Part shown: positions 1 through 64,000 of the stretch, piece after piece
How positions within the stretch are numbered: position 1 is the stretch's first letter
Layout: every line of letters begins with the position of its first letter
NCBI GenBank assembly: GCA_947586855.1
Contig: CANPXV010000001.1
Span: 81,350 to 145,349, forward strand
Direction: 5' to 3'
Length of the DNA: 64,000 nucleotides
Origin: an uncultured Clostridia bacterium
GTDB taxonomy: Bacteria > Bacillota > Clostridia > Christensenellales > CAG-314
The notes under the pieces: model-generated
Databases searched by the model: none
What the model was told of the DNA's origin: nothing
The model's input: only the letters and a program-made list of their open reading frames with translations
Made by a program: the position numbers and the translations under genes

Positions 1-165
1 TTAGCTTGCCTCCTGTTTTTATTTTATGATTTTGTGTTGCCCACTACGCATCGGCGAGCGTTTGCGCCGAAACCGGGGACTTGGGGTAGTTGTATAAGGC
101 CGCCCGTGACGAATTTTTCCCCAAAAACACGTCCTCGGTTTCGGCCATTACACCGTCCACTCCCT

Positions 166-193
166 ATTTTAGATATTTTGTGCATTTTGTCAA
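166..193 (-). promoter_or_regulatory. candidate sigma70-type promoter firing leftwards toward a gene that starts outside the window
   Basis: Minus strand reads TTGACA (188-193), a 16-nt spacer, then TAAAAT (166-171). A GGAGG complement sits at 9-13, with no room for a start codon inside the window. Confidence 0.3.
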
Positions 194-372
194 CGATTTT
201 AAGTCGTTTTTAAGAATTTTAATAATGAACATTTGGGAAATTTTTATGCGATTGATTTTTTTGCAAAATGGACAAAATGGGGCATTTTGAAATATGAGTG
301 ATATCCTTTCAATATAAAAATATTACTTTTTGCACATTTTTATAACATATAACACGCATTATTCTGATGGCG

Positions 373-383
373 CCCCCCCCCCC
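373..383. repeat. homopolymer tract C11 (G11 on minus strand)
   Basis: Direct read: 11 consecutive c inside an A/T-rich stretch about 160 bp upstream of the integrase ATG. Confidence 0.95.
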
Positions 384-541
384 GATCGACATCGAATTTG
401 CGCAAAACCTTTAACTAATCTGAAAACAAATATAACGGGCTGCCCGCATCACTGCCTCACTTTTCCTCTTTCCTTAAAATTATCTCCATATGCACGCAAC
501 ATGGGGGAGTATAATGATAGATACATTTTTGGAGGTGCATC

Positions 542-1456
542 ATGTTGTATAAGGAATGGCTGAACGAGTGGTTGGAGGTGTACGTGAGGGCCTCCGCCAA
601 GGAAAGGACTTACAAAAAGTACCGTCAGCAGGTGCGCAAATACATTGTGCCGTCGCTGGGAGAATACGACACGGACGGTTTGTCGGCAGGGGTGCTGCAA
701 CGATTTTCGCTGTCGCTTGCGGGGTTGGGGCTATCCGCCAACACGGCAAACGGCATTTTGACGCTGCTGAAATCGTCCCTGACCAAGGCGGTGGCGTTGG
801 GTCTGGCGCAAGGCCACTTTTGCGAGGCCATCGTGCGCCCAAAAACACGGGCGGGCAAGGTGGGGTGTTTTAGCAAGGCAGAGCAGCTGCTCATAGAAAA
901 ATACGTTTTTGAGCACAACACGCCCTATCTGTTTGGAATTTTGCTTGGCCTGTACTGCGGATTGCGCATAGGCGAGCTGCTGGCGCTGACTTGGGAGGAT
1001 GTGGACTTTGAACGGGGCACGCTGAACATCACCAAAACTTGCAGAGACAGTTGGCAGGGTGGAAGTTACGTCAAGCTGCTGGATACCACCAAAACGCCCA
1101 GCTCGGAGCGATTGGTGCCGCTGCCAAGCGGGATAATGGCCCATCTGCGCACACTGAAACAGGCCGCCAAGTGCCCTTTTGTGGTGACGGGGCGCACGCC
1201 CTACGGCGCCGAGGTGAGATCCTACCAACGCACTTTTGCCGCCGTGCTGAAAAATCTCGGTCTGCCGCACAGAGGGTTTCACTCGCTGCGTCACACCTTT
1301 GCCACCCGTGCCTTGGAGGTGGGCATGGACATCAAAACGCTGGCGGAAATATTGGGGCACAAAAACGCCACCGTCACGCTGCAACGGTACGCCCACTCCC
1401 TGCTGGAACACAAGCAGGAAATGATGAACCGAGTGGGACAACTGCTGCAATATTAG
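542..1456 (+). CDS. tyrosine-type site-specific recombinase / phage-type integrase (304 aa)
   Basis: GGAGG at 531-535, 6 nt before the ATG. The C-terminal catalytic region reads HSLRHTFATRALEVG...LGHKNATVTLQRYAH (R..HxxR..Y pattern). The N-terminus is SAM-like (EWLNEWLEVY..). Confidence 0.85.
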   Translation: MLYKEWLNEWLEVYVRASAKERTYKKYRQQVRKYIVPSLGEYDTDGLSAGVLQRFSLSLAGLGLSANTANGILTLLKSSLTKAVALGLAQGHFCEAIVRPKTRAGKVGCFSKAEQLLIEKYVFEHNTPYLFGILLGLYCGLRIGELLALTWEDVDFERGTLNITKTCRDSWQGGSYVKLLDTTKTPSSERLVPLPSGIMAHLRTLKQAAKCPFVVTGRTPYGAEVRSYQRTFAAVLKNLGLPHRGFHSLRHTFATRALEVGMDIKTLAEILGHKNATVTLQRYAHSLLEHKQEMMNRVGQLLQY

Positions 1457-1509
1457 AGCCTGGGCAAGGGCGTGCATCACCAAGGTTGATGCGGACATGC
1501 GCAGACAAT

Positions 1510-1546
1510 AAAAAAAGACCCTGCCAAAAGGCAAGGCCTTGTTGTT
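1510..1546. terminator. bidirectional rho-independent terminator between the integrase and rpsR
   Basis: Stem ccctgcc/ggcaagg with an aaaa loop, flanked by an A7 run on one side and a T-rich run on the other. Confidence 0.6.
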
Positions 1547-1555
1547 TGGTTGATG

Positions 1556-1801
1556 TCAGTCCGCTACGTACGGAATCAAAGCCATCTGACGTGCACGCTT
1601 GATTGCCACTGCAAGCTCTCTTTGGTGATGAGCGCAGACGCCGGTCATACGGCGGGGCAAGATCTTGCCGCTTTCGGCCATGTATTTGCGCAGTTTGGCA
1701 ACGTCCTTGTAGTCGATGTGATCCAACTTTTCTACGCAAAAATTGCAAACCTTGCGGCGAGCGGGACTTCTCATAGGTCTTTTTACTTCTTTGTTTTCCA
1801 T
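1556..1801 (-). CDS. rpsR: 30S ribosomal protein S18
   Basis: 81 aa reading KVCNFC...[56 protein letters not shown] lies upstream. Confidence 0.95.
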
Positions 1802-1815
1802 TTTCTATTCTCCTT

Positions 1816-2223
1816 TCAGAAAGGCATATCGTCGTCATCAACAACTTTGAGGCTGTCGATGCTGGAATCCTTTGCGGCGGGGGCGCTTTGGCCCTGTTGC
1901 GGGGCGCTGCCTGCACGGGACAGGAACTCTACCTGCTCGGCACGGATATCAAACGTCTGACGACGCACGCCGTCACGCTCGTAGCTGCCCGTTTGGATGC
2001 TGCCTGTTACCGCTACCTGGCTGCCCTTTACAAGATACTTGACGCAGTTGGTGGCCAATGCGTCCCAAGTGATGATGTTGATGAAATCGGCACGGTTGTC
2101 CGCATCGCGCGAATAGCTGCGATTGACGGCAATGCTGAAACGGCAGTAGGTGTGGCCGCCCTCGGTGGGTGTGGATGCCTGTGGGTCTTGTGTTAGTCTA
2201 CCAATCAAAAATACTTTGTTCAT
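1816..2223 (-). CDS. ssb: single-stranded DNA-binding protein
   Basis: Start chosen at MNKVFLIGRLTQDP, with GGGGAG 6 nt upstream. OB-fold-like core, Gly/Gln/Ala-rich linker and acidic tail DDDDMPF. Confidence 0.93.
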   Translation of the reverse strand: MNKVFLIGRLTQDPQASTPTEGGHTYCRFSIAVNRSYSRDADNRADFINIITWDALATNCVKYLVKGSQVAVTGSIQTGSYERDGVRRQTFDIRAEQVEFLSRAGSAPQQGQSAPAAKDSSIDSLKVVDDDDMPF

Positions 2224-2242
2224 CTGTGTCTCCCCAATTGTT

Positions 2243-2527
2243 TTACTTTCTGACAATCAGAAAACGAATGACGGAATCTTGATTGATGCGCATCACACGT
2301 TCCAATTCCAGCGGCAGGCTTGCGGGCGCGGTAAAGTTGACAAGCACATAGTAACCTTCGGTTTTGTAGTTGATGGGATAGGCCAAACGCCTTGTGCCCC
2401 ATTTGTCTACGCTGTCAACAGTGCCGCCGTTGCCCGTGACAACTGCATTGAGCTTTTCCACAACGGCGTCCTTGGCCTCATCGGCAAGTTCGTTGTTGAG
2501 GATGTACAACAACTCGTAACTGTTCAT
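2243..2527 (-). CDS. rpsF: 30S ribosomal protein S6
   Basis: Start at MNSYELLYIL, with AAGGAGG upstream. Canonical rpsF-ssb-rpsR gene order. Confidence 0.93.
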   Translation of the reverse strand: MNSYELLYILNNELADEAKDAVVEKLNAVVTGNGGTVDSVDKWGTRRLAYPINYKTEGYYVLVNFTAPASLPLELERVMRINQDSVIRFLIVRK

Positions 2528-2607
2528 GCTGAAAAATACCTCCTTGTGGTCTGTTTGGCTGCGGTTCCTCCCCGCAGCAAGGGTTGCTCCATATTTGGGC
2601 AAAATAC

Positions 2608-2636
2608 ATTATATACGAATTATCCCGAAATTGCAA
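2608..2636 (-). promoter_or_regulatory. candidate promoter of the rpsF-ssb-rpsR operon
   Basis: Minus strand reads TTGCAA, a 17-nt spacer, then TATAAT. Confidence 0.5.
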
Positions 2637-2750
2637 GCGATTTTGAGACAAAAACGGTTTGGCAGCAAATGTTGGGATGTGACAGCGAAAATTGTGACGA
2701 AGCTCGACCCAAGCAGTACAATATATCAAATAAAAATCTTCCCAACCCGC

Positions 2751-2776
2751 CCCACCGGCGAGGTGCGGCGAGGTGC
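2751..2776. repeat. short hairpin-repeat motif CACCGGCGAGGTG plus a half copy
   Basis: Reads ccccaccggcgaggtgcggcgaggtgc. It belongs to the same family as the three tandem copies at 12071-12131, in the opposite orientation. Confidence 0.7.
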
Positions 2777-2782
2777 AAGGCG

Positions 2783-3442
2783 CTACCAAATTATCCGGCG
2801 ACCCTGCTGCTGCAAAAAGGCGTTGGCCTTCGTGAAATGTCTGCACCCGAAAAACCCATTGTAGGCGGACAGCGGACTTGGGTGCGCCGCCGTCAGCACC
2901 AGATGCTGCGGTGCGGTGACAAGCGCCTTTTTTGCATAGGCGTTGCGCCCCCACAGCAAAAATACCATGCCTCGGCTGCGGTTGTTGAGGTGCGCTATCA
3001 CGGCGTCGGTAAATATCTCCCAGCCCTTGTCCTTGTGAGAGTTGGGCTTGCCCTGCTCCACCGTCAGCACGGTGTTCATCAGCAGCACGCCCTGCTTGGC
3101 CCACGGGGTGAGGTCGCCGCCTGCGATTTGCGAGGGACGGCCCGTATCGGACTGTATCTCCGCAAAGATGTTGACCAGACTTTTGGGCACCTGTACCCCC
3201 TGCGGTACGGAAAAACACATGCCCATGGCCTGCCCAGGATTGTAGTAGGGGTCCTGCCCCAGAATGACCACGTTGACGTCGTCATAGGCGGTGTTGTCGA
3301 ATGCATTGAGTATCAGAGGTTTGGGCGGGTAGATACGCTTGGCGGCATATTCATGCACCAAAAAGCTCTTCAACTGTACAAAATAGGGCTTTGAAAACTC
3401 TTTCTTGAACATTTCGTCCCAACCGTTGTAGGAGCGTGTCAT
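2783..3442 (-). CDS. ung: uracil-DNA glycosylase (family 1)
   Basis: Start at MTRSYNGW (position 3442). Motifs GQDPYYNPGQAMG and HPSPLSAYNGFFG. The longer 343-aa ORF is treated as a spurious 5' extension. Confidence 0.93.
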   Translation of the reverse strand: MTRSYNGWDEMFKKEFSKPYFVQLKSFLVHEYAAKRIYPPKPLILNAFDNTAYDDVNVVILGQDPYYNPGQAMGMCFSVPQGVQVPKSLVNIFAEIQSDTGRPSQIAGGDLTPWAKQGVLLMNTVLTVEQGKPNSHKDKGWEIFTDAVIAHLNNRSRGMVFLLWGRNAYAKKALVTAPQHLVLTAAHPSPLSAYNGFFGCRHFTKANAFLQQQGRRIIW

Positions 3443-3840
3443 TGGTTTGCCTCCTTTGCGACGGGTTTTATGTGCAGGTCCCTTTCCGCACGGATCACGT
3501 CGCCATCGTGCAATGTGAGCACTTCGTTGTCGTTGTAATCTGCCACCACACCATTGTATTGCAGTGCAATTGCGCCCTCGGCCGAATGTATGACGTAGCT
3601 GCCTGCAGCAAGCGGTTTGCCCTCGCCCACGGCATAGGGGTGCAGCGCTGTCAACACAAAAAACTCGCCGTCGATGGCAATGGGCGCCGGTTGAGACGAG
3701 GCCTGCAAGCGCACAAATTTCTCCCGCTTCATATCCCTGTACATAACGACAAAGCGCACCGCCAGCCCGATTGTGGCCGCAGCGGCAATGGCCACTATCA
3801 CCCAGGGAAACCAATCCGAAAAACTTGTTGCAAACAGCAT
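3439..3840 (-). CDS. hypothetical single-pass membrane protein
   Basis: Start at MLFATSF, with GAGGTGG 5 nt upstream. N-terminal hydrophobic helix WFPWVIVAIAAAATIGLAV. Its stop overlaps the ung start (ATGA). Confidence 0.55.
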   Translation of the reverse strand: MLFATSFSDWFPWVIVAIAAAATIGLAVRFVVMYRDMKREKFVRLQASSQPAPIAIDGEFFVLTALHPYAVGEGKPLAAGSYVIHSAEGAIALQYNGVVADYNDNEVLTLHDGDVIRAERDLHIKPVAKEANQ

Positions 3841-3995
3841 GTGTGCCACCTCACCAAGATTTATCGACAAAATTATACACCACTTTGCTACCGTTGTCTA
3901 TCCCCCGACGGCACACCAAAGAGGCAAAACTTCGTTCTATCCGTTTGGCGCAGGCGCATTTGCCATTTTGATGGCATTGTTTTGCAAAATGCGTA

Positions 3996-4024
3996 TTGAC
4001 TTTGCCTGCGGCGTTTGCTAAAAT
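3996..4024 (+). promoter_or_regulatory. candidate promoter
   Basis: TTGACT, a 17-nt spacer, then TAAAAT, 36 nt before the ATG at 4060. Confidence 0.45.
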
Positions 4025-4059
4025 ATATACAGATAAATTTGTCTACACGGGAGGTTGTT

Positions 4060-4536
4060 ATGGATAGCCAACAGATCTACAAGAGAGCCCTTGCTGTGAT
4101 GGAGGAAAACTTTGGCCACGTGGTGGAAATGAGCGTCGGCTCGTCCGCAAACGGCACCGTGAGCGTGCGGGACGTAAACGCCGTCTATCGGGAGGGCAAA
4201 TTTTATGTGCTGAGCAGGCTGGGCAACTCGCTGATGAACCACATCGCCGTAAGCCCCGCCGTTGGGCTTTGCCACGGCTCTCACAATATGCACGGCAATG
4301 CACGCTCGCTGGGACATCCGCTGGACCCGCAAAATGCCGAGCTGCGCAAGATGCTGAAAAGGGAGTTTTCGCTCAACTACGACGAGTACGTGACCGAGCG
4401 CAACCCCGAAATGCGCATCGTGGAAATAACGCTGACCTCGGCCGAAACTTACACACGCTACCACCGCTACAAAATCGACTATGTGGCGCAAACGGCCGTG
4501 CGAGACCACACCGAGCCGCTGTTCCTCTATCGCTGA
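4060..4536 (+). CDS. small cytoplasmic protein, possibly of the pyridoxamine-5'-phosphate-oxidase-like FMN-binding split-barrel family
   Basis: GGGAGG 6 nt upstream of the ATG. 158 aa. The family call rests only on overall resemblance judged by eye. Confidence 0.5.
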   Translation: MDSQQIYKRALAVMEENFGHVVEMSVGSSANGTVSVRDVNAVYREGKFYVLSRLGNSLMNHIAVSPAVGLCHGSHNMHGNARSLGHPLDPQNAELRKMLKREFSLNYDEYVTERNPEMRIVEITLTSAETYTRYHRYKIDYVAQTAVRDHTEPLFLYR

Positions 4537-4566
4537 CCCCGACCCGACCATTGACCAACATCGAAT

Positions 4567-4599
4567 AAAAAACGGATTGAGCACTCAATCCGTTTTTTT
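4567..4599. terminator. bidirectional rho-independent terminator
   Basis: aaaaaACGGATTGAGcaCTCAATCCGTttttttt. Confidence 0.8.
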
Positions 4600-4715
4600 G
4601 GTGCACCATAAGGAGCTCGCAGTGGCTCTGCCACCAATGGAAGCGTAAGCGACCGCCATATCTAACCTTTGGATACAATTGTAAACGGGACTGAATTTTC
4701 TTCAGTCCCGCTGTT
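4599..4715 (-). other. tRNA-Arg-derived fragment block (copy A2): hairpin plus partial variable-loop/T-arm/acceptor look-alike ending TGGTGCACCA
   Basis: Minus strand reads AACAGC-GGGACTGAAgaaaaTTCAGTCCC-..CCAAAGGTTAG..GAGCTCCTTATGGTGCACCA. It shares CCAAAGGTTAG and GAGCTCCTTATGG with the tRNA-Arg genes but lacks a D arm and an anticodon arm. Confidence 0.5.
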
Positions 4716-4863
4716 TGGCGCGCCTTAAGGAGCTCGTGGACGGAGCGTAGCGCAGTCCCCAGGGATTGCTACGCACAGCGTCAATCCCGTCATATATTTC
4801 AGTCCCTCCTTGGGGTGCGCTTTTGCGAAAAGGCGACTTGGAATTTATCCAAGTCGCCTTCGC
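4716..4863 (-). other. 148-nt segment lying between the current 3' end of tRNA-Arg-1 and a displaced alternative 3' end (20-nt direct repeats at 4716-4735 and 4864-4883)
   Basis: GAGCTCCTTAAGGCGCGCCA (4716-4735) versus GAGCTCCTTATGGCGCGCCA (4864-4883). The displaced copy pairs 7/7 with the tRNA 5' acceptor GCGCCTT. The segment also contains a hairpin/T-run and structured helices. Confidence 0.45.
4830..4860 (-). terminator. terminator-like hairpin immediately 3' of tRNA-Arg-1
   Basis: Minus strand reads AAGGCGACTTGGA-taaat-TCCAAGTCGCCTT followed by TTCGC. Confidence 0.5.
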
Positions 4864-4940
4864 TGGCGCGCCATAAGGAGCTCGAATCCCTAACCTTTGG
4901 TTCCGTAGACCAACGCTCTATCCAATTGAGCTAAAGGCGC
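4864..4940 (-). tRNA. tRNA-Arg (anticodon ACG), copy 1, with one acceptor-stem mismatch
   Basis: Hand-folded cloverleaf: GCGCCTT-TA-GCTC-AATTGGATA-GAGC-G-TTGGT-CTACGGA-ACCAA-AGGTT-AGGGA-TTCGAGC-TCCTT-ATGGCGC-G-CCA. Acceptor position 6 is a T:T mismatch. Confidence 0.85.
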
Positions 4941-4976
4941 ATATATTAAGTTGTTTTTGCAAAGGTTGCTGCCTAT

Positions 4977-5090
4977 TGCACCCACAAGGAGCTCGCAGTG
5001 GCTCTGCCACCAAGGGAAGCGAAGCGACCGCCATATCTAACCTTTGGATACAATTGTAAACGGGACTGAATTTTCTTCAGTCCCGCTGTT
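4977..5090 (-). other. tRNA-Arg-derived fragment block (copy A1), paralogue of 4599-4715
   Basis: Same hairpin and same internal sequence as 4599-4715, apart from a 1-nt indel and a few substitutions. It ends in a degenerate GAGCTCCTTGTGGGTGCA. Confidence 0.5.
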
Positions 5091-5167
5091 TGGCGCGCCA
5101 TAAGGAGCTCGAATCCCTAACCTTTGGTTCCGTAGACCAACGCTCTATCCAATTGAGCTAATGGCGC
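5091..5167 (-). tRNA. tRNA-Arg (anticodon ACG), copy 2, with a perfect acceptor stem and encoded CCA
   Basis: Identical to copy 1 except for the 5' acceptor GCGCCAT, which pairs 7/7 with ATGGCGC. 77 nt. Confidence 0.92.
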
Positions 5168-5186
5168 AAAATCAATTTGCTAACAT

Positions 5187-5215
5187 ATTATACAGCTCGG
5201 CGGCAAAAATGTCAA
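5187..5215 (-). promoter_or_regulatory. consensus sigma70-type promoter for the tRNA-Arg cluster
   Basis: Minus strand reads TTGACA, a 17-nt spacer, then TATAAT, about 20 nt upstream of the tRNA 5' end. Confidence 0.6.
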
Positions 5216-5270
5216 CGATTTTGGGGCGGTTTGTAAAATGTCGGGCGAGGCCCCGTGCCAAACGTCTGTG

Positions 5271-6173
5271 CTATGCCCTATCCACAAACTGCGCCGCCAA
5301 AAAGCCCGCCACGGCACCGTCCCCCACGGCGGTGGCACACTGACGCACACTTTTGGTGCGGCAATCGCCTGCGGCAAAAATACCCTTGCGGCCGGTGAGG
5401 CAGTTTTCGCCCGCCACGATGTAGCCCTGCTCGTCCAATTCCACCAGGCTTGCAAAGGCCTCGTTGTGGGGTTGCTGCCCAATCGCCACAAACACGGCGT
5501 CGCAATCGATGTAGGTTATGGCGCCGTCGTCAGACTTGCAAACCACGCCCTTGACGCACTCGTCGCCCACAATCTCCGTGACGGCCACGCCCTGCGTCCA
5601 GACAACGCCCTGCGTCGCAAGCAGCCGCTGTTGCAGCTCCATATCGCAAAACAACCTGTCAAACAGGGTGACGAGGGTCACTTGCGAGCAAATTTCCGCC
5701 AGATACAGCGCATATTGCACGGCACTGTTGCCGTCGCCCACCACGCAGACGTGCTTGTCCTTGTAGAACGCACCGTCGCACACGGCGCAATAGCACACAC
5801 CCTTGCCCAAAAGGCGCTGCTCGCCCTCCACGCCCAGCTGTTTGTGCGTGACGCCCGTGGCCAGCACCACCGCACGGCACGGATAGGAGGCGTACTCCGT
5901 TGTGACCACAAAGCCGTTTTCGGCAGGCGCAACCGTGGCTGTGCCCATGTCAAAATCCACCCCGTGAGAGGTGGCCTGCTCAAACATTTTGTCGGCCAGC
6001 TGTGCGCCGCTCGTCTCCATGACGGAGGGGAAATTTTCCACCCTGGGGGCGATGGCTATCTGTCCGCCGAAAGCGTTGCTTTCCAGCAGCATAACCTTTT
6101 TGCCGGCACGGGCCGCATATAGCGAGGCGGTCAAACCCGCAGGTCCGCCGCCGATAACCACAATATCGTACAT
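5271..6173 (-). CDS. trxB: thioredoxin-disulfide reductase-like flavoprotein
   Basis: 300 aa with GGGPAG (FAD), a redox-active CAVC, and GDGNSAVQ (NADPH). It starts 9 nt after the nrdD stop. Confidence 0.88.
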   Translation of the reverse strand: MYDIVVIGGGPAGLTASLYAARAGKKVMLLESNAFGGQIAIAPRVENFPSVMETSGAQLADKMFEQATSHGVDFDMGTATVAPAENGFVVTTEYASYPCRAVVLATGVTHKQLGVEGEQRLLGKGVCYCAVCDGAFYKDKHVCVVGDGNSAVQYALYLAEICSQVTLVTLFDRLFCDMELQQRLLATQGVVWTQGVAVTEIVGDECVKGVVCKSDDGAITYIDCDAVFVAIGQQPHNEAFASLVELDEQGYIVAGENCLTGRKGIFAAGDCRTKSVRQCATAVGDGAVAGFLAAQFVDRA

Positions 6174-6182
6174 TTTTTGCCG

Positions 6183-8546
6183 TTATTTTGCGCTTTCGAT
6201 ATACTTGCGCACGTTGGACGCATTTTCGTATATCTTGTAGCTGTCGCCGTCGGCAACAACCAATGTGGGGGTAAGTTTGATCCGGAATTTTTGGGAAAGG
6301 TCGGCGTGCTGCATGGCGTTGATTTCCTCCACGTCCATGTTGGCCTTGTGCAGCATAAGCTCGGCCATCTTGCAGTTGGGGCAGTTGTCCTGCACAAACA
6401 GCAGCGGACGCAACAAGCAGGTCTGCGCCTTGGCTTCTTCCTTTTCGTGGGAGACAAGGCACTTCTTTTGCACGCTGTGCTCGGGCTGATAGGTCTTGCG
6501 ATCCTTCCACTCCTGCTGCTTGCCGTCGTTCCAATTTTGCACGGGGCGATAGTAGCCCGTTATGCGGCTGTACACCTCTGTCTTGGCGTGGCACTGAGGG
6601 CACTCGTACTGCTCGCCCGCAATGTAGCCGTGCTCGGGGCAGACAGAGTAGGTGGGGGACAGCGTGTAGTAGGGCAGACGATAGTTTTCGGCTATCGTGC
6701 GCACCAACTTCATTGCCGAACGCCAATCGGGCAGGCGCTCTCCCAAAAATCCGTGGAACACGGTGCCCGACGTATACAGCGTTTGCAGCTCATCCTGTAT
6801 ATCCAATGCATCAAAGATGTCGTAGGTGTAGCTGACAGGCAGGTGCGAGCTGTTGGTGTAGTAGGGGGTGCCGCCCTTTTTGCCGGCAAAGATCATGTCG
6901 GGATACAGCTTGGCGTCGTGTTTGGCCAAGCGATAAGCGGTCGACTCGGCCGGGGTGGCCTCCAAGTTGTACAGATCGCCGTATTTTTCCTGATAGTCGC
7001 TGAGTCGCTCTCTCATGTGGTTGAGCACCTTTTTGGTAAAGGCTTGCGCACGTGCGTCCGTCATGTCGCAGGCCAACCAGGCGGCATTGAGGCAGGCCTC
7101 GTTCATGCCCACAAGCCCGATGGTGGAAAAGTGGTTGTTGAATGTGCCCAGATAGCGCTTGGTGTAGGGATACAGCCCCGCCTCCATAAGCTGCGTGACG
7201 GTGGTACGCTTTATTTTGAGGGAGCGTGCGGCAATATCCATCATTTTGTCCAGCCGCTCAAAAAACTCCTTTTCGTCCTTGCTGAGGTAGGCGATACGGG
7301 GCATGTTGATCGTGACGACGCCGATACTGCCGGTGGACTCTCCGCTTCCGAAGAAGCCGCCGCTCTTTTTGCGAAGCTCTCTCAGATCCAGACGCAGACG
7401 GCAGCACATGCTGCGCACGTCGCTCGGCTCCATATCGCTGTTGATGTAGTTGCTGAAATAGGGCGTGCCGTACTTGGCTGTCATCTCAAACAGCAGCTTG
7501 TTGTTTTCTGTCTCGCTCCAATCGAAGTCCTTGGTGATGGAGTAGGTGGGGATGGGATATTGGAAGCCCCTGCCGTTGTAGTCGCCCTCTATCATGGTCT
7601 CGATGAAGGCCTTGTTCACCATGTCCATTTCCTTTTTGCAGTCCTTGTAGCGGAAGGGCATTTCCTTGCCGCCCACAATGCAGTGCAGCTCGGCCAGGTC
7701 GTTGGGCACAGTCCAATCCAGCGTGATGTTGCTGAATGGCGCCTGCGTGCCCCAACGGCTGGGGATATTGACGCCGTAGATGAAGGACTCGATACACTTT
7801 TTGGTCTCCTCGTAGGAGAGGTTGTCCGCCTTGACAAAGGGTGCAAGATAGGTATCGAAGGAGCTGAACGCCTGTGCGCCCGCCCACTCGTTGGCCATGA
7901 TACCGATAAAGTTGACCATCTGGTTGCACAGCGTGGCAAGGTGCTTGGCCGGTGCGGAGGTGATTTTGCTCGTCACGCCGCCAAGGCCCTCCTGAATGAG
8001 CTGTTTGAGGCTCCAACCGGCGCAGTAGCCGCTAAGCATGCCCAAGTCGTGCAGGTGGAGCGCACCGCTGCGATGCGCCTCGCCGATCTCCTCGTCGTAC
8101 ACCTCGCTGAGCCAATAGTTGGCCGTGATGGCGCCGCTGTTGGACAAAATGAGGCCGCCTACCGAATAGGTGACTGTGCTGTTCTCCTTGACGCGCCAAT
8201 CGGCAATTTTGAGGTAGTTGTCCACCACCGATTTGTAGTCCAAAAAGGTCTCGCCCGCACGACGAGCGTTCTCGTGCGATTTGCGGTACAAAATGTATGC
8301 CTTGGCAACGTCGGCATAGCCGGCCTGTATCAACACCGTCTCGGCGCTGTCCTGGATGTCCTCTACCGACACGATGCCGTCGGTAACTTTGTCCAGAAAG
8401 TCCGCAGTCACCTTCAACGCCAACATGTCGATGACGTCCTGCGTGTAGGGCTTGCCCGTGCCGTCGAAGGCCGCCTTGATAGCGTCGCTTATCTTGGAAA
8501 GTTTGAAGTCGATAACTTGTCCATTTCTCTTTTTTACACGATACAT
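6183..8546 (-). CDS. nrdD: anaerobic (class III) ribonucleoside-triphosphate reductase with a C-terminal thioredoxin/glutaredoxin-like extension
   Basis: ATP-cone-like N-terminus (RNGQVIDFKLSKISDAI). Zn ribbon CPEHG..CPQC. Glycyl-radical motif SRITGYYRPV. About 100 extra residues follow, carrying CPNC and LTPTLVV. Confidence 0.93.
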   Translation of the reverse strand: MYRVKKRNGQVIDFKLSKISDAIKAAFDGTGKPYTQDVIDMLALKVTADFLDKVTDGIVSVEDIQDSAETVLIQAGYADVAKAYILYRKSHENARRAGETFLDYKSVVDNYLKIADWRVKENSTVTYSVGGLILSNSGAITANYWLSEVYDEEIGEAHRSGALHLHDLGMLSGYCAGWSLKQLIQEGLGGVTSKITSAPAKHLATLCNQMVNFIGIMANEWAGAQAFSSFDTYLAPFVKADNLSYEETKKCIESFIYGVNIPSRWGTQAPFSNITLDWTVPNDLAELHCIVGGKEMPFRYKDCKKEMDMVNKAFIETMIEGDYNGRGFQYPIPTYSITKDFDWSETENNKLLFEMTAKYGTPYFSNYINSDMEPSDVRSMCCRLRLDLRELRKKSGGFFGSGESTGSIGVVTINMPRIAYLSKDEKEFFERLDKMMDIAARSLKIKRTTVTQLMEAGLYPYTKRYLGTFNNHFSTIGLVGMNEACLNAAWLACDMTDARAQAFTKKVLNHMRERLSDYQEKYGDLYNLEATPAESTAYRLAKHDAKLYPDMIFAGKKGGTPYYTNSSHLPVSYTYDIFDALDIQDELQTLYTSGTVFHGFLGERLPDWRSAMKLVRTIAENYRLPYYTLSPTYSVCPEHGYIAGEQYECPQCHAKTEVYSRITGYYRPVQNWNDGKQQEWKDRKTYQPEHSVQKKCLVSHEKEEAKAQTCLLRPLLFVQDNCPNCKMAELMLHKANMDVEEINAMQHADLSQKFRIKLTPTLVVADGDSYKIYENASNVRKYIESAK

Positions 8547-8617
8547 TTTGTCCTCCGTTTGCGCTCCGCTCTGCCGCAGTTTGGGCTGCCCCGCCCCGAG
8601 GGAGAGTGAGCCTTTAT

Positions 8618-8646
8618 ATTGTATTACAAAAAAAATCGTTTGTCAA
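8618..8646 (-). promoter_or_regulatory. candidate nrdD promoter
   Basis: Minus strand reads TTGACA, a 17-nt spacer, then TACAAT. A leader of about 65 nt ends in GGAGGACAAAATG. Confidence 0.5.
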
Positions 8647-8654
8647 CAGCTCAA

Positions 8655-8670
8655 ACACAATATATTGTGT
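8655..8670. promoter_or_regulatory. NrdR-box-like operator 1
   Basis: The perfect 16-bp palindrome ACACAATATATTGTGT matches the published NrdR box consensus acaCwAtATaTwGtgt. Confidence 0.65.
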
Positions 8671-8686
8671 TAGTTTTTCACTTTTG

Positions 8687-8702
8687 ACACAACATATAGT
8701 AT
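8687..8702. promoter_or_regulatory. NrdR-box-like operator 2 (imperfect)
   Basis: ACACAACATATAGTAT lies 32 bp centre-to-centre from box 1, which is the typical tandem-box spacing. Confidence 0.5.
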
Positions 8703-8756
8703 GTCAAACATACCGCTTTGTCTGTCATAGGCGGCGGAAAATGTTGCCGAAAATTG

Positions 8757-8790
8757 CAAAAAGAAAGCCGATCGTTTGTGCAAATCGGCT
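8757..8790 (-). terminator. rho-independent terminator after the M14 peptidase gene
   Basis: Minus strand reads AGCCGAT-ttgcacaaacg-ATCGGCT followed by TTCTTTTT. Confidence 0.6.
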
Positions 8791-8879
8791 TGTAAAATAC
8801 ATTTTGTTGCATTGTGTACAAAGATTGTCGAGCTGCGCACAACGCCTTCTGCCACCGCTGTCGACGTCAAAAACGGTTG

Positions 8880-9848
8880 TCACTCGAACAGGGTGTGCAG
8901 GTTGGTGCCGAAGAGGCGGCGGCGATCACGCACCACGCTGTTGAGCAGCTTGCGGGGCAAATCGAGGTTCTGGCGCAAAATCACCGACAGCTGGCTGTAC
9001 GGAAAGGGGTGCTCGAAGCGGTCACTGCCCACCTCGATGGTGTAGGCAGGTATTTTGAGGCATTGGATACACCAATCCTTGTAGCCGCCCACGCTGCCAC
9101 TAAGAGTCACAAGCGGATAACCTGTGTAGCGAGAGATGGCCTCGGCATAGCGTTTGTCTCGCTGGCGGCGGTGCCCCGTCTGGCCAAACTCCCAATAAAT
9201 TTCCTCCCCTTTGAGGTGGTAGCTAAGGGTGACGACGGGCTTGATAAGCAGCGTAAAATCCCTCAAAGCACGGCTTTCCGCAGCGGAAAAGGGTTGCCGT
9301 CCCACATAGTTGCAGGCCGAGCGGTAAAAGCCGTTTTGTGCGCCCTCCGCCCAATGTGCGTCGAAGTTGACGTTGATATCCACACCGTCGGCGTTGGCCT
9401 TCCACAGCGAAAAATCCGTGCCGCCGTTGACGGCCAGCAGGTTGCTTTTGCGTTGCTTGTCCGTCACAAAGCCCACGCCCTCCTGCGCCAGACGCACGCC
9501 GTCGGGGTTGGTCATGGGCACAAAATAGATGCCGCCGTCTATCGGAAGGCGGTTGTTTTTGACGAGGTGTTTGGCCAAACACACCACCAACAGCGCCGTG
9601 AGATGCTCTCGGGCGTGCATTGCGCCCTGCACTATCATATAGTTGCCGTTTTTGCGCCCCACAAAAATGTAGGGAATGCGCTGTTTGAGTTCGCTTTCGC
9701 CCACGGTGCCCGTTTCCACACCGTGACGGCAAAAAAGATCCACTTCTCTCAGCAAGTCGTCGTAGCGAAACAACCTCAGCCCCCTTGTCGAAGTAGTATA
9801 TGCGCCCCGCCCGCCAAAAAGTGACGTGCCTGCGACAAATTTGCCCAT
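8880..9848 (-). CDS. M14-family zinc carboxypeptidase (gamma-D-glutamyl-diaminopimelate peptidase-like)
   Basis: Motifs HAREH (HxxE) and MTNPDG. The start is uncertain: the ATG at 9848 has no clear SD, and the ATG at 9875 lies inside the upstream terminator hairpin. Confidence 0.8.
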   Translation of the reverse strand: MGKFVAGTSLFGGRGAYTTSTRGLRLFRYDDLLREVDLFCRHGVETGTVGESELKQRIPYIFVGRKNGNYMIVQGAMHAREHLTALLVVCLAKHLVKNNRLPIDGGIYFVPMTNPDGVRLAQEGVGFVTDKQRKSNLLAVNGGTDFSLWKANADGVDINVNFDAHWAEGAQNGFYRSACNYVGRQPFSAAESRALRDFTLLIKPVVTLSYHLKGEEIYWEFGQTGHRRQRDKRYAEAISRYTGYPLVTLSGSVGGYKDWCIQCLKIPAYTIEVGSDRFEHPFPYSQLSVILRQNLDLPRKLLNSVVRDRRRLFGTNLHTLFE

Positions 9849-9856
9849 TTTGCAAC

Positions 9857-9887
9857 AAAAAAAGTCAGCCGTCATATGCGGTTGACT
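9857..9887 (-). terminator. rho-independent terminator after tilS
   Basis: Minus strand reads AGTCAACCG-catatga-CGGCTGACT (one mismatch) followed by TTTTTTTG. Confidence 0.6.
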
Positions 9888-9921
9888 TGAAATGCGATAT
9901 GTGACCGACCGTGCGGGACAA

Positions 9922-11181
9922 TCAGTGGGCGTTGGGCAGCAATGACAGATAGTACACCTGTTTGTCGGTGCGCAGTTTGTCGGAAATTTCCACCCCCATC
10001 ACGGCCAAAACGTCGTTGCCGCACGCCAAAAGCAGCAGTTCGTTGCGCATGCGTTGGGGGATTTTTTTGTCGGTGAGATACCTGTTGAGGGGCTTGGTGC
10101 CGCCGCCGAATTTGGTAAACACGTCCCCCTGCCTGCGGGTGCGGAACACAGAGCCGCTCGGCACCTTGTCGGGGTCGATGCGCAAGCTATTTGGCAAAGG
10201 CTGCGTGCCGACGCTCACAGTGCCCAACGGCGTGACAGTGTTGCCCACGCCAAAGGGGATACAAAACGTCCACGTCTGCTTTTGCTGCGAGGGGCACACG
10301 GTAAGGCGGTCGTAGTCGTTGTAGACGGCCAAGCCAAAGGGCAGATCCAGCCGCTTGCCGCCCACGTTGCGGGATAGCGCCCAGATGGCGCAATAGTGCT
10401 TGTACTCCACGTCGCAATGCACGCCCAAACGGCCAAACACAAGGTCCAACAGGCGGCAGTCGCCCTCCGACACCAATTCCAGCGGAATGTGGGCGCCGTC
10501 CTCGTCGAACACCACCTGCTGCAACTGCTGCTCGGCAATGGCCGCAAGCCTGTCCTCGTCGGCGGCAATGTTGCGGGCAAAGCGCAAAATGTTCTGTTTG
10601 ACGCCGCCGTTGAGCTGCTGCAACAATGGCAGCACCTTGTGCCGCACAAAGTTGCGGGTGTAGTGCACGTCGTCGTTGGTGACGTCCTCCACGTAGTGCA
10701 CGTCGTGCTGCGTTGCATAGCGCAAGATATCCTGTCTGCTCCACCCAAGCAGCGGACGGAAATACTTGCCGCTGTGCTCCCTCATGCCGCAAGCACCCTT
10801 GGCACCGCTGCCCCTGATGATGTGCATAAGCACCGTTTCGGCGTTGTCGTCGGAGTTGTGCGCCAGGCAAACCTCGTCGCAGTCCAGCCCGTCCAGCACC
10901 CGATAGCGCAAAATGCGCGCGGCCGTCTCCACCGAGAGGTGTTGCTGTTGGGCAAAATCGGGCACGTCCACGCAGAAAATGCGGCACTCCACGCCCAGCT
11001 TGCGGCAGTAGTCGGCCACAAAATCGCAGTCGGACTGCGCCTCGGGGCGTATGCCGTGGTTTACCGTTGCAACAAAAAAGTCGGGTCGGGGCCGGGCATC
11101 GGCAAACAGGTGCAACATCACCATGCTGTCCACTCCGCCCGAAACGGCCAGCGCATATCGTTTGGAAGTTTCCGTTGTCAT
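9922..11181 (-). CDS. tilS: tRNA(Ile)-lysidine synthetase
   Basis: Start at MTTETSKRYALAVSGGVDS (PP-loop SGGxDS). The 612-aa ORF is treated as a spurious 5' extension running into rsmA. Confidence 0.9.
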   Translation of the reverse strand: MTTETSKRYALAVSGGVDSMVMLHLFADARPRPDFFVATVNHGIRPEAQSDCDFVADYCRKLGVECRIFCVDVPDFAQQQHLSVETAARILRYRVLDGLDCDEVCLAHNSDDNAETVLMHIIRGSGAKGACGMREHSGKYFRPLLGWSRQDILRYATQHDVHYVEDVTNDDVHYTRNFVRHKVLPLLQQLNGGVKQNILRFARNIAADEDRLAAIAEQQLQQVVFDEDGAHIPLELVSEGDCRLLDLVFGRLGVHCDVEYKHYCAIWALSRNVGGKRLDLPFGLAVYNDYDRLTVCPSQQKQTWTFCIPFGVGNTVTPLGTVSVGTQPLPNSLRIDPDKVPSGSVFRTRRQGDVFTKFGGGTKPLNRYLTDKKIPQRMRNELLLLACGNDVLAVMGVEISDKLRTDKQVYYLSLLPNAH

Positions 11182-12017
11182 CTCCACTCCTCTGCCTCGA
11201 TTGCTTGATACAGTTGGACAAAATCGGCCACGGACAGTTCTTCGCCTCGGCAATGCTCGTCCAGACCTATGCCGCAGATCAGCTGCGTCGCCCGTTGCTT
11301 GTCTACGCCAAAGCCCACCGAAAGGCAATTGGCAAGCAGCTTGCGCCGCATAGAAAAGGCCGCCTGCACCGTTTTGCGGAACAGCTTGCGGTCGGCAATA
11401 TCCCACATATCGTTGTCGATATCCAACCGCACCACTGCGCTGTCCACCTGCGGAGGCGGACAAAACAGCTGCCGCCCCAACACTCTGGTAAGCGTTGCGT
11501 TGCCGTGCGACTGCACCCCCACCGACAGTGCCCCGTACTGCTTGCCGCCGGGACGTGCCACAATGCGCTGCGCCACCTCGTACTGCACGGTAAGGGTGAG
11601 GCTGCGCACATCGGCCGCCTCGGCAAAGCGCATCACGATGGGGCTGGTGAGATAGTAGGGGATGTTGGCCACCACCTGATAGCTGCCGCCGCACATCTCG
11701 GCAATTTGCTCGTCCGAGTAGCGCATTATGTCGCCGAAAACCACCTGCACATTGGGGCAATCGGCCAGCGTGCGCTGCAAAACGGGCTGCAAACGGGGGT
11801 CGATCTCAAACGTGACCACCCGTTGGGCGTAGCGGCTGAGCATGCGGGTGAGCGTGCCTGCGCCCGTGCCGATTTCCAACACGACGCCCTGTATCTGCGC
11901 ATCACGGCAGATTTCGTCCAGCACGTGCTCGTCGGTCAAAAAATTTTGGCCGTACTTTTTGCTGAAACGGAATTGGCTGTCCCTGAGGAGCGTTTGAATG
12001 TCGTCTGAACGGTTCAT
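11178..12017 (-). CDS. rsmA: 16S rRNA (adenine1518/1519-N6)-dimethyltransferase
   Basis: Motifs FSKKYGQNFL, EIGTGAGTLT and ANIPYYLTSP. Its stop overlaps the tilS start (ATGA). Confidence 0.92.
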   Translation of the reverse strand: MNRSDDIQTLLRDSQFRFSKKYGQNFLTDEHVLDEICRDAQIQGVVLEIGTGAGTLTRMLSRYAQRVVTFEIDPRLQPVLQRTLADCPNVQVVFGDIMRYSDEQIAEMCGGSYQVVANIPYYLTSPIVMRFAEAADVRSLTLTVQYEVAQRIVARPGGKQYGALSVGVQSHGNATLTRVLGRQLFCPPPQVDSAVVRLDIDNDMWDIADRKLFRKTVQAAFSMRRKLLANCLSVGFGVDKQRATQLICGIGLDEHCRGEELSVADFVQLYQAIEAEEWR

Positions 12018-12023
12018 AACTGC

Positions 12024-12052
12024 ATTATACAATATTTTGCCCGATGTGTAAA
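12024..12052 (-). promoter_or_regulatory. candidate promoter placed only 6 nt upstream of the rsmA ATG
   Basis: Minus strand reads TTTACA, a 17-nt spacer, TATAAT, then GCAGTT-ATG. No Shine-Dalgarno is present. Confidence 0.5.
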
Positions 12053-12070
12053 GCGATGCGCCGCCTCGCA

Positions 12071-12131
12071 CACTTCGCCGCACCTCGCCGGCGGGGACAC
12101 CTCGCCGGTGAGGCCACCTCGCCGGTGGGGC
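12071..12131. repeat. tandem 17-nt hairpin repeats (cacctcgccggnggggn, three copies plus a partial one)
   Basis: Direct read: cacttcgccg / cacctcgccggcgggga / cacctcgccggtgaggc / cacctcgccggtggggc. Each copy can form a CACC-GGCGA-GGTG hairpin. Confidence 0.8.
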
Positions 12132-12288
12132 AAGTAGGGGTGGATATTCAATGACGAATGTGCGATTTTGCGAATAAATTTTTTACTCTGTGATATATGT
12201 TGCGGTGCAAAAACAATCAAAACTCAAACCAAAACGCTTTCAACCAAACTCCCGCAAACACTATGGGGCGCCGAGTCGGCTTGCAGAG

Positions 12289-12321
12289 CAAAAAAATTTG
12301 CGCCGAACAAACGCTCGGCGC
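12289..12321 (-). terminator. rho-independent terminator after the P-loop gene
   Basis: Minus strand reads GCGCCGA-gcgtttgt-TCGGCGC followed by AAATTTTTTTG. Confidence 0.55.
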
Positions 12322-12349
12322 ACTGTGCGATAAATATTTGCAGGCGGGA

Positions 12350-12760
12350 TCACTCCACGTGCCTTGCGATGAACGGGGGCAGCTCCTCTCGGGCGCCGCT
12401 GGCCGTGATGCAGAAATCCACGTTGTGTTCCTTGGAGATGACTTCCATGCCCTCATATAGCTCTTGCAGCTGCGATATGTTGCAATCCAGCAGGCGGGTG
12501 ATACCATCCATATAAATCTTTTCTATGTCAAAATTTGCGGCCAACATCCCCTTGATGAATGAGAGAATGTCGTGTTGGGTTTTCAGATCGTAGGCGGATG
12601 CGTCCACCAGACGTATGTTCCTGTGCAGGTCGTGCAGGCGGTGATTGCTGCGATCCATATAGACCACCACGCCCTTGGCGTCCTGCGCATATGTGTTGGC
12701 TTGCTCTACGATGATCTTTGTTTTGCCCGTTCCCTTGGCGCCGTAAATTACTTGTATCAA
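12350..12760 (-). CDS. small P-loop NTPase, function unknown
   Basis: Walker A GAKGTGKT and a Walker-B-like VVVYMD. Start assigned to the TTG at 12760, 9 nt after GGAGG. The upstream ATG extension is basic and of low complexity. Confidence 0.6.
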   Translation of the reverse strand: MIQVIYGAKGTGKTKIIVEQANTYAQDAKGVVVYMDRSNHRLHDLHRNIRLVDASAYDLKTQHDILSFIKGMLAANFDIEKIYMDGITRLLDCNISQLQELYEGMEVISKEHNVDFCITASGAREELPPFIARHVE

Positions 12761-12874
12761 TTGAGTGTTCCTCCGTTTTTTCTTTGGCGGAGACAATCTC
12801 CACCTGATACCTATTGTAACGTATTTGCCGACAAAATTCAATAGCTTTTGCAAATTTGAAAAGGCTTTTTTGCG

Positions 12875-13717
12875 TTAAATTTTGATATACATGGCGGGCA
12901 CAACGCCGCAACAGGTGGCGTCGAGGTTGATGACGTCCAACTTGCCCTGCATATCCACGCATTGCCCTGCCGCTACCGATGAGCGCAGCCACCAACGGCC
13001 GAATCCTCCGTGCATATCCACGCCCATACATTGTGCATAGGGAGAGGGGCGCAGCCGCAGCTTGGGCGAGGGGGTCGCGGGGGACAAATTTGCCGTCAGA
13101 GCGCAGTCGGGATCCCGCAGGTCCTGCTCGGAAAGGAGCAAAATGCGACGATCGGGCCGTGCGACGGCTTGATCGCTTAGCGGGCCGTTGGGGCCGACAA
13201 AGCAAATGCGCCGACGCTCCTCGTCGGAAAAAGCTTCCGAGAAAAACTCGCCGTTGAGCCATTGGGGCAACGTGGGCAGAGAGTCTGCCGAGTAGTGGCG
13301 ACTGTCCAATATCAGCTTGGACATGACCAGCGCCATGCCGTCCTGCCGACGCAAAATGCGCCAACCGACAGGCTCCCACCGAAACCAATGCACCAGCCCC
13401 TTTTTGTAGCCGTTGGCGCTTTGTCTCTCGGAGATATCCGCACCGACATAGCATGGGCGATACCTGTCGAAAAGCACGCCGCAATAACGCACGCCGTCCA
13501 ACGTCACATCGCAGTGGCGCATAAAGTTTTGGGGTTGGCCACCCACAAAAAAGCCGTAGTCCGTCCAAAAGTCGGGGCGGTCGTTTTGCCGCACAAAAGC
13601 GTTGAGACGGGCGATCGTCGATTCGTCCGCCACTCGGTTTTGCGGATAACTGCCCAAACGCACACCGTCCGCAGGCGTTTCGGGCAAATGGTGTTGAAAA
13701 TTTTCGTTTTGCTGCAT
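12875..13717 (-). CDS. DUF6273-like hypothetical protein
   Basis: 280 aa with W..L......ALVMSKLILD, LPQWLNGEFFSEAF, WWLRS and GVVPAMYI. This pattern recalls the DUF6273 family; the call was made by eye. Confidence 0.65.
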   Translation of the reverse strand: MQQNENFQHHLPETPADGVRLGSYPQNRVADESTIARLNAFVRQNDRPDFWTDYGFFVGGQPQNFMRHCDVTLDGVRYCGVLFDRYRPCYVGADISERQSANGYKKGLVHWFRWEPVGWRILRRQDGMALVMSKLILDSRHYSADSLPTLPQWLNGEFFSEAFSDEERRRICFVGPNGPLSDQAVARPDRRILLLSEQDLRDPDCALTANLSPATPSPKLRLRPSPYAQCMGVDMHGGFGRWWLRSSVAAGQCVDMQGKLDVINLDATCCGVVPAMYIKI

Positions 13718-13803
13718 AAAATCTACGAGAGGGCACCTTTAAGTGTGCAAGTTTTGGCGTTTAACGTGCAAAATTTGCATTTTTTTGCACAATTGTTGTG
13801 CCG

Positions 13804-14874
13804 TCAGTCCTCGGTGGCTTGCAGCTTCTTGGTCTGGTCGGCCAAGCGCAGCGCCTCCACCATCTCGCCGATGTCGCCGTTCATAAAGTTGTCGATAGAG
13901 TACAGCGTAAGCCCTATGCGGTGGTCGGTGACACGTCCCTGCGGAAAATTGTACGTGCGGATACGTTCGCTGCGATCCCCTGTGCCCACCTGCGATTTGC
14001 GCTCGGCAGCGTACTCGGCGTCGGCCTGCGATTGATAGAAATCGTACAGCTTGCTTTTGAGGATACTCATTGCACGCTCTCTGTTTTTGATCTGGCTGCG
14101 CTCGTCCTGACAGTTTACCACAATGCCCGTGGGCAGGTGTGTGATGCGGATGGCGCTCTCCGTTTTGTTGACGTGTTGGCCGCCCGCACCGCTGCTGCGG
14201 TAGGTGTCGATTTTGAGGTCCTTATCCAAAATTTCCAGCTCCACATCGGGCGCCTCGGGCAGCACCGCTACCGTGATGGTGCTGGTGTGTATGCGACCCT
14301 GACTTTCGGTATCGGGCACACGCTGCACGCGGTGGACGCCGCTTTCAAACTTAAATTTGCTGTATGCGCCGTCGCCCACCACCATAAAGCTGCCCTCTTT
14401 GAGGCCGCCAAGCTCGTTTTCTTCGATGTCGATTTCTTCGATTTTCCAGCGGTTTTTTTCCGCAAACATGTAGTACATACGGCGGATTTCGTTGGCAAAC
14501 AGCGCAGCTTCCTCGCCGCCGGCGCCCGCTCGTATCTCGATGATGACATTTTTGTCGTCGTTGGGGTCCTTTGGCAGCAACAGCACTTTCAATTGCTCGG
14601 TCAGCTCGTCCAGACGCTTTTTTTGCAGGGCGATATCCTCGTGCAGCAGCGCAAGCATTTCCTTGTCCGTCTCGGAGGCGGCGCCCTCTTCGTTGAGGGC
14701 CAGCTCCTGCTGCGTTTTGCGATACTCTCGGTAGCAATCCACAATGGGCGCAAGGTTGCTGTACTCCTTGACCAGCTTTTTCCAGCTGTTGTTGTCGGCG
14801 ATGACCTGCGGTTTGGAAATTTCCTCCGCAAGCCACTTGTGACGCTCGACGATCTTGTCCAATTTTTCTATCAT
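13804..14874 (-). CDS. prfA: peptide chain release factor 1
   Basis: Start at MIEKLDKI, with GGAG upstream. GGQ motif SGAGGQHVNKT. The RF1-type tripeptide position reads PDT in RVPDTESQGRIHTS. Confidence 0.95.
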   Translation of the reverse strand: MIEKLDKIVERHKWLAEEISKPQVIADNNSWKKLVKEYSNLAPIVDCYREYRKTQQELALNEEGAASETDKEMLALLHEDIALQKKRLDELTEQLKVLLLPKDPNDDKNVIIEIRAGAGGEEAALFANEIRRMYYMFAEKNRWKIEEIDIEENELGGLKEGSFMVVGDGAYSKFKFESGVHRVQRVPDTESQGRIHTSTITVAVLPEAPDVELEILDKDLKIDTYRSSGAGGQHVNKTESAIRITHLPTGIVVNCQDERSQIKNRERAMSILKSKLYDFYQSQADAEYAAERKSQVGTGDRSERIRTYNFPQGRVTDHRIGLTLYSIDNFMNGDIGEMVEALRLADQTKKLQATED

Positions 14875-14978
14875 AGTTTCTCCGTTGGGGGACATTGCGT
14901 TGTGTGCGCAGTGGATTTGCCCCACTGTTGCGCCGTCACGCAAATATTTGCTGAGTGTCGATCAGACCGCACGGGGTG

Positions 14979-16799
14979 CTACCGCCTGAGCTTGGCCACC
15001 ACAATGCGGTCGTTGCCGCCGTAGTCCTTGGATACCTGCACCTCGAAGCTATCGGCAAGCAGTTTGGACACGTCCTCGCCCTGATCGTAGCCGATTTCCA
15101 GCACAAGCACGCCGCCATTTGCCAGATGTTTGGGCGTTTCCTCCGCCAAAATGCGGTAAAAATCCAGCCCGTCGGCGCCGCCGTCCAAAGCCTCTTCCGG
15201 CTCGAACAGCCTCACGCTGTCGTCCAGAGTGGCCATATCCGCCGCCCTGATGTAGGGCGGGTTGCACACGATGACGTCGTAGCTGCCGTGCACGTCCTGG
15301 AACATGTTGGTGCTGACTATCTTCGCCTTGACGTTGTTGCGCTTGGCATTGCGCTTGGCCATGGCCAGAGGGGCGGGAAAGCGATCGGCAAGGGTAACCT
15401 TGCAGCCCTTTTCGCAAGAGGCCGTGATGCCCAGCACGCCGCTGCCGCAGCACATATCCAGCAGATTGGTATCCTTGTTGACGTATTTGAGCAGTTGCTC
15501 GCACACCAGCTCCGTTTCCAGACGGGGGATGAACACCATTTCATTCAGCTCAAAATCCCGCCCGTAAAACTGCGTGCGATTGACGGCATATTGCCAAGGC
15601 TCGCCGCTGTCCAGCTCGAAGGCGATTTTGTCCAGACGTATCGTCCAGCTGAAAGGTATCTTCACCTTGGGGTTGGACAGGTCGCTTTTGCCCAGATTGA
15701 GTATGGCGCAAAGCAGCCAATCCACGTCTCCCTTGACGCTATCCACCAACTTGGGGCACTTGGCCACCAGCTGACTGCGGAACTCGGCAAGGCCGATCGG
15801 TTGCGGAAAATGCTCCTCCGGCAATGTGGGGTCGGCGTCCATTTCCAGCACCTTGTTGAAGGCGGCAATTGCCACCAGGCACATCTCGTAGTCCGGCTCT
15901 CGGGTGGTGAGCTTCTGGAATTGCTTGCCCAGCCACTTCAACGGGCGAAACAGCACAAAATTGCTGCGTGCAAGCAACATCAGCACCTCGTAGCTGATAC
16001 CGGCTGTAAGGGGCAACAGCGCCAATTTGAGCAGCACCCTAAGCCACCAATTGCCGTCCGCCAAAAACAGCGTCCAGCCGCAAGCAGCGCACACCACGTC
16101 CAGCACCATCATCAGCACCACCGACAGCACCACCACAAACACGATGAAGCTTGTGCCGCAGCGGTCGTGATAGCGGCTGCACTTGCGGACATTTTCCACA
16201 GTCAGGTCCAGCCCCGCCTCGTAGCAGGCGATGGTTTTGTGCTCTGCCCCGTGGTACATAAACACCCGTTTGATATCCTTCATGCAGGAAATTGCCGCCA
16301 TATAGGCCGTAAGGACGCCGATTTTAAGCACGCCCTCCAACAGCGATTTGAGCCAGGCCCAGCGCAGATCCTCGGTGCCGATGCCCGCCACACTGAAAAT
16401 GCCCTTGGTGATATAGGTGGGGATGAGAATGAACAACGCCACCGCCAACAGCAATCCCATCAGCGTGGAGACAAACATCATCCAGCCCATGCCGTTGCCG
16501 TCGCCCTTGGTATCCACGTCCTCCACCATCACTTCGGCGCTTTTGCCGATGATTTTGACGCCCGACACCATCGAAATAAACAGGTTTACCACGCCCCGCA
16601 AAAATGGCACACGCCTGTACCAGGGCTTTTTGCTCGGCAGGCGGGTGGTATCCAGGCGAATGGTGCCCGTTTCGTCCAGGCAGGCCAACGCCATGCTGCT
16701 TTCGCCGCGCATCATGACGCCTTCCAACACGGCCTGACCGCCTATTTTAGTTTTACGTACCGATGTGGGACACACGTCGGCCTGATTTTTTTTACTCAT
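14979..16799 (-). CDS. prmC: fusion protein: N-terminal DUF1385 (YqhQ-like) membrane domain plus C-terminal release-factor glutamine methyltransferase PrmC
   Basis: N-terminus reads IGGQAVLEGVMMRG..FLRGVVNL followed by several TM helices. C-terminus reads PWQYAVNRTQFYG..IPRLETE, DMCCGSGVLG and the NPPY motif. Confidence 0.9.
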   Translation of the reverse strand: MSKKNQADVCPTSVRKTKIGGQAVLEGVMMRGESSMALACLDETGTIRLDTTRLPSKKPWYRRVPFLRGVVNLFISMVSGVKIIGKSAEVMVEDVDTKGDGNGMGWMMFVSTLMGLLLAVALFILIPTYITKGIFSVAGIGTEDLRWAWLKSLLEGVLKIGVLTAYMAAISCMKDIKRVFMYHGAEHKTIACYEAGLDLTVENVRKCSRYHDRCGTSFIVFVVVLSVVLMMVLDVVCAACGWTLFLADGNWWLRVLLKLALLPLTAGISYEVLMLLARSNFVLFRPLKWLGKQFQKLTTREPDYEMCLVAIAAFNKVLEMDADPTLPEEHFPQPIGLAEFRSQLVAKCPKLVDSVKGDVDWLLCAILNLGKSDLSNPKVKIPFSWTIRLDKIAFELDSGEPWQYAVNRTQFYGRDFELNEMVFIPRLETELVCEQLLKYVNKDTNLLDMCCGSGVLGITASCEKGCKVTLADRFPAPLAMAKRNAKRNNVKAKIVSTNMFQDVHGSYDVIVCNPPYIRAADMATLDDSVRLFEPEEALDGGADGLDFYRILAEETPKHLANGGVLVLEIGYDQGEDVSKLLADSFEVQVSKDYGGNDRIVVAKLRR

Positions 16800-16862
16800 A
16801 ATATCTCCATATCGGGCGGGAAACTGCGCCTTGTGCCGCAAGCCCCTACTCCGCTATTGTAT

Positions 16863-16891
16863 AGTATAGCAAAAAACAAACTTTTTTTCAA
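16863..16891 (-). promoter_or_regulatory. candidate promoter of the prmC-prfA unit
   Basis: Minus strand reads TTGAAA, a 17-nt spacer, then TATACT. Confidence 0.4.
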
Positions 16892-17073
16892 CTGTTTTGC
16901 AAGCGGCAAACGACAGGCTCCGTCCGTGCCGCATTTTGGACGGCAGTGCAAAAAGTCTCCTCTTATGCAAAAATACCCAAGCGCATTGTCGCCTGAGTAT
17001 TTTTGTGCGATTTTTCGTTGATGTGCGCAAGACTTATCGGCAAAAAAGAGCTTGCGCCGGACTTTGCCGCCGA

Positions 17074-17919
17074 CTACTTCACCGAGAAAACGGGCAGCAC
17101 GGCACCGTTGTACTGCGAAGAAATGTAGTCGTAGACTTCCTGACTGAACAGCGCTTCCAGCAGAGCCTTTGTTTTTTCCGTCTGCTCGTTGCCACGCTTG
17201 ACGGCGATGACATTGGCGTACAGTTGCGCTGCGTCACCCGAGGCATTTTCCACGGCCAAAGCGTCCTCGCTTGCGCTGAGACCCGCCTGCAAAGCATAGT
17301 TGCCGTTGATGACGGCCAGCGTTCCGTCGGGAGACTCCGCAAGTTGCGCAGTGATAGTTTCTGCCGCCACCGGGCTGATTTCGTTGCCTTTGTCGTCGGA
17401 AATGTCCTCCACCGTCAAGGTGTCGGTGGGCGTGACGCCCGATCTCAGCACGATAAAGCCCTCATCCTGCAACAAAAACAGCGCACGGGTAAGGTTGCTG
17501 CCGTCGTTGGGCACCAAAATGGTGCGTCCCGTCTTGACAAAACCCGCAGCGGCGTAGTCGGACTTGCTGACCCCTTCGCCGTACAGACCAAACGGTTCGT
17601 AGTGCACCTTGCCCACGGAGACCAAATCGGTGTGATAGTCGTGATTGAATGTGTCGAGGTAGGGCGTGTGTTGGAAGTAGTTGGCGTCCAGACTGCCTTC
17701 GTCCAGCGAGGTGTTGGGCGTGACGTAGTCGTCAAAAACCTTTATTTTCAACTTCCAGCCCTTCTCGGCCAGGTTGTCCTCGATAACCTGCAAAATTTCG
17801 CTGTGCGGCGTCTGACTTGCGCCGACGGTTATGGTGTGAGAGTTGTCGCAAGCGACAAACGCAAACAGCACGGAAAGTGCCAGCAGTGCGACCAAAATCA
17901 CGGTAAACAGTTTTTTCAT
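17074..17919 (-). CDS. metQ: MetQ/NlpA-family methionine-binding lipoprotein
   Basis: Signal peptide with lipobox FVAC. Family resemblance (TITVGASQTPHSEIL, DANYFQHTPYL). Confidence 0.88.
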   Translation of the reverse strand: MKKLFTVILVALLALSVLFAFVACDNSHTITVGASQTPHSEILQVIEDNLAEKGWKLKIKVFDDYVTPNTSLDEGSLDANYFQHTPYLDTFNHDYHTDLVSVGKVHYEPFGLYGEGVSKSDYAAAGFVKTGRTILVPNDGSNLTRALFLLQDEGFIVLRSGVTPTDTLTVEDISDDKGNEISPVAAETITAQLAESPDGTLAVINGNYALQAGLSASEDALAVENASGDAAQLYANVIAVKRGNEQTEKTKALLEALFSQEVYDYISSQYNGAVLPVFSVK

Positions 17920-17969
17920 AATTTTCTCCTTTTATCTTTTTTCGTTGAATTTATTGTGAGGATAGCCGC

Positions 17970-18701
17970 CTAAACCGCAGTTGGGTCGGTATCCGAATTT
18001 TCGTGCAAACGCTTGGATTTTTTGTTCAGGCGGAGGCGCTTGTCCACCTTGCGGGCAACAAACATGCCCAATTCTTGTATCACCTGCACTATCACCACCA
18101 TCAGCGCCACGCACAGCCAGATGACGTCCTGCGCATTGGAGGGGCGTGCCTTTGTGACGGCGATTGCCCCCAGCCCTCCGCCTGCGATGGTGCCGCTCAT
18201 GGCGGAGTAGCCCAAGATGGTGACGGTGGATATGACTGCGCCCACCACCAACGAGGGGCGAGCCTCGGGCAGGTACACCTTCCATATTATCTCGAAGGTG
18301 TTTGCCCCCATCGAGCGGGCCGCCTCGATGACGCCCTTGTCCACCTCTTTGAGGGAGGACTCTACCATGCGGGCCACATAGGGTGCGCTGGCCACCACCA
18401 ACATCAATATCATTGCTCCGTTGCCGATGCTTGTGCCAATCAGCGCACGAGACACGGGGATCAGCGCCACCATAAGTATGATAAAGGGTATGCTGCGGAA
18501 GATATTTACCAATATGCCCAACGTTTTGTTGAGCCAGGTTACGGGCGCAAGGCCGTCCCTATCCGTGACCACCAACACCACGCCGAGGGGCAAACCTATC
18601 ACATAGGCCAGCACCGCCGAGGCCGCCGTCATGTACAGCGTCTCTGCAATGCCCAGCCAAAATCCGCCCGAACTCCAAAGTTGCGTAAACAGTGTGCTCA
18701 T
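17970..18701 (-). CDS. metI: methionine ABC transporter permease
   Basis: Start at MSTLFTQLW (position 18701), overlapping the metN stop. Permease EAA-like region EAARSMGANTFEIIWKVYLPEARP. The 521-aa ORF is a spurious extension. Confidence 0.9.
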   Translation of the reverse strand: MSTLFTQLWSSGGFWLGIAETLYMTAASAVLAYVIGLPLGVVLVVTDRDGLAPVTWLNKTLGILVNIFRSIPFIILMVALIPVSRALIGTSIGNGAMILMLVVASAPYVARMVESSLKEVDKGVIEAARSMGANTFEIIWKVYLPEARPSLVVGAVISTVTILGYSAMSGTIAGGGLGAIAVTKARPSNAQDVIWLCVALMVVIVQVIQELGMFVARKVDKRLRLNKKSKRLHENSDTDPTAV

Positions 18702-19681
18702 ACTTCCTCCCTGTACGAAACATGCTTTTTGTCCAAAAATTGTTTTGCCTGCGCCGCCTTGTCGTCGGGCACGGTAAGCACCATATGCCCAAACGCACGG
18801 CCGTCGATATTTTTTGTGTCGGCATACAAAATGTTGACGGGTATGCGGCACTCCATTGCCAAGGCGGATATTATCGGCTCGTCCGACTGCTCTCCGTTGA
18901 ACACCAGCCGCAGCTTGACGCCCTCGCCGCCATCCAGCGAGCGGATAAGGTTGGGTATGATGAGCTGCTTGGCGATATCCGACTGCGGAAAGCTGAATAC
19001 CTCGCTGACGAGGCCCACCTCTGCAATGCGGCTGTTGTCGATGACGGCAACGTGGGTGCAGATGCTCTCCACCACACGCATTTCGTGCGTGATGACCACC
19101 ACCGTGACGCCCAAACGCCTGTTGATATCCTTGATGAGCTGCAAGATAGCGTCCGTAGTGGTGGGGTCCAATGCGCTTGTGGCCTCGTCGCACAGCACAT
19201 ACTTGGGACGAGTTGCCAACGCACGGGCAATGGCCACGCGCTGTTTTTGTCCGCCCGATAGCTGCGAGGGATAGGCCTTGGCCTTGTCCGACAGGCCCAC
19301 AAGGTCCAACAGCTCGGTCACACGGGCTTCGGCTTGCTCCTTGGGGGTCTTGTCCAGCTCCAACGGAAACCGCACGTTGGCCTCCACAGTGCGCTGCTCC
19401 AACAGGTTGAAGTTCTGAAACACCATGCCGATGTTGCGGCGCAGCTTCAACAGCTGCTTTTTGGACAGGGCCGTCACGTCCTCGCCGTCTATCACCACTT
19501 TGCCGCCCGTGGGGCGCTCCAACATGTTGATACACCTGACCAGCGTGCTTTTGCCCGCACCCGATAGCCCTATCACGCCGAAAATTGCGCCGTCGGGCAC
19601 CGTGAGATCAATGTGCTCCAACGCAACCGTTTCGCCGTCGGGCGAGGGGTAGCTTTTGCTGAGATCCAAAAGTTCTATCAT
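18698..19681 (-). CDS. metN: methionine ABC transporter ATP-binding protein (with a C-terminal NIL-like domain)
   Basis: Walker A GLSGAGKST, signature LSGGQKQR, Walker B YVLCDEATSALD. Confidence 0.93.
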   Translation of the reverse strand: MIELLDLSKSYPSPDGETVALEHIDLTVPDGAIFGVIGLSGAGKSTLVRCINMLERPTGGKVVIDGEDVTALSKKQLLKLRRNIGMVFQNFNLLEQRTVEANVRFPLELDKTPKEQAEARVTELLDLVGLSDKAKAYPSQLSGGQKQRVAIARALATRPKYVLCDEATSALDPTTTDAILQLIKDINRRLGVTVVVITHEMRVVESICTHVAVIDNSRIAEVGLVSEVFSFPQSDIAKQLIIPNLIRSLDGGEGVKLRLVFNGEQSDEPIISALAMECRIPVNILYADTKNIDGRAFGHMVLTVPDDKAAQAKQFLDKKHVSYREEV

Positions 19682-19863
19682 TTGTTTTCCTCAAAACAAC
19701 AAAAAAGCTCGGCTTGTAACCGAGCTAAGCGACAGTGCATTTGCCTCAAAACGCCATGGACAAAAGCCCGCACTTAGTTCGGGTGTTGCACATGCGCATG
19801 ACCATTTTGAGAGATACCTTTTTCATAGTTGCCTCTTGCCGAGAACGCTCGGCGACGATTTAT
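19682..19863 (-). promoter_or_regulatory. approximately 180-nt structured metNIQ leader (attenuator of unclassified type)
   Basis: The leader runs from a promoter to an intrinsic terminator just before the metN SD. It has alternative pairings and an embedded 26-codon Met/Cys-rich mini-ORF (19746-19826). Confidence 0.55.
19701..19726 (-). terminator. intrinsic terminator inside the metN leader
   Basis: Minus strand reads AGCTCGG-ttacaag-CCGAGCT followed by TTTTTTG, 20 nt before the metN ATG. Confidence 0.7.
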
Positions 19864-19869
19864 GCTACC

Positions 19870-19898
19870 ATTGTAGCAGTTGACGGGCGATTCGTCAA
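19870..19898 (-). promoter_or_regulatory. metNIQ promoter
   Basis: Minus strand reads TTGACG, a 17-nt spacer, then TACAAT. Confidence 0.6.
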
Positions 19899-20055
19899 GC
19901 AAATTTTGCCACTTTGTCCCTTTTGTTTGGGCGAGCGAACGGTGCGTTGCGGAGGGAGGGTCGCCTTGTTGCGAAAAATATGCGCAAAAAGCCGTCAAAT
20001 TGCACCAAAAAAGCCCTCAAATTGAACAAAAACGCCGTTTGGACGGGCAAAATCT

Positions 20056-20084
20056 TTGACAGCAGCGGCAATCTGCGCTATAAT
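20056..20084 (+). promoter_or_regulatory. consensus sigma70-type promoter of the yhhQ-like operon
   Basis: TTGACA, a 17-nt spacer, then TATAAT. Confidence 0.65.
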
Positions 20085-20193
20085 CGAACTATGCAATAGG
20101 ATGTTGTCCTTGCCTAAACCATCCGCATTGCACTCGCTTGGCGAGAGGCCCCGCACAATACGCAGGGCGCACTAAAAAACAAGGAGTTTTTTT
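20085..20193 (+). ncRNA. structured 5' leader, possible preQ1-type riboswitch (class not determined)
   Basis: A leader of about 100 nt with hairpins GGATG..CATCC, CTCGC-ttg-GCGAG and GCCC..GGGC. It ends in CACTAAAAAACAAGGAG, which abuts the SD. The downstream gene family is often preQ1-regulated. Confidence 0.3.
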
Positions 20194-20940
20194 ATGAAAA
20201 AAATCAAAAAATTTTTTGACGAATACCGCATTTTGTTGCGGTCAACGCCGTCGGTGGTTGTGTGCGTGTTTGTGCTGTCGGTGTTTGTGATGAATTTGCT
20301 TGCCAACAAAAGTATCAACCTCAATGTGGATTGGCTGGCCCTCGATTGCGGCATAATCGTATCCTGGGTGGCCTTTTTGTGCATGGACGTGCTTACCAAA
20401 CACTTTGGGCCAAAGGCGGCCACGATGTTGTCGTTGTTTGCCATTGCCGTCAATCTGCTGGGCTGTTTGGTGATGTTTGTTGCGGGCACAATCGGGGGAA
20501 CCTGGGGCGCCTTCTACGACTTTGGCGAGCAACCCGTGATAAACGATGCGCTGGACGCCACCATCAGCGGCACCTGGTACGTGGTGATGGGCAGCACGGT
20601 GGCATTTGTGGCCTCCGCCGTGATAAACAACTTTGCCAATTGGGGCGTGGGCAGGCTGTTTTGCAAGCGTCCCGACGGCTTTGGGGCGTATGTGTGCCGC
20701 ACGTATGTGTCCACGGCCGTGGCGCAATTTGCGGATAACCTGATTTTTGCGCTCATCGTCAGTCACTTCTTCTTCGATTGGAGCATTGTGCAGTGCCTCA
20801 CCTGCGCTGCGACGGGCATGGTGGCCGAGCTGCTGTGCGAGGCGATCTTTTCGCCGTTGGGCTTTGCGGTGTGCAGGCATTGGCAGCGGCAAAATGTGGG
20901 CAAACAATATCTTGACTACATATCCGAGGTGGAAAAATGA
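20194..20940 (+). CDS. yhhQ: VUT-family (DUF165, YhhQ-like) queuosine-precursor transporter
   Basis: 248-aa polytopic membrane protein. Resembles E. coli YhhQ around FLCMDVLTKHFGPKAA and STAVAQFADNLIFALIV. Confidence 0.8.
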   Translation: MKKIKKFFDEYRILLRSTPSVVVCVFVLSVFVMNLLANKSINLNVDWLALDCGIIVSWVAFLCMDVLTKHFGPKAATMLSLFAIAVNLLGCLVMFVAGTIGGTWGAFYDFGEQPVINDALDATISGTWYVVMGSTVAFVASAVINNFANWGVGRLFCKRPDGFGAYVCRTYVSTAVAQFADNLIFALIVSHFFFDWSIVQCLTCAATGMVAELLCEAIFSPLGFAVCRHWQRQNVGKQYLDYISEVEK

Positions 20941-21584
20941 AAGTTTTGATAACGGGCAGCAGCAAGGGCATAGGCAGGGCCGTTGCGCTTAGATTTTTGC
21001 AGGAAGGCCACCAAGTGACGGGCATAGACGTGCTGCCGTCGGCCATATCGCACCCGCACTACACCCACGTGACGGCGGATGTGGCTTGCGACCCGCTGCC
21101 GATAATTGACGGCGTGGAGATCCTCGTCAACAATGCGGGCGTGCAAAACAGCGGCAGGGATATAGCCGTCAACTTGCAGGGCGCCATGCGCATAACGGAG
21201 CAATACGGCGTGCAGCCCCACATCAAAAGCGTGGTGTTTGTGGCGTCGGCCAGCGCCAAAACGGGGTCGGAGTTCCCCGAATACGTTGCCTCCAAGGGCG
21301 GGCTGGTCAGCTACATGAAAAACGTTGCCCTGCGCATTGCCGAGTTCGGCGCAACAAGCAACAGCGTCTCCCCCGGGGGCGTCACCACCGACCTCAACGC
21401 ACCTGTGATGTCCGACCCCGACAAATGGGCGCAGATCATGGCGGAAACGCCCCTCAAAAAGTGGGCCTCTGCCGACGAAATTGCACAATGGGTCTACTTT
21501 TTGGCCGTCGTCAACCGCTCTATGACGGCGCAGGACGTCGTTGTGGATAACGGCGAAAGCGCCCGAGCTAAATTTATCTGGTAG
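20937..21584 (+). CDS. short-chain dehydrogenase/reductase family oxidoreductase
   Basis: TGSSKGIG (TGxxxGxG), NNAG, and YVASK (YxxxK). The start overlaps the yhhQ stop (ATGA). Confidence 0.85.
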   Translation: MKVLITGSSKGIGRAVALRFLQEGHQVTGIDVLPSAISHPHYTHVTADVACDPLPIIDGVEILVNNAGVQNSGRDIAVNLQGAMRITEQYGVQPHIKSVVFVASASAKTGSEFPEYVASKGGLVSYMKNVALRIAEFGATSNSVSPGGVTTDLNAPVMSDPDKWAQIMAETPLKKWASADEIAQWVYFLAVVNRSMTAQDVVVDNGESARAKFIW

Positions 21585-21693
21585 CGCCCCACGCCGCCCC
21601 GCCGCTTGCGTGGCACAGCCCATCGACCGCAAAAAAACGGCCGCAATATTGCTTACAAAAAGCGGCGATTTGTAATACCCCCAAAAAAACAGT

Positions 21694-21722
21694 TTGACAT
21701 ATATCTTGCAATAATTTATACT
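21694..21722 (+). promoter_or_regulatory. candidate promoter of the DegV-family gene
   Basis: TTGACA, a 17-nt spacer, then TATACT. Confidence 0.5.
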
Positions 21723-21794
21723 ATTGATGTATATGTTGGCGCAAATCTGCCATAAATCGCCAACTTTTTGCACAAACTGTTACCGGAGATAAAA

Positions 21795-22661
21795 ATGAAA
21801 GACTATTTGTTGTTTATGGACGTGTCGGGCGATGTGGACAAATCCCTTGTGGAGTCGGGCAAGATCGGGCTGATCCCCATGGAGTTTGTCATCAACGGAG
21901 AGATCCACAACTACACCGCCGACGAAAACGGCATGGACGCAGCGGAGTTTTACGACTTTGTGCGGCAAAAACTGCCCATGAGCACCACGCAAATATCCCC
22001 CGCCAAGTGGATGGAGTACTTTGAGCCATATCTGGCGCAGGGCCAAAGCGTGATGTGCCTGTGCCTCAGCAGCGGGCTGTCCAACAGTTACAACTCTGCA
22101 ATGGCCGCCGCCGAGGAGCTTAACAGTCGCTACCCCGACGCCAAGCTGGTGCCGGTGGATTCTCTGCGGGCAACGGGTATCAGCGGACTGATTGCCGAAC
22201 GTATGATCGCCAACAAGGACAACGGCCTTTCGATAGAGGAAAATCTGGCCGATTTGCAGCAATATCGGCACAAAACGCTGGCCTGCGCCTACGTTGACGA
22301 CCTCGACAGTTTGAAGCGGGGCGGCCGCATAAGCAAAACGGTGGCGTTTTTCGGCTCGCTGATGGACATCAAGCCGCTGATCCAGTTTAACGACGACGGC
22401 ACGCTTAGCGTGTGGGGCAAGCAAAAGGGCTATCGCAAGTCCATGGCCAACATGATACAGTACTATCTGGACCGCACCGACACAAGCAAGCTGTGCACCG
22501 TGTATATCACACACGCAAACGACGTCAACTACGCCAACGAGCTGGCCGAAAGGGTGCGCACGGCCAACCCCAATGTGGAGATAAAAATACAGCTGCTGTC
22601 CCCCATTATCGGCGTGCACCTTGGCCCCAGCGCCATGGTTTTGGGCTTTGTCGGCAAGTAA
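21795..22661 (+). CDS. DegV-family fatty-acid-binding protein
   Basis: Start at MKDYLLFMD, with GGAG upstream. Family pattern TTQISPAKW, SSGLSNSYNSA, DSLRATGISGL, RGGRIS. Confidence 0.9.
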   Translation: MKDYLLFMDVSGDVDKSLVESGKIGLIPMEFVINGEIHNYTADENGMDAAEFYDFVRQKLPMSTTQISPAKWMEYFEPYLAQGQSVMCLCLSSGLSNSYNSAMAAAEELNSRYPDAKLVPVDSLRATGISGLIAERMIANKDNGLSIEENLADLQQYRHKTLACAYVDDLDSLKRGGRISKTVAFFGSLMDIKPLIQFNDDGTLSVWGKQKGYRKSMANMIQYYLDRTDTSKLCTVYITHANDVNYANELAERVRTANPNVEIKIQLLSPIIGVHLGPSAMVLGFVGK

Positions 22662-22765
22662 CGATCCCCACCACCGCAACGCCAAATTGCCCTGATGGGG
22701 TGAAGGGTTGAGAAATGGGTGGAGAAAACATTGGCGAACCGAAAAAGTTGATAACAGAAAAAAGG

Positions 22766-22800
22766 AAACGGCGGAGCGAGTGCTCTGCCGTTTGTTGTTG
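22766..22800 (+). terminator. rho-independent terminator after the DegV-family gene
   Basis: AAACGGCGGAGC-gagt-GCTCTGCCGTTT followed by GTTGTTG. Confidence 0.6.
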
Positions 22801-22905
22801 TGATTTAGTGTTGATTTGTGTTTTGTTGTGATTTTATTGATTTTTTTTGTGATTTGTTGAGATTTTATTGATTTTTGATTTGTTTAGATTTTGAGGGTGA
22901 AAAAA
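22801..22905. repeat. T/G-rich low-complexity tract with an imperfect ~30-bp direct repeat
   Basis: TGATTT-type hexamers recur about 10 times. ttgtgattttattgat and ttgagattttattgat recur 30 bp apart. Confidence 0.7.
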
Positions 22906-22948
22906 ACGAGAGCCGCTGCGCTGGTGGGCGCAACGGCGTAGAACTCGT
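22899..22948 (-). terminator. rho-independent terminator after the 2,071-aa lipoprotein gene
   Basis: Minus strand has a long GC hairpin (ACGAG..GCCGTTGCGC-ccacca-GCGCAGCGGC..CTCGT) followed by TTTTTTT. Confidence 0.65.
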
Positions 22949-23024
22949 TTGTAAATTGCAGGGTTGCAAAGCTGATCGCTTGGCAAGCTACGTCAGATTT
23001 GCGAAAGTTGTTCGCTGGTCATGG

Positions 23025-26000
23025 TTAATGTGAGATAGCGTAGTCGCCGATATCCAGAATTGCTCCGAAGTAGGGCGCACCGGCGCTTCCCGATACAGCA
23101 CCTGCCGACAAGTAAATACATACCTTGTTGTTATAAGCGTCCGCAGATTTTCCCATCCAATTTGAGCCAATAAATGTTCTCTGATCTACATCACCCCACG
23201 ATTTTGCACTTGCGGTTACTTTACCTGCTGTCCCAACTTGACTATAATAAGTTGTTATTCCGCTCTCAGTCGGATAGATAGAGTTATCCAGGTCTGTCGC
23301 CAGCCAACTATCGCCCATTTGTGCAAACAACAGATATTTACTTCCGTCTTTTTGTGTTATCTTGCGAGCCGTAGTAGTCAGTGAGTTGTGCATTGCAAAG
23401 GTAACAGGATTGTCACCGTAATCAAAGGTTGTTTTACCCGCTACATCCAGCGTGACCTTATCCTTGCCGTTGATCAAATCGCCGGGGCTGCAAATCATGA
23501 CGGCAATGACATTGAGATATTGGTTTTTGTCCTTATCTGCCGTATTATCGCCCTGGAACGAATGCATTGTGCCGTCTGCTGCTTTGACCCAACGAACAGT
23601 TTTGCCGACCTTGTTGAACAGATCTGTTTCAAGTTTACCACGCAACAGAGAAACAAGTGCAGCTGCATTGTTGGCGTCGTACCAGCTTTCGGCACCGGTT
23701 GCATATGCTTCCAGACGGCATTTGTCCTTGACCGTCAGGGTGGGGCCGCCAGTATCTGCTGTATTATACACGCCGTCGTTTTCAACTCTTTCTCCGTCGC
23801 ACAGGATGAACAACGGGCCGCCGGAGCCGACCATGTCGCAATCTTCAATTACGATGTTGCCACGCCAGGTGTAGACCATGTTGGAGTAGGCGTCGTAGAT
23901 CTTGGAGTGGACAACGTTGAATGCAGTTTGGAGATTGCCATAGTTGTCACCCACGATTGCAGTGAAGAAGTTGTTGGCGTTGATATTTTCGAAGTCGATG
24001 CAAGCATAGGTGTTGGCAAGCATGATTCCGCCGGGGGCAAAGTAGATGGTCTTGCCCTGATCGTAGTAGTCCTTTTGCGGGGTGGAGCCCTTCATGGCGA
24101 TGTTCTTGACCGTGAAGTGGTTGTCCTTGTGACCACGTGTAGAGTCGTTTGTGCCTTCTTTTGTGTTAGACAACAGCTGGAATACGCTCCAATGGGGCAC
24201 AGGGTCGCCGACCTTGGTGCTTGTTTCGTAGTCCACCAAAACTTGCAGCAAACGTCCGCCACGTTCCAAAATGTGTGTGAGGCTGAAATAGTTGCCGGAA
24301 ACGCTCACTTTGCAGGTGGCATAGAAACCTTTTTGCATGTTGAGTCCCAAACCGGTGTCAGGCTGAGTTGCACCGTTGTTCGCAATATCTGCTTTGTGGT
24401 CGAGCACACGGCAGTAGCTATAATATCCGTGTTCGCCGCTTATGACGCCGCTGTTGTCGCCGTCCTTCAACGAGCCGATAAGTTTTTCCTGCTGACGAGG
24501 CCAGCCTGCAAGAGATTGATAAGCCGCATAGTACAGCGGGTCACCCTCTTGCCAGAAGAAATCTTGCGGCATCTGCGTGGGATCCAGGTCGATGTCGTTG
24601 TGGAGAATTACCCAATCGACATTGCCGACATACTCGTACAGATAATTTTCGTCCGCAGCAAGTTTGACGGGGCTTGCGCCTGCCGAAAGCGTAACCGAGC
24701 CATCGTCACTCTGCGTAGCAGTTGCGCCCCACAGCGGTGCCCAAACCTTCTTTTGCAGGTCGTTCATCACGGACAGACCACGTTGGTCGTAGACGTTGTA
24801 GCCGCCCTTGACAAGTTTGAACTCGGCTGTGACCTTGTTCTGTACAGAGGAAGGAATCGAGTAACCACTACTCGTATCGAGCGATACAGTGAGGCGAACA
24901 AATGTGCCGTCTGCGATATCCTCGAACTTGTAGGTGTTGTTGTCTACTTTTACCCAATCACTTGTGTTGCCGCGGGTGAGATTGTGTGTTTTGAGCGAAG
25001 AATTTTCAAACGTTTCGCTCTCTTTGCGGAACTCTACTGTGGCAGTTGTGGTCGGGTTGTAGTCGTAGACAGCGTCAGCACCTTGGGGCTTGATACGTGC
25101 GATGGGACGGAAGATAAACTTGTTGACCGTGCCCACCTCGTAGACTTGATTGAGCTTCTTGAAGTAACCAAGACTGTCGCCCGTGTTGGTGGAGCGTTGC
25201 TTGTAGCTGTTGTAGGAGTCGGGTGCGCTGAACGACATCACGAGACCTTTCAGAGCCTCCTTCGATTCACCAACCAAATACAGGTTGCCCGTGACGGGAG
25301 TGCTAAGGTCGTAGGTTTTGGAGCCATTGTACCAAGTGGTTGCCTTGGCAAGGAAGTTTTTGAGTGCTTCGCTCGACTGTGCAGCAGTATTGAGGCTGGT
25401 GCCACTGCTGATAACGAAGTTTTGGACCTCTCCATTGTAGCTGAGTGTAACCAAATAGGTCACGGTGTTGTCCGCAGTCCATTTTGCATACAAGTGGGTT
25501 TCTGCGGTTACCGTTTTGTTTTCCGTCCATGGGTTACCCCAATCGCCGCCGGTGCCATCCTTGTCCCACCATCCTGCAAAGATGTAGCCGTTGCGTTTGG
25601 GTGTGGGCGGATTGTATTCTCCACCATTGCTTACCTTTGTGGTAAATGTCTCGCTGGCCTCATTGTTGAAGTGCAAAGTGACATTGAATACGTTGCTTGC
25701 GCTTGCGTCTTCTGTCCATTGAGCATAGAGGAACAAGTCGCTATCGATGATGTAGTTTTTTACCTTCTGGGCATCTTCGTTGAGCACAATGGGCCACGGA
25801 GCATGCTTTCCGGAAACAAAGTGATACCAATAGCAGAACGGGTTGTCTGAGGACAAAATCTTTGAGGGATCAAGCAATGCGCCATGCGTGTAGCCGGCTC
25901 TGGTGACAGGTTGAGATTTTGTGTCCAAAATCATCTTAATTTTACCCGTAATTGCCCGCAAATCTCCTACAGCACCTTCTTCATTGCCGCCCAAGTATTT

Positions 26001-29000
26001 CTTGACTATGTCCGTAAGCTTCGCCTTTAAGACTTCTCCCAAATCCGACTCTCCCTCGGCATCATAGTAGTAGCCCAACGAACCCGGCGCCCACGGCCAA
26101 GCAGTTTGCACAAATGACTTAGCTTCATTACCTTTACCCAGGGTGTCGCCTTGTTCTTTGATTTTGTCCAAAATGCCGTTGTAGACCAAGTCATTGATAA
26201 ACGTGGCACCCGTGGGCACTTCTGCGCCAATATTGGGTTGGCCGTTGCCCAGAATGATGTTTACACGGACGGAGTGATTCCACTTGGCGTAGAGGGTGAT
26301 TGCGATCTCTGCGTTATCCGGTTTTGCCTCGATAGTTTCCTTTTTGGTGGCGTCGGTTTGGTTTTCTTTGTCGCTGTACCAACCGGCAAACACGTAGCCC
26401 TTCAATGTGGGGACGTGCTCGGAGAGGTCCACCACGGTGCCCCAATCGACAAACAAACGCTCGGACTCGTCCATCAGGTTGTAGTCCAAAACGATTGTGA
26501 CCGTGCGGACTTGCCAATGAGCGTAGAAGTACTTGTAGCCGGGAACGTCGCCGACAGAGTAGTTGCCGTCCTGGGCGTTGCCGCCGATTTGATCGTCGAA
26601 CCAGCCGAGGAATTTGTTACCCTTGGCAAATTCGGCGTAGTAGTCTGCTCGTTCGAGTTGCGACTTCACATCACTGATCGAGATTTGCTTGTTGACATCG
26701 ACAGTTACCGTGATGACATGGTAGGCTGTAACTTCACTGTCGACATCTTCGATACCGGTGGAGAAGTAGACGGTAACTTGGCCCACCCACTTGGCGTAGA
26801 GGGTGACGTTGGCGTTGCCGATTGTGACTTGGTTGTCGCTGAATTTGTGGCCTTCGGTGCAACTCTCGTCGGTGTACCAGCCGTCGAACTTGTAGTTTTC
26901 ACGATCGATAGTTTCGGGAATATTTACTTTCTCGCCGCTGTAAAGGCCCTTTTCGCTGCCGCTCTTGTCTGTTACAACAGTGTCGTCTTGGCCGTCGAAG
27001 TTCCAATCGAATGTGACGGTGTACTTTGTCAACTCGGAATAGCGAGCGTACAGGTTGACGTCGGTTTCGCCAACTGTTTGATTTGTCCACTGTTCGCCGG
27101 CGGACTCATCGGTGAACCAGCCGTCGAATTTGTAACCACGGTTGGGGGTTACTTGGGGCAGGGTGAGCGTGTCGCCCTGGTTGACGGTGACGTTGTCGCT
27201 GCCGCTCAAGGAGCCGTTGGTGCCCACATGATAGGTTACTTTGCGAGGTATGGAGGCCTCGTTCCACTTGGCATACAGCGTCATATCGGCTGTGACAGGC
27301 GTTGTGTTTTCCCACTTGGTGCCTTCTTCTGTCTTGCCGTCCTTGGTGTACCAGCCGGCAAACGTATATTGTTTGTTGTCGGACTCGGGACGGCTGACGT
27401 TGGCGGGCAGCGTGATAGTGCCGTTGATGTCTACCGTTTGAGAGTCGGGGCCGTCCTTGGCGCCCTCGTAGTTGAGGTCGAACTTGACTGTGACTTGCTG
27501 CACCCACTTGGCGTACAGGGTGGTGTTGCCCGTTGTGGTTGTTGTTGCGCTCCACTTGGTTGTGTCAAGGGCGTCGCCCGTCTTGGTGTACCAGCCGTCG
27601 AAGCGGTAGCCTTGACGAGTGGGGTCGGTGGGCCAATTGTTTGCGCCCAGAGATTGTCCCTTATCCACCGTTACGGGGTCGTGAGGGGTGCCATCTGCGC
27701 CGTTGAGGTCGAAGGTGACGGTTGCCGTCTCTACCCAGCGGGCGTAGAGCGTTTTGTCGGTGGCAATGGCCGTGTTGGCGGTGTATTGTGTGCCGCCCTC
27801 GGTTTGCTCGTCGTACCAACCCACAAAGCGGTGATTTGCCCAAGAAGGATCGGCAGGCCAATTCTGTCCGAGAGTTGCGCCCTCGTTGACTGTCTTTTCG
27901 AGGTTATCCGTACCGTTGCCGTTGTAGTCGAAGGTGACAGTGACGGTTTTGTGCGACCAGTGCGCATAGTAGGTGACGTTTTGCGTGACGGGCGTGTTGG
28001 CGTCAACTTGCGTGCCGTTTGTTCTGTCGGTAAACCAACCCGCAAAGGTGTAGTGCTCGGGGGCCTTGTCGGTGCCGGCGGGCAGCTTGTCGCCGAGGGT
28101 TGTGTGCTCGTCGATGTTGTCGAACACCACCACTACATTGTCGGGGTTTTGGCCTGCGGGATAGTTGTAGTTGAATGTGACTGTGGCCTTGGTGACAATC
28201 CATCTGGCGTACAGGTTGTAGGTGTTTTCCGTGGCCGGGGTGGTGGCAAGCCATTTGTCGCCCCATTGGCCGTCGGTTGTGCCGTTTTTGGTGTACCAAC
28301 CGTCAAAACGATAGCCTTCGCGAGCGTCGGGTGTGGGCAGCTTGTCGCCCAAAGATTGACCCTTTTCTACCTTGGCGCTGATATCGGTGTGATCGCCGTC
28401 ATCAAGATAGAAGAATTGGAAGTTGGAGTAAGCGATGGCCGTCCACTTTGCGTAGAGGTTGAGGTTGCCCGTGACAAGGTCGTCCTCGTCCCATTGCTCG
28501 CCCCAATCGTCGTCGGTGCCATCCTTGGTGTACCAACCGTCAAAGTGATAGTCCTCTCTGGTGGGCTCGGTGGGGAATGTTACCGTGCTGCCGGCGTCGA
28601 CAGTTTTGTGCTCGACCTGAGAGCCGTTGTTGAATGCAACGTCGAATTGAACTTTGGCATTTTCTGTCCAGCGGGCGTACAGGTGCAGGTTCTCGTTGAC
28701 GGTCATATCCGCCGTCCACTTGGTGCCCCAAGCGCTGTCCTCGGTGGAGGTGCCGCCGTTGACCGTGTACCAACCGCCAAACGTGTGGTTGGTGTAGCCG
28801 GGCGTGGTAAGCTGGATCTTGTTGCCCTTTTCCACGCTGTACGAGTAGTCCGCCGTGGCGCCGTCGTTATAGTGCAGGGTGACGGTTACCTGGTTGGAGG
28901 GCTGAACGTCCCTGACCTTGACGGTGATGTTTACAACGCAGGATTTGCCGCCGTAGGTGACGGTGTAGGACGTTGCGCCCTCTTTGGAAAGGTCGGCTGT

Positions 29001-29240
29001 GGTGTGTGTAGCACCCCACTCTTTTACCGTTTTGGTGACGGGGTCGCCTTCCTCGAAGGTAACTTTCAGTTTAAGATTGTCGTAATCAATTACATTGTTG
29101 TCGCCGAGATAGAACTCTGTCTGGGCGTCAACGACTTCGATCTTTGTGACAACCTCATCCTTGCTGCACGCCGCAATTGTGGGCAACACAAATGCGATGA
29201 GCATGACAAGCGCAATCAAAAGTGAAAGCCTTTTTTTCAT
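23025..29240 (-). CDS. 2,071-aa surface lipoprotein with 12 Listeria-Bacteroides-type repeats and a large non-repeat C-terminal region
   Basis: Signal peptide MKKRLSLLIALVMLIAFVLPTIAAC (lipobox IAAC). There are 12 modules of the type Y-x-F-x-G-W-[YF]-T...L-Y-A-[KR]-W. The last ~850 aa are non-repetitive. Confidence 0.9.
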   Translation of the reverse strand: MKKRLSLLIALVMLIAFVLPTIAACSKDEVVTKIEVVDAQTEFYLGDNNVIDYDNLKLKVTFEEGDPVTKTVKEWGATHTTADLSKEGATSYTVTYGGKSCVVNITVKVRDVQPSNQVTVTLHYNDGATADYSYSVEKGNKIQLTTPGYTNHTFGGWYTVNGGTSTEDSAWGTKWTADMTVNENLHLYARWTENAKVQFDVAFNNGSQVEHKTVDAGSTVTFPTEPTREDYHFDGWYTKDGTDDDWGEQWDEDDLVTGNLNLYAKWTAIAYSNFQFFYLDDGDHTDISAKVEKGQSLGDKLPTPDAREGYRFDGWYTKNGTTDGQWGDKWLATTPATENTYNLYARWIVTKATVTFNYNYPAGQNPDNVVVVFDNIDEHTTLGDKLPAGTDKAPEHYTFAGWFTDRTNGTQVDANTPVTQNVTYYAHWSHKTVTVTFDYNGNGTDNLEKTVNEGATLGQNWPADPSWANHRFVGWYDEQTEGGTQYTANTAIATDKTLYARWVETATVTFDLNGADGTPHDPVTVDKGQSLGANNWPTDPTRQGYRFDGWYTKTGDALDTTKWSATTTTTGNTTLYAKWVQQVTVKFDLNYEGAKDGPDSQTVDINGTITLPANVSRPESDNKQYTFAGWYTKDGKTEEGTKWENTTPVTADMTLYAKWNEASIPRKVTYHVGTNGSLSGSDNVTVNQGDTLTLPQVTPNRGYKFDGWFTDESAGEQWTNQTVGETDVNLYARYSELTKYTVTFDWNFDGQDDTVVTDKSGSEKGLYSGEKVNIPETIDRENYKFDGWYTDESCTEGHKFSDNQVTIGNANVTLYAKWVGQVTVYFSTGIEDVDSEVTAYHVITVTVDVNKQISISDVKSQLERADYYAEFAKGNKFLGWFDDQIGGNAQDGNYSVGDVPGYKYFYAHWQVRTVTIVLDYNLMDESERLFVDWGTVVDLSEHVPTLKGYVFAGWYSDKENQTDATKKETIEAKPDNAEIAITLYAKWNHSVRVNIILGNGQPNIGAEVPTGATFINDLVYNGILDKIKEQGDTLGKGNEAKSFVQTAWPWAPGSLGYYYDAEGESDLGEVLKAKLTDIVKKYLGGNEEGAVGDLRAITGKIKMILDTKSQPVTRAGYTHGALLDPSKILSSDNPFCYWYHFVSGKHAPWPIVLNEDAQKVKNYIIDSDLFLYAQWTEDASASNVFNVTLHFNNEASETFTTKVSNGGEYNPPTPKRNGYIFAGWWDKDGTGGDWGNPWTENKTVTAETHLYAKWTADNTVTYLVTLSYNGEVQNFVISSGTSLNTAAQSSEALKNFLAKATTWYNGSKTYDLSTPVTGNLYLVGESKEALKGLVMSFSAPDSYNSYKQRSTNTGDSLGYFKKLNQVYEVGTVNKFIFRPIARIKPQGADAVYDYNPTTTATVEFRKESETFENSSLKTHNLTRGNTSDWVKVDNNTYKFEDIADGTFVRLTVSLDTSSGYSIPSSVQNKVTAEFKLVKGGYNVYDQRGLSVMNDLQKKVWAPLWGATATQSDDGSVTLSAGASPVKLAADENYLYEYVGNVDWVILHNDIDLDPTQMPQDFFWQEGDPLYYAAYQSLAGWPRQQEKLIGSLKDGDNSGVISGEHGYYSYCRVLDHKADIANNGATQPDTGLGLNMQKGFYATCKVSVSGNYFSLTHILERGGRLLQVLVDYETSTKVGDPVPHWSVFQLLSNTKEGTNDSTRGHKDNHFTVKNIAMKGSTPQKDYYDQGKTIYFAPGGIMLANTYACIDFENINANNFFTAIVGDNYGNLQTAFNVVHSKIYDAYSNMVYTWRGNIVIEDCDMVGSGGPLFILCDGERVENDGVYNTADTGGPTLTVKDKCRLEAYATGAESWYDANNAAALVSLLRGKLETDLFNKVGKTVRWVKAADGTMHSFQGDNTADKDKNQYLNVIAVMICSPGDLINGKDKVTLDVAGKTTFDYGDNPVTFAMHNSLTTTARKITQKDGSKYLLFAQMGDSWLATDLDNSIYPTESGITTYYSQVGTAGKVTASAKSWGDVDQRTFIGSNWMGKSADAYNNKVCIYLSAGAVSGSAGAPYFGAILDIGDYAISH

Positions 29241-29319
29241 TGTTACTTTTTCTCCTTATAAGATTTTTGTAGTGTCTATATATAAACGCAAAACTTACGT
29301 TTTGGGCGTTTTGCCGACA

Positions 29320-29829
29320 TCAGTTGCCGAAGAAGTAGGGGCGCAGGTCGCTGCCGATGACGTTGATCCACAGATATGTGATTGCGCTGCCCGCCGCCTG
29401 ATCGGTGGCACTGTACTCCAAGCGGATGGAGCACAAATCGTCAGGGGCGATGTTTTTGAAGGTGATGGTGAACCGATCGTCCACCTCGAAATAGGGGCAA
29501 TCGTCGTGCTCGTAGGAGTCGCCGTAGAGAATCTTGATATCCACGTTTTTTTCGGTGGCGTCTGCCGGATTGAAACCGTATCCGACAAACACCGTCATGT
29601 TTTCCTCGTAGGGCAGGTAGATGGCCTTGCCGTTTTCCTCGTCCACCACTCTATTGATGAGGTCGCCCTGAAAATCGGGGTCTTTGAGGTTGGTGACGAT
29701 GGAATTGAAGTAGATTTCCTCGATGGGGATGCGTTCCTCGACGGGCACGCTGCGCATACCAAACAATCCCACCGCCAGCACGGAGCCGACAAACACTATG
29801 AAAACGATCAGGATGGTAGATTTTTTCAT
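29320..29829 (-). CDS. 169-aa hypothetical protein with an N-terminal membrane anchor
   Basis: GGAGGA 7 nt upstream. N-terminal helix ILIVFIVFVGSVLAVGLFG. Its ATG lies 3 nt after the permease stop. Confidence 0.7.
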   Translation of the reverse strand: MKKSTILIVFIVFVGSVLAVGLFGMRSVPVEERIPIEEIYFNSIVTNLKDPDFQGDLINRVVDEENGKAIYLPYEENMTVFVGYGFNPADATEKNVDIKILYGDSYEHDDCPYFEVDDRFTITFKNIAPDDLCSIRLEYSATDQAAGSAITYLWINVIGSDLRPYFFGN

Positions 29830-29832
29830 GCG

Positions 29833-31539
29833 TCAGTCCTCCACAAAGTACAGCTTGCAACGGGTGATATACAGGTATATCCTCACCGCAAGGAACACGA
29901 CCGCCACCGCCAAGGCCTTTACCAACGCCGCCATTGTGGGCGTCAGAGAGGAAATGACCAGGCCGCCGATATCGGATAGCAGATAGTACATCGCCGCAAA
30001 CAGCGCCGCCAGCAAAAAGCCTACCAGCGTTGCGTTGCGCTCGTTGGGACTGTCGAACTGCACACCAACCGTCTGGTATTGGTCGGCGTAGTTGTGCATG
30101 ACGTCCATTTCCGCACACCACAGCAGGTGCGCCTCGCCCACAAACAGCGTGATAAAGCACATTGCCGTGATCTCTTGCAGGGTGGCGCTATCCACGGCGC
30201 CGTGCCCTATCGACAGTGCCTCTATGTAGGCCACCTGCACCAATGCGGTGGACAAAAACACCGTCACCGCACGCACCGCTATGCGCCCAAACAACGTGTA
30301 GATGGGCTTTTGCGGACGGGTTTTGAGGATGTTGCGGGCTGCGCCCTCCCTGCTGTACACCGAGGCGAAGGCGTTGTTGAAGGCCAGCGTCATCACCAAC
30401 ATCACCAGCAAGCTGAATGTTTTGGTCATCACATAGCCGGAGTAGTTGGTGTTCATGGCCGCATACAGCCTGTTTTGGAAGAAGATGGCTATTGCGGGCA
30501 GCACCAGCTGCACAAAGCATCCCACAATGTAGGTTGTGCTGCGCATGTTCATCTGCAACGACTCTACAAAGGGAGAGATTTTGCGCTTGTGCACGTGGTT
30601 TTGCTTGGCCTTGACAGTGCGCTTGTCAAACTCGAACTGCTTGGAGGCCATCTTGATGAACATGGGCCTTGCGCAAAGGAATGATGCGCCGAGAAGTACC
30701 GTCAAGCCGGCAAAAAGCACGCCAAAGGTGGCAAAGGTTGCGCCCACAAAGATGTTGGAGGCGATCAGCAGCGTGCCGCCCACCATCATGGTGGTCAGGC
30801 GATAGTAGGGGTAGGAATACACAGAGAATTTTTGCAAAAAATCCTGTATCGCCACAAAAATGCTGCCCCATTGCCCCAAAATGTTGATGTTGTTGGGTAT
30901 CATGCCTATCAGGCGCACCAACAGAAAGGCTATCGTGCCCGCACCTGCCAACGCCAACACGGCCTGCAACCACTTGAAGCGTCCCACAAACACGCCCACA
31001 TACAGGGCGGGTATGGACAAGATGGCGGCAATGGCCACGGGCACCATCGATACAAACAAAAAGCACAACAGCAACCAGGGGTAGTAGTACCACACGGCGC
31101 CGTTTATCATGCCGTAGGCGATAAATATGGGCAACGTGAGGCCGATGTTCTTTTTTAGCTCGAAAATGTAGTACAGTATCAGCTTGGAGATGTACACGCA
31201 GGTGCTGCTGACGGGCAAGGTGAGCAGCACTTTGTTATCCGCCGTCATGTACAGCGTTTGCGTGAGGCCCACGGTGCAGGTGACAATGGACATCAGCTGG
31301 ATGACCGTGAACAAGATGTTGACTACCGAGTCGGGAATGACGCCCGACGGACGGAAGATGGACAACATGTTGCACACCATAAACAGCACAAAGAAGATGG
31401 CCACGGCCACCACCATTTTGATGATGGCCAGCACCACTTTGATGATGGTAGAACGCACGCTGCGGATAAAGGACAGATCCAACTTGTCCCGCAGCTGCAT
31501 CATCACAAGCGTTTTGAGATTGCGCAAATAGACTTTCAC
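29833..31539 (-). CDS. 568-aa polytopic membrane protein, putative permease partner of the upstream ABC ATPase
   Basis: GTG start overlapping the ABC gene stop (GTGA). Many hydrophobic segments throughout. No soluble domain recognised. Confidence 0.75.
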   Translation of the reverse strand: MKVYLRNLKTLVMMQLRDKLDLSFIRSVRSTIIKVVLAIIKMVVAVAIFFVLFMVCNMLSIFRPSGVIPDSVVNILFTVIQLMSIVTCTVGLTQTLYMTADNKVLLTLPVSSTCVYISKLILYYIFELKKNIGLTLPIFIAYGMINGAVWYYYPWLLLCFLFVSMVPVAIAAILSIPALYVGVFVGRFKWLQAVLALAGAGTIAFLLVRLIGMIPNNINILGQWGSIFVAIQDFLQKFSVYSYPYYRLTTMMVGGTLLIASNIFVGATFATFGVLFAGLTVLLGASFLCARPMFIKMASKQFEFDKRTVKAKQNHVHKRKISPFVESLQMNMRSTTYIVGCFVQLVLPAIAIFFQNRLYAAMNTNYSGYVMTKTFSLLVMLVMTLAFNNAFASVYSREGAARNILKTRPQKPIYTLFGRIAVRAVTVFLSTALVQVAYIEALSIGHGAVDSATLQEITAMCFITLFVGEAHLLWCAEMDVMHNYADQYQTVGVQFDSPNERNATLVGFLLAALFAAMYYLLSDIGGLVISSLTPTMAALVKALAVAVVFLAVRIYLYITRCKLYFVED

Positions 31540-33842
31540 CGATTGGCCTCCGCGTCCTTGCGACGTTTGCTGCGTTTCTCCTTGGAGGGCTTGGCGCCGC
31601 CCTCACCGCCTGATGTGCCGCCCTCGACGGGTATCGGCTCCACCTCGCTGCCGTTGATGACGGACATGTAGAATTGTTCCAGACTCTGGCCGGAGGCCTC
31701 CATCTCGTGCACGTCACGCACGCATTGGATCTGACCCTTGCGGATGATGGCTATGCGGTCGCAGATACGCTCCACCACGTCGATGATGTGGCTGCTGAAA
31801 AACACAATGTTGCCCGCCTCGGCGTGCTCCCTCATGCACTCCTTCACCTGAAAGATGCTGTTGGGGTCCAGACCGGTGAGCGGTTCGTCCAAGATCCACA
31901 CCTTGGGGTTGTGGATGAGCGCCGACATTATCGTAACTTTTTGCTTCATTCCGTGCGAGAAGGTGCGGATGGGGTTGTCCAGCGCAGCGGTCAGTTCAAA
32001 ACGCTCCGCCATGCGAGAAAGCCTCTCGTCACGATCCTGTTTGGACACCTCGTACAAATCGGCGATGTAGTTGATATACTCACGTGCTGTCAGCCGCTCG
32101 TACAGTGCGTAGTGGTCGGGCACAAAGCCTATTTGGCGCTTGGCCATGACGGATTGCGTTGCTACGTCGTAGCCGCACACCTCGATGGCACCCTCGGTGA
32201 TGGTCTGTATGCCCACGATGCTCTTGATGATGGTGGATTTGCCTGCGCCGTTGGGGCCCAAAAAGCCGTAAATCTCGCCGCCGCACACTTCCAGATCGGC
32301 GTCCTTGACGGCATAGACGTCACTGCTGCCGTAGCGCTTGGTAAATTTTTTGAGAACGAGTTTGTTTGCGTTTTCCATGTTCATTGGCTCCTCGATGCTT
32401 CTGCCTGCCAGCTTGACCTCCAAGGCAAGCCTGTCGGCATGTATTTTTTTGTTGCGTTCCACAATATCCAACCAGCCCGCAGCGGCGTTGTAGCCCAATT
32501 CGTAGATGAACCACATGCCGAACGCAAAGCCGTAGTACACAATAAGAAACAAAAACTGATACAGCGGATAGAAGATGAATTTCAGTTCTCCTATGCTGAA
32601 ACTCCACACAAAGTTGCGGGTGTCCCTTGCCCACTGACCAAGTTTGTCCACTATGAAGTCACTGTTGAGGAAGAAGTAGTCTACGCTGGCATTGTAGTTG
32701 GTAAACCAGGCGTTTACTATCAACATCAACACAAAGTACACCGAAAACCCTATCATGCTGTACTTGAATTCCTTCAAGCGGGGGCGGCGGAATATGCCCA
32801 GCCCCACCACCAACAGCGGCATAAAGAACGCTTGATAGTGGTTCATGTAGAACAGCCATATGCTGATGCCGAGAATGCTGATACCCTCGTTGTAGTTGGG
32901 CATTATCATCGCCAAAAATGCGCCCAACACGTTGATAAAGTAGGTAAAGTAGAAAAACTTTTTCCACTTGAATGTGAGGCACAGCGGCGTGATGTACATG
33001 GCGGTGTTGCACAAGTGCAAGGGCAGCGCCGTCACCCAGCTGGGGCCGAAGAAATCGGCAAAACGGTGGTAAAAACTGAAATTGAGCAGGCCCAGCCAGG
33101 CGTAGTACATCATGGCAAAACGCTTGGTGTCCATAGGCTTGTCTCTCAGCAGCACAAACAGCACGATGGGTATGATGATCGCAGGATACAGTATCATGCG
33201 GTGGTAGATGTTGAAATCGTGCGGGTTCATGGTAAACTTGTTCGGGTCGGACATCACCTGCAAGCCGTAGCTGGGGAATGCGGCAAACAGGCAGCCCACC
33301 ACCGCCAACGCAAACCATATCCACTCCTTTTTGCGCAAAATGACCTTGTCAAGATTGACAACGGTGTACACAACGCAGAAGCCCAAACCAAGGCCCGTTT
33401 CCAACCCGATAAGCATGGCTCGGACGTCAAACGTTTGCAGGGCCTCGCCGCCCGTGATGGCCAGCACGTGGCCGGGAAACATCACCGTGTTAAACACAAA
33501 TATGGGCAGCGCAACGTATGCGATCAGCGCAGGCAGCGTGCGCACCTTGAAGAAGGGCGCCAACACCACCAACATCTCCGCTGCGTAGGCAAACCACACC
33601 TGAAACAACGCCACCGTGATCAGCTCCTTGGAGCCGATAGTGTCGTTGGGTTGCCTGTTGATCATGTTGGCAATGACGTCCTGTCCCAACATATAGCGGA
33701 AGAACAACGCCGTCGCCAACAACAACGAAAATGTTTTTAGTGCGATGTTTAGTTTTGTCGGAAGTTTTTTGTTGAGCACCAACCCAACTGCGATAACCGC
33801 CGCAGCGCCTGCCGCACCGACCAGATAGTAGACTGCTGTCAT
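31536..33842 (-). CDS. 768-aa fusion of an N-terminal polytopic membrane domain (~470 aa) with a C-terminal ABC ATPase
   Basis: AAGGAGAGG SD. NBD motifs GPNGAGKST, FSHGMKQKV, VWILDEP and FFSSHI. Gly-rich then Lys/Arg-rich C-terminal tail. Confidence 0.9.
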   Translation of the reverse strand: MTAVYYLVGAAGAAAVIAVGLVLNKKLPTKLNIALKTFSLLLATALFFRYMLGQDVIANMINRQPNDTIGSKELITVALFQVWFAYAAEMLVVLAPFFKVRTLPALIAYVALPIFVFNTVMFPGHVLAITGGEALQTFDVRAMLIGLETGLGLGFCVVYTVVNLDKVILRKKEWIWFALAVVGCLFAAFPSYGLQVMSDPNKFTMNPHDFNIYHRMILYPAIIIPIVLFVLLRDKPMDTKRFAMMYYAWLGLLNFSFYHRFADFFGPSWVTALPLHLCNTAMYITPLCLTFKWKKFFYFTYFINVLGAFLAMIMPNYNEGISILGISIWLFYMNHYQAFFMPLLVVGLGIFRRPRLKEFKYSMIGFSVYFVLMLIVNAWFTNYNASVDYFFLNSDFIVDKLGQWARDTRNFVWSFSIGELKFIFYPLYQFLFLIVYYGFAFGMWFIYELGYNAAAGWLDIVERNKKIHADRLALEVKLAGRSIEEPMNMENANKLVLKKFTKRYGSSDVYAVKDADLEVCGGEIYGFLGPNGAGKSTIIKSIVGIQTITEGAIEVCGYDVATQSVMAKRQIGFVPDHYALYERLTAREYINYIADLYEVSKQDRDERLSRMAERFELTAALDNPIRTFSHGMKQKVTIMSALIHNPKVWILDEPLTGLDPNSIFQVKECMREHAEAGNIVFFSSHIIDVVERICDRIAIIRKGQIQCVRDVHEMEASGQSLEQFYMSVINGSEVEPIPVEGGTSGGEGGAKPSKEKRSKRRKDAEANR

Positions 33843-34022
33843 TTCCTCTCCTTGAATTTTGACATCAAAAAAATCCGCCTATCGCCCATATTAGTTTGGA
33901 CAATTGTACGGATTTAGTTGCACTACCGCCCACAAATTGCTGCAAGGCTTTGCCAAGGTGCGCACTTGAATGGATGTGCCCTTGACGGCGAGCCTGCCGT
34001 TTTGCATGCGGTACTATTTAGT

Positions 34023-34490
34023 TCAGGACAAAAAACAAACCTTGTGTCGGTAGGATACCGCCGCACAAAGTTTGTTGCTAACGCAAAAATCATCGCCGCA
34101 AACATATTTGCAGTTTGCACCGATGAATTGCGAACTATGCGCCGCATTGGACGACGTGATAACCCACGTCGAAACACACCACAGCGCAACAAAAATGAGA
34201 CCTAACAGGCTATATTGGGCATACCCCCCCCCGTGGCGAATTTGCTCAAACGCAAAAACTATGCCTCGCTCCAACAGGCGCACGGTTTGGGGCGTGACGA
34301 TGGACGAATTGTGCTCTACGTCCTTCATCACAAGGCTCAGCAACAACAGCAACAAAAACATAGCAAGAAAACTGACAGCCTTGCACAGGCAGCTGCCGAG
34401 TTTTTCTACCTTGATCTGCAATGATTGCGAGCGCTCGTTTTGGATTATGCGAGAGCCGTAAACAAATTTGTGCATTTTTGCCACGTCCAT
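34023..34490 (-). CDS. doubtful 155-codon ORF (two hydrophobic segments) containing a G9 tract
   Basis: It is the only sizeable ORF downstream of the 34610-34637 promoter. It has no SD and atypical composition, so it may not be coding. Confidence 0.2.
   Translation of the reverse strand: MDVAKMHKFVYGSRIIQNERSQSLQIKVEKLGSCLCKAVSFLAMFLLLLLLSLVMKDVEHNSSIVTPQTVRLLERGIVFAFEQIRHGGGYAQYSLLGLIFVALWCVSTWVITSSNAAHSSQFIGANCKYVCGDDFCVSNKLCAAVSYRHKVCFLS
34224..34232. repeat. homopolymer tract C9 (G9 on minus strand)
   Basis: Direct read: 9 consecutive c. On the minus strand this encodes HGGGY in the doubtful ORF. Confidence 0.95.
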
Positions 34491-34495
34491 TGCCG

Positions 34496-34579
34496 AAAAT
34501 TTGGGGGTTTGCCCTCAAACTTGGGGATTTTGACCTCAAATTCGGAAATTTGCGCCCAAATTCGAGATTTTTCTCCCCC
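34496..34579 (-). repeat. four phased direct repeats of 20-22 nt
   Basis: Minus strand reads GGGGGAGAAAAATCTCGAATTT / GGGCGCAAATTTCCGAATTT / GAGGTCAAAATCCCCAAGTTT / GAGGGCAAACCCCCAAATTTT, lying immediately downstream of the predicted TSS. Confidence 0.75.
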
Positions 34580-34609
34580 GAAAAGTTAAAATCACACTTT
34601 GACGACATA

Positions 34610-34637
34610 ATTATAAACCTTTTGTACAATTTGTCAA
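34610..34637 (-). promoter_or_regulatory. consensus sigma70-type promoter inside the coding-poor island
   Basis: Minus strand reads TTGACA, a 16-nt spacer, then TATAAT. Confidence 0.6.
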
Positions 34638-34934
34638 CAATTTAAGAGTATTTCAAGCATTTTTAACAGTGAACGTTTGCAGAATTTTTTCGCATTTGCA
34701 GCCGATATTCGACTTTTTGCGACAATTTTGTTATGTTTTCACCCTATCCGGCGGCCTGCGTTACCGTAACGGGGTGGGATTTTGGTGCATACGCCTCCGA
34801 AATCGCCCGTCGTCGCCGCCCGACCGCACACCGAAAGCCTCACCGACGCCGTTTGCGCTTGTGGCTGAATTTTACCTGTCATCAACCCCGCCGCCCTTGG
34901 ACGCTGCGAGCAAATAAACGTTCGGTTCTATAAT

Positions 34935-35057
34935 AAATGTCGAGGTACGAGAGCGATCAAAACAAAAAAACAAATGCTTCAACCATATATTGAGAGTGCA
35001 AACCTCTTTATGTTTTTTCTGTGAGAAATGTCGAGGCGCGGGACAATCAAAACAAAC
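34935..35057. repeat. pair of ~32-bp direct repeats 91 bp apart
   Basis: aaatgtcgaggtacgagagcgatcaaaacaaa (34935-34966) versus aaatgtcgaggcgcgggacaatcaaaacaaa (35026-35057). Confidence 0.5.
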
Positions 35058-35075
35058 ACTTCACCTGAATTTCGA

Positions 35076-35141
35076 GACTGCGGCCCATTTTGCCGCAGTC
35101 CCAAAACAAAAGGTGGAAGTGCACATTTGTACGCTTCCACC
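35076..35141 (-). terminator. tandem hairpins terminating the giant-gene/926-aa operon
   Basis: Minus strand reads GGTGGAAG-cgtacaaatgtgca-CTTCCACC followed by TTTTGTTTTGG. A second 9-bp hairpin follows: GACTGCGGC-aaaatgg-GCCGCAGTC. Confidence 0.65.
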
Positions 35142-35174
35142 TGACACAGCTTTACGCCGAGCTATTGGTTTTGG

Positions 35175-37955
35175 TTATTGTTTGTTGTCATCATCCAATT
35201 CGTCTTTTTCCGTTTCCTCGACGGTCTTGGATGTCACAAACAGACCGGGGGCAATTTCTATCGGGGCAGAGTTGTCTTCTTCTGTCTTGGCCTTGCCTTG
35301 GTCGAAAATAGCTTCGTCGGCGGCAAACTTGATGTCTCGCTTGGCAAGTCCTTTCTTTATCAGCTCCACAATGCCTTCGTAGGGCATGTAGTAGTCTTCT
35401 GCCTCTCGCTCGATACGCTCGATGCCCATCCGTTCCATTGCCATTGCAACAAGCTCAACTGCGTACTTGGCACGCTTGCCGCTCTTGATACGATACATGG
35501 CGGGGGTATCAAAGTTGGACGGAGTGTCGGAGACATCTTCCAGTTGATACTTGCTATCCACAAACTCTGTCACGTCCAACGGCAGGAAGAGGCACAGCGT
35601 CTTGCCGCGGAAGGACAATTTTGCAACGACGATCTTGCCCACCTTGAAGGTCTCGCGCTTCCAGCTCATGCGGCACTTGGACTTTTTGTAATTGAGTATC
35701 TCGTTCTTGATGTCGTTATACCAGAATTTGACATCATCTTCCGACTGGATCAACCTTGCGGTAAAGCTGCGATCGTAGCGCAATCTGCCGGCTTCCACCG
35801 ACTCCTCCTCGATGATGATGGGCTCGCGCTGCTTGCGCTCCTCCTCGGGCAGGGCAACAACGTTGATACGGTAGCCGACCGTTCTGTCCTGATACACTAC
35901 CGAAACAGTGGGAGAGCCTTCCTTGTCCATATCGGGCGGCAACACAGTGTAGTCCTGCACCTCCTCGGTGAAAGGCTCGGCATTGTAGCTGGCGGTAACC
36001 ACCAATCCGTCGTGATTGAGGGCGTCGCCCACAAAGAATTCCTTTTGCACGTTGTCGGTGTTGAGGGACAGCGAAACAAGCTCGCGAATCACCCGTTCGG
36101 GCACTTCGGGCACCTCGGTTGCGGCGACTTCTTTTTCCGTTTCCTCGACGGTCTTGGATGTCACAAACAGACCGGGGGCAATTTCTATCGGGGCAGAGTT
36201 GTCTTCTTCTGTCTTGGCCTTGCCTTGGTCGAAAATAGCTTCGTCGGCGGCAAACTTGATGTCTCGCTTGGCAAGTCCTTTCTTTATCAGCTCCACAATG
36301 CCTTCGTAGGGCATGTAGTAGTCTTCTGCCTCTCGCTCGATACGCTCGATGCCCATCCGTTCCATTGCCATTGCAACAAGCTCAACTGCGTACTTGGCAC
36401 GCTTGCCGCTCTTGATACGATACATGGCGGGGGTATCAAAGTTGGACGGAGTGTCGGAGACATCTTCCAGTTGATACTTGCTATCCACAAACTCTGTCAC
36501 GTCCAACGGCAGGAAGAGGCACAGCGTCTTGCCGCGGAAGGACAATTTTGCAACGACGATCTTGCCCACCTTGAAGGTCTCGCGCTTCCAGCTCATGCGG
36601 CACTTGGACTTTTTGTAATTGAGTATCTCGTTCTTGATGTCGTTATACCAGAATTTGACATCATCTTCCGACTGGATCAACCTTGCGGTAAAGCTGCGAT
36701 CGTATCGCAATCTGCCGGCCTCGACCGATTCTTCCTCGATGATGATGGGCTCGCGCTGCTTGCGCTCCTCCTCGGTGAGCTCGCTGACGGAAATTGTGTA
36801 GTATGCGGTTTGACCGTCAAATTTGACGGCAACTTCCTTGTCGCCCGCAACGGACATATCCGGCTTGATCACATAGCAACCGACCAACTCATTTTCGGCG
36901 GTGATATGGTCGTACAGCTGCTGATCGACAACGGCAAACTCCGCAACGGTTTCGCTTGTGGGGTCAAGATCGTATTGAGCGTTGATCACAAGGCCGTTAC
37001 AATCGAATTCATCGCCCTCAGTAAACTGACATCTTACGGCCGCAAGGTCCAAGGTGACGCCCACAAGTTTGCGCTCGGCAGGTTCTTCTTGCGGCTGAAC
37101 GTCCTCTTCTTTGGAGGAAACAACGATCATGTACATGGCCGATTTATCCTTGTAGCAAACAGTGACGGCAGGCTTGCCCTCTTGCGACAGGTCGGGAAGG
37201 ATGACATAGCAATCGTCGGTATCCTTTTCGGAAAGGGCAGCATACTCTTCCGCAGAGAGGAGGCTGAACTCGATAATAGTTTCGGCAAGGGGTTCCTCGC
37301 TGTAGTTGGCGGTAACCATCAGGCCGTCGCAATTGAACTCGTCGCCAACGACGAAATCCCGTTGCACCACTTCCAGATTGAGGTCCAACCCCACAAGAGT
37401 ACGCACGGAATCCGTTTCCTGCACGGGCGTCTCGACGACAACGGGTGCAACGACGGGTGCGGGAGCTTCTTCGTGCTCGCCCACGGAAATGACGTACAGC
37501 GCTTGCTGTCCCTGGTAGCACACCGTAACAGACACCTTGCCCTCGACGGATGTGTCGGGATAGAGCGCATAGCACACGTCCAGAGGGCCTTTTTCCTGAA
37601 GCATTTCCAGAGTTTCGGGTGTGAACACCGCCACCTTGGAGATAGGTTCGGACATGGGGTCCAGATTGTAGTTTGCCGTTACTACCAGCCCGTCGCAGTT
37701 GAACTGCTCGCCCACATCGAACGTGCGCTTGACCATGGATAGGTCGAGAGTCAGTCCGGTGAGTATACGTTCGCTGGGCTTGGTGTCGACGACGATTTTG
37801 TTGGTGCCGACACGCTTGATAAGTATTGCAAAGACAAGTACCATAAACATTATCAATGCAACTTGCACAATCAAAAGCCAAAACAGTGCGCTTTCGAGAG
37901 GCCAATCGAATTCCCAATTGAAGATCTTCATTTTGTCTGACAACAGATTAAACAT
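35175..37955 (-). CDS. 926-aa membrane-anchored protein: TM, three Ig-like (Big_3-like) modules, domain X, a fourth Ig-like module, domain X again
   Basis: N-terminal helix LFWLLIVQVALIMFMVLVFAILI. The ~95-aa modules follow L.G[LV].L....V...F..G[DE].F[ND]C.GL.VTA.Y...P. Two copies of a ~210-aa Lys/Glu-rich domain (RLRYDRSFTARLIQSEDDVKFWYNDIKNEILNYKK..). The start lies 20 nt after the giant ORF stop. Confidence 0.85.
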   Translation of the reverse strand: MFNLLSDKMKIFNWEFDWPLESALFWLLIVQVALIMFMVLVFAILIKRVGTNKIVVDTKPSERILTGLTLDLSMVKRTFDVGEQFNCDGLVVTANYNLDPMSEPISKVAVFTPETLEMLQEKGPLDVCYALYPDTSVEGKVSVTVCYQGQQALYVISVGEHEEAPAPVVAPVVVETPVQETDSVRTLVGLDLNLEVVQRDFVVGDEFNCDGLMVTANYSEEPLAETIIEFSLLSAEEYAALSEKDTDDCYVILPDLSQEGKPAVTVCYKDKSAMYMIVVSSKEEDVQPQEEPAERKLVGVTLDLAAVRCQFTEGDEFDCNGLVINAQYDLDPTSETVAEFAVVDQQLYDHITAENELVGCYVIKPDMSVAGDKEVAVKFDGQTAYYTISVSELTEEERKQREPIIIEEESVEAGRLRYDRSFTARLIQSEDDVKFWYNDIKNEILNYKKSKCRMSWKRETFKVGKIVVAKLSFRGKTLCLFLPLDVTEFVDSKYQLEDVSDTPSNFDTPAMYRIKSGKRAKYAVELVAMAMERMGIERIEREAEDYYMPYEGIVELIKKGLAKRDIKFAADEAIFDQGKAKTEEDNSAPIEIAPGLFVTSKTVEETEKEVAATEVPEVPERVIRELVSLSLNTDNVQKEFFVGDALNHDGLVVTASYNAEPFTEEVQDYTVLPPDMDKEGSPTVSVVYQDRTVGYRINVVALPEEERKQREPIIIEEESVEAGRLRYDRSFTARLIQSEDDVKFWYNDIKNEILNYKKSKCRMSWKRETFKVGKIVVAKLSFRGKTLCLFLPLDVTEFVDSKYQLEDVSDTPSNFDTPAMYRIKSGKRAKYAVELVAMAMERMGIERIEREAEDYYMPYEGIVELIKKGLAKRDIKFAADEAIFDQGKAKTEEDNSAPIEIAPGLFVTSKTVEETEKDELDDDNKQ
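35203..35848. repeat. intragenic duplication, copy 1 (C-terminal domain X)
   Basis: Positions 35203-35777 are identical base for base to 36130-36704 (575 bp). The next 71 bp carry 5 mismatches. The offset is exactly 927 bp (309 codons). Confidence 0.95.
36130..36775. repeat. intragenic duplication, copy 2 (internal domain X)
   Basis: See copy 1; aligned by direct reading of both stretches. Confidence 0.95.
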
Positions 37956-37975
37956 TTTTTTTACCTGCCTTTGTG

Positions 37976-40900
37976 TTATTTGGTTCTTTGTTTTTTATTC
38001 CCTTTGCGCCTACGGATAAATATCAGCGCAAATGTAAGGATTACAAATTGTGAAGCGTAGATCATCACATAGGTGGTGATATCCAGCCCATCGGGGAGGG
38101 ACAGCTTATTGATGACGTTTATCATAAAGCGTGTCATGGCTCCCTTCCAGTTGAGTGATTCGTCGACGATCACCTTGGCGTAGTAGGTGCCCTCGGGTGC
38201 GTTGATGATGTCGTCAAAGTCTGCCAAAACGGTCATCTCCGCATCCAGATAGTACTCTACCCTGGCGTTGCCCCACTTGGCGGTGGGCAGCTCGGCTTGT
38301 TCGATCGGGTCGCCCATGTCGATGTCGCCGTCGCCGGTGTACTGCTTGGTAAAGAAGTTGTCGGCTTGCTCTATCGCATACGTGCCAAACCCGCCTGCCG
38401 ATCCCTCGAACGTTACTGCGTAGTTGGGGTTGTCGGCTGTGCCACCTATCGCATAGACGCCAACATTGTGCAGCTCGTTATCGGCCAGACCGTCCAGCCA
38501 AACCACCCGCAATCTGATGTTGAGGTCGTCACCAGTCTGCAAGCCTTGCACCGCAGCGTAGGTGGGCTGTTTGAACTCGTCGCCGTACTTGACAGTGTTG
38601 TCGTTGATGTGGACTGTCACCGGTCTGGGCGTGATGATGTAGCTGCCATTTACTACGGTTACTTCGTAGCAATCGCTCACGGCGTCCTTGACGGTGTAGG
38701 TCAGCGTCATTGCGTAGGTGCCCACATACCAGATCCTGTTTTCGGCGCCAACTGCCACGGTCAGGTTGTCCGTCGTGATGTCGCCCGCCGTTACCAGTGC
38801 GTCGCCGCTCTTGCCTTCGGTGGAGCGAGCAAAGTGCAACAGGCTGTTGCCCAGAGTGTTGGGATCGACAAATGCGTCTCCGTACACCTGCGACACGTTG
38901 TCCACAGTGATGGTCACCTTGCGAGGCACAATGCGATACACGCTGTTTTCGTTGGAGTCGTCCTGCACGTCGTAGTTATCCCAAACGCTGCTCTGCACGG
39001 TGGGCTTGGTCACCTGCAACCTGTACTCGCCCACTTTGGTAAAGCCGCCCACAAGATTGGCATCGGCATAGGGATCGTCTATCCAAGTGTATTCGTAACC
39101 GAGGTTGTCGCCGTTGACCATTGCGGGGCCGCTCTTGCCGTTGGAGCGGTAGCTTGCGCCGTGCGGATCTATCGGGTCGCCGTACTCGCTTTCGCTATCG
39201 AAGGTAACAATGATCTGACGTTTTGTCACCTCGTACACGCCGGCCTGATCTGCCACTCTGTTACCGGGCAGGTCTCCGTTGTACTCTCCCGCAAAGGTGA
39301 TTGCGTAGTTGGGATTGTCGCTTGCCGTCACAATGATGGGATACTTGCCGACATGCGTCGTGCCGTCCACCGCTGCTCCGCTTGGCAACAGGGCTGTCAG
39401 CGTGATGTTGAGCTCGTCACCATTTACCAGCGCATTGCCGCCTGTGCGGCTCACCCGATAGGTGAGGGCCACAACATCGTCTCCGTATTCGGAAGAAGCG
39501 TTCTCTATCGTCACCGTTATCTTGCGAGGAGTGACGACATAGTTGCCTTCGACGGTTGTTACCTTATAGTTGGAGTTGGCAAACTCTGCTCTCAGACGGT
39601 AGCTGCCCGCAGGCGACGCCTTGTCTATGTCGCAGAACAGTGCGATGTCGTAGATGTCCTCTATCAGCACGGTTGCGTTGTCGCTGTTGGCAAATGTCGG
39701 GTGATGTGTGCGGGACGCAGTCCAATCCACGTTGTATTGAGTGCTGAACGGATGTTCTTCGCCGTACTCGCTGCTCTGCTCGTTCACTCGGATGGTTATC
39801 TCGCGAGGTACTACGTGCAGCGTTCCGCTGACGATATTGTTGACGTGATAGTTGCTATCGGCCAGGGTGTTTCTGTCCACGGTTATGCCGGCCGCATAGT
39901 CTTTTACAAACACGTTGTTGTCGATATCGGTGTACAACCCAAGCACAGTCACGATCAGGTCGTCTGTATAGGCAATGCCATCGCCGCTGACGCCGCCCGT
40001 ACGACTTGCTGTCCAACCTACGGTGTAGCCGAGGCTGGCGATAAAGTCGCCGTGCCTGTCGCCGTACTCGCTGCTTTGATCCAACACGGTGATGTCAATC
40101 TGGCGAGGAACAATTTCGTAGGTGGTTGTAAACACGCCGTCCAACACATAGTTGGGATTGTTGATGGTCGCCGTGACGGTGTAGCTGCCCACTTTGTTGG
40201 TGTGGCGGTTTGCGAGGATGACCTCGCTCAGATCAAAGGCGAAGCCGAGCACGTCGCGGGTCTCGCTGCCCGCCAGCTGGCTGACAAGCTCCCAACCAAG
40301 TTGGTCGGTGCGGTTGTCGCCGTACTCGCCCTGCGCCCCACTGACAGTTATTGCAATGGCCTTGGGGGTGACAGTGTAGATACCGGCCTTGCCGTTTTCT
40401 CCCATATAGTACTTGTCGCTGTTCCACTCGCCCGTCACAACGATGCTGTAGTTTTTGCCTATCTCGTGGTCGGCGGCGGTGTTGGTCAACATCATGATGA
40501 TGTACTCACCAACGGGGTCGTAGGCCTTGGCATCTTCCACAAGGGAGCCCGTTGCGGCGTTGCGCACCGCAAATGTGAAGAATGATGCGGGCGTGTCGCG
40601 ATTGATGTTGAACCAGGTCTCGTCCTTTGCCGTCCAGCCCATCACGATGTAGTTCATGGGCATTGTGGGACGATCCGTGCCGTACACTACCGATCTTGTC
40701 TGGATGTTGACGGCCAGCGGCCTTTGTGTAATGGTCAGTTTTGGATAGGTGTTCTGTGCATTGGGCTCGTTCCTGTCGGTGACGAAGGTGAGTTCGTAGT
40801 TGCCGTTGGCGTTATAAGAGCTGGCCAAGCGGTAGCCCGCAGCGCTCACCATGAGGTATCCCGTGGACGTGTAGTCCGCCTCACTTGCCGCAAGGGTTAT

Positions 40901-43900
40901 GCGGATCTTGACGTCGGCCAAATCGTCGGGGAAGATGGGCACAGTGGTAGCCTGCGCTTGCGCAGAGAATGTGCTGACGTCCTCGGGACGAGACGTGCTG
41001 TACGCCTGGCTGCCCAAATCTGCAAAGTTGAAGTCCTTGTTCTCCGGGTTGGCGCCGTACATATATTCCAGGTCGTGCACCGTAACCGTTACTTTGCGCT
41101 TGGTCACCGTGTACACGCCGGCGCATTTATCGTTGTCTGTGTTCTCGTCTGTGTCGCCGTTTTCATCCCATGTGCCGACAAAGTGCACAACGTAGTTGCC
41201 GTTCGCATAGGCACCTGTGATGGCGTAGTTGCCGACGGGACGTCTTGCCAAATTGTTGTCGTAGCCGGCAACGGAAAGTACGATGCGCAAATCTTCGCCT
41301 GCGGGCAGCAACTTCTTGCTTGCCTCGTCGATGGTCCAAGCGTCTTGGAGTGCGTTGACGTTGAGTTCGTCCTCGCCGTACTCTACAGTTTGATTGTGTA
41401 TCGTCACGGTGATATCCACCGCTTTGATCTCCACGTAGACAACTTTTGCATCAACGGTGTAGTTGCCGATATCGGCATTGCCATCGCTTTGCGTGTCGTA
41501 GTCCACAACGACAGCGATTTGATAGATTCCCACAGCCGAGATAGAGTAGATGGGGTTCCAATCGCCGTTTTGCCACAGCTTGATCTGATAGCCGTACTTG
41601 CCGTTGGCAACCTTGTCGCCGTCCTTCACGTCCTTGGTGTAGGGCGTGGGCAGGTGTTGATCGCCGTTGTAGTTGTAGTCGTACTTGACGCTACCCTCGT
41701 AGTCGCCGGTGGCTTGCGGAGTGCCTTCTGCCTGCCAATTCGCCGAGATGGACCTCTTGGTGATATTCACCACCGAGTAGACTTGGTCGAACTTGATGCT
41801 GATGTTGCCCGTGGACACAAAGGATATGCTGTACAGGCCGGCGTCCAGATAGCCGCCCGTGCTGGCGTTGTCGCTGGAGGCATTTACCGTGACGCTCACG
41901 GTGGTATCTTTGAGCAGGAACTCGATGACTTTTATGAGGACGCCGTCGTACAGGCCCTCGCTGCCGTCGATCGAGGCGATGACAACTTCGTCGGTGCTAA
42001 ACAGCCATTCCTTGACGGCTTGTTCCAACTCGGCAAAGGTGTGTGCGCCCGATTTTGTCTTGCCGCTGGCAAGATATGTGCCGTACAAGCTGGTAAAGGG
42101 GTTAAATCCCTCTTCGGAACTCTTCAACTTGACGGTGAGCTCTGCCTGCATGATGGTCAGGGTAAGCGTAAACTCAACATTGTTGTGATTGCCTACCGAG
42201 ACGCAAACCGTCACTGTCCACACGCCGAACCCGTCAACGGAGATTTTGTCTTCGGCCAGTGATTCTGCCGGTTCGCCGTTGAGTTTGAGATCCTTGTAGG
42301 TTATGGTGGCGTCGGCATACGTCATATCGCCGGCAAATGCCAGGTACTCGTCGGTGACGCTGAGCTCGAACGGGCTGCCGCGATACACTTCGGTTCTGTT
42401 CCACAGCGTTCCGCTGAACGTTTCGTGGCGGTCACTGTCGGCGGAACGATCCTTTTGCTGAACGTCGGCGGGGGTAATCGAGAACAACTCATTGCCTTCG
42501 GCGTTTTTACCATCGGCATTTACAAAGTTCACATTGTAGCACAGGTTCTTCAAGCGATAGTTGGGATCGGTTGTGTCGCCGATGCTCTCTCCCCAGTGTG
42601 CCAAAATCTCGTAATCTCCGGTGGGTACATACAGAGCCCCCGTTGTCGAGGTGGCTTTTAGAGAGAAGCTGAGGAATTGCTCGTGGCCGGTTACAAATTC
42701 TTTGCTGCCGTCGGCGTACTCCCAAGCGACGTCCATTGCGTTGTTGAGGCGCGCACCGTACTTCACCTCGTCGGAGGAGCCGTACACCTCGTTGCGAGCC
42801 TTCAATTTGATGGTGATCTCGCGCGGCTTGATTGTGTACTCGCCCCAAGTGTCTTCGGTAACTTCTTCGTAGTCTTTTGCGTTCTCACCAACAAACTTTG
42901 TAAAGGTTACTGCGTAGTTGTAGTTGTTGCATTGGCCGACGATGTCGTAGACGCCGCCGTACAGGCCGTTGCCGTCGTTGCCGTTGTCGGTATCGCGGGC
43001 GGTTGTGCGCTTGGTGAGCGTTACAAGCAGTTGAGACAAGTCTGTTATTGTGTTAACTCCGAACACGTTCCGCCATTCATCCGATGAGTACTCCGTGGTT
43101 TTTGTAACTTGGGTTTTGCCCTTTACCACAAACCAATAGTTCGTCGTACTGCTTGCGCTGGGGTTGTCACCGTAGATTGACGATTGCGGCCTGAGAACCA
43201 CCACGATCCTGCGTGCGTTGATCGTAAAAGTACCTGCTTTGCCGTCCAGCCAGCTGCCCGCAAATTCTACTTCGTAGTTGTCACTGATGCAGTTACCGTT
43301 GATGGCATAGGTTCCAACAGACGAGCCTGCTGTTGCTCCGGTTGAAAGATCAATTTTGATAACATCATCGGTGTCATTGCCCACTTTCCAACCTGTAGGC
43401 ATTGTGCAGGTAAATGCATTTTTGTCAATCGGCTCGCCGTACTCAATGCTCATGTCATTGATGGTGACCTTGATCGTCTTTTTGCGGATCGTGTAGATAC
43501 CCGCAATGTTGGCGTAGTGATCGTCGTCGGGATCGATACCGCCCGTGAAACTGCCCGTGTAAGTGGGCATGTTGTAGTTGGCGTTGTCGCCAGCGTTCGT
43601 CCAAGCGGTCACATAGATAGGATAGTTGCCTGCAGCGGGATAGTTGCCGTCGGCAACAGGCTTGTAGTTATCTTCTCCATCGAAGTAGTCGATAAGAGAT
43701 GTGAGCAATGTGAATTTGAGCACGTCGCCCGTCACATAACCGTCGCCCACTATGGTGTACAGTTTGTCTTGTTGACCTATGCTGTCCCATTGAACGTTCT
43801 CCAACTTGAGCTCGTCGCCGTAGGTGCTGTACTGTCCGCTTGCAATGTTGATGGTGATGTTGGCTTTGTCGATGGTTAGCGTGCCGTTTTGCGGCGTGAT

Positions 43901-46900
43901 AGAGTAGCTATTCTTGATCTCTTCACTTGCCGTGGAATTCTCTCGGGTGAGTTCTATCGTGTAAGAACCAACTTTGAGCGCACCACCTGTGCTGAGCTGG
44001 TTGCCGAGGTATGTCACGGAGAGGACAAAGCCCATCAAATCTTCATCGCCGTTTACAAATGCCCTGCCGCTGCTGTAGTTTGCGCTGGCAGTGTAACCCT
44101 TTTGATTGATCAACAGGAATTTGCCGCCGTCTTTGCTCAGGTTCTTGTATGTTCCGTATGTCGCACTGGTGTTGGTGACGATAACCGAAACCTGACGAGG
44201 CTGCACGGTAAACACGCCCACGCGATTTGCGTATTCGCTTCCGCTGGGATAGAGTTCCTTGCCCGTCCACTCGCCTGTGAACGTGAAGTTGTAGTTGGTG
44301 AGAATACTGTTATCTGCTGTTGTACCCTTGCGCATTGCATTGATTGCGCTGCCGGTGATGGGATACTTGCCGGCATAGGACAGCGTGCCGCTATTATCCG
44401 GTTTCTCTCCGCCGTAAGCTGTGGTCACCAGCGAGAATGTTACAGACAGGTCATCCCTGAAGATCTCCCCCGTGAGGCCGCTTGCCAGCGATAACGTGTA
44501 GGCGGGGTTGTCGCCCTCGAAAGTTTGCAACAGGGCATATTCCTCACCGTAGACGCCGCTTTGGTTCTTGATGTTGACGTACACTGTGCGCACCGTCACA
44601 AAGAAGTAACCGTGGTTGGCTTTGCGCAGGTCGTCGCTGATGGGCGAGCTGTAACCCCACATCGCTTCGCCAACAGAGGTGCTGCTCTTGCTGAAGTCTT
44701 GGGGGAACTCTGCCGCCGCAGCATCACCATCGGGCAACGTGGTGCGAACTACTGTCACGTTGTAGTTTTTGTTGCCGACAGTGTATTGGAGTTCGTATGC
44801 GCCGCGAGGACGTACTGTGTAGTTTTTACCTGTGTTGTCAACGTAGTTTGTCAAAGACAACGTAATACCGAGGTTGTCGCCGGCTTTGAGGCCGTAGTAC
44901 TTGATGCCGTCTATTTCTGTTTCGTCCAGCACATCCCAGTCGTAGCCCTGGACAGATGTAACGTTGATTGTTTCTCCGTACACTGCCCACTGGTTGTGGA
45001 TAACAATGCGGATGTTGCGCTGGTTGATTGTGTACACACCGGCTTTTCCGTCGTTGTCATTATTGCCGTCGGTATCGCCTTCTTTATCCCAATTACCCTC
45101 AAACTTCACTTCATAGTCAATGCAGTTAGCAGAACCTGTGATTGCGTAAGTATCCACGCCGTTTTTGCCTGCGCTGAGGCCCTGACGGGTAAGCGTTATA
45201 CCCAGCAAAGTGCGGTCATCACCGGTTGCAAGACCCGTGCCTGCCGCCACAAGGGCAATGCCTCTGCCTGCGGTCTCTCCCTCAACCGTGTAGGTGAGGT
45301 CTGCTTCTTGCTCGCCGTAGACGCTTTCCTTGTTGTCGATTGTGACCGTCACGGGGCGAGGATTTACAACATACGTGGCCTTACTGCTATTGTCGCTTAC
45401 GATTTGGTAGTTGCCCGCCTTGGCGCCCGCAAGCTTGATGGTAAACTGATAGCCGCCCTTCTTGACGCGCAGGTGCTCGGTTTCGGAGTACATTGCGCCC
45501 GTGATGGAGATGGCAAACGAAACGTCGTCACCGTCGACCTTCCACTCGGAGCTGCTGCCCGTGGTGCGGGTCGTTGTGATTGCGGGCAGAGTTTCCTCAT
45601 CGCCGTAGATGATTGAGTGGCTCTTCACATCAATGTTGAGCTTGCGCGGGGTGATTGTGTAGGTGCCTGCCACAAATTTCACGTTGTAGTTGTCGTTATC
45701 CTTGGCGCCTGCTGTGAGTGTGGCAGTGATAGGATAGCTGTTGGCGTCGGAGCCTTTCTCGGCGCTGACGCTCATGACGATCTCAAGCTCGTCGCCTGCA
45801 ACGAGGTTGCCGCCAGTCACTTGCCAGCCCCAATCGCTCTTCAGTTCGTCGCCGTATTCGCTTGTGAGATTATCTTTGTTGGTGCCGAGCGTTACGGTGA
45901 TCTTTTTGGTAGTCACAATGTACGTACCCGCAACCAGGTTGAGATATGTGCCATCCTCAGTGCTATCCCAGTCGCCCTTCTTGCCGCCTTCCGTCCAGGA
46001 GCCGACAAAGCGGATCTTGTAGTTGCCGATAACTTCCTCGTATCCGCCATTTATGCTACCCCAGATTGGGTAGGATCCGGCTTTGAGGTGTTTAGACGTG
46101 CTTTGGTGGGCGCCGTTGCTGAGAATTTCAAGTTTGATAGCCTTTGCGAATGTAGCCTTGTCGAAATCCAGGATTGCAGCATTGCGCAAAGTGGGGTCGG
46201 TCACCTCTGCCTCATACGCAGGTGTCGCCAAATCGTTGCCGTACAACGTGGAGCCCGGCGTGATGTTGATGGTGATGGAACGCACTCCGACGGCAAATGT
46301 GCCGTAGTCGCGGTCGCCGCGAATTCCCGTAAAGGTGATTGTGTAGTTCTTGACCGTTTCGTTGTCTGACTCAACAACGCTGCCGGTGATATTGTAGTTG
46401 CCTGCGCACAGATAATTCGTGCCGTTTCCACGGTAGGAGGGGCCTTCGATTTTCAGTTTTACGGCATCCTTGATAGCTGCGAGGTCCTCAGGAACAATTC
46501 TGCCGTTCAGATCCTGCCAAGAGAGTGCCTTGTTCGCATCTTCCTCGGTCGTCTCGCCATAGAAGCCGCTTTCATCGTCGATGGTGAGAGTAACCTCTTT
46601 CGGCGTGATTGTGAACTGGCCGCAAACCTTGACGTCTTTGTCTTCGTCACCCTCAACTTGCGGGCGAGCAAGCGATCCCACCACGGTGATTTCGTATTCG
46701 TCGGTGTAAACCACAAGCTGGCCGGCCTCGTTGAGTTTGACCGTGTCGCTCAATGGCGTTTTTTCACTGTCGAAGATGATGTCTTCGCTGCGTTTGATAA
46801 CAATATGTATTGCATAGGAACCAACATCCTTGGCGCCGGAAACTCTCACGGACACATCCATGACAGGCAGGCCATCACCTGTAACAAATGTTACGGTGTT

Positions 46901-49900
46901 GTTGTCGCGGTCGTTGGTGACTCTCTCTGTCCAGTTGACGTTTTTGCTGTTATCAAGCTCTTGCTCTGTGCCGTCGTAGGGCTTGGAGATGTCTGTGATG
47001 GTGATGGTGATTGCGCGCTTGGAAACCTCGAACACGCCGGCTTTGTCCTTGTGTTCGTCCTCGCCTTTCCAGTCGCCCGTAAAGGTCACCATGTAGTTTT
47101 TGTTTTTCCAGTCTCCCGTGATAGCACATCTGCCGGTGTTGTGTGCACCGCTGGATATGTACACCAGTGTGAGGTCGACCCCCAAAGAGTCGCTGGATAT
47201 CACATAGTTACCTTTGGTTATGTTGTCCTTGCTGATACCGTCCTCGTTTGTGAAGCGCTCGATGTACCAGCCGTTTTCGCCGAGCCCGGATCCCTGCAAC
47301 TTGTTGAGGTTGGTGTAGGTGAGTCCGCCAAACACGCCGCCTTGGTTGTTGATGTGAACCGTCAACGGACGCGGTGTGATAAAGTACAGGGCGTAGGGGT
47401 TGTTGGTGTGCGCACCAAAGCCCACTTTGTTCAGCTCGGACTCTGTTTGACGCTCGTTCTTGGCGGCCTTGTCCGTATCGTAGTTGGCACCATAGAAGGT
47501 TACCGTGTAGTTGCTGTCGTTGCTCCAGCCGGCGGTGATGTGGTGTTGCGCCACGTCGTTGCCGCCTTCCTTTGCAAGCGTTATGCGTAGGTCGTCGCCC
47601 GCCACCACTGTGACGTTATCGTCGCCGGCGATCTTGCCGTTGTGGTAAATTGTGTAGTTGAGCGTCTCCGTCGGGTTGAGCGCCGCCAGATCCTCGCCGT
47701 AGACAGATGTGAGGTTGTTGATGATCACCACCAGATCCCTCGGCTTGACAGTAAACACTGCGTAGCCACTGTAGCTGACGGTGTAGTTGATCTTGATGTC
47801 TTCGTCGGCGTCCTTTCTCCATTTGCCGTCGGCGGAGTAGCTGTTGGCAGCCTTGGCCTCGCCCGTCAGATACAGTTCGATTGCCTGTGCAAACAATTCC
47901 TGATCGGCGGCCAGCACTCCGGTGTCGCCGGATTCCGTATTGGCTGTCCAGTAGCCATTGCCGTCAAATTTATTTACTTTTCTGCTCTTGTCGGCAAAGT
48001 CGTTACGCCAGTCTTGGCCGTTGTATTCGGCGTAGCGTTGCGAGCTGACCGTCACTGTGACTTCGCGCGGCTTGATGGTAAATTGACCGTTTTGTATGCG
48101 CTCGATTGTGTAGTTGCCCTCGGCTGCGCCCTCAATCTTGCCGACAATGTTGTAGGTGCCGGCGTTCCACTTGGCGGTGCTGTTTTCAATCGAGAGCGTG
48201 ATTTTGAAGTTTTCTTCGTCGCCTGCGAGAATGGCAGGCGCACTGCCGTTGAGTACGTTTTGGGCAATCCAAGCGTTTGCAAGCATTCCGTCTTGCGATC
48301 CTTTTTGTTTCAATGCGGGTGCTTGGTCTTTGCCCTTGTAGAAGTCTTCCTGATTGGCCACAAGGATCCCGATACGGCGAGGATAGATGCGGTAACCGTT
48401 GGTTACGTTGTACGTTGTGCCTTCCTGCGTGCCGCTCATCGGGTGGGCGGCGAGATCTTCTGCCGTGACATTGCCCTCACTGGGCCTGATGGAGCTGTTG
48501 TCCACCTCGAAGGTGAGCAGGTAGTTCTCGTTGTTGTAGGTGACGGTGAGACCGTACCAACCCGCATTGAGCTGTCCGCTGCCGGCATTGAAGTTGCCTT
48601 CTGCATATACAATGGCTATCGTGATTTCCAGGCTGTCGCGCTCCAACACTTGATACGTGCTTTCATCTGCAACTCTCCAAGCAATGTTTTGTGCAGAGCT
48701 GACGCCTACGCCGTTGGGGTGATCACGCAAGCCTGCCGGATGTTGGAAACCACCATATACGCCGCTTTGGGCAAGTATCACGATTGTGACCGGGCGCTGG
48801 GTGATCTCGTAGCCGTTTTCCGCTCCCTCGAAGGTCACGTTGTAGTTGTCGTTTTTGTAGCTTGCGCTGATGTTGTACTTGCCGACAGTGTTGGCGCCCT
48901 CTTTCTCTTTGGCAAGGGTGACGTTCAACGAGGCCTTGTCGTCGCCGTCGGCAAACTCGGAACCTGCTTTCAGACCCCAGTCGCTCTCGGTGAAGCTGTG
49001 GATAGCCTCGCCATATACCGTGGATTGAGACTTCACCACCACCGTGATTTCCTTGGCAGTGATTTCGTAGATACCGGCTTGCTTGTTGTTTTCGTCGTTG
49101 CCGACCCAGTTACCGGTAAAGGTCACTTCGTAGTTGCCGAGATTGTTTCCTGCGGTGACTTCGGCTTTGATTGCATATTTGCCAACCTCCCAGTCGCCTT
49201 CGTTGACAATGGTCAGCTCGATTGCAAACGCAGTTCTGTCGCCTTTCGTTGCGAACTCGGAGCCTTCGGCAAGTTTCCAATAGTCGCCATTTTGCTTTGC
49301 CTCGTGCGCGTTTTTCAAACCGGTGTAGACATTGCCAAGTTGGTCGGCGATTTCGACAACGAGTTTACGAGCGGTAATACTGTATGCGCCTTCCTCGTTT
49401 TGGAAGTCGATGTCGTAATTGTCGTTGTGCCAATCGCCCACAAGATCGTAGGTGCCCTTGTTGACATTGTGGTTTTCGTCGCGGCTTATCGTGATGTTGA
49501 GACTTTCAGCCGTGTCACCCTTGGCAAGGGCAACATTGCCGCTTGCACTGTTGGTGGCAACACCCACCGTGAACAAATTGTCTTCGGGTGTGCCTGCCGT
49601 GCCGTCATAGGTGTGCGTTTGTGCATTGAGCGAAACGGTTATCTTGCGCTTTACAATTTGCAACACGCCCTCAGCCTTGCCGGTGAGTTTGCCTTCGGCG
49701 GCACTCGACATAGAAATTTTTTTGGTCGACGTCTTGAAGGTTACCACGTAGTTGGGGTTATCCGTGTAGGTGACAAGCAGGTTGTATGTGCCAACCTTGA
49801 CACAACCCGTTACGGGGTCGCTTGTATTGTAGTCATCGTTTTGGAAGGTGCCAAGAGACAGCACGATTGTCAGCGTTTCGATATCCAAAATGCCGTTGCC

Positions 49901-52900
49901 GTCGACTGATTTGTCGGAAATATCTTTCCAGTTTACATTGGTCAGGCTGCTAACGATAATTTCATCGCCGTAAACTTGCTGTTGAACCTGAATTTCCACC
50001 GTGACATTGCGCTGTTTTACAGTGTAGGTGCCGGCGGTGCCGTCGTCAACGCCGAACTTGTTGCCCGCATTGGATTCGTTGCTCCAGTTGCCCGTCCAAA
50101 CCACAACTTTGTAGTCGGAGTTGTTGCAAACGCCCGTGATGGGGTATGCGCCCGCCTTGAATGCGTCTATGTGCGTGTTGAGCAGGGTGATTTGCAGGTC
50201 GTCGCCGTCAACTTTGGCGTTGCCTTCTTTGTAGGTGCTTGAGTCGTGCAACGTCGCCACCCAATCGGTGTCTTCAACATTGGCAAGCGTCACAGCCTGA
50301 CTGTTGTAGAAACTTTCTTGGTCGTTGATTTTCACTGTGATGAGTCTCTGCGTGATAGCAAACACTGCGTCGGTCGTCACATAGGTGATGTTGTAGTTGT
50401 TGTTTGCGACTTTGCTCGTAAACGTGTACGTGAGAGCATACTCGCCAACATGGACGTTTGTGGCGTCTGTGCGGCTCAACGTGAATGTGGCAAAGTAATT
50501 GACGTCCTTGCTGTCGTTGCGGTCGTAAATCTTACCTTTGCTGACGTACCAGTTAGCGTACTTGCCTTCTTCGTTGGTGCCTTGTACGGAGAGAATCGTA
50601 CCCGTTTCGCCGTCGTACTCGTGGGTTTGACGGGTGATAGTGATTTCCAACTCTGCGGGGTTGATGGTAAATACGCCTGCACCGTTAGTGTAGCTGCCAA
50701 TCACGATGTCGGTGTAATGGTCGGGCAAAGCGCCGTCGGTATCCACTACCCAATTGCCGCTGAACACCACTTCGTAGTTGCCGCTGTCGTTGTCCGTGCC
50801 AAGTTTGCCAACAAGGTAGTACCTGCCTGCATCGATGGGGCTTTCTGCCGTGGAGATAGTTATATCCAGTTTGTCGGCAAGGTCGCCCTCGCCCATGATA
50901 GCCGAACCTGCGGCGTTGAGTGCAGATACTGCCGCCCATTTGTCCTGAGCGGGATTGTCGCCATCAAGGGTGCCGCACGGCGTTCCGTCGTAGGTGGCGG
51001 ATTGGTCGAGGATGTTGATCAGGATCTGACGCTTGCTCACGTAGAACAGGTTGTCAATTGTTGTTTTGCCGTCGGCAAATGCGGGCTCACCTGCTTTGTG
51101 AGACGTCAGTTCTGCATATTCGGGCAAGGTGAGGTTGCTGTTGTCGCCTGTGAATGTGACAATATAGTTGCTGTTGTCGCAGGTGATTTCCAGCGCATAC
51201 CAACCAACTTTGAGGTTGCCGCTTGTGGATTTGTTTGTCGACTCGGCAAGCTTGATTGTGATGTTGAGATTGTCCGAACCCACAAGGCCGCTATCTTCAT
51301 CGGGAGACTCCACGTCGTACTCCGTCGACAAAACGCTGGGCGTTGTGCCGTACACGCCCGTTTGCGCCTTGATGGTTACTTCCACCGGGCGAGGGGTTAT
51401 GCTGTACGCAGTGTTGGATTCGTTCTCCACCGACAATTCGTAGTCGTGGTTGTCCCAACTATCCAACGATATCTTGTAGTTGCCGGCGCCGGTGCCACCG
51501 ACTTTGGACAAAACAAGGACCAGGGCAGTGTCGATATCGACTCCGTCCAATTTGTTGTCTTTGAACAGCTCGGCAAGCACGCCCGACACATCGGTAAACA
51601 CCCAAGCCTCACCATATTTGACGTTGAGCTCGGTCGGCTCGCTGCCGTTGTAGACAGATGTTTGCTCGTTCAGAGTGATTTGCACCGCCAGCGGGTTGAT
51701 TGTGTAGGTGCCTGCCTTGTTGAGATGTTCGTCTGCACCGCTCCAGCTACCGTTGAAGGTGACTGTGTAGTTATTTTTGGATGTGCCTGTCACTTCGCCC
51801 GTGATGGCGTATTTGCCGGCATGCCACTCGTTGGCGCCGTTGACTATCGAAAGCGTGATGTCGAATTTTGTCTTGTTGGGGTCGCCGCCGCTCTTATCGG
51901 CATCGACAAGCCCCTCAACGCTCCAACCGCCTTCTTTAGCGATATATTCTTCAAAATTCTTGCCTGCAAAGTCGCGGCTGTCGTCGTTGATGGTGACTGT
52001 GACGGCTTTGGGGTTGATTGTGTAGGTGCCGGCTTCGCCCTTGTGTTCTGCACCATCCCAGTTGCCCGTGAAGTCGATGTCGTAGTTGCCGTTTGTGTAG
52101 GTCGCCGTGATAGGATATTTGCCAGCATTGACGCCCGTGGCGGAAAATGTGATGCCGAGGTTATCCACACCTCTGACCAAAGCCGAACCAGAGTCGTTGG
52201 CTGCACTGTTGCCTACCGTGTAGTCGCCTGTTCCGAAAGTTTTGCCGCCAATGTCGGTGCCGTCGTATGTGCCGGACTTGTCATTGATGGTGACTGTAAT
52301 TTGACGAGGTTCCACCACGAAGGCTTGTTGCAACGTAAAGCTGCCGTCTACAGACGAAATAGCGTAGTCAGACCTTCCCGTGAAGGATGTTTCGTCATAG
52401 GTAAATGTGATGTTGTAATTTTTGTTTGCAGTAAAGGTTATCGTTACGTCGTAACCGATGATGTCGGAAGTAATTTCGGCACCATTGCGTTTGACTAACA
52501 GATAGTAACTTTGGAAGTAATCGTCGCCACTCGCGACAAGGTTTACTGTAAAGGTAAGGTTTTCACCAGTGACAAGGTTGCCGGAAACCAATTTCCAGCC
52601 GACGTTGCGAGTGATGTCGTAGTTGGTGCCGCTTGTGGCACGTTCCGAACCGTAAACCGCTGTCTGACGCATAAACGCCACTGTGAGATCTACGGCAGTG
52701 ACAGTGTAGACGCCCGCATTGCCGAAAACGGTAAACTCGCCCGCCTTTTCGTCGCTGGGAACGGACTCCCAACCGCCACTGAACACAAAGTTGTAGTTTT
52801 CTGCGTCGTTGTTGACGTTGTCGCTTATCGGCGTGCCGACGATAGGATATTTACCTACGCCCCAGGTGCCTGCAAGGTTGGTGCTGACGTTCCGTGCAAT

Positions 52901-55900
52901 GTGCAACTTATCGCCATCAACAATACCCGTGATACCCGTAGATGTGGATTCGAGCGTGGGACGCTGACCGGTGTAAGCGCCGCTTTCATCACCCAAAACG
53001 TATGTGATGGTCTTAGCCGTGACGGTGTAGGTGCCTGTTTCGCGGGTGATATTGTAGTTGGCACGTGCGGGAAGCTCTTCGTCGTTGATGGGTTTCAATT
53101 CAAGCGTATATACGCCCACCTTGATGTTGCCCGAAGTGCTCTTGGGCGGTTCTGTCTTGAACCTGACCTCGCCCAACTCTTTGAAGGCATCTACGTCTTC
53201 GGAGTAGTAACCGTCTCCGCTTGCCGTCCAGCCAATGGATTTCGCTGTATAGGGTGTGCCGTACACGACCGAAGTACTGTCGGGAGTGACGGTAACGTTA
53301 CGTTTTGTTATCTCGAGAGTTGCAGCTTCGCTTGTGTAAGTTGCTCCACCGTAAGAAACTTCGTATTTGCCATTAGGATCGCGAACATTTGTAAATTCGG
53401 TTTCACCTTGTACCACAATTTCGTAGTTGTCGGTTGCCTCTTCGCGCCCTTTGAATCCGTCGCCAAGTTCGTCTTCATCAGTCATTATGCGTGCGTAAAC
53501 GTAGCACTTAACCGAGTCGGCGACGGAGATGCCCGCTTCATACGGTTTGCCTGTGCCGGTGGCAGAGTCGTAATACCAAATGCCGATCACAACCGAAATC
53601 ATGTCGCCGTTTACAAGTGCCAAGCCGTTGCCATTGACAACGCCGCTTGCCCGCCAGTGGGTGCCGTGGGTGTTATCCAAAACCAATTCTTGGTGACCGC
53701 CTACAGTTACAACCTTTGCGTCATTGGGCAACTCGCCGTATTTAACCGATACGCTATACAGGTTGATGTAGATGATACGTTTTTCGATGTTGACAGCTTT
53801 TTTTGCTGTAACAACTCCATCTCCGTTGGGAGAGAGTTCTGTAGACGTGACGATCTCGCCATTGTTTTTCGTCCAATAATCGCTATCCCACAAGAACGTA
53901 ACTTCGTAGTTGTCGTTTTTGCACGATGCGGTGATATCTCCGTACTCGCCAACGTGCGTCAGATTGTCAGCCGTCGTGTCAAATCGGATATCCAACAAGT
54001 CACTACTGAGAATTGTGTTGGGGTTGAGTCTGCCGACAAGTTTGTCTTGTAAATCGCCGTAATCGGGTGTGTATGCGCCTTCTTTAAGTCGCCAAGCCGT
54101 GTTGCGTGCGGTGGAAAGGTTGGGCTTTTCGCCATATACGCTACTTTGACCGAGAATTTCCACCTCGATCTTGCGTTTGACAATGTTGTATGTGCCCGCA
54201 TGCTCCGCATAGGGCAAATCGTCGCCATACGAGCCACTGCCCTGCCAAGATCCTTTTAGCGTGAAGTCGTAGTTGCTGTTGCTGTACGTTACGTAAATTG
54301 CGTATGTGCCAACATCTCTGCCCAAATCTTTGAACAGATTGATGTTGAGCGTGCTCACGTCTCCGACAAGAGCTTTAATGCCCTCCTTGCCGTAATATAC
54401 GCTTTCCTCGGCAAGACTCAATGTCCAGCCGATACCTTGTTCCTTGTTGATATACTCCGACTCGCCGTAGATGGCGTATTGGTCGTTGATAGTGACAACT
54501 ACCTTGCGCGGAGTGATCTGTACGCAGTTGGATGTGCCTTCGAAAGTGACATTGTAGTCGGAGTTTGTAGCGCTTGCCAATACGGAATACAAAGTGACAG
54601 TTGTTCCTGCGTCCTTGCTAAGCTTGATGCCGAGCATTTCAAGCGTGTCGTCCAACTTGTCATCGGACAACTTTTTGACTAATTCGACCGTGCCGAACAC
54701 GTCTTTCAAAGTCCACTGTTTACCAACGTACTCTTTGCCAAAGGCAAGTATGTCGGTGTGATCCTTTCCGTCGTATTCGTAGGTCATCACGTCGGGGTTG
54801 ATTGTGAGCGTGATTTGCTTTTTGCTGACGGTGTAGGTACCCGCTTTGCCTTGGTAGTCGTCCTCGCCGGCCCAACTGCCGCCAAACGTGACATCGTAGT
54901 TGTTGCAAACCTGCGTTGTGTCGTGCGTAGTGTCAAAATTGCCCACCACGCGATAGCTGTTGGCGTGCAGATAACCGCTTGTGGCAATATCCGATGCGTT
55001 GTCGTACTGCACTGCAAAGCTGATGCACTTTGCAAGGGCCTCAAGATCGGCGGACAAAATTGCGCTGCCTGCGTAGTCAGAGGTTGCGTTCCAGGCGCTT
55101 TGTGCACTCAACTCGGCGTTGATTGCGTCCAAGGCCTTTTCGCCGTAGGTGCTGCCCGTATCGATGGGCGTGACGGTGATCTTGCGCTTGTTGACGGTGT
55201 AAACGCCTGCGTGGCCGCTGTACTCGCCACTCATGGGGGCGTCTTTCACTTGATAGCTGCCGTCGCCCGACCACTCGCCCTTGAAGTAGAACTCGTAGTT
55301 GGGGTTGAGCTCGCTACCGTCCACCACTATGGCATAGCCGCCATCCTTAACTTTGAGGACGCTGCTTGTGCCCGTGTAGCCATCAGCGGCAATCTTGAGC
55401 TTGACGCCGAGGTTCTCGTTTTTGTAGTGAGCCGTTCCCGTCCAGTTCTTCGTCAACGTGTAGCTTGTATAGGCGGACTCGTCCTCCACCACGCTCCAGA
55501 CGTAGCCGAGCACATCGTTGATATCCAGCGCCTCGCCGTAGTCGGACGACTTGTCGCCGATGTTGATGATGATGTGGCGCTTGGTGATCTCGTAGCCTTT
55601 CTCCGTTCCCTCAAAGGTCACATCGTAGTTGTTGTTGGAATAGGTGGGTACAAGGTTGTAGGTGCCCACATCGGCGCCCAAATCCTTGGTGATTTTGATT
55701 TGAAGGTCATCTTTTACGCCCTTTCCGGACGGCGTGACGATAGCTTGCGCACCCTCGACATCCTTATATTTGCTGTCGGAACTCAATTTTGCAGTCCAGT
55801 TTTCGCCCTCTGCTTCGCCGACAGGCTCGCCCTCGCCGTAGACGGAAGTTTGCTTGTTCAACGTCACGGTAATTTTGCGTTGGGTGATTTGCACGGCGTT

Positions 55901-58900
55901 AACTCCGCCTTCAAAGCTGACGATGTAGCTGCCGCTTTCTGTGTAGGCGCCCGTGACAGTGTAGGGGCCAACGTCGACGCCGGGAGCCTTGGTCAACCTG
56001 ACGCCGAGAATATCCTCTTTGTCGCCGGTAGCAAGGGTGCTACCGTCCTTCAACTCCCACGTCAACTCTTCTGCGGTGGGTTCTTCGCCGTTGTACTCGT
56101 GCTCGATGTGGTCTATCGTGATGGTGATTTCGCGAGGCGTCACGGTGAAGGTGCCGGCGTGCTCTTTGTACGGGGTGTCGGCGTCGATAGCGAAACCGCT
56201 GTCCGAGCCATAATTGCCTGCGCCGTCAAAAGTGCCCGCAAGCGTTATCTTGTATTGAGCGCCCACAGTATAGTTGTAGTCGTCTTGCGTCTCACCACCG
56301 ATGTAATATTTGGCGTTCGTGGCGGAAACATCGAATTTTGCAATGATAGCATAGCTACCCGCATTGAGCCACTTGTTGGAGCCCTTGCTCCAATTGTCGT
56401 TGTGGACAATGGAAAGGGTGATGCCGCCAAACAAAATATTCTTGTCTGCAGCAAGAATGGCCGCACCGGTATAACCTTTATCAACGGTGTAGCTATGTTG
56501 GAGCAAAGTATCTTTGGCAAGCATTTGGCCAAGCTGTATGGCGTTTTGATCGTAGTCGCCGTATTGAGCGGACAAATTGCCGATAGTAAGAACGATCTCG
56601 CGCTCGGTCACAGTGTAGGTGCCCGCTTTGCCGTTGTAGTCGTCCGAGCCCGTCCAAGCGCCCACAAAGGTGATGTTGTAGTCGTCTGTGGACGCAAGGG
56701 ATATGCTGTGGTCGGTTATCGAATAGGTGCCGACAAGCAAATTGCCGTCCTGTTTTGCGCTGTATTTGCCACCGTTGATGCCAAGGCTGATACCAAGGCT
56801 ATCGGTACGGTAAACGACATAGTGTTTGGGATCGCTCTCCGAACTGTCCCAATCTTCCTGCCAGTTCCAAACGAACTTATGTGATGTTGCGTAGTCTCCA
56901 TATTTGGACGGATCGACGAGCGACCAACCGATGTTTTCAACACTACTTAGGGCGTCGGCCTCTCCATAGACGGCGCTTCGGTTTTCGATGCGGACGATGA
57001 TGTTGCGCGCAGCAATTACAAACGTGCCGGTCAGTTCACCGCTGAAGTTGCCGCTTGCCGCTATGGTTGCGGTAGCCTCGCCCGCATGAGTATTGTTGTT
57101 GTAACCTGTTATCTTGAACAAGTCGTCATTCAACTCAACTTCATTTTCTTCGGTTGCGCCCCGTTTGAAGGTAATGGTCTTTTCGCCAACGGTCACTCTG
57201 ACTTCCGTGATCTCGTTGGTGATAGCAGTACCCGTGTACACCCTTTCGGGTATGGAAACTTCAACTTTCTTTACATTTTCATCGTTGATATCCAACGGCG
57301 TGATCTGGAACTGTTGCGAACGCGTTGCCTCGCCATAGGAGTCGAATGCGAAGTTGTGGTTGGAAAGGGTCACCGCAACGTTGTAAAAACCAACATCAAC
57401 AGGCTTTTTATTGTCGCCAAGTTTTGCGCTCGTGCTGCTGGTGGTATAGCTGAGAGTATACTTGCCGATCTTGCTGTCGACATCCAACCCCTCGATAGCG
57501 TTTACAAGAGAGAACTTGACTGCCGGTTCTTGCTCCAAGGCGTTGTACACTTTCGGCTCAAAGCTATCCAAGGATACCACGGCAGGATTGATGGTGAATG
57601 TGCAATCCATTGTGCTGGATGACTTGCCCTGTTGATAGAACTCAAAGTTTGCGTGGTCGAAGGACGCCTGATATTTGTAACTGCCAATATGGCTGGGGCC
57701 GGCTTCATTCCACACCACGTCACAGAACACACCCTCCAACTTGGCCTGGAAAGCCCCATAGTCCTTGAGCGGTTCGCCGTCGTACGTAAATTGATCGTCG
57801 GTCAAATCCCCGCCGAACTTTACCACCAAAGTGTGGCCATCGGGGGTTGTGTATGTTATCAGGTAGCCTATCTGGGCAACCTTTGTGCCGTCCACAGCGC
57901 TGAACGTCAAGGTCCAGGCGCCAATGCCGCCGTAGTCGGTTGATTTGCCGCCATTGCCAAAGAAGTGCGTTTTGCCGTCGTAGGTTGCGCTGGTTAGGCC
58001 CTGTGTTGCGTACACGCGAAGCGGAGTTATCTCAAATTGTCCCGTTGTGGAGTCGGAATAGGCAGGTTTGTTCTCGTCCCAAGCCGCAGAGCGGAATTGG
58101 AAGTTTTTGAGATCGTCGCCCTTCAATGTGACGGTTACATCGTACTTGCCGGCATAGTAGGGCTTGTCGTTTTTCAGTTGAGCGTTAGGAGTTTCAGTGT
58201 TCGGCCGCATCAACGTCTGACTACCACTCACTGCGTAGGACAGTGTGTATTGCGTGGGCGTGATGCTGTTGCCGTCCAAATTGGTAAAGCGTATGACGGC
58301 GTCTTGCTCATTGCGATTGTAGGTCTTGGATGAAGGTGCATCCAATGCTACCGTAGCCTTGCCGACGGTAAACTCCACAACATAGTTGTCGGTGTAGTTT
58401 CCTTTGCCCGTCACCAAGATGCGATATTTGCCGGCATTGTTTATCGCTGCCGTACGAGTAGCAGTCCACGTGCCGTCATCTCCTTGCATAAAGTAAGACA
58501 ATGAGTAGTCGGCATTGGCGATCATGACGACTTGGTCAAATCCGGAGGGATTGTAGTTGAACGCAACGTTGACGGCTTGCCAACCACCGTTGTACACAAG
58601 CGTGATGCCAGACAGCAAAGTTTCTTCGATTTCGCCATCGTTTTGTTCTGCGAAGTCATTGTCTTGTACGTTGCTGGCTTTGCCCAAACTCTTGGCCGAT
58701 ATCTCAAACGTCAGCGAAATTGTTCCGCTGTAGTTGTTGGCGCCGGTGATGGTTACGGTAGCCTTGGTTCCGTTGGAGGCATTGAGGTTGTCCCTGTAGG
58801 CCAAAGTGTAGTCGCCTTTGGAGCCCGTAACTCTTGTGAGCGCCTTGCCACCGTACAATACGTTTTCGATAGGTTCCCAGTTGGACGCTATGTATCTGTA

Positions 58901-61900
58901 AATACCGGTGATAATTGCGCCGTCAAGCTTGACACCCGCATCACTGCCCGTGGAGTCGGCATAAAACTCAAATGTGAGTTGTTCGTCTGTCAACACCAGC
59001 TCTTTGGCGTTGATGTTGTACACTATCGTCGTGCTGTAACCGCCAGTAGACAGGCAGAAGTTGCCTGTCTCTTTGAGAGAGATGTGCACGGTGTACTTGC
59101 CGACGTTTTTGTAATCGTCGGATCTTTTTTTAACTTCTTCGCTTGTTGTAGCACTGCCACTCCAACCGGAGTACTCGAATTGAGCATAGTAGTTGCCGGC
59201 AGTGAGTAATGTCTCTTGTCCGACGGGTTCGCGATTTTCGGGAAGAGCGTTGTTGCCGCTGTTGTTGTTAAACCACACCCACAGACGGTGTTCTGTTCCG
59301 TCGTAGGGAATTTGCAGTGCGTCACCCGCAAGAGGCGTGTTGCCCGTCGGATCTGTGACGCTATCAAACAGATAGGGCGTGAGGGATGCCTGCGCAATCT
59401 CGAAGGTGAACACTTCCATTATCACGCAATGGCAATCGTCGTGGTAGCAGTCAGGTCTGAGCGCTGCGTCGGGTTCTTGGCCGCCGCTTATCTCGTAGTT
59501 GCAGTTGTCCAACACCAATTTGAGGGTAAATTTGCCCGCATTGGTAAAGGCTTCGCGCAATTGCTGAATTTCGTCAGAGTGCGAGGAAGTTGCGTCTTCG
59601 GTGTATGTCACACGACCTTCGGCATCGTATCCAAAGTGAATGTGTTTGTGAGTAGACGCCTCTCCCGAGGAGCTGTCACATTCGGGCGTACATGCGCCAA
59701 AGTGGACAAAGTTGCCTGTTTCCTGTCCCGTTGTGTAGTGGAACACAAGGAAGGGCGCACCCGCAAATGCGGCAGTTTGTCCCTTGTCGTCGCCCTGCTC
59801 GGGATAGCGTGTGCCGTCGGCTTTGAGATAGTAGCCCTGCGTGTCCATGCGATAGACATACAGCACATAGGGCACGTCTGCCACTTCGGCATTGCCCCTG
59901 AGGTTGTTGAATTTGATTGCAAGGGCGTCGTTGGTGTGACGTCCCTGACGAGCCACAGCCTTGCCTTTGTCGCTGTCTTTGACTGTGTAGTCGTAGTCGA
60001 ACACAACGTTGCGGACCTGCTGCGTAAGCAGGATATCCAATTGCTCGATTGTGTAGTCTGTGCTGTAATACGTGCCCGCAGCAAAGTTTGTGTTGTTTGC
60101 TACTGTGACTTCGTGTTTGAGAGCGTCTGTTTTACCCTTGGTGAGGGCGTCGTTGTCAACAGCGCCGTCTGCAACGGGATAGCCGGTGATGATTTGAACG
60201 TCCCCACCATCGTAATTAAAGTTTTGCCCTTTTGCGTGGGGGCCGACAAACTCAAAGTTGCCCTGTGCGTCGCCAAGCAGCACCACATGCGCCTTGTAAA
60301 CGTCCGCATAGCTGGGCAAGCCGAGGAAGTTGCCATCGGCATACGCCATAGCGACGGTTTGCCACTTGTTGGTGGCAACAAACCAGTAGCCCCACTCGGG
60401 ATCTCCATCGCCGTTGACGGGGACGGCCGTGCCGCCGCTTGCATTGCGGAAAGTAATCGTGGGCAACTGAATGGCACGGTTGAAGGTGACGGGGTCGATG
60501 TTGACTATGGAAACCTTGGCCCTCTGCACCTGCACGTTGGATACATAGGCACCCTTAAAGTTGCCTTGCCCCACTGCCACAACGCAATAGTTGCCGGCAG
60601 CCTCGATTTTGTCCACCTTGGTGTAGCCATCGAGGCCCTCCTTGTAGTACGCAAGAGTGTAGCCCGTGTTGTTTATCAATACGTAATCACCTTGCTCCTC
60701 GCCGCGGTCAAGAGTGTATCTCGGTGCAAAGGAGAAGGTCTCTTTGTTGTAGGTGAGCGTCTCGGAGAGGTTGACAACGGAAATATCTTTGTCGTTGTCG
60801 CCCATGGTGAGGGTGTCGTCCGCCGTGCTTGTGCCAAGCGAACGGGGCGAAACGGTAAACTCTTTGGTGATTGTGCCTTGATAGTCGTTGCGGCCGCTGA
60901 TTTGTATCTGGGCGGTGCCTGCGTTGGTGTTGTTGGAGTAGTTGACGTTGTAGTCGGTACTTGCATCAAGCGATTTTTCGCTCTCGCCAAACATTACGCT
61001 TACGCCTGTCAACGGAGTGATGGGCAAACCATTGAAGTAGAAACTGCCCGTGATGTTTCCACCGACGTAGCTGCCGCCGTTCAGCGTCAGGTCAAGCGTG
61101 GAGTCCTTGCTGATATCGTGCGGGTTGATGACGAAGTTGGAAAGCACGCTTGTTGTGCCGGAGGAATCGAACTGGAAGTTGCCGTCTTTGAGGTGCGCCA
61201 CAAGTTGGTAGGTGCCTGCGTGGATAAACGAGTCTCCATCCGACGACCAGCCGTTATAAGTAAACGTCAGCCAAAATTCGTTGTCTCCCTCTGTGTAACC
61301 ATCTGCGGAACGGGTAGGCAAAACATCCTCATTGGCGCCAATGGCGTTGGTGAGGGTGATTTGCAGTGTGCCGACAGCGTTGAGCGCCTTTTTGTGCGGC
61401 TGACCGTCAAATCCATATGACGAACTGCCCCAGCCAATGATGACTGTGGCTTTTGTGATGACAAACGTGCGGGTGACGGAATCGGCGCCGTCCGCTGCGT
61501 CATCGACAATGTAGTTGATCTTTTGATCGTCCGAGAAGGTTACGGTAACGGTGTATTCGCCCGCATTGAGCGGCTTGCCGGTGCTGCCGAGTTTGGCGTT
61601 GTCGCCGTTTTCCGCATACGTAAGGTTGTGCCCTTCTGCCGGGATGCCGCTGCCGTTGGTAACGCTGACAGTCGCATCCTGCTCTTTCCCGTTGTACACA
61701 ACACTGTTCGGTGCAGATACAATCAGTTTGTCGGGGGTGATTTTGTAATTATACTCCTGCGGCTTAACCGTGTAGTCGTTGGCGGCAGATCCGTTGAGTG
61801 TAATTGAAAGTACGTATTCGCCTGCATTCAGCAATTTATCCACAGATTGCGATACCGAGCCGTTGCGAGGCGTGTATTGGATGGACAGGCTGTAACCATT

Positions 61901-64000
61901 GTCGGCGTCCGATGCAGGCATCACACCGCTGGGGTTGGGGCTGCCCGTGGCCAAACCGACCAGGCTGCCGATATCCCTTGCCGAGCCCGTGTACGTCCAT
62001 TCGGTGGAGGTGGCATAGTTGTTGAAGTTCAAAGCGGCTTGTTGTACTACAAGATTGCCCTCTTTGCCGATTGCAATGTCGTCGTTTTTGGTGTCGACGG
62101 TGTAGATATCGGTGTCAGCCACCTTGACAAAACGATAGTTGTTTGTGATTTGAGCGCTACTGCCGTTTTTCAGCGTAATGGTAAACGTGTAGCTGCCCGC
62201 ATGCCACAGCTCGTTTTGGTGAGTGTTGTTGTCAAACGAAACGTTGGCCTGCCATTTTGTTATATCTATCTGATAGTCGCTGTTGGTAAGCAGGTTTTTG
62301 CCGTGGTCAGTAACGGCAATATCCAACGACAACATCGTCGTGGGATCGTATGCGTCGTTGCGGAACACCATATTCTTGTAGGTATCGGACAGCTTGACGG
62401 TCAACTCGGCAGGGTTGATTGCAAAAACTGTGCCAACGGGGGCCGATTTGCCACCCAGACCATCTGCAGTGCCGCTCCAACTTGCATTCCAGGTGATTTG
62501 TACATCACCTGTTTCTACCGTGTAGTTTTCACCCGCAACAAACTGTATGTTGTTGGTGGCGTTGAAGCCTTGCAGGGCGACGATCAGCACATAATAGCCC
62601 GCATCCACCGCCTCGGTTGCGCCAAGGCCGCTGTCGGTCGTGTCGATACGATAGGTCACGCGATAACCGTGAACGTTTTTATTGCCGTCATACGCTTGCG
62701 GCACCCAAGACTCGCCGTTGACGGCATTGACGATTTCGAAATATGTGTCAAAGAATTTTGCGCTCTTGTCCGTGCCGTCGTAGTAGAACACATCGGTGGG
62801 GGCGTCGCCTTGCAATGCCACCCGCACCTGCGCCTTGTTGATGACAAACTCTATTTCCGCATAGGATGCTGACACGTTTTTCCAACCGTGATCGGTTCCA
62901 AACTTGTCGCCTTCGGCGTATTCGGCCTCGTCTATTGTATCTACAATTTTGAAGTTTTGTGCGCCATAACTGCGCAGCTCAAAACGATAGGTGTAGGTTC
63001 CTGCGGCGGTAAGAGCGCCCACCGCCGAGCCGTCCAGGGTAAATTGACGCACCGACCAATCGTTGCTGGAGGGGCCACTGCCTTGTCCGCCCCAAATCTG
63101 CAATGCGGCACGGCTGCCGTGATCCTCAAAAATATCCACGGCAACAAGCCCCGGCTCCGTTTGTTCGTTGCCGTGCTTAAATTCTGTCGCATAGTCATAT
63201 TTCGGGCCGCGATAGTACACGTTGCGGTCCACGTCTGTCGACAGCACCAATTCTGCCGGCAAAATGGTAAAGTGGCTGGTGTACTGAGCGTTGTTGCTCC
63301 TGTCGGGCTCCAACCAAGTATAGTTGTCTGTATATTTCTCCCCTATCGTCAGAGGCACGCTGTACGTCCCTGCAAACCAGTAGTTTTCGGGATTTGCCAG
63401 ATCGTCCTTGGCGTTTTTAGAGAAGTAGGTGCCGCTGCCGGCAGGGCTGCCAATGGTGTACAAACCCTCAACCAACAAGTTGTTGTAGAAGCTGATTTTT
63501 TGCTCGTCGCTGGCAAAAGCCGGCTCGTTTTCGCCCGAGGGCACCACAATCGACGCCGCCGTACCAACATACGTTTTTATCGTTGCGTTCGTTATCTCCG
63601 TGCCAAAATACAGGTCCTTAAATGTTGGCGGAGTAAGCTCCAGCTTGTTGATAATGATGCGTGCGCTGAGGTATCCTTTATGTTCTTTGCTGTATTCGCC
63701 CGCATTGCTGTTGTTGATGAGCGTAACTGAGTAGTCTTTGTTGATTTGCGCTGTGTCGTCGCTGCTCAAACGCACATAGATTTCGTAGTTGCCCGCCTTT
63801 ACGTCTGATGTGCTAAAACCGGGCACATAAAACGGTATTGCGCCATCAATGCTATCCGCAACAAACAATCCGCCGTTGGCAGGTTGGTTAGCGGCCAAAG
63901 CCACTTTTATCGTTTCGTACGCTTGCGCACCGTAGTACGTCCAGGTGTAAGTTTCCAGACCGTTGAGGCGAGAGGGCGAAAGCTCCTCTTCCTTGCCGCT
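37976..64000 (-). CDS. giant MBG-like repeat surface protein, 5'-partial (at least 8,674 codons in the window; N-terminus lies beyond position 64000)
   Basis: Uninterrupted frame from the window edge to the TAA at 37976-37978. The track start at 63904 is a GTG, and the 32 codons upstream of it contain no stop. More than 50 modules of ~100-120 aa with the signature [TNK][PK][RK].[IV].[IV]...YG[ED]...GD.L...VG.Y.I...NY.[IV].F. C-terminal TM YVMIYASQFVILTFALIFI followed by RRRKGNKKQRTK. Confidence 0.9.
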   Translation of the reverse strand, partial: SGKEEELSPSRLNGLETYTWTYYGAQAYETIKVALAANQPANGGLFVADSIDGAIPFYVPGFSTSDVKAGNYEIYVRLSSDDTAQINKDYSVTLINNSNAGEYSKEHKGYLSARIIINKLELTPPTFKDLYFGTEITNATIKTYVGTAASIVVPSGENEPAFASDEQKISFYNNLLVEGLYTIGSPAGSGTYFSKNAKDDLANPENYWFAGTYSVPLTIGEKYTDNYTWLEPDRSNNAQYTSHFTILPAELVLSTDVDRNVYYRGPKYDYATEFKHGNEQTEPGLVAVDIFEDHGSRAALQIWGGQGSGPSSNDWSVRQFTLDGSAVGALTAAGTYTYRFELRSYGAQNFKIVDTIDEAEYAEGDKFGTDHGWKNVSASYAEIEFVINKAQVRVALQGDAPTDVFYYDGTDKSAKFFDTYFEIVNAVNGESWVPQAYDGNKNVHGYRVTYRIDTTDSGLGATEAVDAGYYVLIVALQGFNATNNIQFVAGENYTVETGDVQITWNASWSGTADGLGGKSAPVGTVFAINPAELTVKLSDTYKNMVFRNDAYDPTTMLSLDIAVTDHGKNLLTNSDYQIDITKWQANVSFDNNTHQNELWHAGSYTFTITLKNGSSAQITNNYRFVKVADTDIYTVDTKNDDIAIGKEGNLVVQQAALNFNNYATSTEWTYTGSARDIGSLVGLATGSPNPSGVMPASDADNGYSLSIQYTPRNGSVSQSVDKLLNAGEYVLSITLNGSAANDYTVKPQEYNYKITPDKLIVSAPNSVVYNGKEQDATVSVTNGSGIPAEGHNLTYAENGDNAKLGSTGKPLNAGEYTVTVTFSDDQKINYIVDDAADGADSVTRTFVITKATVIIGWGSSSYGFDGQPHKKALNAVGTLQITLTNAIGANEDVLPTRSADGYTEGDNEFWLTFTYNGWSSDGDSFIHAGTYQLVAHLKDGNFQFDSSGTTSVLSNFVINPHDISKDSTLDLTLNGGSYVGGNITGSFYFNGLPITPLTGVSVMFGESEKSLDASTDYNVNYSNNTNAGTAQIQISGRNDYQGTITKEFTVSPRSLGTSTADDTLTMGDNDKDISVVNLSETLTYNKETFSFAPRYTLDRGEEQGDYVLINNTGYTLAYYKEGLDGYTKVDKIEAAGNYCVVAVGQGNFKGAYVSNVQVQRAKVSIVNIDPVTFNRAIQLPTITFRNASGGTAVPVNGDGDPEWGYWFVATNKWQTVAMAYADGNFLGLPSYADVYKAHVVLLGDAQGNFEFVGPHAKGQNFNYDGGDVQIITGYPVADGAVDNDALTKGKTDALKHEVTVANNTNFAAGTYYSTDYTIEQLDILLTQQVRNVVFDYDYTVKDSDKGKAVARQGRHTNDALAIKFNNLRGNAEVADVPYVLYVYRMDTQGYYLKADGTRYPEQGDDKGQTAAFAGAPFLVFHYTTGQETGNFVHFGACTPECDSSSGEASTHKHIHFGYDAEGRVTYTEDATSSHSDEIQQLREAFTNAGKFTLKLVLDNCNYEISGGQEPDAALRPDCYHDDCHCVIMEVFTFEIAQASLTPYLFDSVTDPTGNTPLAGDALQIPYDGTEHRLWVWFNNNSGNNALPENREPVGQETLLTAGNYYAQFEYSGWSGSATTSEEVKKRSDDYKNVGKYTVHISLKETGNFCLSTGGYSTTIVYNINAKELVLTDEQLTFEFYADSTGSDAGVKLDGAIITGIYRYIASNWEPIENVLYGGKALTRVTGSKGDYTLAYRDNLNASNGTKATVTITGANNYSGTISLTFEISAKSLGKASNVQDNDFAEQNDGEIEETLLSGITLVYNGGWQAVNVAFNYNPSGFDQVVMIANADYSLSYFMQGDDGTWTATRTAAINNAGKYRILVTGKGNYTDNYVVEFTVGKATVALDAPSSKTYNRNEQDAVIRFTNLDGNSITPTQYTLSYAVSGSQTLMRPNTETPNAQLKNDKPYYAGKYDVTVTLKGDDLKNFQFRSAAWDENKPAYSDSTTGQFEITPLRVYATQGLTSATYDGKTHFFGNGGKSTDYGGIGAWTLTFSAVDGTKVAQIGYLITYTTPDGHTLVVKFGGDLTDDQFTYDGEPLKDYGAFQAKLEGVFCDVVWNEAGPSHIGSYKYQASFDHANFEFYQQGKSSSTMDCTFTINPAVVSLDSFEPKVYNALEQEPAVKFSLVNAIEGLDVDSKIGKYTLSYTTSSTSAKLGDNKKPVDVGFYNVAVTLSNHNFAFDSYGEATRSQQFQITPLDINDENVKKVEVSIPERVYTGTAITNEITEVRVTVGEKTITFKRGATEENEVELNDDLFKITGYNNNTHAGEATATIAASGNFSGELTGTFVIAARNIIVRIENRSAVYGEADALSSVENIGWSLVDPSKYGDYATSHKFVWNWQEDWDSSESDPKHYVVYRTDSLGISLGINGGKYSAKQDGNLLVGTYSITDHSISLASTDDYNITFVGAWTGSDDYNGKAGTYTVTEREIVLTIGNLSAQYGDYDQNAIQLGQMLAKDTLLQHSYTVDKGYTGAAILAADKNILFGGITLSIVHNDNWSKGSNKWLNAGSYAIIAKFDVSATNAKYYIGGETQDDYNYTVGAQYKITLAGTFDGAGNYGSDSGFAIDADTPYKEHAGTFTVTPREITITIDHIEHEYNGEEPTAEELTWELKDGSTLATGDKEDILGVRLTKAPGVDVGPYTVTGAYTESGSYIVSFEGGVNAVQITQRKITVTLNKQTSVYGEGEPVGEAEGENWTAKLSSDSKYKDVEGAQAIVTPSGKGVKDDLQIKITKDLGADVGTYNLVPTYSNNNYDVTFEGTEKGYEITKRHIIINIGDKSSDYGEALDINDVLGYVWSVVEDESAYTSYTLTKNWTGTAHYKNENLGVKLKIAADGYTGTSSVLKVKDGGYAIVVDGSELNPNYEFYFKGEWSGDGSYQVKDAPMSGEYSGHAGVYTVNKRKITVTPIDTGSTYGEKALDAINAELSAQSAWNATSDYAGSAILSADLEALAKCISFAVQYDNASDIATSGYLHANSYRVVGNFDTTHDTTQVCNNYDVTFGGSWAGEDDYQGKAGTYTVSKKQITLTINPDVMTYEYDGKDHTDILAFGKEYVGKQWTLKDVFGTVELVKKLSDDKLDDTLEMLGIKLSKDAGTTVTLYSVLASATNSDYNVTFEGTSNCVQITPRKVVVTINDQYAIYGESEYINKEQGIGWTLSLAEESVYYGKEGIKALVGDVSTLNINLFKDLGRDVGTYAIYVTYSNSNYDFTLKGSWQGSGSYGDDLPYAEHAGTYNIVKRKIEVEILGQSSVYGEKPNLSTARNTAWRLKEGAYTPDYGDLQDKLVGRLNPNTILSSDLLDIRFDTTADNLTHVGEYGDITASCKNDNYEVTFLWDSDYWTKNNGEIVTSTELSPNGDGVVTAKKAVNIEKRIIYINLYSVSVKYGELPNDAKVVTVGGHQELVLDNTHGTHWRASGVVNGNGLALVNGDMISVVIGIWYYDSATGTGKPYEAGISVADSVKCYVYARIMTDEDELGDGFKGREEATDNYEIVVQGETEFTNVRDPNGKYEVSYGGATYTSEAATLEITKRNVTVTPDSTSVVYGTPYTAKSIGWTASGDGYYSEDVDAFKELGEVRFKTEPPKSTSGNIKVGVYTLELKPINDEELPARANYNITRETGTYTVTAKTITYVLGDESGAYTGQRPTLESTSTGITGIVDGDKLHIARNVSTNLAGTWGVGKYPIVGTPISDNVNNDAENYNFVFSGGWESVPSDEKAGEFTVFGNAGVYTVTAVDLTVAFMRQTAVYGSERATSGTNYDITRNVGWKLVSGNLVTGENLTFTVNLVASGDDYFQSYYLLVKRNGAEITSDIIGYDVTITFTANKNYNITFTYDETSFTGRSDYAISSVDGSFTLQQAFVVEPRQITVTINDKSGTYDGTDIGGKTFGTGDYTVGNSAANDSGSALVRGVDNLGITFSATGVNAGKYPITATYTNGNYDIDFTGNWDGAEHKGEAGTYTINPKAVTVTINDDSRDFAGKNFEEYIAKEGGWSVEGLVDADKSGGDPNKTKFDITLSIVNGANEWHAGKYAITGEVTGTSKNNYTVTFNGSWSGADEHLNKAGTYTINPLAVQITLNEQTSVYNGSEPTELNVKYGEAWVFTDVSGVLAELFKDNKLDGVDIDTALVLVLSKVGGTGAGNYKISLDSWDNHDYELSVENESNTAYSITPRPVEVTIKAQTGVYGTTPSVLSTEYDVESPDEDSGLVGSDNLNITIKLAESTNKSTSGNLKVGWYALEITCDNSNYIVTFTGDNSNLTLPEYAELTSHKAGEPAFADGKTTIDNLFYVSKRQILINILDQSATYDGTPCGTLDGDNPAQDKWAAVSALNAAGSAIMGEGDLADKLDITISTAESPIDAGRYYLVGKLGTDNDSGNYEVVFSGNWVVDTDGALPDHYTDIVIGSYTNGAGVFTINPAELEITITRQTHEYDGETGTILSVQGTNEEGKYANWYVSKGKIYDRNDSKDVNYFATFTLSRTDATNVHVGEYALTYTFTSKVANNNYNITYVTTDAVFAITQRLITVKINDQESFYNSQAVTLANVEDTDWVATLHDSSTYKEGNAKVDGDDLQITLLNTHIDAFKAGAYPITGVCNNSDYKVVVWTGNWSNESNAGNKFGVDDGTAGTYTVKQRNVTVEIQVQQQVYGDEIIVSSLTNVNWKDISDKSVDGNGILDIETLTIVLSLGTFQNDDYNTSDPVTGCVKVGTYNLLVTYTDNPNYVVTFKTSTKKISMSSAAEGKLTGKAEGVLQIVKRKITVSLNAQTHTYDGTAGTPEDNLFTVGVATNSASGNVALAKGDTAESLNITISRDENHNVNKGTYDLVGDWHNDNYDIDFQNEEGAYSITARKLVVEIADQLGNVYTGLKNAHEAKQNGDYWKLAEGSEFATKGDRTAFAIELTIVNEGDWEVGKYAIKAEVTAGNNLGNYEVTFTGNWVGNDENNKQAGIYEITAKEITVVVKSQSTVYGEAIHSFTESDWGLKAGSEFADGDDKASLNVTLAKEKEGANTVGKYNISASYKNDNYNVTFEGAENGYEITQRPVTIVILAQSGVYGGFQHPAGLRDHPNGVGVSSAQNIAWRVADESTYQVLERDSLEITIAIVYAEGNFNAGSGQLNAGWYGLTVTYNNENYLLTFEVDNSSIRPSEGNVTAEDLAAHPMSGTQEGTTYNVTNGYRIYPRRIGILVANQEDFYKGKDQAPALKQKGSQDGMLANAWIAQNVLNGSAPAILAGDEENFKITLSIENSTAKWNAGTYNIVGKIEGAAEGNYTIERIQNGQFTIKPREVTVTVSSQRYAEYNGQDWRNDFADKSRKVNKFDGNGYWTANTESGDTGVLAADQELFAQAIELYLTGEAKAANSYSADGKWRKDADEDIKINYTVSYSGYAVFTVKPRDLVVIINNLTSVYGEDLAALNPTETLNYTIYHNGKIAGDDNVTVVAGDDLRITLAKEGGNDVAQHHITAGWSNDSNYTVTFYGANYDTDKAAKNERQTESELNKVGFGAHTNNPYALYFITPRPLTVHINNQGGVFGGLTYTNLNKLQGSGLGENGWYIERFTNEDGISKDNITKGNYVISSDSLGVDLTLVYISSGAHNTGRCAITGDWKNKNYMVTFTGDWKGEDEHKDKAGVFEVSKRAITITITDISKPYDGTEQELDNSKNVNWTERVTNDRDNNTVTFVTGDGLPVMDVSVRVSGAKDVGSYAIHIVIKRSEDIIFDSEKTPLSDTVKLNEAGQLVVYTDEYEITVVGSLARPQVEGDEDKDVKVCGQFTITPKEVTLTIDDESGFYGETTEEDANKALSWQDLNGRIVPEDLAAIKDAVKLKIEGPSYRGNGTNYLCAGNYNITGSVVESDNETVKNYTITFTGIRGDRDYGTFAVGVRSITINITPGSTLYGNDLATPAYEAEVTDPTLRNAAILDFDKATFAKAIKLEILSNGAHQSTSKHLKAGSYPIWGSINGGYEEVIGNYKIRFVGSWTEGGKKGDWDSTEDGTYLNLVAGTYIVTTKKITVTLGTNKDNLTSEYGDELKSDWGWQVTGGNLVAGDELEIVMSVSAEKGSDANSYPITATLTAGAKDNDNYNVKFVAGTYTITPRKLNIDVKSHSIIYGDEETLPAITTTRTTGSSSEWKVDGDDVSFAISITGAMYSETEHLRVKKGGYQFTIKLAGAKAGNYQIVSDNSSKATYVVNPRPVTVTIDNKESVYGEQEADLTYTVEGETAGRGIALVAAGTGLATGDDRTLLGITLTRQGLSAGKNGVDTYAITGSANCIDYEVKFEGNWDKEGDTDGNNDNDGKAGVYTINQRNIRIVIHNQWAVYGETINVTSVQGYDWDVLDETEIDGIKYYGLKAGDNLGITLSLTNYVDNTGKNYTVRPRGAYELQYTVGNKNYNVTVVRTTLPDGDAAAAEFPQDFSKSSTSVGEAMWGYSSPISDDLRKANHGYFFVTVRTVYVNIKNQSGVYGEEYALLQTFEGDNPAYTLSLASGLTGEIFRDDLSVTFSLVTTAYGGEKPDNSGTLSYAGKYPITGSAINAMRKGTTADNSILTNYNFTFTGEWTGKELYPSGSEYANRVGVFTVQPRQVSVIVTNTSATYGTYKNLSKDGGKFLLINQKGYTASANYSSGRAFVNGDEDLMGFVLSVTYLGNQLSTGGALKVGSYTIELTRENSTASEEIKNSYSITPQNGTLTIDKANITINIASGQYSTYGDELKLENVQWDSIGQQDKLYTIVGDGYVTGDVLKFTLLTSLIDYFDGEDNYKPVADGNYPAAGNYPIYVTAWTNAGDNANYNMPTYTGSFTGGIDPDDDHYANIAGIYTIRKKTIKVTINDMSIEYGEPIDKNAFTCTMPTGWKVGNDTDDVIKIDLSTGATAGSSVGTYAINGNCISDNYEVEFAGSWLDGKAGTFTINARRIVVVLRPQSSIYGDNPSASSTTNYWFVVKGKTQVTKTTEYSSDEWRNVFGVNTITDLSQLLVTLTKRTTARDTDNGNDGNGLYGGVYDIVGQCNNYNYAVTFTKFVGENAKDYEEVTEDTWGEYTIKPREITIKLKARNEVYGSSDEVKYGARLNNAMDVAWEYADGSKEFVTGHEQFLSFSLKATSTTGALYVPTGDYEILAHWGESIGDTTDPNYRLKNLCYNVNFVNADGKNAEGNELFSITPADVQQKDRSADSDRHETFSGTLWNRTEVYRGSPFELSVTDEYLAFAGDMTYADATITYKDLKLNGEPAESLAEDKISVDGFGVWTVTVCVSVGNHNNVEFTLTLTIMQAELTVKLKSSEEGFNPFTSLYGTYLASGKTKSGAHTFAELEQAVKEWLFSTDEVVIASIDGSEGLYDGVLIKVIEFLLKDTTVSVTVNASSDNASTGGYLDAGLYSISFVSTGNISIKFDQVYSVVNITKRSISANWQAEGTPQATGDYEGSVKYDYNYNGDQHLPTPYTKDVKDGDKVANGKYGYQIKLWQNGDWNPIYSISAVGIYQIAVVVDYDTQSDGNADIGNYTVDAKVVYVEIKAVDITVTIHNQTVEYGEDELNVNALQDAWTIDEASKKLLPAGEDLRIVLSVAGYDNNLARRPVGNYAITGAYANGNYVVHFVGTWDENGDTDENTDNDKCAGVYTVTKRKVTVTVHDLEYMYGANPENKDFNFADLGSQAYSTSRPEDVSTFSAQAQATTVPIFPDDLADVKIRITLAASEADYTSTGYLMVSAAGYRLASSYNANGNYELTFVTDRNEPNAQNTYPKLTITQRPLAVNIQTRSVVYGTDRPTMPMNYIVMGWTAKDETWFNINRDTPASFFTFAVRNAATGSLVEDAKAYDPVGEYIIMMLTNTAADHEIGKNYSIVVTGEWNSDKYYMGENGKAGIYTVTPKAIAITVSGAQGEYGDNRTDQLGWELVSQLAGSETRDVLGFAFDLSEVILANRHTNKVGSYTVTATINNPNYVLDGVFTTTYEIVPRQIDITVLDQSSEYGDRHGDFIASLGYTVGWTASRTGGVSGDGIAYTDDLIVTVLGLYTDIDNNVFVKDYAAGITVDRNTLADSNYHVNNIVSGTLHVVPREITIRVNEQSSEYGEEHPFSTQYNVDWTASRTHHPTFANSDNATVLIEDIYDIALFCDIDKASPAGSYRLRAEFANSNYKVTTVEGNYVVTPRKITVTIENASSEYGDDVVALTYRVSRTGGNALVNGDELNITLTALLPSGAAVDGTTHVGKYPIIVTASDNPNYAITFAGEYNGDLPGNRVADQAGVYEVTKRQIIVTFDSESEYGDPIDPHGASYRSNGKSGPAMVNGDNLGYEYTWIDDPYADANLVGGFTKVGEYRLQVTKPTVQSSVWDNYDVQDDSNENSVYRIVPRKVTITVDNVSQVYGDAFVDPNTLGNSLLHFARSTEGKSGDALVTAGDITTDNLTVAVGAENRIWYVGTYAMTLTYTVKDAVSDCYEVTVVNGSYIITPRPVTVHINDNTVKYGDEFKQPTYAAVQGLQTGDDLNIRLRVVWLDGLADNELHNVGVYAIGGTADNPNYAVTFEGSAGGFGTYAIEQADNFFTKQYTGDGDIDMGDPIEQAELPTAKWGNARVEYYLDAEMTVLADFDDIINAPEGTYYAKVIVDESLNWKGAMTRFMINVINKLSLPDGLDITTYVMIYASQFVILTFALIFIRRRKGNKKQRTK

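Follow-up and report, generated by a model that had tools for sequence, protein, structure and literature searches.

The aprE and ermC leaders contain hairpins that act in cis to stabilize these Gram-positive mRNAs or to tune their translation. Some promoters are activated by bent upstream DNA: examples are plc of C. perfringens (Katayama et al. 1999, EMBO J 18:3442) and a phage promoter of B. subtilis (McAllister & Achberger 1989), as cited in PMC3518907 and PMC9825172. Here we describe a promoter and leader from an uncultured gut Clostridia bacterium that resemble both kinds of system. They lie within a 64,000-nucleotide stretch of DNA (the window).

A first-pass annotation of the window described 1.3 kb around this promoter as coding-poor, with no convincing gene. 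Instead, this stretch is the promoter, the leader, and the first gene of an ABC-transporter operon (Table 1). If read from the ATG at 34475, the ORF behind the leader encodes a small protein with many homologs: a profile search found 26 cluster representatives at E <= 1e-3, including 22 at E <= 1e-10. Nearly all of these are about 150 amino acids long, and except for a few truncated members they align end to end. (By BLASTP, the small protein matches P0002 with E = 4e-13.) An N-terminal motif (FxYGSRVIENER) is conserved, and so is a C-terminal motif (VSYRxKVCFLS, followed by the stop codon) across the representatives. Within the codons for VSYRHKVCFLS, the window and locus L001 have five synonymous differences, and 0 of 12 residues are changed. 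In L005–L007, the third positions of these codons vary freely; in addition, L006 and L007 each have a single conservative replacement (S to A). The gene order (PHP gene, small ORF, TMEM164-ABC gene) is conserved as well. The TMEM164-ABC gene is also found 3' of the small ORF in L011, L018, L020, and L023, and at every locus with enough flanking sequence, the small gene lies between the consensus promoter and the TMEM164-ABC gene. Because it has homologs of matching length, conserved termini, synonymous substitutions, and conserved synteny, these comparisons of sequences show that the ORF is a real and conserved protein-coding gene.

The first-pass annotation overlooked this gene because it chose the wrong start codon. 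It considered a 155-codon ORF from the ATG at 34490, which is ACG in four strain contigs, and it reported that the ORF had no Shine-Dalgarno sequence. But GGACGUGG lies 5 nt 5' of the ATG at 34475, and its predicted duplex with the anti-Shine-Dalgarno sequence (-7.8 kcal/mol) is within the range for the orthologs (-4.3 to -15.6 kcal/mol). Neither the family nor the members of its cluster have a name, and the protein has no matches in Pfam or NCBIfam. The AlphaFold2 model is all-helical (pLDDT 73), and a fold comparison of this model to PDB gave no matches at E <= 0.001. A scan of JGI metagenomes for relatives gave 144 pattern matches, none of which was a relative.

Table 1. Features of the operon and its surroundings, in the order of the minus strand. 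Coordinates are positions in the window.
Feature	Coordinates	Strand	Evidence
Intrinsic terminator belonging to the Big_3 gene upstream (926 aa), AGGTGGAAG...CTTCCACCT then TTTGTTTT	35103..35142	-	Inverted repeat; formed in minimum-energy fold
Second strong hairpin, GGGACTGCGGC...GCCGCAGTCTC, no T-run	35073..35102	-	Inverted repeat; formed in fold
Imperfect tandem duplication of ~91 bp	34918..35100		Repeat comparison
G+C-rich non-coding spacer, no credible ORF	34745..34917		Low-complexity translations; no Rfam match; strain alignment
Upstream bent-DNA block with phased A-tracts (predicted)	34658..34778		Ranks sixth for curvature in the window (ratio 0.779)
Conserved 33-nt element, AAATGCG...TTCACTGTT	34665-34697		Common to L005, L007, L008, L011, L018, L020
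Sigma-70/SigA-type promoter, TTGACA-16-TATAAT (almost certain)	34610..34637	-	12/12 match; same hexamers and spacing in 12 lineages
5' leader, ~127 nt (predicted start)	34476..34603	-	Comparison with orthologs
Array of four 20–22-nt units, source species only	34496..34579	-	Repeats, RNA fold, periodicity/curvature, strains
Small conserved gene; encodes a membrane protein of 150 aa with two predicted TM helices	34023..34475	-	Homologs; AlphaFold2 model
Long closed stem-loop within the spacer that precedes the ABC gene; base helix covaries between lineages	33921..34016	-	Flank pairing test; 13 individual folds
Conserved two-tier intrinsic terminator, AAATCCGT...CGGATTTTTTT	33867..33915	-	Folds; conservation
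Downstream gene, fusion of a TMEM164-like membrane domain and an ABC ATPase, 768 aa	31536..33842	-	Pfam PF14808 and PF00005

The near-perfect promoter that the first-pass annotation had pointed out on the minus strand was borne out. TTGACA (34637–34632), a 16-nt spacer, and TATAAT (34615–34610) give a score of 12/12, and this is the single such site within 33500–35500. TTGAC[A/T]-16-TATAAT is present in 12 lineages, although the flanking sequences have diverged; the leaders, from the -10 box to the ATG, are only 26% identical among lineages. Because the hexamers and the 16-nt spacing have been kept despite this divergence, we regard the promoter as almost certainly genuine, and it almost certainly transcribes the four repeats, as had been proposed. 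We infer that transcription starts at around 34603. The transcript would include, in order, the gene for the 150-aa protein, a structured spacer of ~180 nt with a terminator, and the TMEM164-ABC gene. By eye, we found no convincing sigma-54, SigD, or internal promoters before the ABC gene. Several of the leaders contain words that are similar to Spo0A boxes (TGNCGAA).

The four tandem units that were annotated within the leader are also genuine. They are 22, 20, 21, and 21 nt long (34579–34558, 34557–34538, 34537–34517, and 34516–34496), and they span about +24 to +107 of the mRNA, relative to the inferred start. Their pairwise identities are 60–76%. A degenerate pattern for the unit has four matches in the 64 kb, all within the array, while 0.6 matches would be expected; 100 shuffles never yielded that many. 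No dispersed copies of the unit, or of the 33-nt upstream element, were found elsewhere in the window. The distance from the -10 box to the ATG is 134 nt in the source species and 52–96 nt in the other lineages, and the units are absent from all 11 of the other lineages that we examined. Because only the source species has a leader of 134 nt, and because the surplus corresponds to the array, the comparison among lineages indicates that the repeats are a species-specific tandem expansion within the untranslated 5' leader. The first-pass annotation had named repeats missing from related genomes, and a conserved coding gene identified by homology, as outcomes that would refute its view, and we observed both. 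Within the species, all four units are kept in 11/11 strain contigs. Among these strains, the array is the fastest-evolving and most variable piece of the locus: 8.1% of columns are variable in the leader, versus 1.5% in the ORF, and because of indels, the leaders are 134, 135, or 136 nt long. We considered that the array might be translated as part of a 127-aa ORF (34246–34629), but these indels break the reading frame.

We tentatively favor the view that the selected property of the array is RNA structure that acts in cis in the 5' UTR. The array's RNA has a predicted folding energy of -34.7 kcal/mol (z = -4.5), and none of 200 shuffles was as stable. The predicted structure has two hairpins, A (34578–34523) and B (34522–34497). 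The first-pass annotation had suggested a small G:C hairpin for every unit. This does not hold: the units on their own have folding energies of -0.3 to -3.5 kcal/mol, which is no better than shuffles, and the stable pairing is between units. Homogeneous arrays with four copies of any one unit fold worse (-13 to -29 kcal/mol), and the native order of the units is the most stable of the 24 possible orders. None of 2,000 arrays with permuted G and C bases matched the stability of the native fold, and only 13 of 2,000 synthetic four-copy arrays with 30% divergence did so, although quasi-palindromic tandem repeats fold well trivially and these null models may miss the real duplication history. Both hairpins are predicted in 6/6 haplotypes, which represent few independent events, and no ortholog has the array. 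Hairpin B is predicted in all haplotypes despite at least six clustered changes, which affect both arms.

Our proposal is that the units diverged together, so that the junctions of neighboring units (C-rich, AAUUU, G-rich) would pair, with the A-runs in the loops, and the 5' UTR would thereby contain a pair of stable hairpins. These hairpins might tune the stability or the translation of the small protein's mRNA. Sequestration of the Shine-Dalgarno sequence or protection of the 5' end is not directly implied, because the predicted hairpins leave the Shine-Dalgarno sequence and the AUG uncovered and begin 23 nt from the predicted 5' end. If the array is folded within the whole leader, then z is only -1.8. 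In favor of RNA structure, the leaders of the orthologs are also, on average, more structured than shuffles: their mean z is about -1.0, with 3 of 11 below -2. The fast evolution of the array within the species speaks against selection for RNA structure, as does its absence from relatives, which would also fit a weakly constrained or neutral repeat. Also, a model based on RNA structure does not need the array's exact 10.4-bp A/T lattice or its extreme predicted curvature.

The first-pass annotation had remarked that the units are two helical turns apart, and this is a genuine physical property of the array, as seen from the periodicity and the predicted curvature. The array region has the strongest 10–11-bp periodicity of AA/TT in the window (4.2, as compared to a 99th percentile of 1.7). 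Furthermore, 34461–34581 is the most curved 120-bp segment in the 64 kb: its ratio of end-to-end distance to contour length is 0.487, whereas the median is 0.968 and the 1st percentile is 0.818, as computed with a wedge model that was checked only on synthetic A-tract controls. The array has four AnTn tracts and no TnAn tracts. None of 300 base-shuffled arrays reached the native curvature, and the curvature is held or raised in all haplotypes (ratios of 0.37–0.45).

The main alternative is that the selected property might be the bending of the DNA. Eight phased AnTn tracts just past the start site would form a static bend, which would supplement the bent DNA upstream of the promoter and would alter the promoter's output via the wrapping of RNA polymerase, the positioning of plectonemes, or a nucleoid protein. 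In 11/11 orthologous loci, the locus-wide maximum of curvature is 24–84 bp upstream of the -35 box, and upstream bent DNA is a known activator of Gram-positive promoters, as cited in the articles named above (PMC3518907, PMC9825172). However, in the known cases and in all of the orthologs, as with the block at 34658–34778 in the window, the bend is upstream of the -35 box, whereas the array is downstream of the start. Bending also leaves the consistent complementarity between C-rich left sides and G-rich right sides of the units unexplained. We consider it possible, but unlikely, that bending is what is being selected. The predicted bend of the array adds to the bent DNA that flanks the promoter in every relative, and it may contribute alongside RNA structure, or it may be selected instead. 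Because the same sequence has both an unusually stable fold and the window's most curved DNA, the array is well suited for separating RNA-level from DNA-level effects.

Another explanation, which we think has a still smaller chance of being correct, is a near-neutral minisatellite that arose when replication slippage amplified an ancestral leader motif similar to AAATTTCGG. The folding and the curvature would be by-products without a function. This would explain why the array is absent from all of the other lineages and why no other segment varies as much among strains, and the L005 and L008 leaders have related single motifs (CAAATTTCGG and AAAATTTTCGC). However, the copy number is constant across the strain contigs. 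The units must be old, because they are just 60–75% identical, yet they retain the phasing of A/T and the complementarity of G/C. A minisatellite also fits less well with the native fold being more stable than 1,987 of the 2,000 simulated diverged arrays, and with the retention of curvature in every haplotype.

It is very unlikely that the array is a set of operators, as the first-pass annotation had suggested when it proposed binding sites for a regulator. The units could be viewed as four imperfect palindromes (C-rich, AAWTTT, G-rich) that bind a dimeric regulator on one face of the helix, which would block initiation or elongation. The sequence itself shows a 21-bp spacing of the centers and a partial dyad symmetry, and the location just past the start site would suit a roadblock repressor. 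But the dyad symmetry is weak (5/8 per half-site pair), there is no conserved core word in common with the orthologous promoters, the unit's pattern is not found elsewhere in the 64 kb, and none of the window's ORFs that we compared to Pfam is a regulator. The absence of the units from the other 11 lineages also does not support a conserved array of binding sites.

The first-pass annotation also raised the possibility of iterons or of a regulatory RNA that titrates a protein. Tandem repetition and G-rich motifs are all that would point to a trans-acting sRNA of the Csr/Rsm type or to plasmid-type iterons, and we find these ideas scarcely credible. Csr/Rsm titrating sRNAs do have repeated G-rich motifs in the transcript. 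However, this array contains a single GGA and lacks a terminator of its own; none separates it from the ORF, into which the transcript would continue. A scan of 33500–35500 against Rfam 15 at E <= 10 gave only noise, with no RNA family matching the array region, and the gathering scores gave only two tRNAs in the whole window. Like the iterons of plasmids, the units are tandem direct repeats of ~21 bp that are two helical turns apart. But these units are diverged and are not conserved in relatives, and the array is in the leader of a chromosomal operon whose neighbors encode an adhesin (Big_3) and an ABC transporter. There is no rep gene, cluster of DnaA boxes, origin feature, or plasmid context.

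The spacer that separates the small gene from the ABC gene is also structured. Cognate flanks of its stem-loop pair at -20.4 kcal/mol, versus -12.9 kcal/mol for non-cognate flanks, and none of 20,000 permutations reached the cognate mean. The terminator that follows is the best-conserved non-coding piece of the locus (64% mean identity), and its stem (AAAUCCGU/ACGGAUUU) and U7 are present in 13/13 sequences. It ends ~11 nt before the Shine-Dalgarno sequence of the ABC gene. The spacer also contains two CAACUAAAU boxes. We rejected a ribosome-mediated attenuator of the trp or erm type: if the first 22 nt of the RNA after the small ORF are masked, then the terminator is intact in 13/13 sequences, and if 30 nt are masked, then it is intact in 12/13. 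A more ambitious idea is that the small protein with its SYRxKV[C/S]FLS-stop, the covarying stem-loop of ~95 nt, and the terminator form a new module, a sensor plus a regulated terminator, with the repeat leader as an extra layer of tuning. We are quite doubtful of this. If it is true, then the amount of transcription that extends into the TMEM164-ABC exporter genes would be set by this module across a clade of uncultured gut Clostridia.

Upstream of the promoter, the first-pass annotation listed a pair of 32-bp direct repeats at 34935 and 35026. There is a repeat here, but it is weaker than that: it comprises 27 nt at 78% identity (34926/35017) and 33 nt at 73% identity (34967/35049), both of which belong to one old duplication (Table 1). 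A core of ~30 nt from this duplication (CTCGACATTTATTATAGAACC) is also found 3' of the PHP gene in L005. The spacer at 34745–34917 is colinear in all of the strain contigs of the source species. We rejected the other ORFs in 34640–35174, whose translations are of low complexity and whose sole Pfam match (GGN) is spurious. We also considered that this region might contain a remnant of a PHP gene, but when the window was searched by tblastn with two PHP proteins, there were no matches at E < 0.1.

Overall, we view the finding as real yet fairly ordinary: an apparent gap of 1.3 kb has become an annotated unit. The array by itself matters little, as it elaborates a 5' leader in a single lineage. 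We see three leads. The first is an unnamed family of small membrane proteins that has a conserved C-terminal peptide and is always paired with a TMEM164-ABC transporter. The second is an RNA structure that lies between the two genes and covaries, along with a terminator that is conserved in sequence; together they correspond to no Rfam family. The third is bent DNA, which has been conserved at one promoter in at least 12 lineages.

Unlike the repeats, the small gene with its spacer can be compared to systems in which an upstream ORF serves as a monitor (MifM-yidC2 and SecM-secA) or a leader peptide serves as an attenuator (trp and bmrB-bmrCD), in that a small upstream ORF with a membrane segment and a highly conserved C-terminal peptide is followed by a structured RNA and a terminator and then by a transporter gene. 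However, the ORF described here encodes 150 amino acids, the transporter's Shine-Dalgarno sequence is ~170 nt away and is not sequestered, and the terminator does not melt in 12/13 sequences if RNA adjacent to the stop codon is masked. As with the bent promoters of plc and of the B. subtilis phage, AnTn tracts recur every 10–11 bp beside a consensus promoter in a Firmicute, and the bent upstream block is conserved in all of the orthologous loci. In contrast to those promoters, the array is within the transcribed leader, and its G/C complementarity would be superfluous for bending. The closest parallel for the array may be the 5'-UTR stem-loops of Gram-positive bacteria: as predicted from the sequence, it would form stable hairpins that follow a strong SigA-type promoter and precede the start codon, and these would act in cis and vary between lineages, but these hairpins are built from four tandem repeat units.

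The first-pass annotation described the 1.3-kb island that holds the repeat array as coding-poor, and it dismissed a 155-codon ORF there because it saw no SD. However, the island contains a conserved gene. From its next ATG (34475), this ORF encodes a membrane protein of 150 amino acids that has homologues, an outcome that the annotation itself had named as counting against its reading. GGACGUGG lies 5 nt 5' of this ATG, with anti-SD pairing similar to that of the orthologues' sites; four strain contigs have ACG in place of the upstream ATG (34490). Searching a word index yielded a protein at 29% identity that is exactly 150 amino acids long, begins with the same residues, and ends with 12 identical ones. 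When 1.84 billion representatives were searched with a profile, 26 proteins had E <= 1e-3; all are close to 150 amino acids except for a few truncated members. The family alignment begins with MxxFxYGSRVIENER, continues with two hydrophobic helices and a variable tail, and has (V/I)SY(R/K)xKV(C/S)FLS immediately before the stop. Within this C-terminal motif, the codons of the window and of L001 (a contig from another lineage) differ only synonymously, and L005-L007 show, in addition, single conservative changes (S->A), so the constraint is on the peptide. The AlphaFold2 model is all-helical (pLDDT 73) and has no structural neighbour in PDB; neither Pfam, NCBIfam, nor the source databases gave the family a name. 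Inside the gene, a nine-G run on the minus strand (34224-34232) codes for HGGGY and is identical in 11/11 strain contigs; in L007, an eleven-G run lies just 5' of the start codon.

Features of the small-gene locus and of other sites discussed (window coordinates; the L-numbers in this table are contigs from other lineages).
Feature	Position	Strand	Description
8642-aa ORF	37976-63904	minus	MBG_2 domains in C-terminal part
926-aa Big_3 protein gene	35175-37955	minus	3' of 8642-aa ORF
Big_3 gene terminator	35142-35103
~91-bp tandem duplication	34918-35100
Upstream curved block	34658-34778
33-nt upstream element	34665-34697	minus	AAATGCG(T)AAAAAAAGTC..TTGTTCACTGTT; ~27 nt upstream of -35
Promoter -35	34637-34632	minus	TTGACA
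Promoter -10	34615-34610	minus	TATAAT; 16-nt spacer
Most curved 120 bp	34461-34581
Repeat array	34579-34496	minus	four units, head-to-tail
Array unit 1		minus	GGGGGAGAAAAATCTCGAATTT
Array unit 2		minus	GGGCGCAAATTTCCGAATTT
Array unit 3		minus	GAGGTCAAAATCCCCAAGTTT
Array unit 4		minus	GAGGGCAAACCCCCAAATTTT
Hairpin A (predicted)	34578-34523		"C-rich + AAUUU + G-rich" junction of units 1/2 pairs with junction of units 2/3
Hairpin B (predicted)	34522-34497		units 3/4
Small gene	34475-34023	minus	150-aa membrane protein
Conserved intercistronic RNA	33867-34022	minus	also L001, L005-L008, L011, L014, L016, L018, L020, L022
Spacer part 1			short single-stranded tail with CAACUAAAU, immediately 3' of stop codon
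Spacer part 2			one long closed stem-loop
Spacer part 3			short linker with second CAACUAAAU-like box
Spacer part 4			two-tier terminator AAAUCCGU...ACGGAUUUUUUU, just 5' of ABC gene's SD
2071-aa protein	23025-29240	minus	ten Flg_new (Listeria-Bacteroides repeat) domains
Second most curved site	19949-20069	plus
Promoter beside it	20056-20084		TTGACA-17-TATAAT

The near-perfect promoter that had been reported on the minus strand is present, with a 12/12 match; the two remaining promoter-like sites in 33500-35500 match at just 9/12 each. TTGAC[A/T]-16 nt-TATAAT occurs in 12 lineages, and L015 is a thirteenth, with TTGACA-16-TATACT (by eye). Identity across lineages is 65% for the promoter, 48% for the ORF, and only 26% for the leaders. 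On this comparative evidence we assign the promoter to the small gene. The 33-nt upstream element is common to seven lineages whose small proteins share merely 25-35% identity; a regulator may bind here, or this may be the core of the upstream bent DNA. Words matching the Spo0A-box consensus TGNCGAA, perhaps by chance, also occur near the promoters (window 34491-34497, plus strand; the L007 leader; the L001 upstream region).

We compared the locus with contigs from 12 other lineages (L001, L005-L008, L011, L014-L016, L018, L020, L022); two of these loci are from MAGs labelled "uncultured Clostridia bacterium." In every locus with enough flank, the small gene is followed by the ABC gene (a TMEM164-like domain fused to an ABC ATPase). 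A PHP-domain gene lies 5' of the small gene in most of the other lineages; in the window's species, it is replaced by the Big_3 protein gene and the 8642-aa ORF, whose first 1500 amino acids have no Pfam match. A clear terminator closes the Big_3 gene. No credible ORF lies in the 450 nt from there to the promoter region, nor does Rfam match anything in them. The second 32-bp repeat pair that the annotation described does exist but is weaker than claimed: two stretches with 73-78% identity, which are parts of one old tandem duplication, imperfect and ~91 bp long. A ~30-nt core of it, CTCGACATTTATTATAGAACC, recurs just 3' of the PHP gene in L005 (5716-5745), suggesting a remnant of the intergenic region of an ancestor. 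Strain contig L004 departs from the window in its first 31 nt, upstream of about 34812; every other strain contig is colinear there, so an assembly-end artefact is the probable cause. Downstream of the ABC genes, the window encodes the 2071-aa protein.

A spacer of 171-235 nt separates the small gene from the ABC gene in all lineages. Folded one by one, these spacers share one architecture of four parts (table). MAFFT and RNAalifold recovered only the invariant terminator stem; in an alignment-free test, the base of the long stem covaries, with -20.4 kcal/mol for cognate flanks versus -12.9 kcal/mol for non-cognate flanks, and 0/20000 permutations reached the cognate mean. In strain L002 (1412-1470, or window ~33950-34005), ~55 nt of the apical stem-loop are swapped for unrelated sequence, and the fold energy of the whole spacer is identical to the window's (-57.0 kcal/mol). 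Of the non-coding pieces, the terminator block is conserved best (64% mean identity). By eye, there is no room for a promoter between it and the ABC gene, so transcription of the transporter genes probably relies on read-through. The evidence does not support a simple trp-like switch mediated by ribosomes in the spacer. The element has no match in Rfam, and we consider it a candidate for a new cis-regulatory or processing structure.

The four tandem units that the annotation claimed are also present. A degenerate unit pattern has 4 matches in 64 kb, all of them in the array (0.6 expected). The array begins 23 nt 3' of the expected transcription start, and the distance from the end of the -10 to the ATG is 134 nt in the window's species versus 52-96 nt in other lineages. 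The 21-nt units are absent from every other lineage's leader, although one related motif (CAAATTTCGG or AAAATTTTCGC, for example) occurs in some. Such absence is a second outcome that the annotation had named as counting against its reading. So the array is a species-specific insertion in the small gene's leader, and the proposal of conserved regulator sites is not supported. An array of operators for a regulator is possible but weakly supported; its dyad symmetry is just 5/8. All four units are kept in 11/11 contigs of the species (six haplotypes). Among these strains, 8.1% of leader columns vary, all within the array and its 3' flank, versus 1.5% for the ORF and 1.4% for the promoter and the upstream 110 nt. 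The array could also be a near-neutral minisatellite, which would fit its rapid change and restricted distribution; we think this is unlikely.

We propose that the array is transcribed within the 5' UTR of the small protein's mRNA and would act in cis. We can effectively exclude an independent small RNA and iterons; the suggested regulatory or titrating RNA and iteron roles found no support, and the Rfam scan that had been recommended gave no match in the island. Nor do the units form hairpins individually: folded alone, they are no more stable than shuffles. Instead, the 84-nt array folds at -34.7 kcal/mol (z = -4.5; 0/200 shuffles are as stable) into two predicted hairpins with the A-runs in loops. 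Permuting only G and C, with A/T positions fixed, gives a mean of -22.3 kcal/mol, and 0/2000 reach the native value; synthetic four-copy arrays with 30% divergence average -19.4 kcal/mol, and 13/2000 reach it. Perfect 4x arrays of any one unit are less stable than the native mixture, and none of the other 23 unit orders is as stable as the native one. Both hairpins are kept in 6/6 haplotypes, hairpin B with at least 6 clustered differences. The orthologous leaders are more structured than shuffles on average (mean z about -1.0; 3/11 below -2). We tentatively favor RNA structure as the selected property, because no other reading explains the G/C complementarity between units and because it survives the tandem-repeat nulls.

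The main rival, which we rate as less probable, is that DNA bending was selected. Only bending explains the exact helical phasing: the AnTn tracts recur every ~10.4 bp, and the array region has the highest AA/TT 10-11-bp periodicity in the window. In a wedge model (Bolshoy-Trifonov parameters; checked on synthetic controls), no other 120 bp in the 64 kb are as curved as those that cover the array, and this curvature is lost in shuffled arrays and retained in all haplotypes. Bending would also fit a conserved trait of this promoter: in 11/11 orthologous loci, the peak of curvature for the whole locus falls in a segment 24-84 bp upstream of it, and the window likewise has an upstream curved block. 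But relative to the start site, the array is on the "wrong" side. In the window, the second most curved site is directly upstream of another consensus promoter, so bent DNA beside strong promoters looks like a habit of this genome. That promoter, within 19949-20195 on the plus strand, is followed by a ~110-nt leader, with no match in Rfam, and a Vut_1 (PF02592) transporter gene at 20194.

With RNA structure still preferred, what the finding comes down to is a 5' leader that is specific to one species, built from repeats, and unusual in its predicted RNA folding and DNA bending. It precedes a conserved small membrane-protein gene that had gone unannotated. The array itself can be filed under kinds already known, as a structured 5' leader or as promoter-proximal bent DNA; bent DNA beside strong promoters in this genome agrees with known Gram-positive cases.

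Follow-up and report, generated by a model that had tools for sequence, protein, structure and literature searches.

How two stretches of a single gene can be identical over hundreds of base pairs, with the modules beside them strongly diverged from one another, is the question raised by the gene at 35175-37955 (minus strand) of the window, that is, the whole stretch of 64,000 nucleotides analysed here. The host is an uncultured Clostridia bacterium from the rabbit gut. The ORF and its translation give a protein of 926 aa, and the exact protein is also found in other assemblies. The reading that we favour, and consider on balance the probable one, is that an old in-frame duplication has had its X copies homogenised by gene conversion, with the perfection of 575 bp being partly an effect of assembly.

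Base-by-base comparison and a repeat search of the window revealed that 35203-35777 equals 36130-36704 at 575 of 575 positions. With the offset kept at 927 bp, the match runs on to 35848/36775, giving 646 bp in total with five mismatches, located at 35778, 35793, 35796, 35802 and 35805 and nowhere else; such a match is beyond chance. The original prediction, a perfect in-frame repeat of 575 bp followed by 71 bp with five mismatches, was thus reproduced. The edges of the repeat are sharp, as identity at the 927-bp offset drops to 13-47% within 30 bp beyond either of them. The offset corresponds to 309 codons of the minus-strand ORF. All five mismatches fall in third codon positions and are synonymous (P about 4e-4), so the protein copies aa 395-608 and aa 704-917 are 100% identical; the mismatches are packed into 28 bp, for which random placement gives P = 1e-5. 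Because the gene lies on the minus strand, 36130-36775 (aa 394-609, domain X and its tail) is the upstream copy X1 and 35203-35848 (aa 703-918) the C-terminal copy X2, a correction to what had been noted before. The five-site synonymous patch that distinguishes them lies at 36705-36732 in X1, with its partner sites at 35778-35805 in X2. Between the two copies, and with repeat on both sides, is a unique spacer of 281 bp (spacer B, 35849-36129, minus strand), which consists of a linker (EVAATEVPEVPERVI) and the module Ig4 and is present in the window in one full-length copy only. A promoter and terminator scan found nothing notable within the gene; the promoter-like plus-strand matches at 35467 and 36394 are one repeat sequence seen twice. 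An exact 45-mer of the repeat had no match among JGI metagenome contigs.

The protein starts with an N-terminal TM anchor, followed in order by Ig1, Ig2, Ig3, X1, the linker, Ig4, X2 and a 9-aa tail. The translation shows a single TM helix at aa 23-46 (37818-37889, minus strand) followed by KR..K, and a cluster of basic residues directly behind the helix was found in every homologue inspected. In fusion proteins, the TM-X part comes after the extracellular repeats. The topology predicted from the sequence is N-out/C-in, with the protein beyond the TM helix probably cytoplasmic. Three diverged Ig-like modules, recognised by tblastn self-matches, occupy 36777-37775 on the minus strand (Ig1 aa 61-172, Ig2 aa 183-283, Ig3 aa 293-393), with pairwise aa identities of 39-49%. 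The strong divergence described earlier for the Ig-like modules beside the copies holds, at 35-49% pairwise aa identity. Searches of the whole 926-aa protein against Pfam and NCBIfam returned Big_3 (PF07523) at Ig4 alone (aa 639-698; 34.3 bits against a gathering threshold of 21.2). The upstream neighbour (37976-63904, minus strand) encodes a repetitive surface protein of 8642 aa with MBG domains, a C-terminal TM anchor and a basic tail, and its stop codon lies 21 bp ahead of the start codon of the 926-aa gene. A terminator-like hairpin with UUUUGUUUU (35103-35141, minus strand; -22.6 kcal/mol, z = -3.7) begins 34 nt past the stop codon of the latter and marks where the transcription unit ends.

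Related loci were collected by a profile search of genome contigs with an alignment of 12 closer sequences. The loci L006, L007 and L008 align with the window over the 3' end of the giant gene and the TM-Ig-X gene at about 74% nt identity; the pair of genes is kept in them, and their Ig1-Ig3 are orthologous to those of the window. L008, which is syntenic and belongs to another species, has the order Ig1-Ig2-Ig3-X1-linker-Ig4-X2 as in the window. Its Ig4 stands at the identical residues 625-702 with 92% aa identity to Ig4 of the window, and the tail-to-linker junction EVAATE/RELVSLSL (EVAATE-to-RELVSLSLNTDN) is common to both. This shared layout, junction and place of Ig4 indicate that the duplication is older than the split between the two species, as judged from one two-X orthologue species. 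The comparison of orthologues suggested in the original prediction therefore finds the two-X state in L008 and speaks against a very recent duplication. The nearest single-X orthologues are L006, L007 and L009; the two-X state is thus not universal, which leaves some room, strictly speaking, for an independent duplication in both lineages.

The X copies behave differently from the rest of the gene. Between the window and L008, nucleotide identity is 95% in the TM part, 82% in Ig1, 78% in Ig2 and 88% in Ig4, and 70% in the X core. X1 and X2 share 98.9% in the window and at least 97.5% in this species, and those of L008 share about 98% in the X core and 88.9% over 660 nt including the diverged tails. 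In both genomes, the paralogous copies are therefore more alike than the orthologous ones. The edges of the identical block also differ between the two. In the window it extends from the start of X into the tail; in L008 the repeat has an offset of 936 bp, matches perfectly from about 5860 to 6254 (395 bp from one difference to the next), begins inside the Ig module and decays ahead of the X tail, at the end of the X core. Together, the contrast of identities within and between species and the differing edges of the blocks argue that gene conversion makes the copies evolve in concert. What differences are left form patches: with a second patch of 11 sites, described below, counted in, two stretches of at least 199 bp each stay free of differences (P = 5.5e-5). 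At three to four of the five sites of the 36705-36732 patch, X1 has the state of the orthologues, and alternative states at many patch sites are found in orthologues too, which suggests old alleles instead of new mutations. The ongoing gene conversion that had been offered as one explanation of the identity is supported by these observations.

Based on these comparisons, we propose the following course of events. A unit of about 930 bp, comprising linker, Ig4, X and tail, would have been duplicated in frame before the species of the window and of L008 separated. X1 and X2 would then have been homogenised repeatedly by homologous recombination within the gene, that is, intragenic gene conversion, presumably dependent on RecA, so that X would evolve in concert within each genome and diverge fast between genomes. 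In the window the tracts would reach from the first residues of X to nine codons short of the stop codon; those of L008 would begin halfway through the Ig module ahead of X and stop where the X core ends. Where short patches escape conversion, clusters of mostly synonymous differences would persist. Both the mechanism of recombination and the direction of conversion are what we infer from the identity patterns. The sequence type of X in L008 differs somewhat and is closer to that of L010/L011, which suggests that exchange with other X-bearing genes contributed besides conversion between X1 and X2.

Assemblies of the same strain bear on how perfect the identity is. Four assemblies of the window's species encode a protein of 926 aa, three as distinct cluster sequences and the fourth as the window's own sequence. 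The low-coverage SPAdes assemblies depart from the window almost solely within the repeat. L079 (coverage 3.9) differs at 22 positions, which are 11 sites doubled in both copies; the remaining 7.8 kb or so of non-repeat sequence shows no difference. This patch, at 36357-36506 in X1 (minus strand) with the same changes at 35430-35579 in X2, contains ten synonymous changes and Gly517Ala, and it covers the part of X that holds the a/b patch of the sister species. L001 (coverage 3.8) differs from the window at six sites, five of them making up the X1 patch at 36705-36732, which this assembly lacks. In the sister species, L008 is a/b at the 11 sites, L082 b/b and L083 a/a, and they are otherwise identical over 10.7 kb. 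The a/b, a/a and b/b patterns, and ref/ref versus alt/alt, are all confounded with the merging of bubbles at 3.8-5.6x coverage.

Since both copies share one path in a short-read graph, the assembler collapses interior differences that have no link to unique sequence outside the repeat. About 200 bp separate the 11-site patch both from the closest difference tied to a flank and from the repeat's far edge, distances over which neither k-mers nor single short reads can phase it. The identity over 575 bp is therefore probably overstated, through merging of interior X1/X2 differences by the assembler, and about 16 of the 646 sites (2.5%), in one patch of five and one of eleven, probably distinguish the true copies. 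The suspicion of an assembly artefact, raised in the original prediction, is thus probably justified in part for the perfection of the 575 bp, on the patterns of L079, L001 and the sister-species assemblies, and fails for the duplication itself, the layout of which is common to the four assemblies and L008. More generally, a repeat that looks perfect in a short-read MAG may be the product of a consensus, and strain differences mirrored in both copies of a repeat are a warning sign.

The same patterns fit a second explanation, which we regard as possible and rather unlikely: the copies are indeed perfectly identical and the assemblies genuinely differ, reflecting frequent two-way conversion and unit deletion in otherwise clonal populations, with a/b, a/a, b/b or one-unit forms carried in different animals. 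The a/a, b/b and alt/alt assemblies could indeed be genuine recent conversions instead of merged bubbles. Repeats of 646 bp with a gap of 281 bp between them offer recombination a good substrate. In the sister species, one form of 590 aa equals 902 minus 312, exactly one unit of 312 codons being gone; its X is chimeric, of X1 type up to X nt 468 and of X2 type from nt 501, as expected for the product of a crossover between the copies. However, this explanation has to invoke several events, independent of one another, in sequences of 9-11 kb that otherwise carry 0-2 SNPs. In addition, every deviant assembly either is a k=31 Logan contig or has a coverage of 3.8-5.6x, conditions under which bubble merging and mis-joins are expected, and the 11-site patch is the one that k-mers or single short reads cannot phase. 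A Logan contig of this kind (k=31) is also the source of the 590-aa form, which may be a mis-join. The earlier proposal that the repeat is a substrate for deletion or expansion is accordingly plausible, with this single one-unit-less form of the sister species in its favour, subject to that mis-join. The further idea that a clonal strain undergoes two-way conversion of X and loss or gain of Ig-X between hosts and, separately, that X serves as a coupling module of surface proteins, is speculative and we think it improbable. If true, recombination would make the cytoplasmic tail of the giant adhesin's partner a rapidly variable locus, and such variation would run at the pace of spread among host animals; X, for its part, may be a new cytoplasmic module linking giant surface proteins to something intracellular.

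The remaining explanations fare worse than this one. A very recent duplication belonging to this lineage, with copies too young to diverge, would account for their near-identity and agrees with the single X of L006, L007 and L009. However, only 646 bp of the 927-bp period are identical, the remainder being at random-level identity; the architecture and the junction recur in L008; and the differences are clustered, nearly all synonymous and often shared with orthologues. We therefore consider a recent origin quite improbable. Still less credible is a single genomic X copy written twice by the assembler, an explanation to which the assemblies lend themselves in being all apparently short-read, with SPAdes-style contig names. 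The unique spacer B carries an intact in-frame Ig module with the repeat on each side, so that every linear path through it crosses the repeat twice; moreover, five flank-linked differences distinguish the copies, and the layout recurs in four assemblies and another species. The least probable explanation, that the identity is kept by selection on the nucleotides for an RNA structure or for an element embedded in one or the other strand, is opposed by the copies of L008, which still match each other with about half of the third positions of the orthologous X DNA different from the window (this also answers the RNA-level constraint raised in the original prediction), by the Rfam scan of the whole window, which gave two distant tRNAs and no family inside the gene, and by the 854-aa plus-strand ORF across the repeat, which has no Pfam match and was treated as a shadow ORF and not as a real gene.

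Domain X itself matched no family in Pfam or NCBIfam and nothing significant in PHROGs; its alignment profile returned only low-complexity and TM noise among PDB sequences, and a literature search gave nothing specific to the family. The AF2 model of X has a core pLDDT above 95. The best Foldseek E values were 0.017 (PDB) and 0.005 (viral models), with none at or below 0.001, and the matches to a YjbR/DUF1801/DUF5655-like fold were too weak to assign a function. Clustering at 50% identity gives at least 3,483 clusters for the family. X often occurs in 2-7 copies per protein, and fusions place it after the membrane anchor of giant surface proteins and ahead of an uL15-like domain. In the genome scan, about 20 of 73 distinct related loci have 2-4 X domains per ORF. 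Nucleotide identity between X domains of one gene is mostly 66-75% among the multi-X loci, and at least one neighbouring pair reaches 87-97% in L008, L019, L070, L075 and L078. A homologue search with X only, in which all hits were at most 375 aa, had pointed to this gene as the sole source of two-X proteins, a notion overturned by the locus scan and a full HMMER search. X represents a large unnamed family of gut Clostridia, often multiplied, probably cytoplasmic, and tied to giant surface proteins by gene order and by gene fusion; this by-product of the analysis may matter more than the repeat.

Among known structures, the alpha+beta folds of YjbR, DUF1801 (YdhG) and DUF5655 type come closest to the X core, though weakly (Foldseek E values of 5e-3 to 4e-2, with TM of about 0.4-0.5 on the target); X has no sequence similarity to them, its membership is not demonstrated, and these folds imply no function. 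Ig4 passes the Pfam threshold of Big_3 (PF07523), and Ig1-Ig3 are its diverged relatives. Big_3 domains are normally extracellular, whereas the predicted topology would place the Ig modules of this protein in the cytoplasm.

Short-read assemblers based on de Bruijn graphs merge near-identical repeats by bubble merging and loop traversal. Likewise, the assemblies of one strain differ here inside the repeat only and symmetrically, and the differences that survive are flank-linked; merging accounts for the excess perfection alone and explains neither why there is a duplication nor why its copies are so alike. Gram-positive surface proteins with identical in-frame domain repeats include alpha C/Rib of group B Streptococcus and Aap/SasG. 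As in these, whole modules are repeated with identical DNA and in frame, so that gain or loss of a unit alters the size of the protein. However, those proteins carry long tandem extracellular arrays; here there are two copies split by a diverged Ig module, X probably lies in the cytoplasm and any size variation is putative.

Duplicated bacterial sequences such as tufA/tufB of Salmonella and the rRNA operons evolve in concert by RecA-dependent gene conversion. Concerted evolution of bacterial duplicates was reportedly treated by Abdulkarim and Hughes in 1996, by Liao in 2000 and by Santoyo and Romero in 2005. Similar to these systems, the X copies are closer within a genome than between species, their identity is patchy with tract edges, and the identity makes the duplication look younger than it is; near-identical repeats within a gene may thus be old. 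The conversion of X1 and X2 is proposed from sequence comparison. Unlike tufA/tufB and the rRNA operons, the X copies lie in one gene, 281 bp apart, and each is a whole domain. Gene conversion being familiar, the locus represents an ordinary mechanism acting on an unnamed domain, and a clear but ordinary evolutionary case.

Direct base comparison within the window showed that 35203-35777 equals 36130-36704 over 575 bp, and that the match extends to 35848 and 36775 at a 927-bp offset with only five mismatches (35778, 35793, 35796, 35802 and 35805). This confirms the original prediction of an exact block followed by 71 bp with five differences at an offset of 309 codons. A separate repeat search of the window recovered the same 35203/36130 pair, and within 30 bases outside either edge identity at this offset falls to the random level. 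The repeat lies in the ORF 35175-37955 (minus strand), translated as a 926-aa protein, with the upstream copy of domain X (X1) at 36130-36775 and the C-terminal copy (X2) at 35203-35848, both on the minus strand. All five mismatches are synonymous third-position changes, and residues 395-608 are identical to residues 704-917. Translation revealed a single transmembrane (TM) helix at residues 23-46 directly followed by basic residues, then the Ig-like modules Ig1-Ig3, X, a 16-aa linker, Ig4, X and nine residues before the stop. The four Ig modules share 35-49% pairwise identity; Ig4 is shorter than the other three and is the only module of the protein that reaches the Pfam Big_3 threshold. A hairpin with a U-tract begins 34 nt past the stop codon, and the start codon lies 21 bp downstream of the stop of a giant 8642-aa ORF (37976-63904, minus strand) with MBG (YGX-type) domains, a C-terminal membrane anchor and a basic tail. 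The giant ORF contains many diverged repeats at a spacing of about 300-360 bp and ends in the anchor and RRRKGNKKQRTK, without an LPXTG motif. As listed, its start codon is a GTG located 96 bp inside the window end, and no signal peptide is visible; therefore, its true N-terminus may lie elsewhere.

The 35203-36775 repeat is real. Spacer B (35849-36129, 281 bp) occurs once in the window, codes for an intact in-frame Ig module and is bounded by the repeat on both sides; therefore, a linear molecule containing B must carry two copies of the repeat. Three assemblies of the same species from other samples (L001, L079 and L080) encode the 926-aa protein, either exactly or with one or two substitutions, and the two-X layout is also present at a locus of a sister species (L008). 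The suspected false duplication by the assembler is rejected on these grounds. Assemblies were compared here, and copies of the B-repeat loop beyond one pass are resolvable from reads only.

A scan of species-representative genomes yielded 73 distinct related loci, nearly all from rabbit-gut MAGs of uncultured Clostridia. Three of them (L006, L007 and L008) align to both the 3' end of the giant gene and the 926-aa gene at about 74% nucleotide identity, and are therefore orthologous. L006, L007 and L009 carry five Ig modules and one X, with a C-terminal tail containing EVAATES, the sequence found after X1 in the window. L008, however, has the window layout, with Ig1, Ig2, Ig3, X1, the EVAATES linker into RELVSLSLNTDN, Ig4 and X2, and its Ig4 (residues 625-702) is 92% identical to that of the window. 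Because the junction and positions are the same, the two sequences indicate that one duplication of a unit of about 930 bp (linker-Ig4-X-tail) predates the separation of the two species.

Free divergence since that duplication would make X1 and X2 differ at least as much as X differs between the species. Instead, X1 and X2 share 98.9% identity in the window, and the L008 copies match perfectly over about 395 bp and reach about 98% across the X core, whereas the X core is only 70% identical between the window and L008, with about half of the third positions differing. The corresponding nucleotide identities are 95% for the TM region, 82% for Ig1, 78% for Ig2 and 88% for Ig4. The limits of the identical block also differ. 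In the window it begins with the initial residues of X and takes in the X tail, whereas in L008, where the offset is 936 bp, it runs from the middle of the preceding Ig module to before the X tail, the tails being L006-like after X1 and L010-like after X2. Since the L008 block starts within an Ig module, Ig3 of L008 (5758-5997) is a hybrid, with an N-terminal half orthologous to window Ig3 and a C-terminal half identical to Ig4; this N-terminal half and window Ig3 both have an unusual Cys (VKCEF/VRCQF). The identity contrast and the differing limits support, at the sequence level, repeated gene conversion between X1 and X2, which would have used independent tracts in each lineage. Thus, of the two origins first suggested, ongoing conversion of X gains support, whereas a very recent duplication is contradicted by the shared layout, the interspecies divergence of X and the differing limits. 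Strong RNA-level constraint does not hold either, as the L008 copies are nearly identical to each other but unlike those of the window; therefore, the similarity reflects homogenisation rather than constraint on a particular RNA. Rfam gave no match inside the 926-aa gene, and the long plus-strand ORF opposite it had no family match.

The five X1/X2 differences in the window fall within 28 of the 646 bp (P = 1e-5 under random placement), and their all being synonymous has a P of about 4e-4. X1 has the state of L007, L008 and L009 at three to four of the five sites, and some X2 states of this patch occur in L006, L010 or L011, also related loci in other genomes. Judged from these states, the differences are relics, not new mutations.

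The 575-bp perfection is probably inflated by short-read assembly. The comparison assemblies all have SPAdes-style names and coverage of 3.8-5.6x. L080 differs from the window at two sites, both outside the repeat, and L001 at six, five of which give the X1 patch the X2 state. L079 has 22 differences, made up of 11 sites changed alike in X1 and X2 (X nt 271-420; ten synonymous and one Gly to Ala), and matches the window throughout the other ~7.8 kb outside the repeat. Within this part of X, 11 sites also separate X1 from X2 in L008 (states a and b, respectively), whereas two further versions of this sister-species locus are b/b (L082) and a/a (L083), with otherwise no difference in 10.7 kb. 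The most parsimonious interpretation takes a/b as real and a/a and b/b as products of merging during assembly. In a de Bruijn graph, X1 and X2 would share one path, on which differences linked to unique flank would survive, while interior 1:1 bubbles would collapse to one branch that is then written into both copies. In the window, 199 bp on one side and 227 bp on the other separate the 11-site patch from the closest linked difference or repeat edge, a distance that neither k-mers nor single short reads can bridge. We therefore think that X1 and X2 really carry about 16 differences over 646 sites (2.5%), grouped in two patches, and the longest run of real identity may measure about 230 bp, not 575 bp. 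A much greater divergence is ruled out, because denser differences would be phased and retained. That the assembly differences instead record real conversions, occurring often and in either direction against a clonal background, seems to us clearly the less probable reading, though a serious one. Under merging by assembly, 16 differences with two gaps of at least 199 bp (P = 5.5e-5) would still form a mosaic, and the conclusion of conversion is therefore independent of the assembly caveat.

Size variation of the 926-aa protein is unproven. In the window species, the protein's 90% cluster contains three distinct sequences, each of 926 aa, and the window's own sequence is also encoded in a fourth assembly. 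One member of the sister-species cluster (L081, Logan ERR10663725) has 590 aa, that is 902 minus 312; compared with L008 5815-7489, it lacks exactly one 312-codon Ig-X unit and, between flanks identical to those of L008, its X is chimeric (X1-type to X nt 468, X2-type from nt 501). The missing unit and the chimeric X are the expected product of a crossover between X copies, as anticipated for a repeat that could lose or gain a unit, but this form fits equally well a mis-join in the k=31 contig, which could step across a 32-nt stretch common to both copies.

Several other features were observed in the window. A nine-G run (34224-34232, minus strand), equally long in L001, L079 and L080 by gap-free alignments, lies within a 155-aa ORF (34023-34490) without a family match, ahead of which are repeated AATTTG-like motifs (about 34520-34600) and a perfect 12/12 match to a sigma-70-type promoter (34637-34610). 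In a 768-aa protein (31536-33842, minus strand), a TMEM164-family membrane domain is joined to an ABC-transporter ATPase domain, and the next gene (29833-31539, minus strand) has an ABC_tran_2 match. The second large surface protein (23025-29240, minus strand; 2071 aa) has at least ten Listeria-Bacteroides repeat domains (Flg_new). Apart from two tRNA genes (4867-4940 and 5094-5167, minus strand), Rfam gave no matches across the 64 kb. Long antisense ORFs, reaching 854 aa (35178-37742 and 38297-63730, plus strand), lie opposite the 926-aa and giant genes; they look like shadow ORFs from strongly skewed coding-strand composition (AT skew about -0.2 across 38-64 kb), and the one tested had no family match.

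Domain X, which was also noted in proteins P0209, P0192, P0232, P0235 and P0318, had no match in Pfam, NCBIfam, PHROGs or PDB sequences. Its AlphaFold model from 48 homologues has a mean pLDDT of 85 (core >95); the closest folds, those of YjbR, DUF1801 and DUF5655, match weakly, with 0 matches at E <= 0.001. By a full HMMER search the family comprises at least 3,483 clusters (50% identity), the top-ranked clusters having two to seven X stretches per protein. Every homologue inspected starts with a short N-terminus that is uncharged or acidic, followed by a single helix and a basic cluster, an order which predicts an N-out, C-in topology for the TM-Ig-X protein. Some proteins of 1,600-4,700 aa with beta-helix and Listeria-Bacteroides repeats carry the TM-X part at the C-terminal end, where a uL15-like domain (PF00828) comes after X. 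In other genomes too, an X gene lies directly downstream of a large surface-protein gene. Based on the topology, the fusions and the gene order, we propose X as a probable cytoplasmic module with a functional link to giant surface proteins. Of the 73 loci, about 20 have two to four X per ORF, with DNA identities of 66-75% for most pairs, and five loci have at least one neighbouring pair at 87-97%; multiplying X is, by these counts, a habit of the family. This unnamed family is a more interesting by-product than the repeat itself, the mechanism of which is already known, namely the concerted evolution of an old intragenic duplication via gene conversion, of which the 926-aa gene is a fresh example.
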